From positions 1 to 46,849 of the forward strand of contig JAGGZE010000070.1 in the NCBI GenBank assembly GCA_021162205.1: DNA of 46,849 bases, written 5' to 3'. A program made the position numbers and the translations under genes. The DNA comes from a bacterium. GTDB taxonomy: Bacteria; UBP14; UBA6098; B30-G16. The notes below the pieces were generated by a model. That model was not told where the DNA came from. It saw only the letters and a list, made by a program, of their open reading frames with translations, and did no database searches. Shown in pieces: positions 1 through 46,849 of this stretch; position 1 is the first letter of the stretch, and the number at the start of each line of letters is the position of its first letter.

Positions 1-101
1 ATACCGTCCCTCCTTGATTTAAAATATTTTTTTAGAACAAGCTCTTTTTCAGTGGAAAAAGAGATTTTCTACAAACTTTTTCCATAAAACCGTAAATTTT
101 T

Positions 102-1190
102 TCAATTTTTTTGTCTATTCACATAATCATAAATATTTTTTGCGATAAACTCTGTGGCATTCGGTTTCCCCAACGATTTCATCGCACTTGCCATTCGATG
201 CAATCTATCTGGATGGTCGATTAAATCCGAAATCGTTGCAAACAGCAAAGATGGCGTCAATTCGTTCTGGTCTATCATCATAGCGGCTTCTGTTTGAACA
301 AACGAACGAGCATTTTTCCGTTGATGGTCCATAGCAGCATAAGGAAATGGAATCAAAATCGCTGGAATGCCGACTACTGCAGTTTCAGCGAGTGTCGATG
401 CTCCTGCGCGGCAGATAATCAAATCACTCGCTCCATAAGCCGATGACATATCCTCGATAAATGGGTGAAGCGAAATTTTTTCATCGAATCGATTTATAAT
501 TTCAGCGAGAACCGAATATTCATCTTTACCGCACTGCCATATTGCCTGAGACCTCTGCGGCAAGCCCCATTCACGAATCATTTTCAAAAAAGTTTCGTTC
601 AATGCCGATGCACCCTGACTTCCACCTGTTAGAAATATCGTGAACTTATCCGCTTCGAGAGCGAATTTTTTTCGCAAGCGACATTGTGATTCTATGCTCG
701 GCTCGATAAATACAGGATTCCCCGAATAAATCGCTCGTCGTTTTCGCCAGAGATACTGCTTGGCATCATCGAAACCTAAAAATATCCGTTTTGCAAAAAG
801 CGATGCCAATTTAGTAGCGAGTCCAGGATATGTATTTTGCTCCTGCCAAAAAATAGGGATGCCTTTTAGTCTGCAGGCTGGTGCGAGTGGCGCCGAAACA
901 TATCCGCCGGTTCCAATTCCGCAGTCTGGCTTGTATTCATCGATGATTTTTCGCATTTGTGCGACCGAATGCCAAAAATTTTTCAAAGAACATCTAATGC
1001 CTTTCCATTGTTTTATATCTATAAGTTCGAGTTTATATCCTCGTTTGGGGACAATTTCGATTTCGAGTCCCCGTTGTGTCCCGATAAATTTGAAATGAGC
1101 ATCGGCATCGATTCTGCTCAATTCATTCGCGATATTAAGTGCGGGAACTATATGTCCACCTGTGCCTCCTCCTGCGATTAGATAGCGCAT
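102..1190 (-). CDS. murG: MurG, undecaprenyl-PP-MurNAc-pentapeptide UDP-GlcNAc transferase (GT28)
   Basis: 362-aa ORF starting MRYLIAGGGTGGHIVPAL (MurG N-terminal glycine loop). Last member of the contiguous mraZ..murG run. Overlaps the ftsW 3' end by 13 nt. Confidence 0.93.
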   Translation of the reverse strand: MRYLIAGGGTGGHIVPALNIANELSRIDADAHFKFIGTQRGLEIEIVPKRGYKLELIDIKQWKGIRCSLKNFWHSVAQMRKIIDEYKPDCGIGTGGYVSAPLAPACRLKGIPIFWQEQNTYPGLATKLASLFAKRIFLGFDDAKQYLWRKRRAIYSGNPVFIEPSIESQCRLRKKFALEADKFTIFLTGGSQGASALNETFLKMIREWGLPQRSQAIWQCGKDEYSVLAEIINRFDEKISLHPFIEDMSSAYGASDLIICRAGASTLAETAVVGIPAILIPFPYAAMDHQRKNARSFVQTEAAMMIDQNELTPSLLFATISDLIDHPDRLHRMASAMKSLGKPNATEFIAKNIYDYVNRQKN

Positions 1191-2320
1191 TTTTCACCTA
1201 TCAGCTCCAATGCTGGTTTTGCTGCCGGCACACGAGCCGCCGCAGATACATTCAATAATACTCCAGCCATAAACATATGAATCACCAATTGTGAACCGCC
1301 ATAACTTATGAATGGCAATGGAATTCCCGTAGTGGGTATCAATCTTGTAACCACGCCGAGATTTATCAGTGCAAAGAACACATATACCGATGTAATCCCG
1401 AATGCGAGATATGCTCCAAACCTGTCTGGTGCTCGGAGAACGATACGCAACCCACGCCATGCGACATAAGCTAATAATGAAACGAGCATTATCGTTCCAA
1501 TAAGTCCGAGTTCCTCACCGATGACAGAAAAGATGAAATCCGTATGAGCTTCGGGTAAATAGAACACTTTTTGCCTGCCTTGTCCGAGTCCGAGACCGAA
1601 AATTCCGCCGCTTCCAAGTGCGATAAGCGATTGCAGTGCTTGATAGCCATCGCCGAGTGGGTCGCTGTGAAGGAAAAATGATTTCAGACGCATCAATGCG
1701 TGATGTGATGTTAACATTAGAAATCCCAGTGCCGCTGTCGATGGAACTCCGATATAGACGAAATGTCGAATCGGTATTCCCGCTACAAGAAGCATTGTAA
1801 TAGTGACCATAAATAAACCCATAACCATTCCGAAGTTCGGTTGAAGAACTATTATTCCGAGAAGGACAACCACAGGTATCATAATAGTGAAAATGCCATC
1901 TTTGAAATTGGGAAGCAATTGCTGTCTTTTTGAACATTCTTCCGCTAAATAGATAACCAATGCGAATTTAGCAATTTCCGATGGTTGAAGTGTGCTCGAA
2001 CCGAACAGTTTTACCCATCTGCTTGCACCTTTAACGGCGTGCATTCCTGCGAGTTCGGGTATCAGCGGCAGAAATAGCAATCCGCAAATAGCGATAATTC
2101 CCCAGAATGCGTATTTCTGCCAAAAATGGTAATCGATGCGCAAACCGAGAAATAAAAATCCAAATCCGATTATAACTCTTACGATTTGCCTTTTCAGGAA
2201 AAACATCGGGTCGCCGAATTTATGTGCACTCGTAACCGACGATGCACTATAAATCATAACTGTGCCGAAAAGCACTAATATCACGAATGCCCAGAAAAGA
2301 TTTTTGTCGTATTTATTCAT
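1178..2320 (-). CDS. ftsW: FtsW, SEDS-family division protein / peptidoglycan glycosyltransferase
   Basis: 380-aa polytopic ORF with SEDS signatures 'YLPEAHTDFIFSVIGEELG' and 'PLPFISYGGS'. Lies between murD and murG as in canonical dcw clusters. Confidence 0.9.
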   Translation of the reverse strand: MNKYDKNLFWAFVILVLFGTVMIYSASSVTSAHKFGDPMFFLKRQIVRVIIGFGFLFLGLRIDYHFWQKYAFWGIIAICGLLFLPLIPELAGMHAVKGASRWVKLFGSSTLQPSEIAKFALVIYLAEECSKRQQLLPNFKDGIFTIMIPVVVLLGIIVLQPNFGMVMGLFMVTITMLLVAGIPIRHFVYIGVPSTAALGFLMLTSHHALMRLKSFFLHSDPLGDGYQALQSLIALGSGGIFGLGLGQGRQKVFYLPEAHTDFIFSVIGEELGLIGTIMLVSLLAYVAWRGLRIVLRAPDRFGAYLAFGITSVYVFFALINLGVVTRLIPTTGIPLPFISYGGSQLVIHMFMAGVLLNVSAAARVPAAKPALELIGEKCAI

Positions 2321-2334
2321 TTTTCGCTACCGAT

Positions 2335-3684
2335 TTATTTTCCCTCGATTATTTTTCTTACAAGATTTTTGAAAAATCTACCTCGTTCCTCGAAATTATT
2401 GAAAGCATCATAACTCGCACATCCCGGAGATAACAGAACCACATCGCCTGGTATAGCAAGCGATACCGCTCGTCTGACAGCTTTCTCGAAATCGGAAATC
2501 ACCGCGCAGGTGATAATATTTTTCGCAAACTGATTCGCCATACTTTCGCCGGTATCTCCTGTGAAAACAGCGGTTTTAACTTTTTGCTTGAAAATATTCC
2601 GTAATGGTGAAAAATTGTTGCCTTTATCATATCCGCCGGCAATTAGCACGATAGGTCTGTCGAATGACAACATCGCAAATTTCAGCGAATCGGGATTGGT
2701 CGATTTCGAATCGTTGACGAATAGAATACCATTATGCTCGAGAAATCTTTCGAGTCTATGCTCGATTCCAGCGAAATTTTTAAGTGTCGTTCTCAAAGAT
2801 TCTGGCGAAATATCGAATGGTATCGTTGTAGCCACAGCGGATAGTGCATTCGAGAGATTATGCGGTCCGGGGATTCCAATTTCTGGTACTTGCATAATTT
2901 TTTCTTCATTGCGATAAATTATTCCTTGTTGTGCATAGGCACCTTGAATTTTTTTCTGCACCGATGAAAACCATAATGGTTTTGAAAATATTTCATCCGA
3001 AACCGATACGACCTCGGGCTGGTCGGCGAAAAGAACTGCATAGTCGTTTTCTTTCTGTCTGTCGAAAATATGGAATTTTGCCTCGTAATATTCCTCGACC
3101 GTCTCGTATCTATCGAGATGGTCTGGGGACAGATTGAGCAACACGGCGATAAATGGATGAAATGTATCTAATGCTTCGAGCTGAAAACTCGACAATTCGA
3201 GCACTGTGACGCTTTCTGGAGTCGATTTAACGACATTTTCAGAATACGGATTTCCAATATTCCCCGCGAGGAGTGTATAGATTCCAGCATCGGCGAATAT
3301 TCTGGCAATCAATGTCGCAGTCGTGCTTTTGCCATTCGAGCCTGTAACGGCGATAACTTTTCCCTGTTCGTGCCTGAATGCGAATTCGATTTCGGAAATC
3401 ACGGGTATTCCGCGCTTTTTTGCCTCATCGAGTATCGGAATGTTCAATGGCACACCCGGACTGACAATTATCATATCGCTTTTATAAATTTTATCGGAGT
3501 GTCCGCCGAGCTCGATTACAGCATTTGTGCCATCGAATTTTTCGGCACGACCACGCAATTTAGGAGTATCGTGGGCATCGGAAATCAACACTTCGAATCC
3601 ATCGGATAGAGCGAGTCTCGCCGCTGATTTGCCGCTTCTCGCAAGTCCGATTATCGCTATTTTTTTATATATAGAATCTATCAT
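2335..3684 (-). CDS. murD: MurD, UDP-MurNAc-L-Ala--D-Glu ligase
   Basis: 449-aa ORF with N-terminal 'IAIIGLARSGKSAA' loop and Mur-ligase ATP loop 'VTGSNGKSTT'. dcw position between mraY and ftsW. Confidence 0.93.
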   Translation of the reverse strand: MIDSIYKKIAIIGLARSGKSAARLALSDGFEVLISDAHDTPKLRGRAEKFDGTNAVIELGGHSDKIYKSDMIIVSPGVPLNIPILDEAKKRGIPVISEIEFAFRHEQGKVIAVTGSNGKSTTATLIARIFADAGIYTLLAGNIGNPYSENVVKSTPESVTVLELSSFQLEALDTFHPFIAVLLNLSPDHLDRYETVEEYYEAKFHIFDRQKENDYAVLFADQPEVVSVSDEIFSKPLWFSSVQKKIQGAYAQQGIIYRNEEKIMQVPEIGIPGPHNLSNALSAVATTIPFDISPESLRTTLKNFAGIEHRLERFLEHNGILFVNDSKSTNPDSLKFAMLSFDRPIVLIAGGYDKGNNFSPLRNIFKQKVKTAVFTGDTGESMANQFAKNIITCAVISDFEKAVRRAVSLAIPGDVVLLSPGCASYDAFNNFEERGRFFKNLVRKIIEGK

Positions 3685-3686
3685 AA

Positions 3687-4775
3687 TTACCTGACCTTAA
3701 ATGATACCAATCCCAAAAGGGCAAAGATTATTCCAAGAATCCAAAATCTTACCACGATTTTCGACTCGTGAAATCCCGACAATTCATAGTGATGGTGCAA
3801 TGGCGACATTTTAAATATCCTTTTGCCATTAGTCGTCTTGAAATATGCTACCTGCAAAATCACCGAAAGCGTTTCTATTACAAGCACTCCACCGGCGATA
3901 AAAAGCATTAATTCCTTTTTCAACATAATCGAAATCACGGCGATAGACGCTCCGAGCGATAATGCACCCGTATCGCCCATAAAGATTTGTGCAGGGAATG
4001 AATTGAACCATAGAAATCCAAGAATAGCACCAGCCATTGCAGCGCAGAAAATAGACAATTCTTCACTGCCTGGAAGATAAGTTATATTGAGATAATTTGT
4101 AAAATCGACTCTACCTGATACATATGCGACAATTGTGAAAGTAACGGCGAGTATGCCCACAAGTCCAGAGGCAAGGCCATCGAGGCCATCGGAGAGATTT
4201 ACCGCATTCGATGTTCCCACTACGACTAATGTCGAAAACAATATATATCCGATGCCCATTTGAAGATAAATGTTTTTGATGAATGGCAGTTCGGTTGCGC
4301 TGCGAAGTTCCCACAGTGGAGGATTCAAATAAATCATTATACCGACTAAAAGGCCAAGTGAAAGTTGACCATATAGTTTATACTTTGCTAAAAGTCCTTT
4401 GGGTTTGCGCTTAATGTCTTTGAGATAATCGTCGAGCCAGCCCACCGCGCCCGTAATCATAAGCGTAACGAGTGCAAGAATTATATAAGGACTGCTGATT
4501 TTCGCCCATAAAAGTGTTCCCGATAAAATTCCTGCAATAATCGCTATTCCACCCATCGTGGGAGTGCCTCTTTTGGTCAGATGCCTTTCGGGAACATCCT
4601 CGCGGATTTGACTTTCATAGCGATGTTTTTTTAGATATTTTATTAAGTAATAAGTTGCAATCCACGAAACGACGAAACCGGTGGTAACAGACATTACCAT
4701 TCGGAAAGTTATATATCGAAACAGATTAAAGAAAATAAAATGTTTCCATAATGGATGTAGCGCGTAGTATAGCAT
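3687..4775 (-). CDS. mraY: MraY, phospho-MurNAc-pentapeptide translocase
   Basis: 362-aa polytopic ORF with 'NAVNLSDGLDGLA' and 'FMGDTGALSLG' motifs typical of MraY. Its ATG shares one base with the stop of the upstream small ORF (TAATG). Confidence 0.95.
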   Translation of the reverse strand: MLYYALHPLWKHFIFFNLFRYITFRMVMSVTTGFVVSWIATYYLIKYLKKHRYESQIREDVPERHLTKRGTPTMGGIAIIAGILSGTLLWAKISSPYIILALVTLMITGAVGWLDDYLKDIKRKPKGLLAKYKLYGQLSLGLLVGIMIYLNPPLWELRSATELPFIKNIYLQMGIGYILFSTLVVVGTSNAVNLSDGLDGLASGLVGILAVTFTIVAYVSGRVDFTNYLNITYLPGSEELSIFCAAMAGAILGFLWFNSFPAQIFMGDTGALSLGASIAVISIMLKKELMLFIAGGVLVIETLSVILQVAYFKTTNGKRIFKMSPLHHHYELSGFHESKIVVRFWILGIIFALLGLVSFKVR

Positions 4776-5032
4776 TATTTTCCTTTCAGTGCTTTCGAGA
4801 ACGGTGATGAAAAATTCAATTTTCGATTGTTCGCCGGGACAATACCAGCTTTTGCCGACCGATACAGTGGTGGTAAATCTGGTTTCCAGTAAAATCGTCC
4901 TGCAAAATATCGGTCATCTATTTTTTCTTCGACTTTTCGCATAACAATCGTTATTGCAAGTCCCTGAGCGAAAATCCCGACAATCGTCACGAAAATTATA
5001 GTCGCGAATATTATTTTTCTTTCGATAACCAT
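4775..5032 (-). CDS. small single-pass membrane protein of unknown function inserted in the dcw cluster
   Basis: 85-aa ORF with one hydrophobic helix (IIFATIIFVTIVGIFAQGLAITIV). Its ATG overlaps the murF 3' end by 22 nt and its stop overlaps the mraY ATG (TAATG). I recognise no family. Confidence 0.5.
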   Translation of the reverse strand: MVIERKIIFATIIFVTIVGIFAQGLAITIVMRKVEEKIDDRYFAGRFYWKPDLPPLYRSAKAGIVPANNRKLNFSSPFSKALKGK

Positions 5033-6375
5033 TTTTTCAATTCCTCCACAAATTTTATCATCCCGATGCTGTGTGAACCCTTGATTAGAACAAGGTCGCC
5101 GGGAAGTAGATTTTCCTTTATGAATTTGAACGCATCATCAAAATTCTGAGTTGCGATAAATTTGCCATTATAGTGCATATTATCGGCTTGTTCTGCGGCG
5201 AATAACATCGATTCTCCGAAAAAAACTGCACAATCGAATTTATGTTCGACAATTTTCGCACCTGCTTGCCGATGATATTTTTCACTGAAATCACCGAGTT
5301 CGAGCATATCGCCGATTATCACCCATTTTCGATTAGCCGGTATCATTTCTATCGTGTCGAATGCCTCCAAAAGCGCGACTGGACTACTGTTATAACTATC
5401 GTCGAGTATTTTTATACCATTCGATTCGGTCAAATCCATTCGATGCGACTGAGAAGCGGAATCGGCTAAATTATCAGAAATAACATTTTGCGGGACATCG
5501 AAGTATGAACCCACAGCGATTGCACATAATGCGGCGTAAATCGGCGCTTTCCCATATAGCTCGAGTTTATAATCGACACCATCGATTGTGAACGATGGTT
5601 TGCCAGCGGAAAACGATAGATTTATCGCTCTGAAATCCGCATTCCGTTCGATTGCATAGGTTATGATTTTACGGCTCGTATTTTTTGCGAATTCATTCAA
5701 TAGTTCCGAATCGATATTCAAAAATAATGGATTATCGGGTGAAAGGTCTTTCGCTATTTTCAATTTCTCTGCAAAAATATTATCGAGCGAACCGAGTCCT
5801 TCGGTATGAACGGAAGCAATCGATGTGATGACCGCGATATCTGGAGCGGCTATTTCTGCGAGTTTGTCCATCTCGTCGGGCTGGTTTATTCCGAGTTCCA
5901 CGACCGCTATTTCTGTGTCCTCATCCATTTCGAGCAATGTCAATGGCAAACCGATAAGATTATTGAAATTTTTCTTCGCACTATGAACATTAAATTTGTG
6001 TGAAAGCACTTTTGTAACCATCTCTCTCGCTGTTGTCTTGCCGACCGAACCTGTGATAGACACAACTTTTGGATTTATCGCATTTCTATATGACAATGCA
6101 AGTTTCCCTAAAGCTGAAAGTGTATCTCGAACAATAATCTGCGGTATCGGAAGTTCGAGTTTTCTTTCGACTACCGCCAACAATGCACCTTTCTGGTAGG
6201 CATCGAGAACAAATTCGTGACCATCGCGTTCGGCTTTCAATGCGAAAAATATCTCGCCTGCCCGAATCGTCCTCGTATCGACACCGACACCGCGAACATA
6301 TACATTCTCTGCATTCTTATCGGTGAGTTCGCCATCGATTATTTCCGCAATATTTTTTATTTTTTCCTGTTTCAT
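5011..6375 (-). CDS. murF: MurF, UDP-MurNAc-tripeptide--D-Ala-D-Ala ligase
   Basis: Mur-ligase ATP loop 'ITGSVGKTTAREM'. The track ORF starts at a TTG (6393); the first ATG (MKQEKIK..., 6375) is preferred. The start is uncertain. Confidence 0.9.
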   Translation of the reverse strand: MKQEKIKNIAEIIDGELTDKNAENVYVRGVGVDTRTIRAGEIFFALKAERDGHEFVLDAYQKGALLAVVERKLELPIPQIIVRDTLSALGKLALSYRNAINPKVVSITGSVGKTTAREMVTKVLSHKFNVHSAKKNFNNLIGLPLTLLEMDEDTEIAVVELGINQPDEMDKLAEIAAPDIAVITSIASVHTEGLGSLDNIFAEKLKIAKDLSPDNPLFLNIDSELLNEFAKNTSRKIITYAIERNADFRAINLSFSAGKPSFTIDGVDYKLELYGKAPIYAALCAIAVGSYFDVPQNVISDNLADSASQSHRMDLTESNGIKILDDSYNSSPVALLEAFDTIEMIPANRKWVIIGDMLELGDFSEKYHRQAGAKIVEHKFDCAVFFGESMLFAAEQADNMHYNGKFIATQNFDDAFKFIKENLLPGDLVLIKGSHSIGMIKFVEELKKWLSKEK

Positions 6376-6404
6376 TTTTTCAAAATTACACAAAGAAAAA
6401 TTTT

Positions 6405-6443
6405 GTGAGGCAAATCCTTTTTGGGAAAAGGGGTTTTCCTCAC
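6405..6443 (-). other. interrupted stem-loop in the murE-murF spacer
   Basis: gtgagg (6405-6410) pairs with cctcac (6438-6443). The inner pairing aaatcc/gggttt includes one G-T wobble. Confidence 0.5.
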
Positions 6444-6470
6444 ATTCCTTTTCTAAAAACTTTAAATATT

Positions 6471-6495
6471 TTCTAACGACCTCTGGTCGTTAGAA
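6471..6495 (-). other. perfect 11-bp stem-loop in the murE-murF spacer
   Basis: ttctaacgacc-tct-ggtcgttagaa. No T-run follows on either strand, so this is not a classical terminator. Confidence 0.6.
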
Positions 6496-6540
6496 ATACA
6501 AAAGTTTTCTAAAAGAGGTTTCTCTCAAAAATGTTTTATT

Positions 6541-8013
6541 TCAAAGTTCTTTTATCGTTTCCTCAGCAATTTCGACATCGTCGAAATGAATTGTTCGTTC
6601 GGCAAAAATTTGATAATCCTCGTGTCCTTTGCCAGCGATTAGCACAGTATCGCCTGCTCGAGCTATCGAAATCGCTCGAAATATCGCATTTTTTCTATCC
6701 GTTATCCGCTCGAAGTTATTACGGACAGTGCCATCGACAATCATATCTATGATTGCATCTGGATTCTCACTTCTCGGATTATCCGATGTTATAATAGCAT
6801 AATCTGCGAGTTCGGTTGCGATGTTGCCCATTATCGGTCTCTTTTCATTATCTCTATCGCCGCCTGCACCAAAAACCACAATCACTCGACCCTCGCTTAA
6901 TTTCCGAGCAGTGATGATAAGATTTTTCAATGCATCGGGCGTATGAGCATAATCGATAATCACTTGAAACGGTTGACCTAAATCGACTATCTGAAATCGT
7001 CCTTTCACATTTTCAACCGACTCGATTCCAGCGATGACATTTTCGACACTGTATCCTGTCGCGAGAGCCGATGCTGCCGCCGCGGTTGCATTATAGATAT
7101 TGAACCGACCAGGTAGATTCAGATGAACTACAAATTCACCCCATCGACTTTTCAATTTGAACTGCGAGCCGGAAAAATTCATAGAAATGGGCTCGGATAT
7201 TACATCGGCATTTTTATTTTCTATTGCATAGGTCAAAAGTTTCCCTCGATTAAGTTCGATTATCGTTTTGCTCGCCGGGTCGTCTATATTTACTACCGAA
7301 ATCGAATCTAATTCGCTCGACTCGAATAATTTGCATTTCGCCAGTAGATAACTTTCCATATCGCTGTGATAATCGAGATGGTCCCGACTTAAATTAGTGA
7401 ATATCGATGAGCGAAAATTCAATCCCAAAATTCGTTTCTGGTCTATTCCGTGCGATGATGCCTCGATTGCGACCGCCGTAATTCCTCTATCTCGCATTCG
7501 AGCTAGCAATTTCCACAATGATTCGACATCGGGAGTTGTTATCGACATATTTTTTGTGATACCATCATCGAACATATATCCCAATGTTCCGATAACACCC
7601 GCTTTCTCGCCAGCGGATTTGAAAATATTCCATAAAATATAGGTCGTCGTAGTTTTGCCATTTGTTCCTGTAACTGCGTATAATTTTTTTGGCGGTTCGC
7701 TCAAAAAGAATTCGAGTAAAAAGACGAGTGTCTCATAAGTGTCATCGACTAAAATTAGTGGAATCGGGAAATTTCGATTTAGACAATATTTATCGGCGAC
7801 AATGCAAACCGCTCCATTTTCGATTGCCTGCTCGATAAAATTATGCCCATCGGAATTCACACCTTTTATTGCAACAAAAATTTTACCATCATCGACTTTC
7901 CTCGAATCGGATGTTATACCATTTGCAGTTAAATCCTCGACATCACCGATGATTTTGCAATCGATTTTGGACTTAATTTTCTCGATAATTGTTTTTAGTT
8001 TTTTGGGTATCAA
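6541..8013 (-). CDS. murE: MurE, UDP-MurNAc-L-Ala-D-Glu--2,6-diaminopimelate ligase
   Basis: Mur-ligase loop 'VTGTNGKTTTTYI' and a 'DNPR' motif (TSDNPRSENP) typical of meso-DAP-adding MurE. The track start at 8040 is a TTG. An in-frame TTG at 8013 has a strong SD (AGGAG, 8020-8024) 6 nt upstream and is preferred. Confidence 0.9.
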   Translation of the reverse strand: MIPKKLKTIIEKIKSKIDCKIIGDVEDLTANGITSDSRKVDDGKIFVAIKGVNSDGHNFIEQAIENGAVCIVADKYCLNRNFPIPLILVDDTYETLVFLLEFFLSEPPKKLYAVTGTNGKTTTTYILWNIFKSAGEKAGVIGTLGYMFDDGITKNMSITTPDVESLWKLLARMRDRGITAVAIEASSHGIDQKRILGLNFRSSIFTNLSRDHLDYHSDMESYLLAKCKLFESSELDSISVVNIDDPASKTIIELNRGKLLTYAIENKNADVISEPISMNFSGSQFKLKSRWGEFVVHLNLPGRFNIYNATAAAASALATGYSVENVIAGIESVENVKGRFQIVDLGQPFQVIIDYAHTPDALKNLIITARKLSEGRVIVVFGAGGDRDNEKRPIMGNIATELADYAIITSDNPRSENPDAIIDMIVDGTVRNNFERITDRKNAIFRAISIARAGDTVLIAGKGHEDYQIFAERTIHFDDVEIAEETIKEL

Positions 8014-10129
8014 AAAATTCTCCTTTCGGTTCACATACAAGAATACAGACCGAATTAGAATCTATAATCGAATCGGGTTCGGGTAATTGCTTAATCACGA
8101 TACCTCTTCCCTGAATTCGCATCGGGATATTATGTTCGGATAAAAGCTCGATAGCTTTTCTCAATGGCAATCCAACCAAATCGGGAACAGCTGTTGTATC
8201 TTTCGAGTCCGCTAAAAGTTGATGCAGGTGAAGAATTATAACACTGTTCGGTTCGACAACTCGTCCTTGTTCGGGACTTTGGTCGATTACTACATTTCCA
8301 ACACCGTAAATTTTTGCATCGAGATTTCTCATTTTCAATATCTCACGCGCTTGTTCGGGAGTCGTTCGGATGAGATTAGGAACAGAAACGAGTTTGTCTC
8401 GATTTCGATTCCGCTGATAGACGAAAAGCTTTTGCGAACTCGGCGATGGAAAAATCCCTGCGCTAATCGCTTTTTCCAGCACATTTCTAAAAACAGGAGA
8501 AGCGACATACCCACCGTAATGATTTTTAGTTTTCGGGTCATCTATTACGACCAAACCGACGATATATGGGTCGTCGTATGGAGCATATCCCACAAACGAT
8601 GCAAAATATGAATCGGTTCGATAACCTTTCTCACCGATGAGAGTTTTATGACTCGTTCCAGTTTTGCCAGCGATTTTGATTATATTCGAATTCGCCTTCA
8701 CCGCTGTTCCGTGAGTTACAACCTCTCTGAAAATCTGCGACAATGTGTCCGCAACCCATCGTGAAATTACTCTTCGGATACGAAGCGGTTTTTTATCTAT
8801 CACTCTATCATCGTTGAATTTAGAGATTTTATCTACTACATAGGGACGCATAAGAACACCATCGTTTGCAACAGCTCCATAGGCGGATGCAATTTGAATA
8901 GAAGTTGCAGATACCTCGTATCCCATAGGTAAAGTTGCCATAGTAGTTCCCCACCATTTCGACGGCGGACGAAGTATTCCCGAAGATTCTGCATTGAGGT
9001 CTATATTGGTCGGTGTGCCGAATCCGAAAAGTTTTATATATTTGTAGAAAGTAGCTTTATCGAAATTCTGAGCGATTAGAGTTATACCGACATTACTGGA
9101 ATGAATCATAATATCTCTTGCAGGAGTTTTCCCTATCGAATGCACATCGGTTACAGTTCTTCCGCAAATCCTGATTGTTCCATTGTGTGTGTCGATTGTA
9201 TCTAAAGTTGTGATTAAATTTTCCTGGAGTGCGCCTGCGAATGTTACGAGTTTGAATATCGAACCTGGTTCGTAAGGGTCGGTAATGTTGCGGTTTCGAC
9301 GCATTTTCAATGGATATTTTATATAATCGTTCGGGTCGAAATTCGGCAGCGATGTCATCGAAAGAACTTCGCCAGTATGTGGATTCAGTAGAATAGTGCA
9401 TGCGGAATTAGCTTCGGTTTCTTTTAGTCGTTTTTTCAATTCCGTTTCGACTATCCCTTGCAATTCGATATCGATTGTCAAATATATATCGTTCCCAGGG
9501 ATAGGTTCGCCTGTGGAATAGCAAAGTAATGGATAGCCATCGCCGAATCCATCGGTGAAAATTAGTTTCTGAGTCGGGATACCTGCAAGCAAGGAATCAT
9601 ACATAAGTTCGATACCTGCGATACCTTTGCCATCGTTGTTCACGCATCCGATGAGTGTCGATGCCAGTGAACCATAAGGATATGAACGGCTATAAAATGG
9701 TGTAAAATATATACCATCTATCTTTTTACTTTTTATCTTTTGAGCAATCGGGGTTGGAACCTTGCGTTCGAGATAGACGAATCTTCGCTCGATATAAGGC
9801 AAAATTTTGTTGAGATAGAATCCTGAAGGTTTTTGAAAAATTTGACAAAGAACGCTATCTACAGTATCGAGACTATCCAACTGCTGCGGGTCGGCAACGA
9901 TATCGTAGAAAATATTATCTCTCGCGAGAAGTTTCCCGTTTCTATCGTATATAGAACCTCTTCTTGCAGGAATATCCTTAGATTTTACCTGCTGATTGAT
10001 AGCTCGCTGTTTGAGTTGTTTTGCCGAAAATACTTGAATCGCAACAAGTCTTGCCTGAACGATTACAATCGCAGCAACCCATAGTAAAGCCACAATCACG
10101 AGACGATTTATGTGTTTCGATGAAAACAT
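7973..10129 (-). CDS. ftsI: FtsI-type class B penicillin-binding protein (transpeptidase) with two C-terminal PASTA-like repeats
   Basis: 718 aa with an N-terminal membrane anchor. Transpeptidase motifs are SxxK 'SIFK', SxN 'SSN' and KTG 'KTGT'. The C-terminus carries two ~55-aa repeats, VPNLIR...VIILHL and VPDLVG...VCILVC. Confidence 0.9.
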   Translation of the reverse strand: MFSSKHINRLVIVALLWVAAIVIVQARLVAIQVFSAKQLKQRAINQQVKSKDIPARRGSIYDRNGKLLARDNIFYDIVADPQQLDSLDTVDSVLCQIFQKPSGFYLNKILPYIERRFVYLERKVPTPIAQKIKSKKIDGIYFTPFYSRSYPYGSLASTLIGCVNNDGKGIAGIELMYDSLLAGIPTQKLIFTDGFGDGYPLLCYSTGEPIPGNDIYLTIDIELQGIVETELKKRLKETEANSACTILLNPHTGEVLSMTSLPNFDPNDYIKYPLKMRRNRNITDPYEPGSIFKLVTFAGALQENLITTLDTIDTHNGTIRICGRTVTDVHSIGKTPARDIMIHSSNVGITLIAQNFDKATFYKYIKLFGFGTPTNIDLNAESSGILRPPSKWWGTTMATLPMGYEVSATSIQIASAYGAVANDGVLMRPYVVDKISKFNDDRVIDKKPLRIRRVISRWVADTLSQIFREVVTHGTAVKANSNIIKIAGKTGTSHKTLIGEKGYRTDSYFASFVGYAPYDDPYIVGLVVIDDPKTKNHYGGYVASPVFRNVLEKAISAGIFPSPSSQKLFVYQRNRNRDKLVSVPNLIRTTPEQAREILKMRNLDAKIYGVGNVVIDQSPEQGRVVEPNSVIILHLHQLLADSKDTTAVPDLVGLPLRKAIELLSEHNIPMRIQGRGIVIKQLPEPDSIIDSNSVCILVCEPKGEFFDTQKTKNNYREN

Positions 10130-10145
10130 ACATAAATTTTCAGAA

Positions 10146-10577
10146 TTAAAGTGTGCCCGAATTATATTCGGACATAAGGTTTTTGTTCGAACCTGTGATA
10201 GATGCCCATTTCTGCGTGAAATACTTTTTTATAGCAAAGAAACTTTGTTTCAAATGTGAATTAGTTTTTTGATATTGCTGTTTATCGATTACGAGTATTC
10301 TGTCATCCGATTTGGAATAATGGAGACCGCATATTTCACCGGCAAGCGACTCGATGCGTTCGGATGAGTAAAGTTCTGACAAAATTATTTCTTTTTCGGA
10401 ATTTTGTGAACGCAATTCTCTCATGCGGTATTCCAATTTTACGACCTGTCTCGAGATTGAAAGTGTATATGCTCGTTGCCAAACGAAAAGAATTGCACAT
10501 ATAGATATGGCGAGTATTAAAGCGGGGATTTTCAATGAAGCGAAACCCCTTAACAACTTGTTCTTCAAAAATATCAC
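10146..10577 (-). CDS. ftsL: FtsL-like bitopic division protein
   Basis: 143 aa with a single TM helix followed by a coiled-coil-like segment. Position between rsmH and ftsI. GTG start preceded by AGGAG at 4-nt spacing. Confidence 0.7.
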   Translation of the reverse strand: MIFLKNKLLRGFASLKIPALILAISICAILFVWQRAYTLSISRQVVKLEYRMRELRSQNSEKEIILSELYSSERIESLAGEICGLHYSKSDDRILVIDKQQYQKTNSHLKQSFFAIKKYFTQKWASITGSNKNLMSEYNSGTL

Positions 10578-10588
10578 AATTCTCCTTT

Positions 10589-11512
10589 TTAAAGTTTTTC
10601 AGCGACTCGAAGTTTCGCTGAACGCGCTCGTGAATTTCTTCCGATTTCTTCCTTCGATGGAATAATCGGTTTTTTCGTTATAATCCGTAGACTCTTTCGA
10701 TGACCGCATCGGCAGACAGGCAATTCGGGTGGACAGATGCAATCTTTCGATTCGGTGATGAAAAAATTTTTGACGATTCTATCTTCACCCGAATGGTATG
10801 TTATCACGGCGATTCTTCCGCCCGATTCGACAATTTCGAGACTCGATTCGAGCGCCTGTTTCAGTTTATCGAATTCATCGTTGACCTCGATTCTAATCGC
10901 TTGAAAAATCCGAGCTAAAAAATCGTTTTGTCTATAACTTGGTATTCCATTCGCGACGATTTCCGCGAGTTCGGTGGTGGTTTCGATTCGATTTTTCTTC
11001 CTTGCCGAAATTATTTTTTTCGCAATCGATTTGGCATTTCTTAAATCGGCAAAATCGTGGAAAATCTGTATCAATCTCGATTCGCTGTATCTATTCACGA
11101 CTTCATACGCGGTTTTGGATGATTTTTTATCGAACCTCATATCTAACATCCCATTTTTTTTGAACGAGAAACCATAAGTGTTGTCATCCACCATTTCCGA
11201 ACGAAGACCGAGGTCGAAAAGGATGCCATCGACGAAATCGTATTCTGTTTCATCGCGGACAATCTGTTCGATATCGGCAAAATCGCCATAAAAGACCGAA
11301 ATTCTATTTCCAAAGAGCTTTAGTTTATTTATTGCAGTTTCGACAGCTCGAATATCTTTGTCGATTCCGATAATTTTAACATTTTTCGCAGATTTCAATA
11401 TTTCGAGCGAGTGTCCTCCATCACCGATTGTGGCATCCACATAAATTCCATCATCGGTTATAACTAAAAATTCAAGAATCTTCCAAGTCAGAACGCTTTG
11501 GTGGTATTTCAT
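10589..11512 (-). CDS. rsmH: RsmH (MraW), 16S rRNA m4C1402 methyltransferase
   Basis: 'YHQSVL' (HxPVL-type N-terminus) and SAM loop 'VDATIGDGGHS'. The ATG at 11512 (MKYHQSVL) is preferred over the longer track start at 11560. Confidence 0.92.
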   Translation of the reverse strand: MKYHQSVLTWKILEFLVITDDGIYVDATIGDGGHSLEILKSAKNVKIIGIDKDIRAVETAINKLKLFGNRISVFYGDFADIEQIVRDETEYDFVDGILFDLGLRSEMVDDNTYGFSFKKNGMLDMRFDKKSSKTAYEVVNRYSESRLIQIFHDFADLRNAKSIAKKIISARKKNRIETTTELAEIVANGIPSYRQNDFLARIFQAIRIEVNDEFDKLKQALESSLEIVESGGRIAVITYHSGEDRIVKNFFITESKDCICPPELPVCRCGHRKSLRIITKKPIIPSKEEIGRNSRARSAKLRVAEKL

Positions 11513-11972
11513 ATTTTTTCCGTTTTCCTCGTATCGCAGCGCTAAAAAATGTTTTTGCACCTTTGTTATAATTAACTTTCGAATCTTTCAAATGTTTTTC
11601 ATATTCATCGGGATTCCATATTTCAATCCAATCGACGACGCCGAGTATAAGAACATCGCTATCGATACTCGCTATATCGAGCAGTGTTTGTGGGATATTG
11701 ATTCTACCCTGATTGTCCACAGGGAGATAATGTGCCCAGGATGCGAATTCACGATAGAAATTTAATCCCTGTTCCATCTCGAGTTCGGATGGGTCGAATT
11801 CGTCGATAAATTTCTCAAACTTATCCACAGGAAAAACAGCGATACAGCCATCGATTCCTTTGCTGACAACAAACTGACTATATTGCAAACCAATTCCAGC
11901 TTCACGCATTTTAGATGGTAATGCGAGTCTGCCTTTGGCATCGAGTTTATGTGTGTATCTTCCTGTGAACAT
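11472..11972 (-). CDS. mraZ: MraZ transcriptional regulator
   Basis: 166 aa starting MFTGRYTHKLDAKGRLALPSKMRE, with a second half-repeat (DNQGRINIPQTLL). First gene of the dcw cluster. Confidence 0.92.
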   Translation of the reverse strand: MFTGRYTHKLDAKGRLALPSKMREAGIGLQYSQFVVSKGIDGCIAVFPVDKFEKFIDEFDPSELEMEQGLNFYREFASWAHYLPVDNQGRINIPQTLLDIASIDSDVLILGVVDWIEIWNPDEYEKHLKDSKVNYNKGAKTFFSAAIRGKRKKYEIPPKRSDLEDS

Positions 11973-12051
11973 TTTTCAGTCCTTAAAAATATCTAATAAG
12001 TTTCATCAAGGTTTTTGCTTAACCCTTTGTAATTCAAAGTATTATTAAATT

Positions 12052-12077
12052 CCCCACTTTTCCCCACTCATCCCCAC
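12052..12077 (-). promoter_or_regulatory. three direct GTGGGG repeats at 10-nt period (MraZ-box-like operator)
   Basis: The minus strand reads GTGGGGatgaGTGGGGaaaaGTGGGG. The repeats lie between the predicted -10 and the mraZ ATG. Confidence 0.7.
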
Positions 12078-12084
12078 AACAAAT

Positions 12085-12112
12085 ACTATATGAATGAGTT
12101 CGATTTTGTCAA
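12085..12112 (-). promoter_or_regulatory. sigma70-type promoter for the dcw operon (Pmra)
   Basis: Minus strand TTGACA (12112-12107), 16-nt spacer, TATAGT (12090-12085), about 110 nt upstream of mraZ. Confidence 0.6.
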
Positions 12113-12150
12113 GTGGAAAAATCAATTATTTAAAATTTTTTTAAGAGAAT

Positions 12151-13701
12151 TTAAATATTGAAAGGATACCAGAATATAAGATAAATTATCGAATAGGTTG
12201 TCGAAAACAATAATAGCAGTGTCTCTTTTGGATTAGATGATAAAATTATGTAGAAAAACATAACGATTGCAAATCCAATCGCAGCGAAAATCGGTATCGA
12301 TGAAATATGCCCTGCGATTATGGGAATTAAAATTATCGCTATAGCGGAAAATATTGAGCAAATAATTTTTCCATTATTATAGCCAAATATAGTTGGAATT
12401 GTAAATGTATTAGATTGTCTATCGCCATCGATATCTTTTAAATCTTTTGTGCAGAAACCGAGCATCACGCAAATAACCGCTGCCCATGCGATTCCTGCGG
12501 GAAATTTATCTATATTTCCCCTGATAAATGAATAACCCATCAGGATTCCCGAAAGTGTTGTCAAACCGAGAGTAAGCGTAGCGATTATCGGAATTCTTTT
12601 CAATCTCGCAGGTGTTGCGGAATAAATATATGCCAATGCGACGAACATAGTGGCGACCTTGAACACAGCACTTTTCTGTGAACCGAGAAAAATTAGGCCG
12701 ATTATCAATCCAACCCATGCAATAGAGGATGATTCATTTTTTTCGATAATATTTTGAACTATCGGTGTTCTATTTTGAGAAATCGAATCGCCATCATAGT
12801 CGTAGTAATAATTTATAAAAACTGCGAATATCCATAGAGCGACATAACCAATAATCATTGACAATAAGTCGATATAATTTATAACATACAATTTTTGAAT
12901 AGAACCACCGATTCCAATCCATACTCCGGCAATAATCATTCCGCCATAATGAATAAATCGAATCGGTCGAAATCCTTTTAGTAATGCATAAAATATATTT
13001 TTATTTAGTATATAAATCCATATAATCGTTAATATATAAATTATGATAACAAAACTCGACGATGCACTAATATGCCGTGTTCCCGAGAATAGTATAGGCG
13101 AAATATATCGAAGTATATTTGAGATGATTGAATTTATATATATTATCGATGCAGGTATAAATAATAGTATATTAAAAATATACGGCACCAATATAGCTTT
13201 CCATATAGTTTTGGTTCGTGTATATATATATATAAATAAAAGAAATGAAATAATATATAGTTCGATTCGTAGACCGGGTGAAAGGCCCCTGTGCATAGGA
13301 TAAAACGGAAGAGTCATATATAATGAAATCATTCCATTAAAAAATTGTTTAAAATTAGAAAAGTTAAGATAACCGAGTTGGAAACCCTCACCCAAAATTA
13401 AAATATCGAGAATCGGTGCAAGAAAAATCAAAATTATTCCGAATGCAGATATTTTATAGCTTTTTTCAGATGGAGGGACAAATAGTCCGAGTAAAATAGC
13501 ACAAATCAAAAATCCAATAAGATAAAACATTGGGAATTCAGAAAAATATAAATTTGCTCTAAATAATTTCCCATTACTTATAAAACTTTCGAGTCCATTG
13601 CGAATAAGTATCACGGCGATTATATATAATCCCAAAGACTTAAAATCCCCTGAACTCTCAATAGAATCTATAAATGTTTTTATTTTATCGCTAATTTTCA
13701 T
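12151..13701 (-). CDS. polytopic membrane protein: N-terminal unknown multi-TM domain fused to a UbiA-superfamily prenyltransferase domain
   Basis: 516 aa. The C-terminal half carries UbiA-type Asp-rich motifs 'NYYYDYDGDSISQNRTPI' (NxxxDxxxD...R.P) and 'KDLKDIDGDRQSNTFTIP'. The N-terminal ~250 aa is hydrophobic with no motif I recognise. Confidence 0.65.
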   Translation of the reverse strand: MKISDKIKTFIDSIESSGDFKSLGLYIIAVILIRNGLESFISNGKLFRANLYFSEFPMFYLIGFLICAILLGLFVPPSEKSYKISAFGIILIFLAPILDILILGEGFQLGYLNFSNFKQFFNGMISLYMTLPFYPMHRGLSPGLRIELYIISFLLFIYIYTRTKTIWKAILVPYIFNILLFIPASIIYINSIISNILRYISPILFSGTRHISASSSFVIIIYILTIIWIYILNKNIFYALLKGFRPIRFIHYGGMIIAGVWIGIGGSIQKLYVINYIDLLSMIIGYVALWIFAVFINYYYDYDGDSISQNRTPIVQNIIEKNESSSIAWVGLIIGLIFLGSQKSAVFKVATMFVALAYIYSATPARLKRIPIIATLTLGLTTLSGILMGYSFIRGNIDKFPAGIAWAAVICVMLGFCTKDLKDIDGDRQSNTFTIPTIFGYNNGKIICSIFSAIAIILIPIIAGHISSIPIFAAIGFAIVMFFYIILSSNPKETLLLLFSTTYSIIYLIFWYPFNI

Positions 13702-13891
13702 AATCGAATACTAATAATATTTTGAATTTATGCAATAATATAATAATAATTGACAATAAATATATAAGTATTGACTAATATAATAATAATAAGTTATAAT
13801 AATCGAAAAAGAAAATTCTTTTATTGCATTCCTCTAATTTTTTATATAATTTATAAAATATATCAAAATAATCTAAATTCGGGAGAAAATA

Positions 13892-14428
13892 ATGAATTAT
13901 CACGGAACGACTATAATCGGTATAGTAAGAGATGGCAAAGCCGTTATTGCAGGCGATGGACAGGTTACACTCGGCGAAATGGTTATAAAAGGTAATGCCA
14001 GAAAGGTTCGTTACCTTGCAGATGAAAGTGTCCTTGCAGGTTTTGCCGGTGCCGCCGCAGATGGTCTCGCATTGCTTTCAAGGTTCGAAAGTAAATTATC
14101 CGAACACAACGATTTAATTCGCTCGGCAGTCGAACTCGCTAAAGAATGGCGAACCGATAAAGCTCTGCGAAGACTCGAAGCCGAACTCGCCGTTCTCGAT
14201 AACGAAAAAGCATTATTGCTCACAGGTGCAGGCGATGTGTTAGAACCGGAAAATGGAATCGTTGCAATAGGCTCGGGTTCCGGATATGCTATTTCAGCAG
14301 CGAAAGCGTTTTTAATGCAGGATAATAAAATGCCGATTGAAAAAATAGCACGACAATCACTCGAAATAGCATCGCAAATCTGCATATATACTAATTCCAA
14401 TATCACACTATTGGAACTTAACGATTGA
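13892..14428 (+). CDS. hslV: HslV, ATP-dependent protease proteolytic subunit
   Basis: 178 aa, 'HGTTIIGIVRDGKAVIAGDGQVTLGEMVIKGNARKVR', matching the HslV/CodW N-terminal pattern. SD gggag upstream. Confidence 0.92.
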   Translation: MNYHGTTIIGIVRDGKAVIAGDGQVTLGEMVIKGNARKVRYLADESVLAGFAGAAADGLALLSRFESKLSEHNDLIRSAVELAKEWRTDKALRRLEAELAVLDNEKALLLTGAGDVLEPENGIVAIGSGSGYAISAAKAFLMQDNKMPIEKIARQSLEIASQICIYTNSNITLLELND

Positions 14429-14440
14429 TTACCTTATTGC

Positions 14441-14513
14441 GCGCCCGTAGCTCAACGGATAGAGCGTTGGCCCCCGGAGCCAAAGGTTGAGGGTTCGAAT
14501 CCCTCCGGGCGCA
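14441..14513 (+). tRNA. tRNA-Arg, anticodon CCG
   Basis: Manual cloverleaf: acceptor gcgcccg/cgggcgc, D arm gctc-aacggata-gagc, anticodon arm ttggc-CCCCGGA-gccaa, variable aggtt, T arm gaggg-ttcgaat-ccctc, discriminator A. No CCA is encoded. Confidence 0.88.
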
Positions 14514-14532
14514 CACCCCTTCGGGTGTTTTC
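14513..14532 (+). terminator. Rho-independent terminator after tRNA-Arg
   Basis: Stem acaccc/gggtgt with loop cttc, followed by tttcttc. Confidence 0.65.
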
Positions 14533-14579
14533 TTCGTGCAACTTTCCTTGTTCTCCGAACAATTCCCTGTTGCACCTGC
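14529..14579 (+). repeat. copy A of the conserved structured intergenic element (T-tract plus nested hairpin)
   Basis: tttcttc-gtgcaac-TTTCC-ttgttc-tcc-gaacaa-TTCCCT-gttgcac-ctgc. Same architecture as the copies at 43134-43187 and 44540-44592. Confidence 0.75.
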
Positions 14580-14663
14580 TTAATAAATAAATTTTAAAAT
14601 ACCGATAAAAGTTAGTTTTCCTATTTTTCTACTGAGAAAAAAGAAATTCTAATCAAAAAATGA

Positions 14664-14691
14664 TTGCTAAAAATTAAAATAAATTTATAAT
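14664..14691 (+). promoter_or_regulatory. candidate sigma70-type promoter for gcvH
   Basis: TTGCTA, 16-nt spacer, TATAAT, about 40 nt upstream of the gcvH ATG. The AT-rich context makes this weak. Confidence 0.35.
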
Positions 14692-14732
14692 TGTAAATTA
14701 TTTTAATAAACCAAATTTATTAGGAGGTTATA

Positions 14733-15110
14733 ATGGTTCTCGATGGTCTTTATTACACAAAGGAACACGAATGGGTTAAGGTCGAAGGCGACATAGCATC
14801 GGTTGGAATAACCGATTATGCACAAGGTGAACTTGGCGATGTCGTTTATGTGGAGCTTCCTTCTACCAATAAAAAAGTCTCGGTCGGTGATACATTCAGC
14901 ACAATCGAGGCTGTTAAAGCCGTTTCGGATGTCTATTCTCCCGTTTCCGGTGAAATTGTCGAAGTGCATCGGGAATTGGCAACAGTTCCAGACCTTATAA
15001 ACAAAGACCCATACGGTAGTGGATGGATGACAAAAATAAAAATCGCTAATCACGATGACATTAAAAATCTACTTTCTGCCGATGAATACAGGAAGCTTAT
15101 CGGGGAATAA
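14733..15110 (+). CDS. gcvH: glycine cleavage system H protein
   Basis: 125 aa, 'YTKEHEWVKVEGD..GITDYAQ', lipoyl-lysine context 'TIEAVKAVSDVYSP'. Strong SD taggagg. Confidence 0.95.
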   Translation: MVLDGLYYTKEHEWVKVEGDIASVGITDYAQGELGDVVYVELPSTNKKVSVGDTFSTIEAVKAVSDVYSPVSGEIVEVHRELATVPDLINKDPYGSGWMTKIKIANHDDIKNLLSADEYRKLIGE

Positions 15111-15235
15111 TTTTTCGCACAGGATATTTTATCGAAACATTTTTATCATTTGCATCGTCTAATTTATATAGTGCGATTGCAATTTGTTTCTGATAATCGA
15201 AATTTTTATAATGAAATACAATTTGGAGGCACAAA

Positions 15236-16597
15236 ATGGCTGATTTCCCATATCTCCCTCAAACAGATGAAAATCGTCGAGATATGCTAAAAAGAATAGG
15301 TGTCGATTCAATCGATGAACTTATCGATGATGCAATTCCAAAGGAAATACAATTCGATGCAAAATTACCACTTCCCGATGGTTTATCCGATATCGAAATC
15401 GAAAGAATAATTGCATCTCTCGCCGATAAGAATCGTGCTGCGAAAATGAAAAATTTCATTGGCGGTGGAGCTTACGAAATGTATGTTCCGGCAACTGTGG
15501 ATGAAATCGCTGGACGCCCTGAATTTTATACTGCATATACTCCATATCAACCCGAGGTCAGTCAGGGAACACTTACCGCTGTTTTTGAATTCCAGTCGAT
15601 GATGGCAACTTTGACAGGTATGAAAGTAGCTAATGCCTCGATGTATGACGGTGCATCGGCAACCGCGGAAGCCGCTATTCTTGCACTGCATTCCACGAAA
15701 CGCAAAAGAGTGATTTATTCACAAGGACTTAATCCACTTTATCTCGAGGTTCTGCGAACATACATTCACAGTTTCGATGTGGAACTTGTTCCTGTGCCAT
15801 CGAGCAGCGGAACTACCGATGTATCGGCACTCGAAAAACTTGTCGATGAAAACACCGCTTGTGTTATCGTTCAAAATCCCAACTTCTTCGGTATAGTCGA
15901 AGATGGTAAGCAATTTGCGGATATAATTCATTCGGTGGGTGCTATTTATATCGTTGCGATACCAGACCCGATGAGTCTCGGGATTATTGCACCACCCGGT
16001 GATTACGATGCCGATGTCGCTGTCGGTGAGGCTCAACAGTTCGGGAATTACATCTCTTATGGTGGACCATATATCGGTTTTATGACTGCAAAAAAGGAAT
16101 TGATTCGCTCTATGCCCGGCAGAATTATCGGAATGACCAAAGATGTCGATGGCAAACGCGGTTTCGTTATGGTATTCCAGACGAGGGAACAGCATATCCG
16201 TCGAGCGAGAGCGACATCGAATATTTGCACGAATCAGCAATTGTGTGCACTCAGAGCGACTGTATATCTCGCACTACTCGGTGCAAAAGGATTTTCTACT
16301 CTATCTAAACTTTTATTCGACCGAGCTCATTATTTGGCGGAAAAATTGACTGAAATTTCAGGTATATCTTTATTGTTCGATGCGCCATTTTTCAGAGAAT
16401 TTGCGATTAAAATTCCGGGCAAGGCATCCGATGTTGTAGAAACTTTCGCTCGAAAAAATATACTTCCTGGAATTAATGTGGGGAAATTTTATTCGGCAAT
16501 GGAGGATGTGCTTTTGATTTCATCCTCAGATTTATATGCTAAGGACGACATCGACGAACTTGTCGAATCGATGAAAAAATATTGGAATGAAATTTAA
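15236..16597 (+). CDS. gcvPA: glycine dehydrogenase (decarboxylating) subunit 1
   Basis: 453 aa with the 'YTPYQPEVSQGTL' signature. SD ggagg upstream. Confidence 0.95.
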   Translation: MADFPYLPQTDENRRDMLKRIGVDSIDELIDDAIPKEIQFDAKLPLPDGLSDIEIERIIASLADKNRAAKMKNFIGGGAYEMYVPATVDEIAGRPEFYTAYTPYQPEVSQGTLTAVFEFQSMMATLTGMKVANASMYDGASATAEAAILALHSTKRKRVIYSQGLNPLYLEVLRTYIHSFDVELVPVPSSSGTTDVSALEKLVDENTACVIVQNPNFFGIVEDGKQFADIIHSVGAIYIVAIPDPMSLGIIAPPGDYDADVAVGEAQQFGNYISYGGPYIGFMTAKKELIRSMPGRIIGMTKDVDGKRGFVMVFQTREQHIRRARATSNICTNQQLCALRATVYLALLGAKGFSTLSKLLFDRAHYLAEKLTEISGISLLFDAPFFREFAIKIPGKASDVVETFARKNILPGINVGKFYSAMEDVLLISSSDLYAKDDIDELVESMKKYWNEI

Positions 16598-16614
16598 CAA
16601 ATGAAGGGGGATAA

Positions 16615-18600
16615 ATGAGAAAGATAATTTTAACTATAACAGCGCTTATTGCAGTGGTATTGTTCGTTAGCTGTGCGCCGAAAGGGAGTCAGCATTTCGG
16701 ATTTGCTCATCCTGAATTTAATAAAGTGCCTCCAGAAATTATGGCAAAAATTGTCGATGCGGGAGATGCTTTCACCTATCCCGATGCTAATGCTATCGTT
16801 ATCGAAAATGTGGACAGTAGTATATTTGAAGAGAATGGAGCCGTAACTCAATACTCATATTCACTCGAGAAACCACTAACTCCACAGGGTTTGAAAGATG
16901 AAAGCGTTACTAATTTGTCTTATGATAGTCAAATGATGACAATCGATATATTTTATGCTGGAGTTATTCATCCCGATTCGACAATCGAATTTGTTCCCGA
17001 TAGCGAAATCATCGACCAAGTGGCATCCGAGGGTGCGATGGATATTTATTGGACAAATTTGCGCAAGAAGACAATCCATTTCCCCAAACTTTATCCCGGT
17101 GATGCAGTGGTTCTTGCGTATAAATATACGATACTGAAACCATATTTTGATGGTGTCATTTCAGGTTCTGCTGGTTTTCAATCGACCGAACCGATTCACA
17201 GCAATCGTTCTGTGAACCTTATTCCTAAATCGAGAATCGGCGAAGTTCATTATAAAATTATGAATGACAATAAGGATTTGGTTAAATTTAAGGAATATGA
17301 CTGGAAAGATTATCATGCACTTGTTTGGGAAGCTGACAGCACACGAGCGTTCGTGCCTGAATTCGGTATGCCATCTGCAAGTAGATATGTCCCGTTGGTA
17401 TTGTTCTCAAATGTAACCTGGAAAGAACTTTCTCGTAAAGCCTGGGATATAACCGAACCGCCTATGAAAATAACCGACTCCGAAATTCCCAAAATGGTGA
17501 AATCGCTTGTGGAAACTTGCAAAAGCGAAATGGATTCGATTAAAGCTATTGCTATTTGGGCTTCGCAGGATGTAAGATATGTTGGGCTTTCACTCGGTGA
17601 TAAGGAAGGAATTACTCCTCACGATGTCAATGAAACATTTGCAGCTCGAAGTGGTGTATGTAAGGATAAAGCGGCGCTCGCTGTTGCTATGTTCCGTGAA
17701 GCTGGATTCGATGCCTACAATGTTCTAACAAATCCGATGGGATATATCATTTACGATGTAGCTGTCAATCAATTCAATCATCAGATAACGATGGTTCGCA
17801 CAAGAAATGGCAAGGAGCATTTTTTCGATACAACTGTCGACCTTGCGGATACACTTCCAGGATATTATAGCAGAAAAGGTTATCTTGTTCTTTCAAAAGA
17901 AGGTGAGGACCTTAAATATTTCCCGCTTATAGGACCTGAAATAAATAATGGAAATATTATCGCCGATTCAAAAATCGACGATGCTGGAAATCTTACAAGC
18001 ACTGTGGTTATCACGGGCAGTGGAATTTACGATATGGTCATTCGTCAAATTCAGCAGGTGCTGGAAAAAGAAGATAGGGAAAGATTTTTCCGCAGGATGA
18101 TAAATCAAATCGACCCGAGTGCAAAATTAGTGGATTTAAAATTTGAACCCGATTCTCCTACCGACCTTTTTAAACCCGCAAAAATAACTCTTAAATACGA
18201 AATACCTGATTTTGCAATCGATGCGGGAGATTATCTACTGTTATCTGCACCGTGCGCTCAGCATATTTTCGATATATTAAGCAGTTCACTTTCAGAATAT
18301 ACTAAACTCGATGATAGGAAATATCCGTTGGAAATTCAATTCACGATAGGTTCGGATATAACCGAAACGATACAACTTCCAGCAGACTATAAACCCAAAA
18401 GTATTCCCAATAATGTGAATATAAACAATAAATATTTTAAATATTCGATGGATTATGGTATTCGAGGGAAAACGGTAACCTATAAATCATCGTTAAAACT
18501 TCCCGATATCGATGTTCCGCTGAAAGATTATACTGAGTTCAGGAAGTCTTACACAAATTATAAAAATTCTGAAAAGGGAATGTTATTTTTAAATCGCTAA
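16615..18600 (+). CDS. lipoprotein with DUF3857-like N-terminus, transglutaminase-like Cys-protease core and DUF3858-like C-terminus
   Basis: 661 aa with lipobox 'LFVSC'. Core motifs are 'SGVCKDKAALAVAMFREAGFDA' (Cys), 'FNHQITMV' (His) and 'FFDTT' (Asp). SD aggggg. Confidence 0.75.
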   Translation: MRKIILTITALIAVVLFVSCAPKGSQHFGFAHPEFNKVPPEIMAKIVDAGDAFTYPDANAIVIENVDSSIFEENGAVTQYSYSLEKPLTPQGLKDESVTNLSYDSQMMTIDIFYAGVIHPDSTIEFVPDSEIIDQVASEGAMDIYWTNLRKKTIHFPKLYPGDAVVLAYKYTILKPYFDGVISGSAGFQSTEPIHSNRSVNLIPKSRIGEVHYKIMNDNKDLVKFKEYDWKDYHALVWEADSTRAFVPEFGMPSASRYVPLVLFSNVTWKELSRKAWDITEPPMKITDSEIPKMVKSLVETCKSEMDSIKAIAIWASQDVRYVGLSLGDKEGITPHDVNETFAARSGVCKDKAALAVAMFREAGFDAYNVLTNPMGYIIYDVAVNQFNHQITMVRTRNGKEHFFDTTVDLADTLPGYYSRKGYLVLSKEGEDLKYFPLIGPEINNGNIIADSKIDDAGNLTSTVVITGSGIYDMVIRQIQQVLEKEDRERFFRRMINQIDPSAKLVDLKFEPDSPTDLFKPAKITLKYEIPDFAIDAGDYLLLSAPCAQHIFDILSSSLSEYTKLDDRKYPLEIQFTIGSDITETIQLPADYKPKSIPNNVNINNKYFKYSMDYGIRGKTVTYKSSLKLPDIDVPLKDYTEFRKSYTNYKNSEKGMLFLNR

Positions 18601-18637
18601 TTTTATAACTATAATCGATTGAAATTAAGGGGGAAAT

Positions 18638-20527
18638 ATGAGAAAGATTATTTTATTGACAATCGCTTTGAGTTCATTGATTTTTGCATTCGATTTCTCG
18701 GCAGATACCGTTGTTTCGCAAAATTTGAAAAAAACGATTAATTCTGTTCCACCGCACGAGGATTTTCCTAATGCATCATACTATATAATCTGCGACAGTT
18801 CGATAACGAAACTCACACAGTCCGGTTCTGAAACCGAGAGATATTTTCTCGCTAAAGCATACACATATCGTGGGAAGAAAAAATTATCGAATTTCAAAAT
18901 AATTTTCAATGCAGATTATGATGCGGTGGAACTGATTCGTGCGAGAACGATAAATGCCGATGGCGTTTCTACTGTGGATTCTACCGAGGTCAATGAAGTT
19001 ATTGCACCGGGATATTCCGCAGCTACTATTTATACCAAAATGATGCAGATGGTGATTTCCATTCCGGCATTTGCTGAAAGCTCGGTTATCGAGATTCACT
19101 ACAAAACCAAAACCAGCAAGGATGCGCCGATACCATTCGGGGGGATGAATGTTCTTGTCGGTGAAGAACCTGCTAAAAAAGTTTTTTTCGCGCTATCGGG
19201 CAAAAAGATAAACTATAAATCTATTTCCGGCGCTCCAAAACCAAAAATTGCAGGCAACACAGCAAGCTGGACAATTAAGGATTATAAGGGTGCTCAATTT
19301 GAATCTAATATGTTGCCGCTTCGAGAAATTATGCCGACTGTTCTATATAGTGCTTCTCGGAATTGGGTCGATGAATTGGAATCTATCACAGGGATGTTCT
19401 TACCTCATACTGTCGGTGACGACGATATAACTGCATTGGCGGAATCGCTTTCTACGGGGAAATCCAAACGAGATGCACTCGAAAGCATTTTATATTACAT
19501 TCAGGAGAAATTCAATAGGATACATATAAGTCCCAATCGTGTCGGCTATCGTCCAAACGATGCCGGTATCGTTCTTAAAAATGGCTATGGCGACAGCAGA
19601 GACCTTTCGGTTTTGCTTATCTCTATGCTGCAAGCGATTAAAATACAGGCAAAACCTGCTCTCGTTGCATCGGGTGGTGCAAAAATCCAGGATTTTCCTT
19701 CGGTTCATCAATTTTCGAGAATGGTCGTTATGGTTGAACTCGATGGTAAAATTTTATATCTCGACCCGATACAGGAATATGCATCCGCTGGGTTTCTTGG
19801 AAGTGCTAATGGTGAAAAGTCGTTGATAATATCACCGGGTGAAACTAAATTAAATGAAATTCCTGCTATTCGCCCCGACGATAATATGGCGATTAATACT
19901 TACGATTTGAGTCTCGATGCCTCGGGAAATATTGCTGGCGAAATCACTACTACTGTAATCGGTGATGCTGCGGGTTCGATTCGTTCTATGTTCCGTCATG
20001 CTAAAAAGAGCAAGAAAAAACAGAAATTTCAGAAAGCTGCATCTAATGTTGCAGATGGTGCAAAAATCGAAGGTGAACCTAAAATGGATGGTATCGAAAC
20101 CAATTCGGGCAAAGCGACTATCGAATTTTCATTTACTGCTAATAATTTCCTCATCACTCAAGACCCGATGGCTATATTATGGTTACCCAATTCAGCATTC
20201 GGTTTGTTTTCACTGCCAGATATTTCTGAGGAAAAAAGAACATTCCCGATATATTTAGAGATACCGATAAAAATCGTAAAAGACATTACTATAAAAATAC
20301 CCGATGAATATAGTATTGTATATGTTCCACCTGTTACGCATATCGAGGATGAAGTTGGAACAATCGATATAACATCACAGCACGGGAATAATTCGATGCA
20401 GATTAGTATTTCACTATCATTGAAAGAAAAGCGTATTTCGACAGATGAATATGAAAAATTGCGAAATCTTGTTAGAACGATTTTTGCTAAAAAATTCAAA
20501 ATAATATTGCTGGAGAAGCAAATATAA
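18638..20527 (+). CDS. secreted paralogue of the preceding transglutaminase-like protein with Cys-to-Ser replacement at the predicted nucleophile
   Basis: 629 aa with a signal peptide. 'NGYGDSRDLSVLLISMLQAIKIQA' aligns to 'SGVCKDKAALAVAMFREAGFDA' of the neighbour. 'VHQFSRMV' and 'YLDP' keep the His/Asp positions. Confidence 0.7.
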   Translation: MRKIILLTIALSSLIFAFDFSADTVVSQNLKKTINSVPPHEDFPNASYYIICDSSITKLTQSGSETERYFLAKAYTYRGKKKLSNFKIIFNADYDAVELIRARTINADGVSTVDSTEVNEVIAPGYSAATIYTKMMQMVISIPAFAESSVIEIHYKTKTSKDAPIPFGGMNVLVGEEPAKKVFFALSGKKINYKSISGAPKPKIAGNTASWTIKDYKGAQFESNMLPLREIMPTVLYSASRNWVDELESITGMFLPHTVGDDDITALAESLSTGKSKRDALESILYYIQEKFNRIHISPNRVGYRPNDAGIVLKNGYGDSRDLSVLLISMLQAIKIQAKPALVASGGAKIQDFPSVHQFSRMVVMVELDGKILYLDPIQEYASAGFLGSANGEKSLIISPGETKLNEIPAIRPDDNMAINTYDLSLDASGNIAGEITTTVIGDAAGSIRSMFRHAKKSKKKQKFQKAASNVADGAKIEGEPKMDGIETNSGKATIEFSFTANNFLITQDPMAILWLPNSAFGLFSLPDISEEKRTFPIYLEIPIKIVKDITIKIPDEYSIVYVPPVTHIEDEVGTIDITSQHGNNSMQISISLSLKEKRISTDEYEKLRNLVRTIFAKKFKIILLEKQI

Positions 20528-20563
20528 TATAAATATGTTTATCGATAGTAGGGAGATAAATAA

Positions 20564-20995
20564 ATGAAGGGTATCGCAGGTTGTCTTATAATTATAGCAT
20601 TCGTTACATTTGCATTTGGATGGTTCACCGCTTTTCCTTATAATGGTATAAGGTTCAGTGTAGCGCCGCTATCCGATGGCAATTTCGTATGTGTCGGCAT
20701 AGATGAGGATATATATTTTCAGGGGAATATTGTCGATACAGATGGTGCGTCGATAACTGAATTCTCAGGTGAACATACATATAGCGAACTTCCATATATG
20801 AGTGTTTCCGCTTGCTCTACCGATGGATTTATATATTCATATTTACAACTCGATTCCGATGAATATATAATAGAGAAACGGTCGAATTCTGGGACTATTA
20901 TATGGTCGCCGTATAAAATTTCATCGGGAATATATACAGGCATAATATCGACAAAATATATAAATGAATCTTTTAATATACTATATATGAAATGA
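20564..20995 (+). CDS. small membrane-anchored or secreted protein of unknown function
   Basis: 143 aa with an N-terminal hydrophobic segment (CLIIIAFVTFAFGWF). SD gggag. Packed 36 nt and 13 nt from its neighbours. Confidence 0.55.
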   Translation: MKGIAGCLIIIAFVTFAFGWFTAFPYNGIRFSVAPLSDGNFVCVGIDEDIYFQGNIVDTDGASITEFSGEHTYSELPYMSVSACSTDGFIYSYLQLDSDEYIIEKRSNSGTIIWSPYKISSGIYTGIISTKYINESFNILYMK

Positions 20996-21008
20996 ACAGG
21001 AGGTTTTA

Positions 21009-22739
21009 ATGAATAGACGAATACTATATGCAGGGATAATACTATTCTTAATTGCAATTACAGTGGTTATTTTTGCTTCGGCTAAAACTAATATATATAA
21101 ACAAATTAAAATGGCGGACCAGGTCATTACTACTATATATACAGACTATGTGGACCCGATAGATTATAGAAAACTTATCAAAGGTGCAATAGATGGAATG
21201 ACATCGACACTCGACCCACACACTGTATTTTTTACACCGAAACAGTATAATGATTTAAAAATCGATACACGCGGGAAATTTGGCGGTCTTGGAATTCAAA
21301 TAGGATTGCGTGATAAATGGTTAACTGTTATCTCGCCAATAGAAGGCACACCCGCTTATCGTTCTGGTATTCAAGCTGGAGATAAAATAATTAAAATCGA
21401 AGGAGAATCCACAAAAGGAATAACAACAGAAGAAGCTGTTTCTAAACTTCGTGGAGACCCTGGCACTAAAGTAACAATCACAATTTCCCGTGAAGGCGAG
21501 CCGAAATCGTTCGATGTAATAATCGTAAGAGATATTATCGAGATAAAACCGATTCCATACTATGGACTTGTAGATGATGATATAGGTTATGTTCGACTTA
21601 CACAATTTTCAGCAGAGTCTGGCGATGAAATAAAAAATGCACTGATAGACCTCACACAACAGGGTGCTAAGGGTATTATTCTCGATTTACGAAGTAACCC
21701 GGGCGGTTTATTATCGCAAGCTGTTTCGGTTGCGAGTCAATTCTTAGGCAAGGATGCTTTGGTAGTATATACTAAAGGACGCACCGAATATCAGTCGAGA
21801 GAGTATTATACCGAAAACGAGGGAGAATATTCTACGGGTTCATTGATAGTCCTTGTCGATGGTGGAAGTGCATCGGCATCGGAAATTGTAACAGGTGCTA
21901 TTCAAGACCACGATAGAGGTGTGGTTCTCGGTATGTCGAGTTTTGGCAAAGGACTCGTTCAATCTGTTCGACCTATGTCCGATGGCACAGCACTTAAAAT
22001 CACGACAGCAAAATATTACATTCCAAGTGGTAGATGTATCCAGAAAGAAAACTATCTTAAGGGAAGAAATAGCTCGATTATATCCGATACACTGAATTAT
22101 AATCCCGATGAACAGGATCCATGGGATTTTAAATTGGAACCCGCAGATACAGATACTACAGAAGAAAAACCGCTTTATTACACTAAAGGTGGCAGAAAAG
22201 TTTATGGTGGTGGTGGAATTCAACCCGATATAAAATTTAAACCGCGGAAACTCAATAAACTCGAATTCGATATTTTCCGAAAGGGATTATTTTTCGGATT
22301 TGCTGTCCATTATGTTGCCACGCACAAAGGACAGTTGAAATCCCCAGATTTCGAGGTTACAGATAAAATGGTAAAGGAATTCAAAAATTTCATTAAGGAA
22401 AAGGATTTTGAATACAAATCACGCGAGGAGTTGATTCTCGATGAACTCGATTCTATCGCAGTGGAAGATTCTATTTCCGATACCACTATGAAAATGATAG
22501 ACAATCTTAGAAGCAGACTTATTGTCGAGGAAGAACTCGATTTTCAACGTAGTTTAAAATTTGTCAAAAGAGAAATCAAGCGGCAGCTCATTCAGGCGAT
22601 TTGGGGAGAAAAAGAACGATACCGTTTCGATTTGAAAAATGATAAAACTGTTCAGCGAGCAATAGAAGTTCTTCGAGACCATACCGAATACGAAAGTTAT
22701 TTGACCACAAGAAATATTCCAGCTGTCGAAAATAAATAA
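21009..22739 (+). CDS. S41 family C-terminal processing peptidase (Ctp/Prc-like) with PDZ domain
   Basis: 576 aa with an N-terminal anchor and a PDZ-like segment 'GGLGIQIG...GDKIIKIEG'. Catalytic contexts are 'DLRSNPGGLL', 'GGSASASEIV' (Ser) and 'SFGKGLVQ' (Lys). Confidence 0.9.
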   Translation: MNRRILYAGIILFLIAITVVIFASAKTNIYKQIKMADQVITTIYTDYVDPIDYRKLIKGAIDGMTSTLDPHTVFFTPKQYNDLKIDTRGKFGGLGIQIGLRDKWLTVISPIEGTPAYRSGIQAGDKIIKIEGESTKGITTEEAVSKLRGDPGTKVTITISREGEPKSFDVIIVRDIIEIKPIPYYGLVDDDIGYVRLTQFSAESGDEIKNALIDLTQQGAKGIILDLRSNPGGLLSQAVSVASQFLGKDALVVYTKGRTEYQSREYYTENEGEYSTGSLIVLVDGGSASASEIVTGAIQDHDRGVVLGMSSFGKGLVQSVRPMSDGTALKITTAKYYIPSGRCIQKENYLKGRNSSIISDTLNYNPDEQDPWDFKLEPADTDTTEEKPLYYTKGGRKVYGGGGIQPDIKFKPRKLNKLEFDIFRKGLFFGFAVHYVATHKGQLKSPDFEVTDKMVKEFKNFIKEKDFEYKSREELILDELDSIAVEDSISDTTMKMIDNLRSRLIVEEELDFQRSLKFVKREIKRQLIQAIWGEKERYRFDLKNDKTVQRAIEVLRDHTEYESYLTTRNIPAVENK

Positions 22740-22777
22740 TCTATCGAATGTTTAAAATATAATAGGAGGTTTTCAAA

Positions 22778-24229
22778 ATGTCCGAACTTCTATGGGAAAT
22801 CGAGAAAGAGGGGAGAATAGGTGTTAAATTACCGAAATCCGATGTCCCTAAATACGAATCGAAAAAACTATTACCCGATAATATGGTGCGAAAATCCGAG
22901 GCGAAATTTCCGCAATTAGCTGAACAGCAAGTCGTTAGGCATTTTGTCGAACTCTCTGCCAAAAATTATCATCTCGATAAAAGTATCTATCCGCTCGGTT
23001 CCTGCACGATGAAATATAATCCCAAAATAAATGAGCGTCTCGCTAACCTCGCTGGATTCACTAAAATTCATCCGCTTACTCCGGATGAATATGTGCAGGG
23101 AGCACTCGAAATTATGAGCGAACTCGGCAATGGCTTTTGCAAAATCGGTGGAATGGATGCGATAACACTTCAACCTGCCGCAGGCGCTCATGGCGAAATC
23201 ACAGGTCTTATGATAATGCGAAGATATCACGAGGCACAGGGCAATCCACGCAAAAATGTCGTAATCCCCGATTCATCGCATGGGACAAATCCTGCATCCA
23301 TCGTGCTAAGTGGATGGCAACCTATCGAAATAAAATCGGGTCCCGATGGCAAAATCGATTTGAAAACACTCGAAAAGTATCTCGATAAAGACCTTGCAGC
23401 ATTGATGGTTACGAACCCGAACACTCTCGGGATATTCGAAAGCGATATCGAAAAGGTCGCAGATATGCTTCACTCTGTCGGCGCACAACTTTATATGGAT
23501 GGTGCGAATATGAATGCGCTGCTCGGTATCGCTCGACCGGGCGATTTCGGTGTCGATGCACTTCACTATAATCTTCACAAAACATTTTCGACACCTCACG
23601 GCGGAGGCGGTCCAGGTTCGGGTCCTGTGGCTGTGAAAAATCATCTCGAACCATTTATTCCAAAGCCGAAAATTGTATTCGCAAATGGTAAATATTCACT
23701 CGATTGGGATATTCAGCAGTCGCTCGGTAAAGTTCAGGCATTTTGGGGAGCATTCGCAGTTATAGTTAAAGCTTATGCTTATATACTATCACTCGGCGCC
23801 GATGGTATCAGAAAAACATCCGAGGATGCGGTGTTGAACTCGAATTATCTGCGAGCGATTCTCGAAAAGTATTACGACCTGCCTTATAAATCGACATCGA
23901 TGCACGAGTTTGTTCTATCCGGTGAATTTTTGAAAAAATATGGTGTGAAAACTCTCGATATTGCCAAAAGATTGCTCGACCTCGGTTTTCACGCACCGAC
24001 AATCTATTTTCCATTGATTGTTCACGAGGCATTGATGATAGAACCGACCGAAACCGAGCCATTGGAAACACTCGATGCATTCGCCGATGCAATGATTCGA
24101 ATTCGCAAGGAAGCCGAGGAAAATCCCGATATTTTAAAATCCGCGCCGCACGATACAGCGGTCCGTCGGCTCGACGATGTCGCTGCAAACAGAAACCCGA
24201 TACTTACATGGTGGGATGTAAAATCGTAA
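22778..24229 (+). CDS. gcvPB: glycine dehydrogenase (decarboxylating) subunit 2
   Basis: 483 aa with PLP-lysine context 'NLHKTFSTPHGGGGPG'. SD aggagg. Confidence 0.95.
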   Translation: MSELLWEIEKEGRIGVKLPKSDVPKYESKKLLPDNMVRKSEAKFPQLAEQQVVRHFVELSAKNYHLDKSIYPLGSCTMKYNPKINERLANLAGFTKIHPLTPDEYVQGALEIMSELGNGFCKIGGMDAITLQPAAGAHGEITGLMIMRRYHEAQGNPRKNVVIPDSSHGTNPASIVLSGWQPIEIKSGPDGKIDLKTLEKYLDKDLAALMVTNPNTLGIFESDIEKVADMLHSVGAQLYMDGANMNALLGIARPGDFGVDALHYNLHKTFSTPHGGGGPGSGPVAVKNHLEPFIPKPKIVFANGKYSLDWDIQQSLGKVQAFWGAFAVIVKAYAYILSLGADGIRKTSEDAVLNSNYLRAILEKYYDLPYKSTSMHEFVLSGEFLKKYGVKTLDIAKRLLDLGFHAPTIYFPLIVHEALMIEPTETEPLETLDAFADAMIRIRKEAEENPDILKSAPHDTAVRRLDDVAANRNPILTWWDVKS

Positions 24230-24341
24230 GTCGGAATTTTTAGAAAATACAAGTTGTTGAATTGTCCTTTCACGACTCTACCGCGTGTGGGTGTATGTGG
24301 CAATTACTCATTTTGCATTGCTTCCAGCCATGGTGGGGTTT

Positions 24342-24372
24342 CATTTCCGTCGGGGCGAAATCGTAACTCGCA
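24342..24372. repeat. 31-nt direct repeat, copy 1
   Basis: catttccgtcGgggcgaaatcgtaactcgca. Identical to 24491-24521 except at position 11. Confidence 0.9.
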
Positions 24373-24490
24373 CCGGGTCGCCGATAATTAAATCCAAATG
24401 TCAAAGCTCAAATGTCAAAATCCCTTCACTATCACCCATTTAGTCATTTGGATTTTGAGCTTCATTTGTCATTTGGTTTTTGGATTTTGG

Positions 24491-24521
24491 CATTTCCGTC
24501 AGGGCGAAATCGTAACTCGCA
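24491..24521. repeat. 31-nt direct repeat, copy 2
   Basis: catttccgtcAgggcgaaatcgtaactcgca, 149 nt downstream of copy 1. Confidence 0.9.
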
Positions 24522-24617
24522 TTACCTTGCCCAGCGGACCGAGCCGCAACTTCTTGTCACGGTATTCAAGCGTAATTGGCACCGCAGTCACGATTAGATG
24601 CACAATAACGCCAGCTA

Positions 24618-24842
24618 TCAGGATAGATTCTTAAATTCTTCAAGTGTTAATCCGCTTTCCCTGATAATCTTTCGCAATGTTCCCTTTGCAATTTCCCTAT
24701 GGTCGGGAACAGTCAGGCGGCGATAGGGCGGGTCGATATTCCTCAAGATAATATGACTGCCGGTTTGGTGGTCTATGAAATACCCAAATTTCTCCAAGAT
24801 TTTGCATAGTTCGCGCCCCGATAGCACTGGCAGCTTGCTCAT
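24618..24842 (-). CDS. hicA: HicA-family mRNA interferase toxin
   Basis: 74 aa, 'LSGRELCKILEKFGYFIDHQTGSHIILRN...TVPDHREIAKGTLRKIIRESGL' (YcfA/HicA pattern). Overlaps the hicB stop by 4 nt (ATGA). Confidence 0.85.
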   Translation of the reverse strand: MSKLPVLSGRELCKILEKFGYFIDHQTGSHIILRNIDPPYRRLTVPDHREIAKGTLRKIIRESGLTLEEFKNLS

Positions 24843-25051
24843 GCCATTACCTCGACTAATTCCTCGGTGATAGGTGCGGGAATAGCTTCTCCATGCTTTT
24901 TCAGGCTTTCAAGATAACCTTTTATTGCATCGGAAATATTCTCGATGGCTTCACCACGGGTTTTTCCCTGAGAAATGCAGCCGGGCAGCGTCGGGCATTC
25001 CGCAATAAAGACACCATCCTCATCTTGTTCGATTAAAATTCTGTAGTGCAT
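24839..25051 (-). CDS. hicB: HicB-family (UPF0150) antitoxin
   Basis: 'MHYRILIEQDEDGVFIAECPTLPGCISQGKTRGEAIENISDAIKGYLESL'. The ATG at 25051 has SD aaggag 7 nt upstream. The track's longer start (25075) is rejected. Confidence 0.85.
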   Translation of the reverse strand: MHYRILIEQDEDGVFIAECPTLPGCISQGKTRGEAIENISDAIKGYLESLKKHGEAIPAPITEELVEVMA

Positions 25052-25073
25052 TATATCACTCCTTTTCAAGAGC

Positions 25074-25101
25074 AATATAATCGAGGTGAATTGATTGTCA
25101 A
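25074..25101 (-). promoter_or_regulatory. sigma70-type promoter for hicBA
   Basis: Minus strand TTGACA (25101-25096), 16-nt spacer, TATATT (25079-25074), about 20 nt upstream of the hicB SD. Confidence 0.55.
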
Positions 25102-25211
25102 GTTATATGATAGGCTTATTTATGGTGAGTTTATGCGGCATCGAGTTCGTCCTGCGGCAGACCGATTATCCATAATCACGGATGCCATATTATCTTCCTT
25201 GTGTTTGAACG

Positions 25212-25230
25212 AGGGGTTGCAACCCCTTTT
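25212..25230 (+). terminator. GC-rich palindrome plus T-run (terminator-like on the + strand)
   Basis: aggggttgcaacccct followed by ttt. No annotated + strand gene lies upstream. Confidence 0.35.
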
Positions 25231-25739
25231 CGACTAATCTTCGATGAAATAATCTCTCTGCAACCTTCTATCCGAGAGGTCGTCGCGTTAATCAGAGTCT
25301 CGGAAGCCATTGTCGACTGCGTCGAAAGCTCCGCTGACCCCGTCAATGCCCTATTTACGCCATTTCCCGTCATTTCAGGTATAAAAGCCGTATTTCTGAC
25401 CCCCTACTTCATTAGTATTGCTCGCTTAGTTATTGTCCTATCTCCAATTGTTGCTTTTATCAAATAGAGCCCCGATGGGATTGATTTGTCGGGTTGCCAG
25501 ATGAATGCGCGGGATATAGGGGCGACTCTTGTGGTCGCCCTTTCCACATGGGAAATCGTTTCATCACGGGCAGGCCCCTACGAAATTAGGTATCGAAGAT
25601 GTTTTATTGTGCAGGTGATTCATTATTTATTCTCATGCTCGAAAAGATAATTGGAGTTTATGAAAAGTCGAGAGCATCATCGAGAAAGTGAATGTCTTTT
25701 CCATAATCTCGTTTAGATAAACTTAAATCGCTGTTCGAT

Positions 25740-28478
25740 TTAATCGGTATAACTATTTACTTGTGGTTCTTGCGGGATTTTCTTGTGTGGAATGAAAAGA
25801 ATTTCGACTCGCCTGTTTTTGATTCTGCCCTCGGGAAGAGTATTTATTCCGACAGTAATCGGGACTTCATTGCCCTGTTGAAGGCGAATTATCCTGAATG
25901 GCTCGGACATCCCGAAGCCCTTAGGGAGAAGTCTCGCATTATTTTTCACAATCCAACTATCGAGTGTCGTATCGCTCTCAAAGGAGAGTATTCCCCGAAG
26001 ATATTTGCGAAGTATCGAGAGCTGTTCATCGGCGCGCCGCTGCGAAAGTTTTTTGTTTCCCGCAAATGTGCCGATTGTATCCGTATGCCCTGCGACTATC
26101 ACATCGACATCGCCCGATTGTATCCGTTCGACAACTTTCCGAGCGATATATTCCATTCTCGCATTCGTGTATTCGGATTCACTTTGTTTTCCCGCAAATG
26201 CAAATTGCAAAAGGATTAACCGCTGCTGAACCTCGTTTATATTCTGGACAATTACTTTTAATTTTTGTGAACTCGTCTTTGCAAATTGCCCGAAAGTATC
26301 CTCGACCTCAGCAGAAGTATAAAATGCTGAACCTGGTGGCGGCAAATTATTTTTTAATTTCCAATTCCATTTTGCTGTTGTTCCATCGAACTTTGCGACA
26401 GTGTCTTTTCCATCGGCGATATAAATATGCGAATTTTTCAATGGCACTTCGGCATTCGGTTTCACGGTAATTTGTGCCATATTCCAGCCCTGTTCGATTT
26501 CGTATCCCTCGGCGGGTTGAACCACTTGCGGTGGACGATATATCGAACCAGCGGGCGAAAGCACAAGTTCGACCCCACTCGATGCACCATCCTGCGAAAA
26601 TATCTTATCGTCGAATTCACCCTGTATCTGAGCGAGTAGCAATTCCTTATATTTGAAAGCCCGTTCGATTGTCGGTGCACGCACGGCGAGTATTATATCG
26701 GGATTTCGCTCGAGCATCGATGTTATAGAATCGATTCGCACTTTCGATGGTATTTTTCCCGCAGGATAATCGAATTTGCTTTCACCGATAATTTTCGCTT
26801 CGAGTTCGACCCGTCGATTTTCCTGAGGCGTATATATCTTGCCGACTTTAGTCCCCTGAAACTTTTGCCTTTTCGCACGCTTGTGATGAATATCGTAATC
26901 GTTCGGCATTTCGATTCTATTTGCAATCTCGGGTTTCGTTGCCAAAGATTTTTGGACAGCTCTCGCTCGAGCATAAGCGAGTTTATCCGACTCACCATCG
27001 ACAACATATCCACGAATGCCGATTTTGACATCGGGATTTTTTGCTAATCTGTCGGAAATTATCGAAATCGTGTGGTCGAAACGGCTATCGAGTGTAGAAT
27101 CATTTTGGTCGAAAAATAAAATCGGGACAATCGGTTCGTCCTCGGCAATAGAAAATTTTTGAATCAAATGAAGTTCACCTTTCTCGACCGATATTTCAGG
27201 ATGCGGTGGAGCGAAAATGTGAACCGATGTATCTGCGAAATTGTCATCGGGATTTTTCTCGACGAAAACGACATCGGCGGATTTTTGCGGTGATTTTCGA
27301 TTGAGAATAGCGGCGATTTTCAAATCGCCCGCATAATCGCTCGCAATTTTTGTCCACACTGTTTCAGATTTTTCGGGTTTGAGTGGCTCGGCGGAAAATG
27401 TGAACGATGAATCGCTGAAAACAATAGAAACAGGGATTTTCGGTGTGCGAAATTTACCTGTATTGGTTATCGGCAAACCCAAACTCAATGTTTCGCCCGG
27501 AATCGGTTTGCCATCGATAATGATTTTTCCGGGAACGACATCGGGGAAAATCGGTTCTAACGGTGCAAACAGATACTCGATGCCAAAATTATGCGATGGA
27601 ATATAGATACCATCCAATGGAAATGTTATATTATAAGAAACTGCGAAATTTTTTGCGAAATCGGGAGAATAAACCGAGCTAATTCCAGCGGAATGTCCCG
27701 AGACGATGCCTTTCGCAATAAGTTTTTGAATCGGCTTAAAGGAAATTCCAAGCACAGGGTCGAAATCGAGCCAAAAATTTCCGTATCGAGGCGAATACTG
27801 CATTCCGAGATGAAAATTAAATATTTTTATCGATTTCAGCAAACCGAGTTGAATTGCTGGATTCAATCTATCGGGTTCATCGCCGAGTGCGAGATTCGGG
27901 AATAATAGATGATATGCACCGCCATATATTTCGCCCCAATTTTTTCGATATGCGACTCCAATTCCGATATCGGGAGCAATTTTAGAGAAATTACCATTTT
28001 CAAACAATGGGTCTGGTTGAGCCAGCGCCATATTGTTCGAGTTATATCCGCGAGAAATCAGCGATGCCGTGATTCCTGCGAATAAACCCATTCGATTCAT
28101 CGCATCGGTAGCAGATATATCCTTCGATATTTTTTGAGAATAAGAAAATGAGAATTTCCATCGGGATTCGATATTTGCGGACATCGATGAAAAATCGAAT
28201 GCGCCGCCACGATAGAAACTGCAATATTTTGCAGAAATCGAACTGCGATAAATAGATTCGCCCAATCCCCAGAAAAGTCTTTCGTGTTGTGCCGATACCC
28301 AACTTCGACCGAAACTCGAGAGTAATGCAGGATTTAATATAGTTGCATCTGGAGTTGGATTCACAAAATCATCGCCGAATGAAATCGGATTTTCAAGCGG
28401 TTCATAAGGTTGAGCAGAAATAAAAGATATTGCAAAAACTAACGATAGAAATGCCCATGTTTTGAACATTGTTTTCAT
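25740..28478 (-). CDS. outer-membrane protein: PorP/SprF-like beta-barrel N-terminus, Ig/CARDB-like segments and at least two OmpA-like peptidoglycan-binding domains
   Basis: 912 aa with a signal peptide (..FISAQP). The N-terminal ~300 aa follow the PorP/SprF pattern ('ILNPALL', 'PDIGIGVAY', 'HLLFPNL'). OmpA-like motifs are 'IVAGHTDTIGTFAGNKKLSQRRAD...NRRVEILF' and 'IGIRGYVVDGESDKLAYARARAV...NRRVELE'. Confidence 0.7.
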   Translation of the reverse strand: MKTMFKTWAFLSLVFAISFISAQPYEPLENPISFGDDFVNPTPDATILNPALLSSFGRSWVSAQHERLFWGLGESIYRSSISAKYCSFYRGGAFDFSSMSANIESRWKFSFSYSQKISKDISATDAMNRMGLFAGITASLISRGYNSNNMALAQPDPLFENGNFSKIAPDIGIGVAYRKNWGEIYGGAYHLLFPNLALGDEPDRLNPAIQLGLLKSIKIFNFHLGMQYSPRYGNFWLDFDPVLGISFKPIQKLIAKGIVSGHSAGISSVYSPDFAKNFAVSYNITFPLDGIYIPSHNFGIEYLFAPLEPIFPDVVPGKIIIDGKPIPGETLSLGLPITNTGKFRTPKIPVSIVFSDSSFTFSAEPLKPEKSETVWTKIASDYAGDLKIAAILNRKSPQKSADVVFVEKNPDDNFADTSVHIFAPPHPEISVEKGELHLIQKFSIAEDEPIVPILFFDQNDSTLDSRFDHTISIISDRLAKNPDVKIGIRGYVVDGESDKLAYARARAVQKSLATKPEIANRIEMPNDYDIHHKRAKRQKFQGTKVGKIYTPQENRRVELEAKIIGESKFDYPAGKIPSKVRIDSITSMLERNPDIILAVRAPTIERAFKYKELLLAQIQGEFDDKIFSQDGASSGVELVLSPAGSIYRPPQVVQPAEGYEIEQGWNMAQITVKPNAEVPLKNSHIYIADGKDTVAKFDGTTAKWNWKLKNNLPPPGSAFYTSAEVEDTFGQFAKTSSQKLKVIVQNINEVQQRLILLQFAFAGKQSESEYTNARMEYIARKVVERIQSGDVDVIVAGHTDTIGTFAGNKKLSQRRADEQLSILRKYLRGILSFESDTTLDSWIVKNNARLLPKGFGMSEPFRIIRLQQGNEVPITVGINTLPEGRIKNRRVEILFIPHKKIPQEPQVNSYTD

Positions 28479-28484
28479 AATCGG

Positions 28485-29306
28485 TTATTTTTTCTTTTTC
28501 GATGCTACTTTAGTGGTATCGTCGGCAGGCGGATTGAAATCGTAAAGTCCCCAAACTATATCGAAATTCGCTCGAGTCGAATCCATCTCGATTACATAGG
28601 AAACAGGAGCGATTGCATATTTAAGCTCCTTAATTTTTCGAGCGAATGCCATAAATTGTTGGTAAGAACCTTTTGCTGTCAATCTATATCTAAATTTATT
28701 GCCTCCCTTAACTTTTTCGTTTGCCGAGACCACCAGTCGATTTATATCGGTCAATCCGTGCATTTCCGCAAGTGAATCGATAAAATTCATAACGGTTGTG
28801 AGCAAAAATTTCTTAATAGGTTGCGGTTGGAATTGAGTGTTCACTCTCGCCATTCTACCCTTAAATACGACATTAAATTTACCATCGATGGTCGAAGTGT
28901 CTATAATAGTAATGATTTTTCCAAGCTTATCGACTTTTAAAATAAGACTATCGGGATGCATCGAAGATTTAATTTTGAAAACGCAAATAAAATTATCTGC
29001 ACCATCCGAAACAACCTTCTGAGGATTTAATGGTAGAATTGCATTTATAAATTTATCCCATTCGATAAGATTTCGGGCAATTTGCCCAGATAAAGTTATC
29101 GGTTTGGTTTTGGGTTTAGTAGGAATTTCCGTTATAGCGTTGGCTCGTTCAGTGCTTGAAAAGTAAAAGAATAAAGCGATTCCACCAGCTATAATAAGCA
29201 GGACGATGAGAAGAGAAGTGTAAATTTTTCTCATACTTGTGGCTCGCATTTGAGCAGGTGGTTTCTCGAGAGAATGATAAAGTCCTATGTCGATAATCTT
29301 TGCCAT
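28485..29306 (-). CDS. bitopic PilN/PilO-like pilus alignment protein
   Basis: 273 aa with one TM (LLIVLLIIAGGIALFFYF). The C-terminal 'RYRLTAKGSYQQFMAFARKIKELKYAIAPVSYVIE' resembles the PilO ferredoxin-like core. Lies 2 nt after the pilM-like gene. Confidence 0.55.
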   Translation of the reverse strand: MAKIIDIGLYHSLEKPPAQMRATSMRKIYTSLLIVLLIIAGGIALFFYFSSTERANAITEIPTKPKTKPITLSGQIARNLIEWDKFINAILPLNPQKVVSDGADNFICVFKIKSSMHPDSLILKVDKLGKIITIIDTSTIDGKFNVVFKGRMARVNTQFQPQPIKKFLLTTVMNFIDSLAEMHGLTDINRLVVSANEKVKGGNKFRYRLTAKGSYQQFMAFARKIKELKYAIAPVSYVIEMDSTRANFDIVWGLYDFNPPADDTTKVASKKKK

Positions 29307-29308
29307 AA

Positions 29309-30235
29309 TTATAAAAATGCTTTCCCATGAGTAGCGAGACCGAGAGCAATAACAGCTTCACCGGGCTCGATATTTGCTTTTTGAGGTTTCAATTTAGTTT
29401 TTTTCTTCAATATCTTTGCAAAATCTATTATATCGACATTCAATCGACTTTGAATTGTTTGTTCGATTCCATCTTTTAATTTTCTGCCCGAAAGAATTAT
29501 ACCATCCAAATTAAAAGCGGGATTGAATCTTTGATACGAATGAATAGTTATATCGAATGCGGTAATAAGGTCTTCGGTAAATTCTCGCCAAGTTTTTTTC
29601 CCATCGCCTATACCGAATATCTCGGGTGGAGTAAAAAATGCAGGACCATTCCAGAATTCACCTTTAGCAAAAACTATTAGATACGAATACGGTATATGAA
29701 TATCTGCGACAATCAAATTTCTTTTGGGTTTCGAGCCCTCGAGCACCGTGAGCAAATTAAACATAGCGATAGGTTCGGGGTCGAGCGCTAAAATATTAAG
29801 CCCGATTTTTTCGGCTATTTCGGCTCGTATAATCACTGGTTCTTTTTTCGCAGCGACCAAAACCGTAGTCATCGGAAGAATAAAATACGATGTGCTTAAA
29901 TTTTGTAGCGGTTCGTTTAGATGTTGGGACAGTTCCCAATTTAACTGGTCATCGGTAAGATTTAGATAATTCTGCTCTGTTGGAATACATTTAATTTGTG
30001 CTAAATTTTCGGGAATATTGATAATCGCATCATCGGTGGTTATTTCCATTTTTGTGATAACAGCTTCCAAAACCTCGCTAACAGCGGTGGGTTCAGCAAT
30101 TACACCATTAACCACAGAATTTTCGGGTAAGGATGCCATAGCGATTTTATTCACCGTTACACTGCCAGCAACTTTTGCCTCGATACAGATTATTCTGTAT
30201 TCACTTATTTGAATTCCTAAAAAATGTTTAGCCAT
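29309..30235 (-). CDS. PilM-like actin-fold pilus assembly protein
   Basis: 308 aa. 'FLGIQISEYRIICIE...LPENSVVNGVIAEPTAVSEVL', 'VADIHIPYSYLIVFAKGE', 'GIILSGRK' and C-terminal 'AVIALGLATH' follow the PilM layout. The phosphate-1 Asp is not conserved. Confidence 0.6.
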   Translation of the reverse strand: MAKHFLGIQISEYRIICIEAKVAGSVTVNKIAMASLPENSVVNGVIAEPTAVSEVLEAVITKMEITTDDAIINIPENLAQIKCIPTEQNYLNLTDDQLNWELSQHLNEPLQNLSTSYFILPMTTVLVAAKKEPVIIRAEIAEKIGLNILALDPEPIAMFNLLTVLEGSKPKRNLIVADIHIPYSYLIVFAKGEFWNGPAFFTPPEIFGIGDGKKTWREFTEDLITAFDITIHSYQRFNPAFNLDGIILSGRKLKDGIEQTIQSRLNVDIIDFAKILKKKTKLKPQKANIEPGEAVIALGLATHGKAFL

Positions 30236-30248
30236 AATTTCGGCTCGA

Positions 30249-30731
30249 TTATTTAATGCTCCATGTCGAAGTTCCCATAATTATTTGACCGTGTCCATTA
30301 GGACAGCTTATCGAAAAGAAAAACGAATCTCGCGCCATAATGATATATTCTTGTCCATCGAGTGGACAATACGATTTGAAATCACCGAGTTTATCCTGTG
30401 GCACCATTTTCTTCAATTCCTCGAAATTCTTGGTAAAAACGCGTGGGAACGATGCTTTTTCTTCGGTTGCTTTCTTTTCTTTTTCGACCTTTGTGGTATC
30501 GGTGACATCGGTAGAATCCATCGATTTCTCTTCAGGTTTTATTTGTCCACCCGCTGTTTCAAAATATTTCAACTCGGCATCGGAAATTAAAAGCATTCGT
30601 TGACGGCATAAATTGCGGATTTTCAAACTTTCCTCGGTTCGCAAATATGGTAAAATCAATGTGGCAATCACACCGATAGCTAAAATTAAAATTATAACAT
30701 CCAATAACATTAAGCCTTTTCTTGTGCGCAT
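30249..30731 (-). CDS. prepilin-like protein (class III signal peptide)
   Basis: 160 aa, 'MRTRKG/LMLLDVIILILAIGVIATLILPYL'. C-terminal Cys pair 'YCPLDGQEY...ISCPNGHG'. SD aagggg. Confidence 0.65.
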   Translation of the reverse strand: MRTRKGLMLLDVIILILAIGVIATLILPYLRTEESLKIRNLCRQRMLLISDAELKYFETAGGQIKPEEKSMDSTDVTDTTKVEKEKKATEEKASFPRVFTKNFEELKKMVPQDKLGDFKSYCPLDGQEYIIMARDSFFFSISCPNGHGQIIMGTSTWSIK

Positions 30732-30823
30732 TTTTTTGCCCCTTTCAATTTTTTATTCTTTTAGATATTATCGATTATTATGAAAATAAATTAAAATAAA
30801 AAAAATTCCATAAAAAAACTAAA

Positions 30824-31258
30824 TTAAAGTTCTATAAAATCACGCATTTCCCCAAGTTTTTTGTTTCCAAATCCATTAACATTTATAAGTTCGTCGATTT
30901 TTTTGAATGGTCCATTCTTTTCTCTATACTTAACGATTCTCGATGCGAGAGTTCTTCCGACACCGCGTAATTTCATCAATTCTGAAATATCGGCGGAATT
31001 GATGTTAATCTTTTTAAACTTTAAATTTCTCGCTATCGCACCGGCATTTACCGTGTCCTTTTGAGCAACATTACTTTCCCTCGAAATCTTCACCGAATTT
31101 ATTCTATCAAATTTCATTTCCGAATCGAGTTTCGCTTTCTCACCTATTTTGCTTACATCCGCCGATACAATATAGAATTTCAAAAGGAACACGATTCCAA
31201 TACAAATAGCCAACAACGCTCCAAATCTCGCTTGTTTTTGATAGATAATTTTACTCAT
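30824..31258 (-). CDS. comEA: ComEA-like helix-hairpin-helix DNA-binding competence protein
   Basis: N-terminal TM plus 'INSADISELMKLRGVGRTLASRIVKYREKNGPFKKIDELINVNGFGNKKL' (tandem HhH). The ATG at 31258 is preferred to the TTG at 31294. Confidence 0.8.
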   Translation of the reverse strand: MSKIIYQKQARFGALLAICIGIVFLLKFYIVSADVSKIGEKAKLDSEMKFDRINSVKISRESNVAQKDTVNAGAIARNLKFKKININSADISELMKLRGVGRTLASRIVKYREKNGPFKKIDELINVNGFGNKKLGEMRDFIEL

Positions 31259-31302
31259 TATCGATAAAAATAATATATATACAAAATTTTGCAAAAGGAA
31301 TT

Positions 31303-32238
31303 TTACATATTCATCTCACTTATTTTATATCTTTCATTTACATTCTCAAAAATATTAAAGAATTCATCATGGGAAAAATGTTCGATTAGTTCGATAAGTT
31401 TTCTCCTGCCATACTTTTGTTCTATTTGCAAACCCATATAACAACCGACGATATAAAAGAGTCTATCGGCTGAACATTGTCCAAGAATATTTTCCAATAA
31501 TTTGTCGGTAACAGGATTATTTTGATTGTCTTTTTCAAATATATTCATTAAAAGTTCAAATTGTTTTATTTTTTTTGAAAGCGAATGCTCATCGGTAAGG
31601 ATAGAATAATCGTAGTCTGAAAGTGCGTTTAATTCGAGTCGTTTTTTATAAGGGACTAAAGTGGCTAATCCTTCATTCATCGTATAGCTCATAACAAGTT
31701 TTTTTAAGTCATTTTCAGTATCGATTGTAAAAATATCTAAAACTTTCTGGTAATGAGAAAAACCGATATGAAATAGTTCGTGCGGAAGATATAGTAATAT
31801 TTCTTGTGGGTCATTGCGAAATTGTGCCCAATCGATATTTATAGCGATTCGATCGTTTAATACCACTCCATTATAGCCACCGATAACAAAATATACAGTT
31901 ACTTCGGATTCATAATCATCGGGTAGATAAAGTAAAGCGAGTGGAGCAAATTCTTTCAGCATTTTTTGCTCATTATTTTCGAGATAATCGACTATTTCTT
32001 TTAATTGAGGCAACCGACTGTTTATATAATCGAAATTAAAAGTTGTGGATTTTCCATTTAATGATTGTCTTAAAATGTCCTTATCGAATGGGGTCGATGA
32101 AAACCGAGAGCTATGTTCAAACACGAGTTCATATGCTGGATGGTCGAGTATTTCAGCGATATTTTCAGCATCCAAATTTTGGAAATAATCGATAACCGAT
32201 TTTGCTGCAGAATAATCGAATTTTATTTGTGAATCCAT
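31303..32238 (-). CDS. predicted zinc metallopeptidase-like protein (HExxH; DUF2268/DUF5700-like)
   Basis: 'LYLPHELFHIGF' (HExxH) with a downstream 'MNEGLATL' glutamate. No signal peptide. The ATG at 32238 follows GGAG at 6-nt spacing; the track TTG start (32250) is rejected. Confidence 0.5.
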   Translation of the reverse strand: MDSQIKFDYSAAKSVIDYFQNLDAENIAEILDHPAYELVFEHSSRFSSTPFDKDILRQSLNGKSTTFNFDYINSRLPQLKEIVDYLENNEQKMLKEFAPLALLYLPDDYESEVTVYFVIGGYNGVVLNDRIAINIDWAQFRNDPQEILLYLPHELFHIGFSHYQKVLDIFTIDTENDLKKLVMSYTMNEGLATLVPYKKRLELNALSDYDYSILTDEHSLSKKIKQFELLMNIFEKDNQNNPVTDKLLENILGQCSADRLFYIVGCYMGLQIEQKYGRRKLIELIEHFSHDEFFNIFENVNERYKISEMNM

Positions 32239-32307
32239 TTCATTCTCCAATTAACTCGAATAATTTTAGATAAATTGTTCGTCCAATTTTATGTAATTAT
32301 GAGTGAA

Positions 32308-33471
32308 TTAACCATTCATCGCTCTTATTTTTTCTGCAGCGCTTTCGATTTCGTAAAAATGTCTAGCGAATGAAAATCTTAAATATTTTGCTCCACGCAA
32401 AGAATTTCCGAAAAATGCTCTTCCACCGACAACACATACACCGACATTTTTTGCCATAAATTCCGCCATTCGATAATCGTCGAAATTGGGTTCGATTTTC
32501 GAAAAATCGGCGAATACATAATATGCTCCATCGGGAATCGAAAAAATAAATCCAGCAGAATCGAGAGCATCGCATAAAATATCTCGCTTTTTCCTGTAAT
32601 CGCTCATCAGTCGAGCGAAATATTCCGTGAAATCCTGCGATGGTAAAAATTCGGCGATAGCATCCTGAAACGGTGCAGGAGCACAAATCGATGTGAAATC
32701 GTGAATTTTTCGGATTTGCTCGGTGAATTTCGGTGCAGCGATGAAAAAACCCACTCGCCAGCCGGTAACTGTCATTGTCTTGGAAAATGACGAAACGACA
32801 GCGGTTCGTTCAGCCATCCCCGGCAGCGATGCAATCGATTTCGGTTCATCGACATCGAAAACCATCGTGCGATAAGTTTCATCGGATAAAACGAATAAAT
32901 CATTGCGGATAGCGATTTCAGCTATTTTTTTGATTGCACTATCGCAAAGAACCGAACCTGTGGGATTGTGCGGCGAGTTCATAATCAAAAGTTTTGCACC
33001 TATAGCGTATTTTTCGAGTTTATCCCAATCCGGCTCCCAAAGTGGTGGAATCGATGGAACGGAAACAGGTTCACCGCCGGCGAGTAGAACGATATTTTTG
33101 AAATTTTCATAGAACGGTTCGAAAATCACGACTTTATCGCCGGAATCGATAACTGTCATAGCCACAGAGAGAAGTGTTTCGGTCGCTCCGCATGTAATCG
33201 AGATTTCGTTTTCATAATCGAGTTCTCGCCCGACAAATTTCGACCAGAAATCGGCAATAGTCATCCGCAACCGTTTCGAACCACGATTTAAAGTATATTG
33301 ATTATGTCCTTCGTCGATATATTTTTTCGCGAGTTCCTTAAGTTTTTCGGGAGCATCGAACCCGGGCGTGCCAGCAGCGAGAATCAAACTTTTATGCTCG
33401 AAACAAAGTGCTGTCATACTGTCGATTGTAGATTGCCCGAACGAAAACACTCGTGATGAATATTTTTGCAT
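32308..33471 (-). CDS. class I/II pyridoxal-phosphate-dependent aminotransferase
   Basis: 387 aa with 'NSPHNPTG' and PLP-lysine context 'SFSKTMTVTGWRVGF'. Confidence 0.88.
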   Translation of the reverse strand: MQKYSSRVFSFGQSTIDSMTALCFEHKSLILAAGTPGFDAPEKLKELAKKYIDEGHNQYTLNRGSKRLRMTIADFWSKFVGRELDYENEISITCGATETLLSVAMTVIDSGDKVVIFEPFYENFKNIVLLAGGEPVSVPSIPPLWEPDWDKLEKYAIGAKLLIMNSPHNPTGSVLCDSAIKKIAEIAIRNDLFVLSDETYRTMVFDVDEPKSIASLPGMAERTAVVSSFSKTMTVTGWRVGFFIAAPKFTEQIRKIHDFTSICAPAPFQDAIAEFLPSQDFTEYFARLMSDYRKKRDILCDALDSAGFIFSIPDGAYYVFADFSKIEPNFDDYRMAEFMAKNVGVCVVGGRAFFGNSLRGAKYLRFSFARHFYEIESAAEKIRAMNG

Positions 33472-33491
33472 TTATAATTCCTTGTTAATAT

Positions 33492-34631
33492 TTATGTTAA
33501 TTTAATTTGCCGACTATATTTTTCTGATAACAATTTATAAATTCCAATTATGCCGACAATCGAAAATGAACCTAATTCCATAATGATTGTGTAATTTCTC
33601 GATGGTAATGTAAAATATCCGATTGTATGGTGCAGTGATGAAATTAAAGCACATAGCAAAATCGATATGCGAAATATTCTATCGGTGGCAAAATTAGATG
33701 AAAAATGCTTTTGCAAAATTATAGCGATAAGCCAGAAAAAAATAATAAATACAGGTTGCATCAATCGTTCGTTGTTGACACCGAAACCTGTCGAAAATAA
33801 CACAGCTAAAATGAAAACGAGTGCGAAAATATTTTTTCTGAAAAATTTGACCGTATCTTTCCAGAAAATCAATGGGAATAAAGTCAACGGAATAAACGGA
33901 TGAGCTAATAACCGTAAAATTATTTCCAGTTTGAAGAATTTTGTATAATAAGTCGAAAATGCTTCATATAAACCTATACCGCCGTTGTATGGGACAAAAA
34001 TTCTAATGGCAAAAAAGATTAGCGATGCCGGAATTATTGCCAATAGAAATTTTTTCCAGTATTTTCCCCACATTTTTTTCTCGAGCAAAAAAATAAAAAA
34101 TGCTAATCCTACTAAAATCCAGGTTTCTCGTGTCATCGCACCTATCGCAAGCAAAATCGTCATCGTTAAGAATTTTTGTTTAATCATTGCCCAGAAAAAC
34201 AAGACAATTAAAAACTGTGAGATTATATCGTTCAGTTGAAAATAATTCCACATATTCGACCCGAAAAGATGCCGATTGGCAATGAATAAAAAAACTGTGA
34301 AAAACGAAAGAAATGAATTTATACCGTTCGAGCGAAGAAATAGGAAAAAAACAATAACCAATGCAATCGCAGTCAGAATCGAAAGAATTTTGAACGAATT
34401 AGCGACTGAAAATGGAAGTAATCCAGCGGCATAAGGACCTAAAATTCTATATGTGAACGGGCGCTCGATTTGCGTAGAAATTTTAGGTGAGCAATTTGCC
34501 ATTTTAATATAATTGTTCAAATCCCAGATAGAATACGGATGTTGCTTATATGGGATATTTCCATAAAACAGGACGAAAAAAATAGTTATCAAAATAAGCA
34601 AAAATATATATTTCAATTTATCGGAGTTCAT
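33492..34631 (-). CDS. polytopic membrane protein, possibly GT-C-like glycosyltransferase
   Basis: About 379 aa with at least 10 hydrophobic helices. The ATG at 34631 overlaps the stop of the upstream repeat-protein gene (TAATG). The functional call rests on topology alone. Confidence 0.4.
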   Translation of the reverse strand: MNSDKLKYIFLLILITIFFVLFYGNIPYKQHPYSIWDLNNYIKMANCSPKISTQIERPFTYRILGPYAAGLLPFSVANSFKILSILTAIALVIVFFLFLRSNGINSFLSFFTVFLFIANRHLFGSNMWNYFQLNDIISQFLIVLFFWAMIKQKFLTMTILLAIGAMTRETWILVGLAFFIFLLEKKMWGKYWKKFLLAIIPASLIFFAIRIFVPYNGGIGLYEAFSTYYTKFFKLEIILRLLAHPFIPLTLFPLIFWKDTVKFFRKNIFALVFILAVLFSTGFGVNNERLMQPVFIIFFWLIAIILQKHFSSNFATDRIFRISILLCALISSLHHTIGYFTLPSRNYTIIMELGSFSIVGIIGIYKLLSEKYSRQIKLT

Positions 34632-36571
34632 TATTTTGCTTTTGAAATGTCCTTTGCTCCACTCGGGAAATCGATTCCGATACCGTAATTCGACCAGCTC
34701 CACCATTTGCCCTCCTGACCCTTGCCAGCATAAGCATCCTTCCCGCCGAGGTCGAGCATTAAACCGACACTACCGAAATTTCTTCGCCAATTACCATATC
34801 CCTGAACATTGTAATTGCGTTTTGCGACATAGGCATCCTGACCATCGCCCTCATCGACAAGGATACCGATGCCATCGGCATTACCGGCTCCTTGTGCCAA
34901 ATCCCAGGTTACATAATTATCGCTGCCTGCTCGGTCATCGAGAAAACCTATCGCAAGGTCGTGTCCGCAGCCCTGTGAAACTCCGTGTGCAACATAGGAA
35001 TCATAACCCTCGATGTCGATTAAACCAGCCGCTGAAAGATGAATACCAGCTCCCTGAGCATATTGATACGATATATAACTATCATTTCCCGACATATCGT
35101 AAATCGAGCCGAGAGCGAACCAATAACTTGCTGCCTGTCCGAAAATATCGGAAACATAGACATCATTGCCAGCGTGTTCGATTATAAAGCCGATTCCGCC
35201 AGACCAATCGGGACGATAACCGTATCCGAATCCCTGCGAAAGCGTAACATTGTGGTCGGCATAGCGAAGCTTATCTATTGTAGCTCCGGTGCAGATGTAA
35301 GAATCGTTGCCATCGATATCATCGATAACGCCGATTCCGCCAACATAGCCGAATGCCTGCGAATAAAGATGCGCTTCGTATCTGTCGTTGCCCTCGGTAT
35401 CGTAAAGTAAACCGCCGCCGACAAAACCGACACCCTCGACACCTGTATGACCGACATAGACATCGTCGCCATTTGTATCCCATAAAATTCCCCATCCGAA
35501 TACACCAGCACCGAGATTGTGGTGAAGTGAGCGATAATGGTCGTCGCCATCGAGGTCGATTAAAATTCCGACACCACCGAGTGCAGAGCCGAATGAGAAC
35601 GATTCATCGGACCAATAGACATCGTTTCCGCCGAGGTCGATTGCAACCGAAAACTGCAAAATCGTATCGGTTCCACCGGCAGAAGCTCGATATTCATCAT
35701 CGCCACCGAGGTCGATAATCACAGCACAGGGTGAAAGATATACGGTAGGTCCCTTACCGCCGATAATCACAGGACCGAATTCAGTTTCGCAATAATATAT
35801 AATATCGCCGAATGCAATCGTATCGGGTGCAACACCATCGCCCTCGACAGGTTTGACATCGGATGCAAGGTCTTTCGCTTTCCAGGCCCCCTGTGCAATT
35901 CTGATGGCAGATTCCAAAATTTTTTGTCTATCGACACGAGATGCCAAAGTGAAAAATCTATCATCTGTTCTTTCATCTTCTAATTCCTGTTTATCCATTT
36001 CCTCGAGAGTGGATTCATCGACCTGGTCAGCGAGTTTCTCGGCGCCGGGCATCAAATACTGTGGTGCTTTCGATAAAATCGTATCGACCTGAAATGAATC
36101 GAGCTTATCGAATGCAGACTGCATACTGATTTTTGCATCGTTGAAGGAATTAATCAAGACATCCAATGCCTTCCGCAATTTCGGCGGAACATCTTTTTTT
36201 TTCGACCAAGGACTATCGCCTTTTTTCCCATAAAGAGTCGGAGTAGCGGATTTAAGGTCGATTATCGGTGCGATTGCCGTAAGATAGCTCGCACCAGTTG
36301 TGAATTCGATTTCATCCATCAGACTATCGAGTATATCGGGAATCTCGGTCGGGCGAGCCATACACTCATCGACAATTTTGAACCTGAATGAATCCACACT
36401 AACAGTGTTTTTCAGCGAAAGTTTATCGGGAGTCATTTTCAGTGCTTCGAGCGCAGTCTCGATTGCCTCCTTTCGCGTAATCGGTTTCTCATCCTTTCCA
36501 GATAAAATCCCCGATGAAAGGAGAATTATCGACAGAACCATTATTGAAAACAGGGATGATTTCCCGTGCAT
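34631..36571 (-). CDS. secreted repeat protein with about 12 G-(N/D)-D-x-Y repeats
   Basis: 646 aa with a signal peptide. Repeats recur every ~24-30 aa, e.g. DLGGDDEY, DLGGNDVY, DLDGDDHY, DTNGDDVY, DTEGNDRY, DIDGNDSY, HAGNDVY, MSGNDSY, IEGYDSY, RAGSDNY, GDGQDAY, LGGKDAY. SD aggagg. Confidence 0.6.
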   Translation of the reverse strand: MHGKSSLFSIMVLSIILLSSGILSGKDEKPITRKEAIETALEALKMTPDKLSLKNTVSVDSFRFKIVDECMARPTEIPDILDSLMDEIEFTTGASYLTAIAPIIDLKSATPTLYGKKGDSPWSKKKDVPPKLRKALDVLINSFNDAKISMQSAFDKLDSFQVDTILSKAPQYLMPGAEKLADQVDESTLEEMDKQELEDERTDDRFFTLASRVDRQKILESAIRIAQGAWKAKDLASDVKPVEGDGVAPDTIAFGDIIYYCETEFGPVIIGGKGPTVYLSPCAVIIDLGGDDEYRASAGGTDTILQFSVAIDLGGNDVYWSDESFSFGSALGGVGILIDLDGDDHYRSLHHNLGAGVFGWGILWDTNGDDVYVGHTGVEGVGFVGGGLLYDTEGNDRYEAHLYSQAFGYVGGIGVIDDIDGNDSYICTGATIDKLRYADHNVTLSQGFGYGYRPDWSGGIGFIIEHAGNDVYVSDIFGQAASYWFALGSIYDMSGNDSYISYQYAQGAGIHLSAAGLIDIEGYDSYVAHGVSQGCGHDLAIGFLDDRAGSDNYVTWDLAQGAGNADGIGILVDEGDGQDAYVAKRNYNVQGYGNWRRNFGSVGLMLDLGGKDAYAGKGQEGKWWSWSNYGIGIDFPSGAKDISKAK

Positions 36572-36611
36572 AGTCGCCTCCTATATCTTCAAAAATATTT
36601 ATTGTAATGAG

Positions 36612-36640
36612 AATATATTATCACGAAAGCGAGAAGGCAA
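36612..36640 (-). promoter_or_regulatory. candidate promoter for the repeat-protein operon
   Basis: Minus strand TTGCCT (36640-36635), 17-nt spacer, TATATT (36617-36612). Confidence 0.3.
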
Positions 36641-36914
36641 ATAAAAAGTTTAAAATTTCGAGTTTCTATCTCCGCATCGAATTCGTCGGTTTTCAAAACA
36701 CTCTCGTCGTCCTTGGCGGCGACAGCGGACTCTTCATAAACATTTACGGACTCATTCAAATCGGTTAGATACTCTTTGAAATCGTTCGCGGAGAGAGCGA
36801 AAAGTCGTCCGAATGGACTGGAAGGCAAGGAGTTAGGGGGAATACACCATTTGGGGGCAATAGGGTTGAGATTCTCATTCTCCTAAAAACTTTTCTTCTG
36901 CTTTTCTTTTCGTT

Positions 36915-39900
36915 TTATGGGTATCTTAAGCCAAGTTTGCGCATCACTTCGCGGGTTATATTTTCCGATTCGCCGGGAGAAATGACTCGCGAAACGGCTT
37001 CGTGGAAAATCGCCTCATAAAATTTGGCAAGCCATTTTGTGTATTCATTAACTGCATTTACTAATAATGGGACATCCGCCGGGGCTTTGAGAACTAATAT
37101 TCCGGGACGCTGAGCATAAAAGGCGTATAGCGCTTCATCGGGGCTTCTATATTCGAATTTCATCATCTTGCCGTTCACTTCAGCCTCGCAGAAAGAAAAG
37201 AAACCGTTCTCTACGCAACGCACGAACCGATGCGGCGGAAGCGAAAGGTAATCGAGTTTGACTTTGTCCAAATCGACAAAATCCTCGGGGAATGGACGTA
37301 TGCGGTTCTGGAAAGTTTTAACAAGTTTGTCCACCACGCCTGTTATGCTTCTTTCCTTTTTTATCTTTTTAGCGGTTTTGCGCATTTTTGGGAGTTCGAG
37401 TCTTTCGCGCACGAGTTCCGTTAAGCCGTCATAGATGCGGTCGAGCCATTCGTCGGGATTAAGTCCGAGCGCGGAGAGGATGGCGGAATCCACATTCCTT
37501 CTATCCTTTTTCTTAATCTCCTTAAAAATTGATACTATAGGTCGTGACATAAGTTTTGTAAAATTACCATTTATTTCTTCGATGTCCCCGATGGAAGGAA
37601 CTTTTAAATATCCCATAAGGTCGATTACATTTGCAAAAAGGGCACCATCACCTAAATTTGTATGTCCAATTTCAGATTCGAGCTCTAAGAAAACAATTGC
37701 TGAATTAAGAGCTGCAGCTAATGATATAGGCATTATTTCTCTCGGCTTAACGGAGAACAATCTCTTATCAATATGTATTTCATTCTCAATATAGGCAGTG
37801 AATAACCTATCTGCATAGGCTACAACCCAAAGTACATTAGCCCTAATGTCAGGAAGATTCCACCAATATTTCTTCCCCTTCACGCTTGGCACTTTGGGCC
37901 AGGGGACACCATCTTTCGTTGCGCCCTTCTCGCCGACCTCCTCGATATATTTTAGCGCTCCGAAATGCCGCATCGCCCTTAATTCATCCTTGCTCTTGTT
38001 GCACATAAAAAGCCGGAACTTAAGTTTATCCGGGTCAACCACCAAGCCGTCTATTTCCTTCGGCGATTTGACAACCGGCACAAGATATTCCTCCTCGATA
38101 CCGTATAATTCCGCTCTATCAGGTGTCAGATAGAAGAACTCGTTGATGCCTGTCGTATAACCTCTCCGCACATCGGCGACCTGCGAAAGCGGGACGAGTT
38201 TGTCTCCGATAGCGTCCATAAGCTGGAAATAAACATCGGGGGCGCGGAGGAATTTGCCCCATTTAACAGTCTCTTTCGATTCCTCCAATTGTTGCACAAG
38301 CTCGCTCTGCGCGATTGTCCTTATACGGAAATTATCGTTCTCAAAAGAATGAATCTCCCGTGAAATCTCTTTACCAATAAGGTCGTCGTCCTCGATTATA
38401 TTCACGAGTTTATCGACATTGAGATGCCTTTGTTGCGCTTGAAGTATTAAATCTTTCTGTGGCAACAGTTCAGCAAGTTTCTTTTTTATTTTAACGAAAC
38501 GGGCTTTATGATTCTTAAGAGCTTTCTCGTCGTCGCATCGCTCCAGAACTGTAATAGCCGTATTCACAGCAGCGTTTTGGAACCACGGTTCACAACGGCT
38601 TTCGATGATAGCAATTATTTTAAACTTTCGCGTGAAAAATTTCTGAAGTTCGTAACCGTAAGCGACATCGAGCCATGAGTTTGATGTGAGGAATGCCATT
38701 CTCCCACCCGGTTTGAGAAAAGTGGCTGCATGAAAAAACATATATGCGTAAATATCCGCTTGCCCTGATAATTTGAGTTCGACCGATTCGAAAAGTTCTC
38801 CGACTGTTTCTGGTTTCGCTCCTCCTTTAATCCATCGGTCGTAATCTGCCTTCGCCCATTTAGGTATCTCGAAAATATCCGGGTATTCGGCAAGCCATTC
38901 TTTTGCAATAATGGTTACGAGTTTTTGTTTATAACCCTTGTTTGTCTTTTCGATAAGTTCCTGTCGGATATACGGGAAATTTCCCATCATTCCATCGAAT
39001 TGCGGTATCGGTACATTCATTTTATAACCATCTTGCGTTCCCATTCGAGGATGCGGAAACTCGATTTTGTCACCCGGTGATATATCAAAGAAGTCTTTCG
39101 GAAGCACACGAGGGAAATTATTGGCGTCGTCGAGATTACGGATAAAAAGGTTTATATTGGAAAGTTCCGCAGGGAATGGCGCAATATCATTACCCCAAAT
39201 TTTTTGTATTATTTCCTCATGTGTTTTTGTTCTGGTTAATTCGCGATATCTATTATACGCTCTAACCAAAAAAGTGCCTGTTCCGCATGTCGGGTCGAAC
39301 ACTTCGTCGTTTCCCGACCTTACGACAAAACCGTTAATAAGGTCAACAAGGCGCACCGGTGTGAAATACTGTCCGAGTGCGTGTTGCTCGTTCGGTGGAA
39401 TTAGTCCCTCGAAAACCCCCCCGATGACATCGAGAGGCATGTTGCTGAAATCGTAATAGGCAAGATTTTTCAAAAGATTCTGCAGTGTGATTGCAGCATC
39501 TGTATTCCAATCTATCTCATCTATAAGGTTCTTTTCGTAGATAGCCTGATAATCTATTTTTCGGACTTTTTCGAAAGCGTTCTGAAGGACATCCTGAGCT
39601 TTTTTTATATCGAAATCAGAAAGTTCAAGGTCAGGTAAAGTCCTATTATGTCTTTTTAGTGCAAAAAAGAAGAGTACTTGCCCGATAATTCGATAAACTA
39701 TTTGCTTGGATATACTCGTAAAAAATTCTTCATTATCATATTTTCGAATGCCTTGAATCCTCGCCCATTTTTGCAGTTCTTTTTGGAAATTCCTATCCGT
39801 TTTATATTTCGAAATCAGCGCCTTTTGCATTTCCGGGTTTAGGTGTTCGACGGTTTCGTGCAACACACCCGCAAAAAGGTTTTCATCCAAAGGTATTGCG

Positions 39901-40379
39901 CGGAAAACACCGGTTGTAATATGAATATCAAGGTCTTCAATTATCTCTCTTGCTCGTGCTCGTAATGCGCCTTGCGCATCCGGGCGTAAAATATCCTGAA
40001 TTGTCCTTATAGCGATAATCGCCGGATATTTATGAATTAAGTCAGCGTGTCCCTTAGAAATATTCCACAAAGCGGATTCGCGTACATTCCATGTTATTAA
40101 ATATTTGCACTTAAGGTTTGCGCCTTTTTTTGATCCGTTTTCGAGTAATTCGCGGTCGTCAATCTGCGTTAAAGTATTCTTAAGCTCTATTGTAGCAATG
40201 GCATTTTGCGCTTCACGCGATTTCCATAGAATAATGTCAGGGAATTTCGTCGTTACATCTTTGACACCGGTTTCAATTGAGGCTTCTTTAACCTCGTAAC
40301 TTCCAGATTTGATGATGTCATTAATCCATTTAAGGACATAGCCCTGAAATTCACGTTCGTTTGTTTTTATTTTGGTCAT
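36915..40379 (-). CDS. single-polypeptide type IIG (MmeI/Eco57I-like) restriction-modification enzyme: N-terminal PD-(D/E)xK nuclease, gamma-class N6-adenine methyltransferase and C-terminal target-recognition region
   Basis: The nuclease motif is 'FPDIILW...ATIELK'. The methyltransferase motifs are 'LGQYFTP', 'VFDPTCGTGTFLV' (SAM loop) and 'MGNFPYIRQE' (an NPPY variant). The C-terminal region carries 'RRGYTTGINEFFYL'. The second ATG (40379) has AGGA upstream; the first ATG is at 40391. Confidence 0.8.
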   Translation of the reverse strand: MTKIKTNEREFQGYVLKWINDIIKSGSYEVKEASIETGVKDVTTKFPDIILWKSREAQNAIATIELKNTLTQIDDRELLENGSKKGANLKCKYLITWNVRESALWNISKGHADLIHKYPAIIAIRTIQDILRPDAQGALRARAREIIEDLDIHITTGVFRAIPLDENLFAGVLHETVEHLNPEMQKALISKYKTDRNFQKELQKWARIQGIRKYDNEEFFTSISKQIVYRIIGQVLFFFALKRHNRTLPDLELSDFDIKKAQDVLQNAFEKVRKIDYQAIYEKNLIDEIDWNTDAAITLQNLLKNLAYYDFSNMPLDVIGGVFEGLIPPNEQHALGQYFTPVRLVDLINGFVVRSGNDEVFDPTCGTGTFLVRAYNRYRELTRTKTHEEIIQKIWGNDIAPFPAELSNINLFIRNLDDANNFPRVLPKDFFDISPGDKIEFPHPRMGTQDGYKMNVPIPQFDGMMGNFPYIRQELIEKTNKGYKQKLVTIIAKEWLAEYPDIFEIPKWAKADYDRWIKGGAKPETVGELFESVELKLSGQADIYAYMFFHAATFLKPGGRMAFLTSNSWLDVAYGYELQKFFTRKFKIIAIIESRCEPWFQNAAVNTAITVLERCDDEKALKNHKARFVKIKKKLAELLPQKDLILQAQQRHLNVDKLVNIIEDDDLIGKEISREIHSFENDNFRIRTIAQSELVQQLEESKETVKWGKFLRAPDVYFQLMDAIGDKLVPLSQVADVRRGYTTGINEFFYLTPDRAELYGIEEEYLVPVVKSPKEIDGLVVDPDKLKFRLFMCNKSKDELRAMRHFGALKYIEEVGEKGATKDGVPWPKVPSVKGKKYWWNLPDIRANVLWVVAYADRLFTAYIENEIHIDKRLFSVKPREIMPISLAAALNSAIVFLELESEIGHTNLGDGALFANVIDLMGYLKVPSIGDIEEINGNFTKLMSRPIVSIFKEIKKKDRRNVDSAILSALGLNPDEWLDRIYDGLTELVRERLELPKMRKTAKKIKKERSITGVVDKLVKTFQNRIRPFPEDFVDLDKVKLDYLSLPPHRFVRCVENGFFSFCEAEVNGKMMKFEYRSPDEALYAFYAQRPGILVLKAPADVPLLVNAVNEYTKWLAKFYEAIFHEAVSRVISPGESENITREVMRKLGLRYP

Positions 40380-40593
40380 TCCAATCCTCATTTATAATTT
40401 CACACTACTTCCACAATCCACATTTCCGAATACCCTCCATATCCTGCGCTATTCTTAGCGCTTCGGTTTTAAAATATGGTTCATCGGATGTCATAATGAA
40501 CTTCCGTTTTTATTATTCAGAATAATAACACCTTTTGGGTAGGAATACAAGATGAAAATTCTACTCTATTGCATAACTGCCATATTTAACCAA

Positions 40594-41175
40594 TTATTCC
40601 ACACTCGATTCTCGATTTCTAACACTATTTTGAGAAATAGATGTTTTCTCCAATTCAAGCAATCTCTTTTTCAGTTCTATACCTCCGCCGAAACCGCCGA
40701 GTCCGCCATCGCTGCGGATGACACGGTGGCAAGGGACGATGAGCGCAATTGGGTTTTTGCCGAGTGCGTTTCCGACAGCTCTTGCAGATTTCGGTTCGCC
40801 TATTCGGCCAGCAAGTTCGCCATAAGAAATCGTTTCGCCGTATGGAACGAGATAAGTTTTCCACCAAACTCTTTGTTGAAATGGCGTTCCCCATAAAAAT
40901 TTCGGCATCGTCGAGAAATTTTTGCGCATTCCATCGAGATATTCGAGTATTTCTCCTACCGCATTGCTCTCGCCCTCGACAATTTCCATTCCAAGCTTCT
41001 GCAATGGTTCGCGGATGTAATCGTCTCTGTCGCCTGTTACTCCGAATACGAAATTTCTGAATCCGAAGATTTTGCCGGAAAAGATTTCGTGCTCGAATCT
41101 TTGATATATAGCGGTTGTGAAGCTCATAATTTCTCCTGTTAAGACAACACCCTTCGTAGTGGCGTCGTAATCCAT
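40594..41175 (-). CDS. ogt: methylated-DNA--protein-cysteine methyltransferase
   Basis: 193 aa with active site 'IVPCHRVI' and 'PFQQRVW...VPYGETISYGELA'. Confidence 0.9.
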   Translation of the reverse strand: MDYDATTKGVVLTGEIMSFTTAIYQRFEHEIFSGKIFGFRNFVFGVTGDRDDYIREPLQKLGMEIVEGESNAVGEILEYLDGMRKNFSTMPKFLWGTPFQQRVWWKTYLVPYGETISYGELAGRIGEPKSARAVGNALGKNPIALIVPCHRVIRSDGGLGGFGGGIELKKRLLELEKTSISQNSVRNRESSVE

Positions 41176-41206
41176 TGGGCGAACGGCATTCGCCCCTATA
41201 TAATTG

Positions 41207-42287
41207 TTATTCTTTCCTGTATGCTAAAAACGCTTCGATAAAGCCATCGAGTTCGCCATCTAAAACCTTGTCGGGTTGCGAGACCTCGTAATTAGTTCGC
41301 AAATCCTTAACCATCTTGTATGGATGAAGGACATAACTTCGTATTTGGCTGCCCCACTCGATTTTCTTTTTCGATTTTTCGACTTCGGCTTTTTTCTCCT
41401 CATCCTCTTTTTTCTTTAATGCCACAAGTTTTGCCCTCAATATTTTCATCCCGAGGTCTCGGTTTTTGAACTGCGACCTTTCGGCCTGACAATTGACAAC
41501 TGTACCGGTCGGTATGTGAGTTATTCTAACCGCTGTCTCGACCTTGTTGACATTCTGCCCGCCGTGTCCACCCGCTCGAAATGTATCGATTTTTAAATCG
41601 GTTTCCTCGATTTCGATTTCTTCGCTTTCCTGAGTTTCTGGATATGCGAAAATCGATGCGAACGATGTATGCCGCCGTCGGTTGGAATCGAATGGTGAAA
41701 TTCGCACAAGCCGATGAACACCGATTTCAGCTTTCAGGTAGCCATAGGTGAGTTCGCCCTTAACTTCGATAACAGCGGATTTAATTCCAGCTTCTTCGCC
41801 GGGCAGTTCATCGATTACAGTTGCTTGCCAACCCTTGCGTTCGCAAAATCTCAGATACATTCGTAAAAGCATCGATGCCCAATCCTGAGCCTCGGTTCCA
41901 CCGGCACCGGAATGAATTTCGATAATTGTATCGGCTCGGTCATCGAGGTCGGAAAGGTAGCTTTCGATTTCGAATGTGCGAAGTTGCTTTTCGATATCTG
42001 AAAGTTCCTCGATGAATTCTGCGTAATCTGGGCTATCCTGTTCGATAATCTCGGATAATTCTACAATATAATTTATTTGGGATTCGAGTTCGGCAATTCG
42101 CTCTATTGTTCTCTGTATGTGTTTTCGCTTTCCCGATATTTTCTGCGCTCGCTGTCGGTCATCCCAGATATTAGGGTCGGAAAGTTGTTCATCGAGTTTG
42201 GTAAGTTTATTCTTCAGTTCGGTCGGGTCAAAGATACTCCTTTAATTTCTCGAACCGTGTGCGAATCTTGTCTATCGAAAAATCCAT
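41207..42287 (-). CDS. prfB: peptide chain release factor 2, expressed via programmed +1 frameshift
   Basis: Frame 0 reads ATG(42287) [19 protein letters not shown] then TGA. The +1 frame continues DPTELKNKL... into the track ORF 41207-41872, which carries 'SPF' and 'GGQ'. 42229-41207 is 1023 nt and in frame. Confidence 0.92.
42227..42242 (-). promoter_or_regulatory. RF2 autoregulatory recoding site
   Basis: The minus strand reads AAGGAG TAT CTT TGA C: an internal SD-like element followed 3 nt later by the canonical CTT TGA C shift site. Confidence 0.9.
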
Positions 42288-42354
42288 ATCGCTCCTCCTA
42301 TTTCTTAAATTTAAAAATTTTTAGAAAAATTATTCGGGATTCATCGCCGTTTGT

Positions 42355-42882
42355 TCATCCTGTGAATAGATGCCCTAAAAGTTTCACAGCATAGACCACA
42401 ACCGCCAATATTATGATAAATGCAATAGTGGCGAGGTTAAAATATTTATCGATAAAAACTCGTGCTCGTTTTCCAAAAAAATAGAAAAGTAACGCTTCCG
42501 AACCGAATCTCAAAGTGCGGAATACGACACTTATTCCAATAAATTTCACGAGTGAGATTTTCGCCATTCCTCCGAACCAGCTGAAAATCATATATGGCAC
42601 AGGTGTAAGTGCTGAAATTGCGATTGCCCAGAAATCGTATTTTGCATAGAGTTCGATTGCAAGATGAGCTTGAGAACCAAATCCGACGGTGTTAAATAAA
42701 GCAACCAACCTATCTGGACCGAAAGCCAATCCAAGACAAAAAGCTGCCGTTCCACCTAAAATGGAAAACAGTGAGCAAATTAGTCCATATTTAATCGAGC
42801 GTTTAGGTTCGCCCAGACAAAGTGCCCCGAGCAGTATATCTACGGGAATCGGCACGAAAATCGGTTCTGTGAAAGCGAGCAC
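42355..42882 (-). CDS. DedA/YqaA-like (VTT-domain) membrane protein; 5' end unresolved
   Basis: 'LAFTEPIFVPIPVDILLGAL' is the typical family motif. The only canonical in-frame start is the GTG at 42882, yet the frame stays open and protein-like for 37 more codons upstream. Confidence 0.7.
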   Translation of the reverse strand: MLAFTEPIFVPIPVDILLGALCLGEPKRSIKYGLICSLFSILGGTAAFCLGLAFGPDRLVALFNTVGFGSQAHLAIELYAKYDFWAIAISALTPVPYMIFSWFGGMAKISLVKFIGISVVFRTLRFGSEALLFYFFGKRARVFIDKYFNLATIAFIIILAVVVYAVKLLGHLFTG

Positions 42883-43133
42883 AATAAGCGCCGGTGTGCC
42901 GAAACGAGTATCAGCCCAATGCAGAACCCATTTATATACCTGTTTTATAGGGTTTTTAGATTTTTTCTTTTCGATAGTATCCTGTCCATTTTTTCAGATG
43001 AATCGATAGATAATTCACTATTGAAATTGCTTTTGGAATTTTTCGATATTTGCTTGTAATTGATAAATATTATATTATATATAAAAAAGCCCTTTGTTTA
43101 TTGCTTTGTCAAGTAATTTCAGGCATTCACCTG

Positions 43134-43187
43134 TTTTCTTTGCGTTGCGTTCCTCTCGCTTCGCTCGATTCCCTTGCAACGCCGCGC
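43134..43187 (+). repeat. copy C of the conserved structured intergenic element
   Basis: ttttcttt-gcgttgc-GTTCC-tctcgc-ttc-gctcga-TTCCCT-t-gcaacgc-cgcgc, preceded by a weak hairpin cagg/cctg (43120-43133). Confidence 0.7.
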
Positions 43188-43310
43188 ATAATATATGAAT
43201 AATGCAAACTCATTTTGCATTTTGAGTTGCTAATTTTGTGTCTTGCATTTCTCGAATATCGGATTATTTTCATAGAGAAATTTCGCAATGAAAAAAGAAA
43301 GGATTTTACA

Positions 43311-44522
43311 ATGCTACCTATCGATTATCTAAAAGAGTTATCGTTCGTCAGAATGGGTGGAAGCGAAATGGAACACAAAGCCGCTAATCTCATTGCTGGT
43401 TGGCTCGAGCAGTTCGGTTATAAATCCACTATCGAGGAATTTGAAATCGGCGCATTTAAACCGGGTTCTGGCACACTGAAAACTATCGAACCGAATGGCG
43501 ATGAAGTGCATATCAGTCCTGTGGGACTTTCTGCAAACTGCGATGTCGAGGGCGAACTAATGATTCTCGATATCCCCGAACCTGAATGGGCAGACAAGAA
43601 TAAACTCAAAGATAAAATAGTGCTAATGGCTCACTATCCACGAAGAAAATGGGTAAATTTGCTATATGAATCGGGAGCGAAATGCGGGATTACAGTTGTC
43701 GATGATATTCGAATTAACGCATATATCAAACTCGGTCAAGAAGTTGCGGATGATTTCGGTGATAAATTTGCACTTGCAACAATCGGTTATAAATATGCAA
43801 TCGATTTGGTGAACAAAGGCATCGAGCGTGTAAAAGTCCATACCGAGCAGGAAAAATTCATCGGCAAATCGCACAATGTAATAGCGGAAATTCCCGGCAA
43901 AACCGATAGAACGATTATCCTGACAGCACATTACGATAGCACGCCATCGTCGCCGGGTGCTCAGGACAACGCCGCAGGATGTGTGGAAATGCTCGATATC
44001 GCAAAATCACTCGCAGGTAAAAAATTCGAGCGAACAATAAAATTTATATTTTGCGGTTCTGAGGAAATGGGACTTCTCGGAAGTAAGGCGTTCTCGGAAT
44101 CTCACATCGATGAACTCGATAAAATCGATTTTCTCATCAATTTGGATGTCGGCGGAAATCCATTCAATCCAGTTTTCGCACGAGCATTGGGAACGGAAAA
44201 ATTGCAAAATTTCATCGAGGGATTCGCTCGTTCAAATGGCTTGCCAATAGATGTCTCGCAGAATATTTATTCCAGCGATAGTATGCCATTCGCAAGATTT
44301 GGAATTCCATCGGTCTCGATAGGTCGTGGCGGTATCAGTTCGCGAGGGCATTCGCCATACGATACCACCGATAGAACCTGCAACGAGGCATTGGACGATA
44401 TAGCAAAATATGCACAGCAAATCACCGAAAAAATTGCAGATTCCGAACTGCTGCCATTCCCGCGAAAAATCTCCGAGGAAATGATGAAAAAAGTAAATGA
44501 ATATTTCTCCGGACGAAAATAA
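43311..44522 (+). CDS. M28 family zinc aminopeptidase
   Basis: 'AHYDSTPSSPGAQDNAAGCVEMLDIAKSL' and 'CGSEEMGLLGSKAF' metal-ligand contexts. The ATG at 43311 is preferred to the track TTG at 43215. Confidence 0.85.
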   Translation: MLPIDYLKELSFVRMGGSEMEHKAANLIAGWLEQFGYKSTIEEFEIGAFKPGSGTLKTIEPNGDEVHISPVGLSANCDVEGELMILDIPEPEWADKNKLKDKIVLMAHYPRRKWVNLLYESGAKCGITVVDDIRINAYIKLGQEVADDFGDKFALATIGYKYAIDLVNKGIERVKVHTEQEKFIGKSHNVIAEIPGKTDRTIILTAHYDSTPSSPGAQDNAAGCVEMLDIAKSLAGKKFERTIKFIFCGSEEMGLLGSKAFSESHIDELDKIDFLINLDVGGNPFNPVFARALGTEKLQNFIEGFARSNGLPIDVSQNIYSSDSMPFARFGIPSVSIGRGGISSRGHSPYDTTDRTCNEALDDIAKYAQQITEKIADSELLPFPRKISEEMMKKVNEYFSGRK

Positions 44523-44545
44523 CGGGCGCTCAGCCCGTTTTCTTT
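44521..44545 (+). terminator. Rho-independent terminator after the M28 peptidase gene
   Basis: Stem aacgggc/gcccgtt with loop gctca, followed by ttcttt. Confidence 0.7.
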
Positions 44546-44592
44546 GCACAAGTTTCCTTCAGACAAAGTCGGAATTCCCTCTTGTGCCGCGG
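44540..44592 (+). repeat. copy B of the conserved structured intergenic element
   Basis: ttcttt-gcacaag-TTTCC-ttcagac-aaa-gtcggaa-TTCCCT-cttgtgc-cgcgg. Confidence 0.75.
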
Positions 44593-44918
44593 AATCATAA
44601 TAAGAGTGGAAATGTATTTATTTTGCATCGATAATTGTTAATGTTCCTGCATCAGAAACAGCTAATTATTAGCACAGAGCATACGAACAAAGGCAATGAA
44701 AAAAATGATGATTAAATGATTGCGCAATGAAAAGCGCCAATTGGTGTCCCAATGGGAATTTATCCCGTAATGGCGGGACAATATCTTCGGGAATATATCT
44801 AGTCAGAGCGAGGACGGAAGATGGCAAGACAGTGGTGAGGAAGGCGGTGTATATTCGATAAAATTTTGAACCGGTGATACCATGTGCGTAAAGCAGACAA
44901 TATTTTTTAAAAAAGACC

Positions 44919-44946
44919 TTGACAATAAATGGATTGCATCTATTAT
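44919..44946 (+). promoter_or_regulatory. sigma70-type promoter for the tetR-like gene
   Basis: TTGACA (44919-44924), 16-nt spacer, TATTAT (44941-44946). Confidence 0.55.
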
Positions 44947-44973
44947 TCGACCAAATGAACAAAATGGTCGAAT
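44945..44973 (+). promoter_or_regulatory. palindromic operator overlapping the -10 (probable TetR-family binding site)
   Basis: attcgacca-N11-tggtcgaat, with perfect 9-bp inverted arms. Confidence 0.6.
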
Positions 44974-45000
44974 GTTCTGAACCAATTTCGCTGAACTAAA

Positions 45001-45582
45001 ATGAATGTATATATCGAAAAAAAAGAACTTATCATCAAAACAGCCCAGAAGCTGTTTTCTCGCTTCGGCTTTCTGAAAACAACTGTCGATGAAATAGCGA
45101 AGACAGCTCGAATGGGGAAAGCATCCCTCTATCATTATTTCAAAAGCAAAGAGGATATTTTCCGCGAGGTTGTCGAGAAGGAAAGTCATGTTTTAAGCGG
45201 CAAAACGATGGAGGCAATAGAGCGGGAGAATACTCCGCAGGATAAAATTAAAGCCTTCATTGTAACGAGAATGGAATGTTTGAGTGAATTGGCAAATATC
45301 TATGATGCGCTCAAGAATGAGTATTTAGAACATTATGCATTCATAGAAAAAGCCCGTGAAGCAAACTTTCGCGAGGAAATCGAAACGGTCGAAGCTATTT
45401 TGCAGGATGGAGTAAATGATGGCGTTTTTGAGATAGACGATATTGAATTGACATCTTTTGCGATTATCTCGGCGCTGAAAGGATTGGAATATCCTTGGAC
45501 GATAAAAGTTCCCGAGGATGAGATAGAAAAGAACATCGATAACCTATTGGAGATTTTATTCAACGGGATTGTGAAGCGATAA
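45001..45582 (+). CDS. TetR/AcrR family transcriptional regulator
   Basis: 193 aa with N-terminal HTH 'FGFLKTTVDEIAKTARMGKASLYHYFKSKEDIF'. Confidence 0.9.
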   Translation: MNVYIEKKELIIKTAQKLFSRFGFLKTTVDEIAKTARMGKASLYHYFKSKEDIFREVVEKESHVLSGKTMEAIERENTPQDKIKAFIVTRMECLSELANIYDALKNEYLEHYAFIEKAREANFREEIETVEAILQDGVNDGVFEIDDIELTSFAIISALKGLEYPWTIKVPEDEIEKNIDNLLEILFNGIVKR

Positions 45583-45647
45583 TTTTTTTTGCCGTGAAAT
45601 CGAACAAAAAACCAAAATGGTCTAATCGACTATAAAGGTGGTGACAA

Positions 45648-46772
45648 ATGAGTGTAACAATAACATCAGTTGACGAAAAATGGGAATTGAATGAATTCAT
45701 CGATTTCCCGTGGTTTATCTATCGGAAATATCGTTTCTATAAGAATTGGGTTCCGCCATTAAAAAAAGATATGAAATTCAAATTGAACACTGCAAAACAT
45801 CCTTTCTGGAAACACGCGGAACGACAGCTTTTCCTTGCATATAGAGATGGCCAATTGGTCGGAAGGATTGGCGCTATTATCGACCACAACTACAATGAGC
45901 TATGGGATGAAAAGATGGGCGCATTCGGTTTTTTCGAGTGCATAAACGACCGCAAAGTTGCAAATGCGCTTTTTGATGCTGCTGCAAAATGGCTCGAGGA
46001 CAAAGGAATGAAATTCATGCGCGGTCCGCTATCGCCATCGATGAACGATGAATGCGCATTGCTCATAGATGGATTCGATAGTCCACCCGTGATAATGATG
46101 CCATTCAATCCACTATATTATCCTGAACTTATCGAGCATGCGGGTTTTGCGAAAGCAAAAGACCTTCTCGCATTCTACAAAGATGCATCGATAGGAATTC
46201 CCGAACGATTGCAAAAACTGGCAGCAGCATTGAAACGAAAACACAATGTGTTTATTCGAAAAGTGAATTTCAAAAATCTCGATAGCGAAATGGCGATTAT
46301 AAAAGACCTCTACAATAAGAGCTGGGAGAAGAACTGGGGTTTCTCGCCGATGACCGATGAGGAAATGGATTTAATGGGCAAGGAACTCAAGCCGATTGCT
46401 GTGCCGGAACTCGCGCTTCTCGCTTTTATCAACGGTGAACCAGCAGGAATCGGAATCACAATCCCCGATTATAATCAGGTGCTCAAACATCTCGATGGCA
46501 AACTCGGTCCGATACAAATCGCAAAGGCGCTCAGATTACGAAAGGAAATCGACGGTGTCCGCGCAATGGTTTTCGGGTTCAAGCCACACTTCAGACGGAC
46601 GGGATTGCCGATTCTCCTTTATTGGGAGACCGAACAAGCAGCTCGAAAACTGGGTTATAAGTGGTGTGAACTCTCGTGGAATCTCGAGGATAACGACCTT
46701 ATAAATAAATTCGACAGCGAAATAGGCGGGGAAGTCTATAAGAGATATAGAATATATAAAAAGGAACTCTAA
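45648..46772 (+). CDS. GNAT-like acyltransferase-fold protein of an uncharacterised conserved family
   Basis: 374 aa. 'WVPPLKKDMKFKLNTAKHPFWKHAERQLFLAYRDGQLVGRIGAIIDHNYN...GFFECIND' matches a widespread family annotated as N-acetyltransferase. SD aaggtgg. Confidence 0.65.
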   Translation: MSVTITSVDEKWELNEFIDFPWFIYRKYRFYKNWVPPLKKDMKFKLNTAKHPFWKHAERQLFLAYRDGQLVGRIGAIIDHNYNELWDEKMGAFGFFECINDRKVANALFDAAAKWLEDKGMKFMRGPLSPSMNDECALLIDGFDSPPVIMMPFNPLYYPELIEHAGFAKAKDLLAFYKDASIGIPERLQKLAAALKRKHNVFIRKVNFKNLDSEMAIIKDLYNKSWEKNWGFSPMTDEEMDLMGKELKPIAVPELALLAFINGEPAGIGITIPDYNQVLKHLDGKLGPIQIAKALRLRKEIDGVRAMVFGFKPHFRRTGLPILLYWETEQAARKLGYKWCELSWNLEDNDLINKFDSEIGGEVYKRYRIYKKEL

Positions 46773-46786
46773 CACGGAGGTATGAA

Positions 46787-46849
46787 ATGTTCGACACAAT
46801 CAAAAAAGGGCTTTATCTCGGGTTTGGTGCAATCGCCATAACCAAGGAA
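46787..46849 (+). CDS. phasin-like protein (COG3937-type), 5' fragment truncated by the window edge
   Basis: ATG preceded by ggagg. 'MFDTIKKGLYLGFGAIAITKE' resembles the N-terminus of PHA-regulator/phasin-like proteins. Only 21 codons are visible. Confidence 0.45.
   Translation, partial: MFDTIKKGLYLGFGAIAITKE

Follow-up and report, generated by a model that had tools for sequence, protein, structure and literature searches.

A mosaic family of two-hairpin intergenic repeats with covarying stems and invariant pyrimidine loops in an uncultivated sediment bacterium

Repeats of the REP/BIME type are short extragenic imperfect palindromes that occur in many copies, singly or in tandem and mostly at the 3′ ends of genes; they form mosaics with other short motifs, are species-specific, and are hot spots of rearrangement and assembly breaks. 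BIMEs bind gyrase and IHF and can attenuate transcription, and the paired DNA uptake sequences of Neisseria are stereotyped terminators borne by a repeat. The RNase III sites of the phage T7 early and late mRNAs, which lie between transcription units, consist of two stems around a conserved internal loop, and cleavage there leaves a protective 3′ hairpin. In the rutA-boxB-rutB arrangement of lambda tR1, a hairpin separates C/U-rich single strands that together form a Rho loading site. REPs near stop codons influence the upstream mRNA (PMC12306157). The attC sites are defined by a 7-bp R box, RYYYAAC/GTTRRRY, of which AAC/GTT are the only letters conserved in all attC, by unpaired spacers of 5-6 nt per arm whose sequence is not conserved, by extrahelical bases on one arm near the L box, and by a length of 57-141 bp (PMC5027507). 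They act as folded bottom-strand hairpins and occur in arrays of co-oriented cassettes with an intI gene close by.

Here we describe a structured repeat family, real and previously undescribed, that is present in a 46,849-nt stretch of DNA (the window) from an uncultivated sediment bacterium. One unit of about 70 bases consists of a terminator-like hairpin (hairpin 1) followed by a second hairpin (hairpin 2). The family resembles REP/BIME repeats in being short, extragenic and imperfectly palindromic, in its many copies, in its location mostly at gene 3′ ends, in its single or tandem occurrence, in its mosaics with other short motifs, and in being species-specific and coincident with rearrangements and assembly breaks. 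Whereas REP/BIME-type repeats are usually known by their stem sequence, which is conserved in REPs together with a GTAG or CGTC tag, the present family is reversed, with covarying stems and invariant unpaired loop strands. Also unlike in REPs, a terminator hairpin and T tract are integral to the unit, and the orientation of the unit follows the upstream gene. The family is joined to a terminator-like structure whose position at gene and tRNA ends is exact to the nucleotide.

Anatomy and placement of the element

The window carries three copies (A, B and C), all on the + strand and all at the positions that a first-pass annotation, made from the sequence, had given them (Table 1). Hairpin 1 has 5-7 G+C-rich pairs and an NTTC-type loop and runs into GUUUUCUUY. 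Hairpin 2 starts exactly where this T tract ends and is built from a 7-bp outer stem, an all-pyrimidine internal loop of 5/6 nt, an inner stem of 6-9 bp, and a terminal loop of 3-4 nt. The pyrimidine segments had been described as bulges, a term that we correct here, since together they make up a single internal loop, one segment on each strand. Their TTCC(T) and TTCCC(T) motifs form direct repeats 20-22 bp apart in every canonical copy. A loosely conserved tail, CCTG-TTAAT-AAATAAC-TTTTCAAC, lies 3′ of hairpin 2, and the covariance-model match for copy A spans 14510-14603.

Table 1 Features of the three copies in the window and of the adjacent genes. Positions are those of the window.
Feature	Positions	Strand	Description
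tRNA-Arg(CCG)	14441-14514	+	ARAGORN; Rfam tRNA 70.1 bits
Copy A, hairpin 1 and T tract	14513-14535 (hairpin 1 14513-14528; T tract 14527-14535)	+	ACACCC-cttc-GGGTGT, intrinsic-terminator-like; T tract GTTTTCTTC; first-listed site in the 12000-30000 scan; fold
Copy A, hairpin 2	14536-14575	+	Outer stem GTGCAAC/GTTGCAC, 14536-14542 / 14569-14575
Copy A, internal loop	14543-14547 / 14563-14568	+	TTTCC / TTCCCT
Copy A, inner hairpin	14548-14562	+	TTGTTC-tcc-GAACAA
Copy A, tail	14576-14603	+	CCTGCTTAATAAATAAATTTTAAAATAC; loosely conserved among copies
Copy C, hairpin 1 and T tract	43120-43141 (hairpin 1 43120-43133; T tract 43133-43141)	+	Weak CAGGC-attc-ACCTG, C.A mismatch; T tract GTTTTCTTT
Copy C, hairpin 2	43142-43182	+	Outer stem GCGTTGC/GCAACGC, 43142-43148 / 43176-43182
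Copy C, internal loop	43149-43153 / 43169-43175	+	GTTCC / TTCCCTT
Copy C, inner hairpin	43154-43168	+	Interior TCTCGCTTCGCTCGA, (TCGCT)x2-type, poor hairpin
M28 family peptidase gene	43311-44522	+	Pfam PF04389, E = 2e-36; copy C upstream, copy B at stop codon
Copy B, hairpin 1 and T tract	44521-44545 (hairpin 1 44521-44539; T tract 44537-44545)	+	AACGGGC-gctca-GCCCGTT; among best terminator-like sites in 30000-46849
Copy B, hairpin 2	44546-44587	+	Outer stem GCACAAG/CTTGTGC, 44546-44552 / 44581-44587
Copy B, internal loop	44553-44557 / 44575-44580	+	TTTCC / TTCCCT
Copy B, inner hairpin	44558-44574	+	TTCAGAC-aaa-GTCGGAA, one A.G mismatch

As judged from its sequence, hairpin 1 with its T tract fits the consensus of an intrinsic terminator: a G+C-rich stem of 5-7 bp, a 3-5-nt loop and TTTTCTT, directly 3′ of genes and co-oriented with them. 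Terminator-like sites were defined by a G+C-rich stem of at least 5 bp, a loop of 3-8 nt, and at least five T in the 8 nt past the stem. Copies A and B satisfied this definition, and their hairpin 1 stems were the strongest (most G-C pairs) among the sites listed for window positions 12000-46849, where nearly all of the other sites fall within coding regions and are as frequent as in shuffled sequence. Copy C fails the scan because its stem consists of four pairs and a mismatch, at a position where the strain copy L127 has C-G. The GTTTTCTTYG tract was found in elements only, and hairpin 2 comes next in every case. Ordinary terminators, unlike the present family, have no covarying second hairpin, no invariant internal-loop strands, and no repeat family with shared flanks. 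The same genome also contains a second stereotyped terminator, GAGCC-nnnn-GGCTC-TTTTTAATGG. A search of the tail and 3′ arm for Bacteroidetes-type or sigma-70 promoters gave no match consistent across copies.

The upstream unit is known at six loci, including some of those found beyond the window (described below): tRNA-Arg (A), the M28 stop (B), tRNA-Leu (L129), ORF stops at L130 and L131, and a convergent ORF that precedes the family-2 array of L131. The element is co-oriented with this unit, two tRNAs and four ORFs, in all six, and it starts 0-1 nt past the gene end in five (A, B, L129, L130 and L131); the family-2 array starts ~110 nt past its ORF. The first base of copy A is the one next after the discriminator base of tRNA-Arg(CCG), and the hairpin 1 stem of copy B takes in the last two bases (AA) of the TAA that ends M28 (44520-44522), with the M28 C-terminus unchanged in position compared to orthologues without the element. 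The first-pass annotation had overlooked both this precise positioning relative to stop codons and tRNA 3′ ends and the terminator nature of hairpin 1. Copy C is located between divergent genes rather than 3′ of a gene, with no co-oriented gene upstream, and both its hairpin 1 and its inner stem are degenerate. Its interior was found again in two other places, the family-2 copies of L131 and the element that follows tRNA-Arg in a sister species.

Stem covariation and distribution of the family

Folding as RNA and as DNA both gave the two-hairpin structure, which is strong in copy A (z = -6.5 when the complete element is folded as RNA and -5.4 when hairpin 2 is folded as DNA), clear in B and weak in C; both strands fold equally well. 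The 5′ half-pattern GTTTTCTTYGN6KTTCCT occurs three times in the window as compared to 0.23 times in shuffles even when these are allowed two mismatches, and a covariance model matched A, B and C only, with the next match at E > 1. A fourth TTCC...TTCCCT match in the window (24657) falls inside hicA and was rejected as chance.

The covariation of the stems is far above chance, in line with the original proposal that they change by compensatory substitution. In a MAFFT-only alignment of nine copies, 90% of stem cells were paired versus 67% after shuffling and 30-41% when the partner positions were slid, and the outer stem was 100% paired with both sides changed in six of its seven pairs. A model-fitted alignment of 14 rows gave 92% versus 66% in shuffles, and slid controls across both alignments ranged from 30 to 44%. 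Sixteen pairs changed on both sides, a count that comes from a small sample and is not fully independent because some of the ~13 copies, which come from two close species, are orthologues. A, L128-1, L129-2, L130 and L131 have inner stems without unpaired positions, and those of B, L129-1 and L128-2 have sporadic mismatches or bulges only. While the stems vary, the unpaired pyrimidine strands (TTTCC / TTCCCT) are invariant among copies. Conservation had been said to be confined to the unpaired segments; it is mainly there, although some paired positions are fixed as well, namely the first G-C of the outer stem, the T...A closing the inner stem, and the CA...TG at the base of hairpin 1. The G.U and A.C mismatches are too few to tell which strand is functional, and the data fit selection on RNA and selection on single-stranded DNA alike.

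The covariance-model search for further copies that had been suggested was run and found more of them, with compensatory changes. A strict pattern scan of metagenomes yielded six further real loci, all in a single Guaymas Basin metagenome (Ga0164318), two of which are orthologues 98-99% identical to the window; the other two of the eight metagenome matches (L124 and L126) were rejected as chance. Contigs with 98-100% identity occur in IMG 3300013103, ENA ERZ23499370 and ERZ27227322, and the sister species is represented in SRR14000033. In total, the family comprises ~13 copies at no fewer than nine loci, including tandems and mosaics with a second hairpin family. One of the tandem arrays follows tRNA-Leu (L129), where the copies are unlike in sequence and irregularly spaced (~56 and ~98 nt), which distinguishes them from a CRISPR array. 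Modules are also exchanged, as one inner hairpin occurs with differing outer stems and hairpin 1 sequences, and the converse is found too. The commonest outer stem is GTGCAAC/GTTGCAC (six loci), and the other classes are GCATTGC, GCGTTGC, GCACAAG and GGCGAC. Copies C, L128-2 and L129-1 and the sister-species copy after tRNA-Arg are decayed. It had been argued that the element reflects selection on a fold rather than a copied repeat; the covarying stems uphold the first half of this claim, but the second does not stand as worded, since the family is also a dispersed, tandem and mosaic repeat with contig ends at its copies.

The distribution is narrow. The strict pattern had no genuine copy in GTDB representative genomes, its single match, in a Bdellovibrio coding region, being due to chance, and plasmids and phages contained no match to the element. 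Viral contigs served as a noise control: the loose pattern TTTTCTT-N9-TTCC-N13-19-TTCCCT gave more than 120 matches, none with at least 6/7 outer-stem pairs, and a tighter pattern gave four, all without stems. The ENA scaffold, which extends an extra 10 kb beyond the window start (L138), holds no copy in that extension.

Named families and the M28 locus

In a scan of the window with Rfam 15, tRNA alone passed the gathering threshold, and permissive searches around A, B and C returned sub-threshold chance matches only (YrlA at 21 bits versus 69 and Bp1_162 at 24 versus 50). These scans agree with the first-pass view that the element belongs to no named Rfam family. It is likewise, as had been stated, neither a canonical REP nor a canonical attC, from which it departs in its tag, stem conservation, AAC triplet, extrahelical bases and length. 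No GTAG or CGTC tag is present at the foot of either hairpin in the copies compared. Neither Y1_Tnp (RAYT) nor integrase or transposase domains were detected among the window proteins scanned or the precomputed annotations, and the window has no intI gene. As to MITEs, neither the unit nor hairpin 2 is flanked by direct repeats in any of the three window copies, and inside the unit the sole candidate is the pair of TTCC motifs (TTCC...TTCC) on either side of the inner palindrome.

At the M28 stop, the element can be compared between relatives. The sister species retains it at the orthologous position (81% nucleotide identity), with a compensatory change in hairpin 1 from CGGGC/GCCCG to CAGGC/GCCTG and with the outer 5′ arm altered at three of seven positions; TTTTCTTT is identical, and the T tract is invariant across this orthologous pair with its diverged stems. 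The element is absent from the M28 orthologue loci at 52-61% protein identity (L133-L137), which adjoin panC and from which the M28 neighborhood in the window differs, and from the HslV orthologue locus at 75% identity (L147). Synteny with the sister species ends exactly at the element after tRNA-Arg. Strains differ at one stem arm, where four clustered nucleotides are replaced, and by an indel of ~330 nt next to it. The sister-species copy of C has a 23-nt palindrome nested in its loop, and the same palindrome forms the inner hairpin of another copy. A TetR-homologue search for the 3′ half of the sister-species copy B (L149-L151 and L154) led to unrelated genomic contexts.

Possible roles of the element

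We tentatively favor, with somewhat less than even confidence, a REP/BIME-like dispersed 3′-end cassette that joins an intrinsic terminator to a hairpin selected for its structure. On read-through RNA this hairpin would expose two pyrimidine strands and thereby serve in processing, protection or fail-safe termination. Each element would belong to an intergenic repeat family that is lineage-specific and multi-copy, and would supply a gene with a ready-made 3′ end. Hairpin 1 and GUUUUCUUY would bring about intrinsic termination for whichever gene or tRNA ends 0-1 nt upstream, and since hairpin 2 begins exactly at the end of the U tract, it would be made by read-through polymerases only. Selection on shape may keep the stems and loop sizes of hairpin 2, and selection on sequence its UUUCC and UUCCCU strands, so that hairpin 2 would most likely be a docking or processing site for a putative binding partner on read-through RNA. 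One candidate role is cleavage by an endoribonuclease that leaves a protected 3′ hairpin, comparable to the T7 sites; another is that a termination factor loads onto the YC-rich strands where they are exposed, comparable to lambda tR1. Both phage signals are functional analogies only, with no sequence similarity claimed, and in the present family each side of the loop consists of pyrimidines alone. With either role, the transcription unit that comes next would be insulated, and copies would spread and reshuffle through duplication and recombination between copies. If the family acts as RNA, it would constitute a portable "terminator plus read-through handler" cassette and a natural system for fail-safe termination or 3′-end processing in a poorly known FCB-type lineage. 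Counting against the cassette are copy C, which follows no co-oriented gene whose transcription it could end, the small and partly orthologous sample, the equal folding of both strands, and the chance that template switching within palindromes keeps stems perfect without selection.

Hairpin 2 could instead be a structure-specific single-stranded DNA site for a recombinase or HUH transposase, as are attC and the REPs of the REP/RAYT system, with the stems read by shape and the loop strands serving as recognition or strand-exchange sequence. The terminator hairpin would then be a passenger or a preferred target, and recombinase activity would spread and reshuffle the family. This explanation is possible, though we judge it unlikely. 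By the published attC criteria (PMC5027507), the geometry of hairpin 2 is attC-like: structure is kept rather than sequence, a 7-bp outer box is joined to an inner box by unpaired spacers of 5 and 6 nt, the terminal loop is as short as 3 nt, and purines of the unpaired part are skewed to the bottom strand. The GTGCAAC/GTTGCAC stem at six loci is one base off the R box, in the right orientation to the upstream ORF; sites lie at or next to the stop of the preceding ORF; and the M28 gene, whose neighborhood is unlike that of its 52-61% orthologues, has a co-oriented site on either side (C and B). The synteny break after tRNA-Arg, the strain replacement and indel, the reused 23-nt palindrome and the free recombination of modules also point in this direction. 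The AAC/GTT triplet, however, occurs in the GTGCAAC class alone, being absent from GCATTGC, GCGTTGC, GCACAAG and GGCGAC, and hairpin 2 has no extrahelical bases, is 40-47 nt long as opposed to 57-141, and has an invariant spacer where that of attC is variable. A terminator hairpin precedes each copy, and copies follow two tRNA genes and form ORF-less tandems, unlike cassettes. The missing recombinase domains among the proteins scanned and precomputed annotations, together with the lack of a GTAG tag and of target-site duplications, further oppose a DNA site, and it is a terminator that predicts exact placement at native stops with fixed orientation. A more specific version appears doubtful to us: hairpin 2 might be the site of an undescribed structure-specific system for single-stranded DNA recombination, which would give an FCB-type bacterium a counterpart of attC outside integrons and in which two variable 7-bp boxes are read by shape and the invariant 5/6-nt pyrimidine spacer provides strand-exchange homology. 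If true, such a system would explain why inner hairpins, outer stems and terminator hairpins are freely reassorted, as well as the relocation of genes such as M28 as units with an element on either side, and it would be the second shape-defined recombination site after attC.

It is rather improbable that the family is merely palindromic DNA, selfish or neutral and without a function for the cell, its stems maintained by intrastrand template switching or gene conversion and its loops reflecting young copies or micro-homology. The narrow range (one species and its sister, but not the 52-61% relatives or, by the strict pattern, GTDB representatives), the mosaic and tandem structure, the four decayed copies, and the TTCC...TTCC flanks of the inner palindrome, which could represent a duplication, would fit such a repeat. 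It would not account for an orientation and start fixed with respect to upstream genes in 6/6 cases, for a T tract that is invariant in an orthologous pair despite stem divergence, or for asymmetric all-pyrimidine loops on one strand, which palindrome correction leaves unexplained. We give low credence to a protein site in double-stranded DNA just past the termination point, acting as a roadblock or bound by gyrase or a nucleoid protein as in E. coli BIMEs, with TTCC half-sites about two helical turns apart. The TTCC(T)/TTCCC(T) direct repeats with their 20-22-bp spacing in all canonical copies, the position of hairpin 2 where the downstream duplex of a polymerase paused at the T tract would be, and the gyrase and IHF binding of BIMEs are consistent with this arrangement, but a duplex site needs no complementarity of flank and spacer, yet double substitutions maintain both stems. 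Least probable is a trans-acting small RNA, or part of one, that pairs through its UUUCC/UUCCCU loops with purine-rich ribosome-binding sites, as the first-pass annotation had speculated. The predicted fold leaves the loops unpaired, and they are complementary to AGGAA and AGGGAA; genes in the window, however, use Shine-Dalgarno sequences of the AGGAGG/GGAGG type, with AGGAA, GGAAA or AGGGA upstream of only 1-3 of 38 starts. Moreover, hairpin 2 sits after a terminator and would therefore be transcribed only on read-through, it has no terminator of its own, the copies share no promoter, and elements start at stop codons and tRNA ends, unlike independent small RNA genes. A CsrA sponge on the reverse strand (AGGGAA/GGAAA) was also considered and was rejected because elements are oriented like the genes upstream of them and because the GGA motifs lie outside the hairpin loops.

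The element breaks short-read assemblies of its host, with at least six contig ends falling in or beside copies, and it provides a compact signature by which the lineage can be tracked in metagenomes. In the ENA scaffold, a run of N inside copy A covers the whole AT-rich spacer to gcvH, which taken alone is weak as a sign of a repeat-induced break. The strain contig L125 diverges over 25 nt directly after copy A, which may be an assembly-graph artefact at the repeat.

Fold and covariation of the element

The three plus-strand copies of the element located by the first-pass annotation (A, B and C; see table) were all recovered. Read 5' to 3', each consists of a short G+C-rich first hairpin (H1), G-TTTTCTT-Y, and a second hairpin (hairpin 2) in which a perfect 7-bp outer stem is followed by (T/G)TTCC, an inner hairpin, TTCCCT and the outer-stem closing arm, with C(Y/G)GC after it. 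RNA folding recovered this two-hairpin structure for copy A (-22 kcal/mol, z = -6.5) and likewise for copy B, and a weaker version for copy C, where H1 contains a C.A mismatch and the interior is a (TCGCT)x2-type sequence, not a good hairpin. As DNA, hairpin 2 folds equally on both strands. The window has three occurrences of the 5' half-pattern, against 0.23 in shuffles even with two mismatches allowed, and a covariance model run on the window found A, B and C as its sole matches at E < 1. An Rfam scan of the window matched tRNA alone, in agreement with the first-pass annotation, which recognized no named Rfam family in the element.

In a MAFFT-only alignment of nine canonical copies, 90.2% of cells were paired, as compared to 66.7% in shuffles (0 of 500 reached the observed value) and 30-41% when slid, with both-side changes in 16 of 20 pairs; in a model-fitted alignment of 14 rows that included degenerate copies the values were 92.2%, 66.4%, 31-44% and 16 of 18, the structure in this analysis having been derived from the same sequences that were scored and the rows, two pairs of which are orthologues, all coming from one or two species. 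The outer stem was 100% paired in the MAFFT-only alignment, and six of the seven outer-stem pairs varied on both sides. All nine canonical copies share the unpaired segments GTTTTCTTYG, TTCC(T) and (A)TTCCCT without variation; these have degraded only in visibly decayed copies (L128-2 and L129-1, each a tandem copy on a metagenomic contig, and a sister repeat, family 2). These results bear out the earlier claim of compensatory stems around conserved unpaired segments.

Distribution and module reassortment

Three strict scans were based on the pattern GTTTTCTTYG-N6-KTTCCT-N12-18-ATTCCCT or on a variant close to it. Among GTDB genomes, one for each species, there was a single chance match, in a Bdellovibrio coding region, and JGI metagenome contigs yielded eight matches, six real and two by chance. 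Viral contigs, searched with a slightly looser pattern, gave four matches, none with stems, and no counterpart was found among PLSDB plasmids or INPHARED phages. All six real matches were in Ga0164318 (IMG 3300013103), one of two metagenomes in the Helarchaeota study (PMC6478937). Two of these loci are orthologues of A and C from a strain that shares 98-99% identity with the window. L128 carries two copies in tandem, L129 carries tRNA-Leu(GAG) followed directly by two copies and the beginning of a third, and on both L130 and L131 a copy starts where a co-oriented ORF has its stop codon. The Helarchaeota study reportedly sampled Guaymas Basin hydrothermal sediment. At least six contig ends lie inside or beside copies (L002 start, L125 end, L128 start, L129 end and both ends of L132, a sister-species contig), as expected for a multi-copy repeat in short-read assemblies. 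Past window position 1, at L138:11090-11292, four independent assemblies as well as the window stop at most about 100 nt beyond murG, where the ENA scaffold shows a run of N; the covariance model found no element copy in this interval, so these breaks have another cause.

The known range of the element is one species and its sister species. A PorP/SprF-type protein encoded in the window, together with a Por secretion tail encoded by a relative, points to an FCB-type host. On L132, where the M28 peptidase is 83% identical in amino acids and 81% in nucleotides, copy C is kept with its outer stem unchanged and its loops altered, the 5' loop holding a nested 23-nt palindrome that is the inner hairpin of L128-2. 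Copy B likewise persists there at the stop codon of M28; TTTTCTTT is identical, H1 shows a compensatory change and the outer arm differs at three of seven positions, the contig ending before the 3' arm. Contigs with the HslV locus (HslV 84% identical to the window) probably belong to the same sister species; in them tRNA-Arg is followed by only a degenerate hairpin-2-like remnant, at which strains differ by a clustered 3'-arm replacement, beside which lies a ~330-nt indel between strains, and at which synteny with the window stops. The element is absent at these loci from relatives with 52-61% M28 identity or 75% HslV identity.

One inner hairpin (TTGTCGAT-aga-ATCGACAA) was found within outer stems GCATTGC and GCGTTGC and behind H1 sequences CACCC and CAGGTG, and outer stem GTGCAAC/GTTGCAC encloses four differing inner hairpins. 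The few H1 classes are related by double flips (CACCC/GGGTG, CAGGC/GCCTG, GAGCC/GGCTC, CGGGC/GCCCG). Family 2 comprises three head-to-tail 60-nt units, each with H1 (GAGCC/GGCTC or CAGGC/GCCTG), CTTTTAATG, GCGAC, TTTTCTT, an interior, ATTCATT and GTCGCC; on L131 the array lies on the opposite strand to the canonical copy, after a convergent ORF, and the two face each other across the convergent gene pair. Its interior TCGCTTCGCTCA is common to window copy C and the sister-species site after tRNA-Arg. Another stereotyped module that resembles a terminator, GAGCC-nnnn-GGCTC-TTTTTAATGG, follows canonical copies directly in opposite orientation, and on L130 serves the convergent gene. In its behavior the family most likely resembles the interspersed mosaic repeats of the REP/BIME type, with a 3'-end cassette as its unit.

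Placement at gene ends and possible roles

H1 and the T tract together fit the intrinsic-terminator consensus, a feature absent from the first-pass annotation. Among the terminator-like sites found by a scan of window 12000-46849, the H1 stems of A and B are the strongest, and nearly all remaining sites are intragenic, at shuffle frequency. Copy A starts at the base directly 3' of the tRNA-Arg(CCG) discriminator base, and copy B starts inside the M28 TAA stop codon, both A's of which are base-paired to the T's that open the T tract; hairpin 2 starts exactly where the T tract ends. The last M28 residue is at the same position with or without the element, which therefore abuts the native stop codon of an untruncated gene. 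The exception is copy C, between a VTT-domain gene (-) and M28 (+), which diverge.

The function we infer for the element, plausible though short of probable, is that H1 and its U tract would terminate the upstream gene or tRNA. Hairpin 2, made as RNA on read-through only, would be a shape-selected scaffold that offers a protein two pyrimidine strands of fixed sequence. The candidate partner is an endoribonuclease, which would leave a protected 3' hairpin, or alternatively a termination factor loading on YC-rich single strands; either would insulate the next unit. This reading is favored because the element runs in the same direction as the upstream gene in six of six loci where that gene is known, and starts at the gene end in five, because the T tract was found with hairpin 2 only, and because T tract and loops are conserved in an orthologous pair with diverged stems; it is weakened by copy C, which has no gene to terminate, and by the fact that the selected molecule could equally well be single-stranded DNA as RNA. 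The proposal that the loops are seeds targeting ribosome-binding sites, made in the first-pass annotation, is scarcely credible, as the window genes use AGGAGG-type Shine-Dalgarno sequences and hairpin 2 sits behind the terminator-like H1.

It is somewhat unlikely that hairpin 2 acts in single-stranded DNA as the target of a HUH enzyme or recombinase. It matches the folded attC geometry (7-bp box, 5-6-nt unpaired spacer per arm, second box, purine-rich bottom strand; PMC5027507), including the 3-nt terminal loop, one stem class is a single base off RYYYAAC/GTTRRRY, and M28 lies between two co-oriented copies in a neighborhood unlike that of its distant orthologues. However, several of the features that define integron attC sites are missing, in that the AAC triplet is not conserved, extrahelical bases are absent, the hairpin is too short, the spacer is conserved and neither integrase nor transposase was found among the window proteins scanned; an attC identity was rejected on these grounds. 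Hairpin 2 could still work in an attC-like way, and a shape-defined recombination site outside integrons is quite improbable. A selfish, neutral palindrome whose perfection is maintained by template switching is unlikely and leaves both the fixed orientation and the one-strand pyrimidine loops unexplained, and a duplex protein-binding site, for which stems are not needed, is very improbable. The element is a species-specific structured intergenic repeat of an already known kind, without counterpart in Rfam, PLSDB or INPHARED. Three traits set it apart: loops that stay invariant as the stems covary, a predicted terminator within the unit and base-exact placement at gene ends.

Positions and other features of the window and related contigs

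Positions of the element copies and of other features
Feature	Position	Strand	Remarks
Copy A	window 14513-14579	+	
Copy C	window 43120-43187	+	
Copy B	window 44521-44592	+	
Family-2 array	L131:2479-2691	+	
GAGCC-nnnn-GGCTC-TTTTTAATGG module	L125:1-25, L128:1610-1653, L130:1175-1200, L131:2480-2500		
Two 31-nt direct repeats, CATTTCCGTC[G/A]GGGCGAAATCGTAACTCGCA	window 24342-24521		97% identical, 149 nt apart
hicA-like/hicB-like toxin-antitoxin pair	window 24618-25075	-	74 + 78 aa; from translated sequences only
Fused N6-methylase/Eco57I/MmeI-like protein	window 36915-40391	-	1158 aa
Release factor 2 gene, split between two frames	window 41207-42300	-	classic CTTTGAC +1 frameshift site, 42233-42227

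Between the direct repeats, in a non-coding gap 3' of gcvP subunit 2, lies a group of inverted repeats of the AAATGTCAAA type, and about 650 nt without a convincing ORF (25076-25739) follow the hicA-like/hicB-like pair. The fused protein appears to be a type IIG/IIL restriction-modification enzyme contained in a single polypeptide. The spacer from copy A to gcvH (14604-14732) is extremely AT-rich (about 20% G+C) and contains, at 14664-14691, a sequence that matches a sigma-70-type promoter well (TTGCTA-16-TATAAT); the ENA scaffold has N's in place of the whole stretch. The leader from copy C to the M28 start (43183-43310) is ~90% identical by eye to L132:90-213, exceeding the 81% of the whole aligned M28 locus, which is mostly gene. 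Repeated TTTTGCAT/TTGCA motifs and a TAATTTTG box in this leader/promoter region make a regulatory role probable.

Follow-up and report, generated by a model that had tools for sequence, protein, structure and literature searches.

Between a hicBA toxin-antitoxin cassette and the gene for a 912-aa protein lie 638 nucleotides (nt), positions 25102 to 25739, in which no gene is evident. What is this DNA, and does it do anything? An earlier note, made from the sequence alone, had proposed either a structured RNA or decayed foreign DNA. We analyzed the stretch within its window, by which we mean the whole 46,849 nt of contig JAGGZE010000070.1 (assembly GCA_021162205.1). With a probability of about 85%, the stretch is filler without a function that genome rearrangement left behind, with no gene for an RNA or a protein. 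This reading draws on results that the analysis established: an indel relative to a sister species, the identity of a gene tail within the stretch, a REP doublet and its relatives, a family of short palindromes, and an absence elsewhere of coding signal, structure, and conservation. The features are listed in Table 1.

Table 1. Features of the stretch from 25102 to 25739 and of its surroundings (window positions; strand left empty where none applies)
Feature	Position	Strand	Basis or remarks
gcvPB (flank)	22778-24229	+	Pfam GcvP2_C and GDC-P
Lineage-specific segment, 1,510 bp	24230-25739		Between the convergent gcvPB and PorP/SprF-OmpA genes; holds a repeat-rich spacer, hicA, hicB, and the stretch studied (25102-25739)
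hicA	24842-24618	-	4-nt overlap with hicB; Pfam HicA_toxin, 67 bits, above cut-off
hicB	25051-24839	-	ATG start, AAGGAG Shine-Dalgarno; Pfam HicB_lk_antitox, 45 bits, above cut-off
hicBA promoter (predicted)	25074-25101	-	TTGACA-16-TATATT; 11/12 consensus matches
Degenerate ~28-nt palindromic repeat copy	25201-25231		16-nt perfect core at 25212-25227
Unique DNA	25229-25400		172 nt, 47.7% G+C; atctctc/gagaggt and cggaagc...gctccg helices
Orphan 3' tail of a T9SS type A sorting-domain (CTD) gene	25401-25586	-	DNA profile, protein HMM, paralogue identity
Tail frame, 57 aa stop-to-stop	25577-25407	-	Stop codon TAG at 25406-25404
Decayed REP doublet inside the tail	25516-25581	-	Aligned with C151, C52, and C25 copies
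AT-rich DNA	25587-25739		153 nt, 33% G+C; directly downstream of the 912-aa gene
912-aa PorP/SprF-like barrel and OmpA-domain protein (flank)	25740-28478	-	Pfam

The two flanking genes locate the stretch within a larger difference between species. In the same-genus genome G001 (locus L011), the orthologues of gcvPB and of the 912-aa protein gene are convergent and their stop codons are 9 nt apart; the encoded proteins are, respectively, 85% and 81% identical in amino acid sequence to those found here. Because the orthologues abut in G001, the entire lineage-specific segment is an indel, and the stretch studied is its right-hand part. The downstream neighbors of the 912-aa orthologue differ in the more distant family members, outside the genus, and consequently outgroup synteny gives no polarity for the indel, which may be a gain here or a loss in G001.

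At the other end of the segment, the word AAATCGTAA(G/C)TCG occurs three times between window positions 24221 and 24521, at spacings of 137 and 149 nt. Of these copies, the first overlaps the stop codon of gcvPB, and 31-nt direct repeats contain the second and third. Between the copies is an AT-rich inverted repeat, the AT-rich unit of which is found in tandem on C91 and in G025.

Within the stretch lies the 3' tail of a gene for a protein with a sorting domain of the type IX secretion system (T9SS). When its own genome was searched, the DNA from 25404 to 25575 proved to belong to a repeat that is dispersed in about 40 copies recognizable at the DNA level, and the other copies are the 3' ends of long open reading frames (ORFs) on the strand opposite to the query. 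A DNA profile built from 33 intact paralogue tails of the genome gave a single match (nhmmer), from 25586 to 25401, with an E value of 5.5e-28 and covering profile positions 129 to 306 of 331. Among 47,278 ORF tails, an HMM made from the genome's own tails retrieved the remnant with an E value of 7.8e-12. Over 40 aa the remnant is 78% identical to the C-terminus of a 493-aa protein, which itself passes both TIGR04183 (32.3 bits) and PF18962 (30.3 bits). Identities between the remnant and its paralogues range from 72 to 83%, and the over 60 paralogous matches are in the correct frame only.

The remnant begins inside the decayed REP doublet and runs to the TAG stop. It holds only HMM positions 46 to 88 of 88, short of a complete C-terminal domain of ~70 to 90 residues; searched alone, it scores 17.7 bits with TIGR04183, below the 23-bit cut-off, and has no match in Pfam. 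The first half of the sorting domain is not detectable in any frame, and the DNA profile gives no extension into the AT-rich DNA beyond the tail. The tail frame has no cargo, signal peptide, start codon, or first half of the domain, and is therefore a gene fragment and not a gene. The translated search for pseudogene traces that the earlier note had suggested has, in this way, uncovered the remnant of a known gene, a result that speaks against that note's RNA reading. Its alternative, a degraded mobile-element remnant linked to hicBA, was essentially right, except that the remnant is a cellular T9SS cargo tail and not a decayed transposon. The ORF-poor look of the stretch is that of a pseudogene fragment.

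Some additional candidates were rejected. A possible first half of the domain in the expected place and in another frame (25588 to 25651) scored -2.3 bits (E = 1.8), which is not significant. A possible second tail remnant at about 25179 to 25214, marked by the word 'IIWHP' after the palindrome, had an E value of 0.85 and gave no match to the DNA profile. A 15-nt direct repeat that brackets the tail (25401-25415 and 25575-25589, 80% identical) was no better than 16 chance pairs. The 912-aa protein has orthologues in 12 of 12 family genomes, and no sorting-domain tail follows the orthologous gene in the loci examined among them.

Could the tail be there only because the contig, which was assembled from metagenomic reads, was misjoined via this repeated sequence? 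The genome is in 185 contigs, many of which end in or near tail repeats. However, synteny with G001 holds on both sides, which means that at this scale the contig is no chimera; the 72 to 83% identity between the tail and its paralogues is too low to mislead an assembler; and the junction sequences are unique. An assembly artifact is thus exceedingly improbable.

The doublet in which the remnant begins consists of two inverted units with a short spacer, the arrangement seen in REPINs. The right unit has a perfect 7-bp stem, gggcgac/gtcgccc (25520 to 25540), and an ATAG head; the left unit (25568 to 25581) has kept its GTAG but has lost 11 nt of the hairpin stem. The pair can be aligned with intact doublets within the CTDs of genes on C151 and C52, and it is 81% identical in nucleotide sequence to the C151 doublet. 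An extragenic copy on C25 aligns as well. Four related doublets are present in the genome, as are about 45 perfect hairpins of the GTAGGGG type. The GC-rich hairpins to which the earlier note drew attention are REP-type palindromes.

Doublets of this form recur at one place in the sorting domain. The genome encodes about 159 sorting-domain tails, and in 144 domains we aligned the loop that lies between the 'IYDLRGNVV' and 'FIW.PD' strands. About 100 of these loops have the usual ~13 residues, a G+C content near 0.4, and no folding signal. The loops of about 40 others have 16 to 29 residues, all in frame, and are encoded by DNA with a G+C content of 0.5 to 0.67 and a fold z-score of -2 to -6.6. 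These inserts have an outer stem that closes two hairpins, with GTAG heads in many, which is the form of a REP doublet. The commonest doublet, type A, is 95% identical among ten genes, whereas the adjoining coding DNA is only 62 to 63% identical. The gene at L002:1501-2982:- is an example of a sorting-domain gene with a doublet in the loop.

The genome also has three matches above the cut-off to the Y1 transposase family PF01797. One Y1-transposase (RAYT-like) gene, on C149 (9370 to 9925; L076, L037), has GTAG hairpins on both sides; these match the type A doublet and not the subtype at 25516-25581. Elsewhere in the window, a single REP-like hairpin (41177 to 41201; stem gggcgaa/ttcgccc, ATAG-type head) occupies a short intergenic spacer, and a gene on C157 has a hairpin of this type in its sorting-domain loop.

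The tail studied here is not the only orphan. For twelve further tails, a search of every frame within 700 nt revealed no first half, and all twelve begin at HMM positions 36 to 55, which correspond to the REP-doublet loop. Within the window there is an orphan tail at 44712-44861 (+ strand), a 49-aa frame covering HMM positions 55 to 87. It lies between an M28 peptidase gene (43215 to 44522) and a TetR gene (45001 to 45582), and may represent the decayed tail of that peptidase. Another orphan tail, at C151:8362-8780, has a doublet of the same type as that at 25516-25581 and follows a complete MCP gene by 15 nt; a hicB-like gene begins 20 nt farther on and is followed by cheR.

These distributions raise the idea that the REP doublet in the sorting-domain loop is an active breakpoint that scatters the doublet and tail, together with downstream cargo such as hicBA, to intergenic sites. 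RAYT-type cutting at GTAG hairpins, or recombination between near-identical doublets, would free the pieces. We consider this idea tentative and, on balance, unlikely to be correct.

The hicBA cassette to the left of the stretch has its own promoter, which is predicted to end one base before the stretch starts. The -35 and -10 words are conserved upstream of an 81%-identical hicB in G008, and apart from these promoter words the DNA upstream of the G008 hicB shares no sequence with 25102-25739. Relatives of the HicB protein with 65 to 83% identity are encoded on hundreds of contigs in metagenomes of diverse habitats, and hicA is usually next to them; thus, the hicBA cassette is widely mobile.

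Four of the eight hic loci in this genome (C26:5721, C168:26793, C151:8595, and 25051 in the window) lie within 353 nt downstream of a same-strand sorting-domain stop, against a background of 1.9%. Among class relatives the fraction is 5 of 28, and the five include the 81%-identical G008 hicB, which lies behind an intact cargo gene. No tail is found upstream of the closest HicB relatives in metagenomes (0 of 58 loci), and the link between tails and hicBA is therefore confined to this lineage. Its meaning is uncertain.

The association would be explained if the tail, spacer, and hicBA formed one mobile unit, bounded by REP hairpins and inserted whole, in which case the stretch would be a functional terminus of that small element and not passive debris. 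The enrichment of hic loci behind tails in this genome and in its class relatives is in keeping with such a unit, as are the 5' break of the tail at the REP doublet and the C151 locus, where a hicB-like gene again follows an orphan tail whose doublet is of this type. But the two loci with both a tail and hicB share the doublet only (81% at the nucleotide level); their tails are 38% and their HicB proteins 42% identical in amino acid sequence, so the loci are not recent copies of one unit. Furthermore, the other end showed no hairpin to match, the upstream tail is absent from all 58 metagenome loci, and the spacer has no second copy anywhere. A unit that inserted whole is, we judge, quite unlikely.

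The reading of the stretch as non-functional filler also has to account for the DNA outside the tail. The palindrome near its left end belongs to a family of repeats of ~28 nt. Nine copies in the genome are within two mismatches of the core, mostly right after the ends of genes; besides the copy studied here, there are copies on C3, C31, C46, C52, C107, C131, and C147. The palindrome also occurs in G005, in G010 (six copies), and in G022; one of the G010 copies is 17 nt after the stop of a sorting domain. The earlier note had described a palindrome plus T-run here. The palindrome is present, but it failed the scan for intrinsic terminators: it is followed by four T's on the plus strand and none on the minus strand.

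The DNA between the palindrome and the tail (25229 to 25400) has no copy in its own genome at up to 3 mismatches per 21-mer, and 26 class genomes contain no DNA that matches it. Its unique 22- to 24-mers were not found in exact-word scans of metagenome and genome collections, and neither of its long frames has a protein relative. Its fold z-score is about -0.2. Together with the AT-rich DNA on the other side of the tail, it makes up roughly half of the 638 nt; these two pieces are unique, non-coding, and unconserved, and we call them decayed DNA because the searches were negative.

The possibility of a structured RNA was first raised by base composition and local helices. All the words and helices quoted in the earlier note lie where it placed them, and its hand counts (55% G+C at 25261-25360 and 37% at 2341-2440) are correct. 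The description of the spacer as GC-rich holds for short patches of 55 to 57% but not for the whole 638 nt, which are 43.9% G+C compared to 40.8% for the genome; 25% of all 638-nt windows of the genome reach or exceed this value, and G+C in the flanking genes is 43 to 45%. Windows of 100 nt with at least 55% G+C are in the top 1.2% of the genome. The local maximum of the stretch, 57% at 25483-25582, is the REP doublet. Nor do the helices, described as dense, give any excess of stability over dinucleotide shuffles: fold z-scores were -0.14 (+ strand) and -0.20 (- strand) for 25102-25403 and +0.84 (+ strand) and -0.68 (- strand) for 25404-25739.

Searches for known RNAs and for signals were also negative. 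No Rfam family matched 25102-25739 at gathering or permissive thresholds; at gathering scores, the whole window contains only a tRNA elsewhere, and in the permissive search (E up to 10) the best matches had E values of 1.7. A consensus scan of 24200-25800 for intrinsic terminators found 0 sites, versus 1.8 expected in shuffled sequences, and no promoter or terminator that could frame a candidate RNA was found by the scan. Comparison with related genomes, which the earlier note had proposed, revealed no conservation in the 26 class genomes except for one short palindromic repeat.

The case for a small RNA, leader, or riboswitch in the GC-rich part of the stretch, for example at 25229-25400, is that the local G+C content of 55% is within the top 1.2% of 100-nt genome windows and that several short helices can be drawn. 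Against it are the blank Rfam results even at E values up to 10, z-scores that reach only -0.7 to +0.8, the lack of a framing promoter or terminator, and the absence of the segment from the sister species, the 26 class genomes, and the collection scans. With no Rfam match, no folding excess, and no conservation, and with the segment missing from the sister species, the structured-RNA reading was abandoned as very improbable.

A small protein gene is equally improbable. As the earlier note had stated, there is no convincing ORF: the space between hicB and the 912-aa gene holds nothing but overlapping ORFs of 47 to 88 aa. One of these, or the 57-aa tail frame itself, might be real, and a 22-codon frame (25188 to 25120, - strand) is preceded by an AAGGAAG word. 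However, neither Pfam nor NCBIfam matched any of the small ORFs apart from the weak match to the sorting-domain tail, and the tail frame lacks a start context as well as the first half of the domain. The small-ORF frames have no homologues among 5.8 billion or 1.8 billion proteins other than one artifact of tandem repeats, and the minus-strand frame 25403-25179 had no relative in a word-indexed protein search. The artifact, which we rejected, is a lone HMMER match of the plus-strand frame 25129-25401 (E = 1.2e-8); it represents 28% identity summed over eight identical tandem repeats in a 2,980-aa protein.

The explanation that best fits these results is that a 1.5-kb piece of accessory DNA lies between two convergent housekeeping genes. 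Read along the minus strand, the direction of the neighboring genes, this piece begins with AT-rich junk of ~150 nt that follows the PorP/OmpA gene and continues with the end of a cargo gene, namely the last ~185 nt of a gene for a T9SS cargo protein, from the REP doublet in the domain loop to the stop codon. Next come unique decayed DNA (~170 nt), one worn unit of the palindromic repeat, and hicBA, transcribed from its own promoter. We infer that recombination at the REP doublet, or single-strand cutting there, either brought the tail in or left it behind. Apart from the hicBA promoter, there are probably no working signals nearby, except perhaps hairpins by which the upstream transcript is protected or ended.

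How does this DNA compare to known systems? Like the T9SS type A CTD (TIGR04183/PF18962), the tail frame has the last ~43 residues, to the terminal Lys and stop codon; unlike it, the frame has only the second half of the domain. Published work (PMC3733652, PMC3337134, and PMC3333891) describes GTAG-tagged REPs and REP doublets (REPINs) that are mobilized by RAYT/TnpA-REP Y1 transposases, and intragenic REP dimers code for 20 to 30 residues (PMC3733652). The elements found here are, similarly, short GC-rich palindromes with a GTAG-type head, arranged in inverted pairs and present in several copies, and this genome has Y1 transposase-like genes with flanking hairpins. They differ in that the doublets keep to a fixed site, one loop in a family of paralogous domains, and in that the 25516-25581 copy is decayed, with an 11-nt deletion and an ATAG head.

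The locus resembles hicBA type II toxin-antitoxin islets in having a self-promoted hicB-hicA pair in a strain-specific segment between housekeeping genes, but 25102-25739 is the DNA upstream of the cassette and not the cassette itself. No DNA homologous to this upstream stretch was found beside HicB relatives in G008 or in the metagenome loci. Rickettsia palindromic elements (RPEs) are selfish palindromic repeats that are inserted in frame in genes, where they are tolerated and translated, and they are scattered over unrelated genes. In contrast, the recurrent site here is one loop of one domain family, and the 25516-25581 copy is in a dead gene fragment. The stretch is a further example of an already published phenomenon, intragenic REPs (PMC3733652).

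The stretch should be annotated as a pseudogene fragment plus repeats and not as a candidate RNA. More generally, where a GC-rich patch of hairpins occurs in this AT-rich lineage, it is usually made up of REP-type repeats and the debris of cargo tails. If the doublets were in fact active breakpoints, the tails of T9SS cargo genes would be vehicles that disperse small cassettes, and 25102-25739 would be one landing. The concentration of REP palindromes at one T9SS loop, with orphan tails that start there, hints that these are fragile or recombinogenic sites that shape the accessory DNA.
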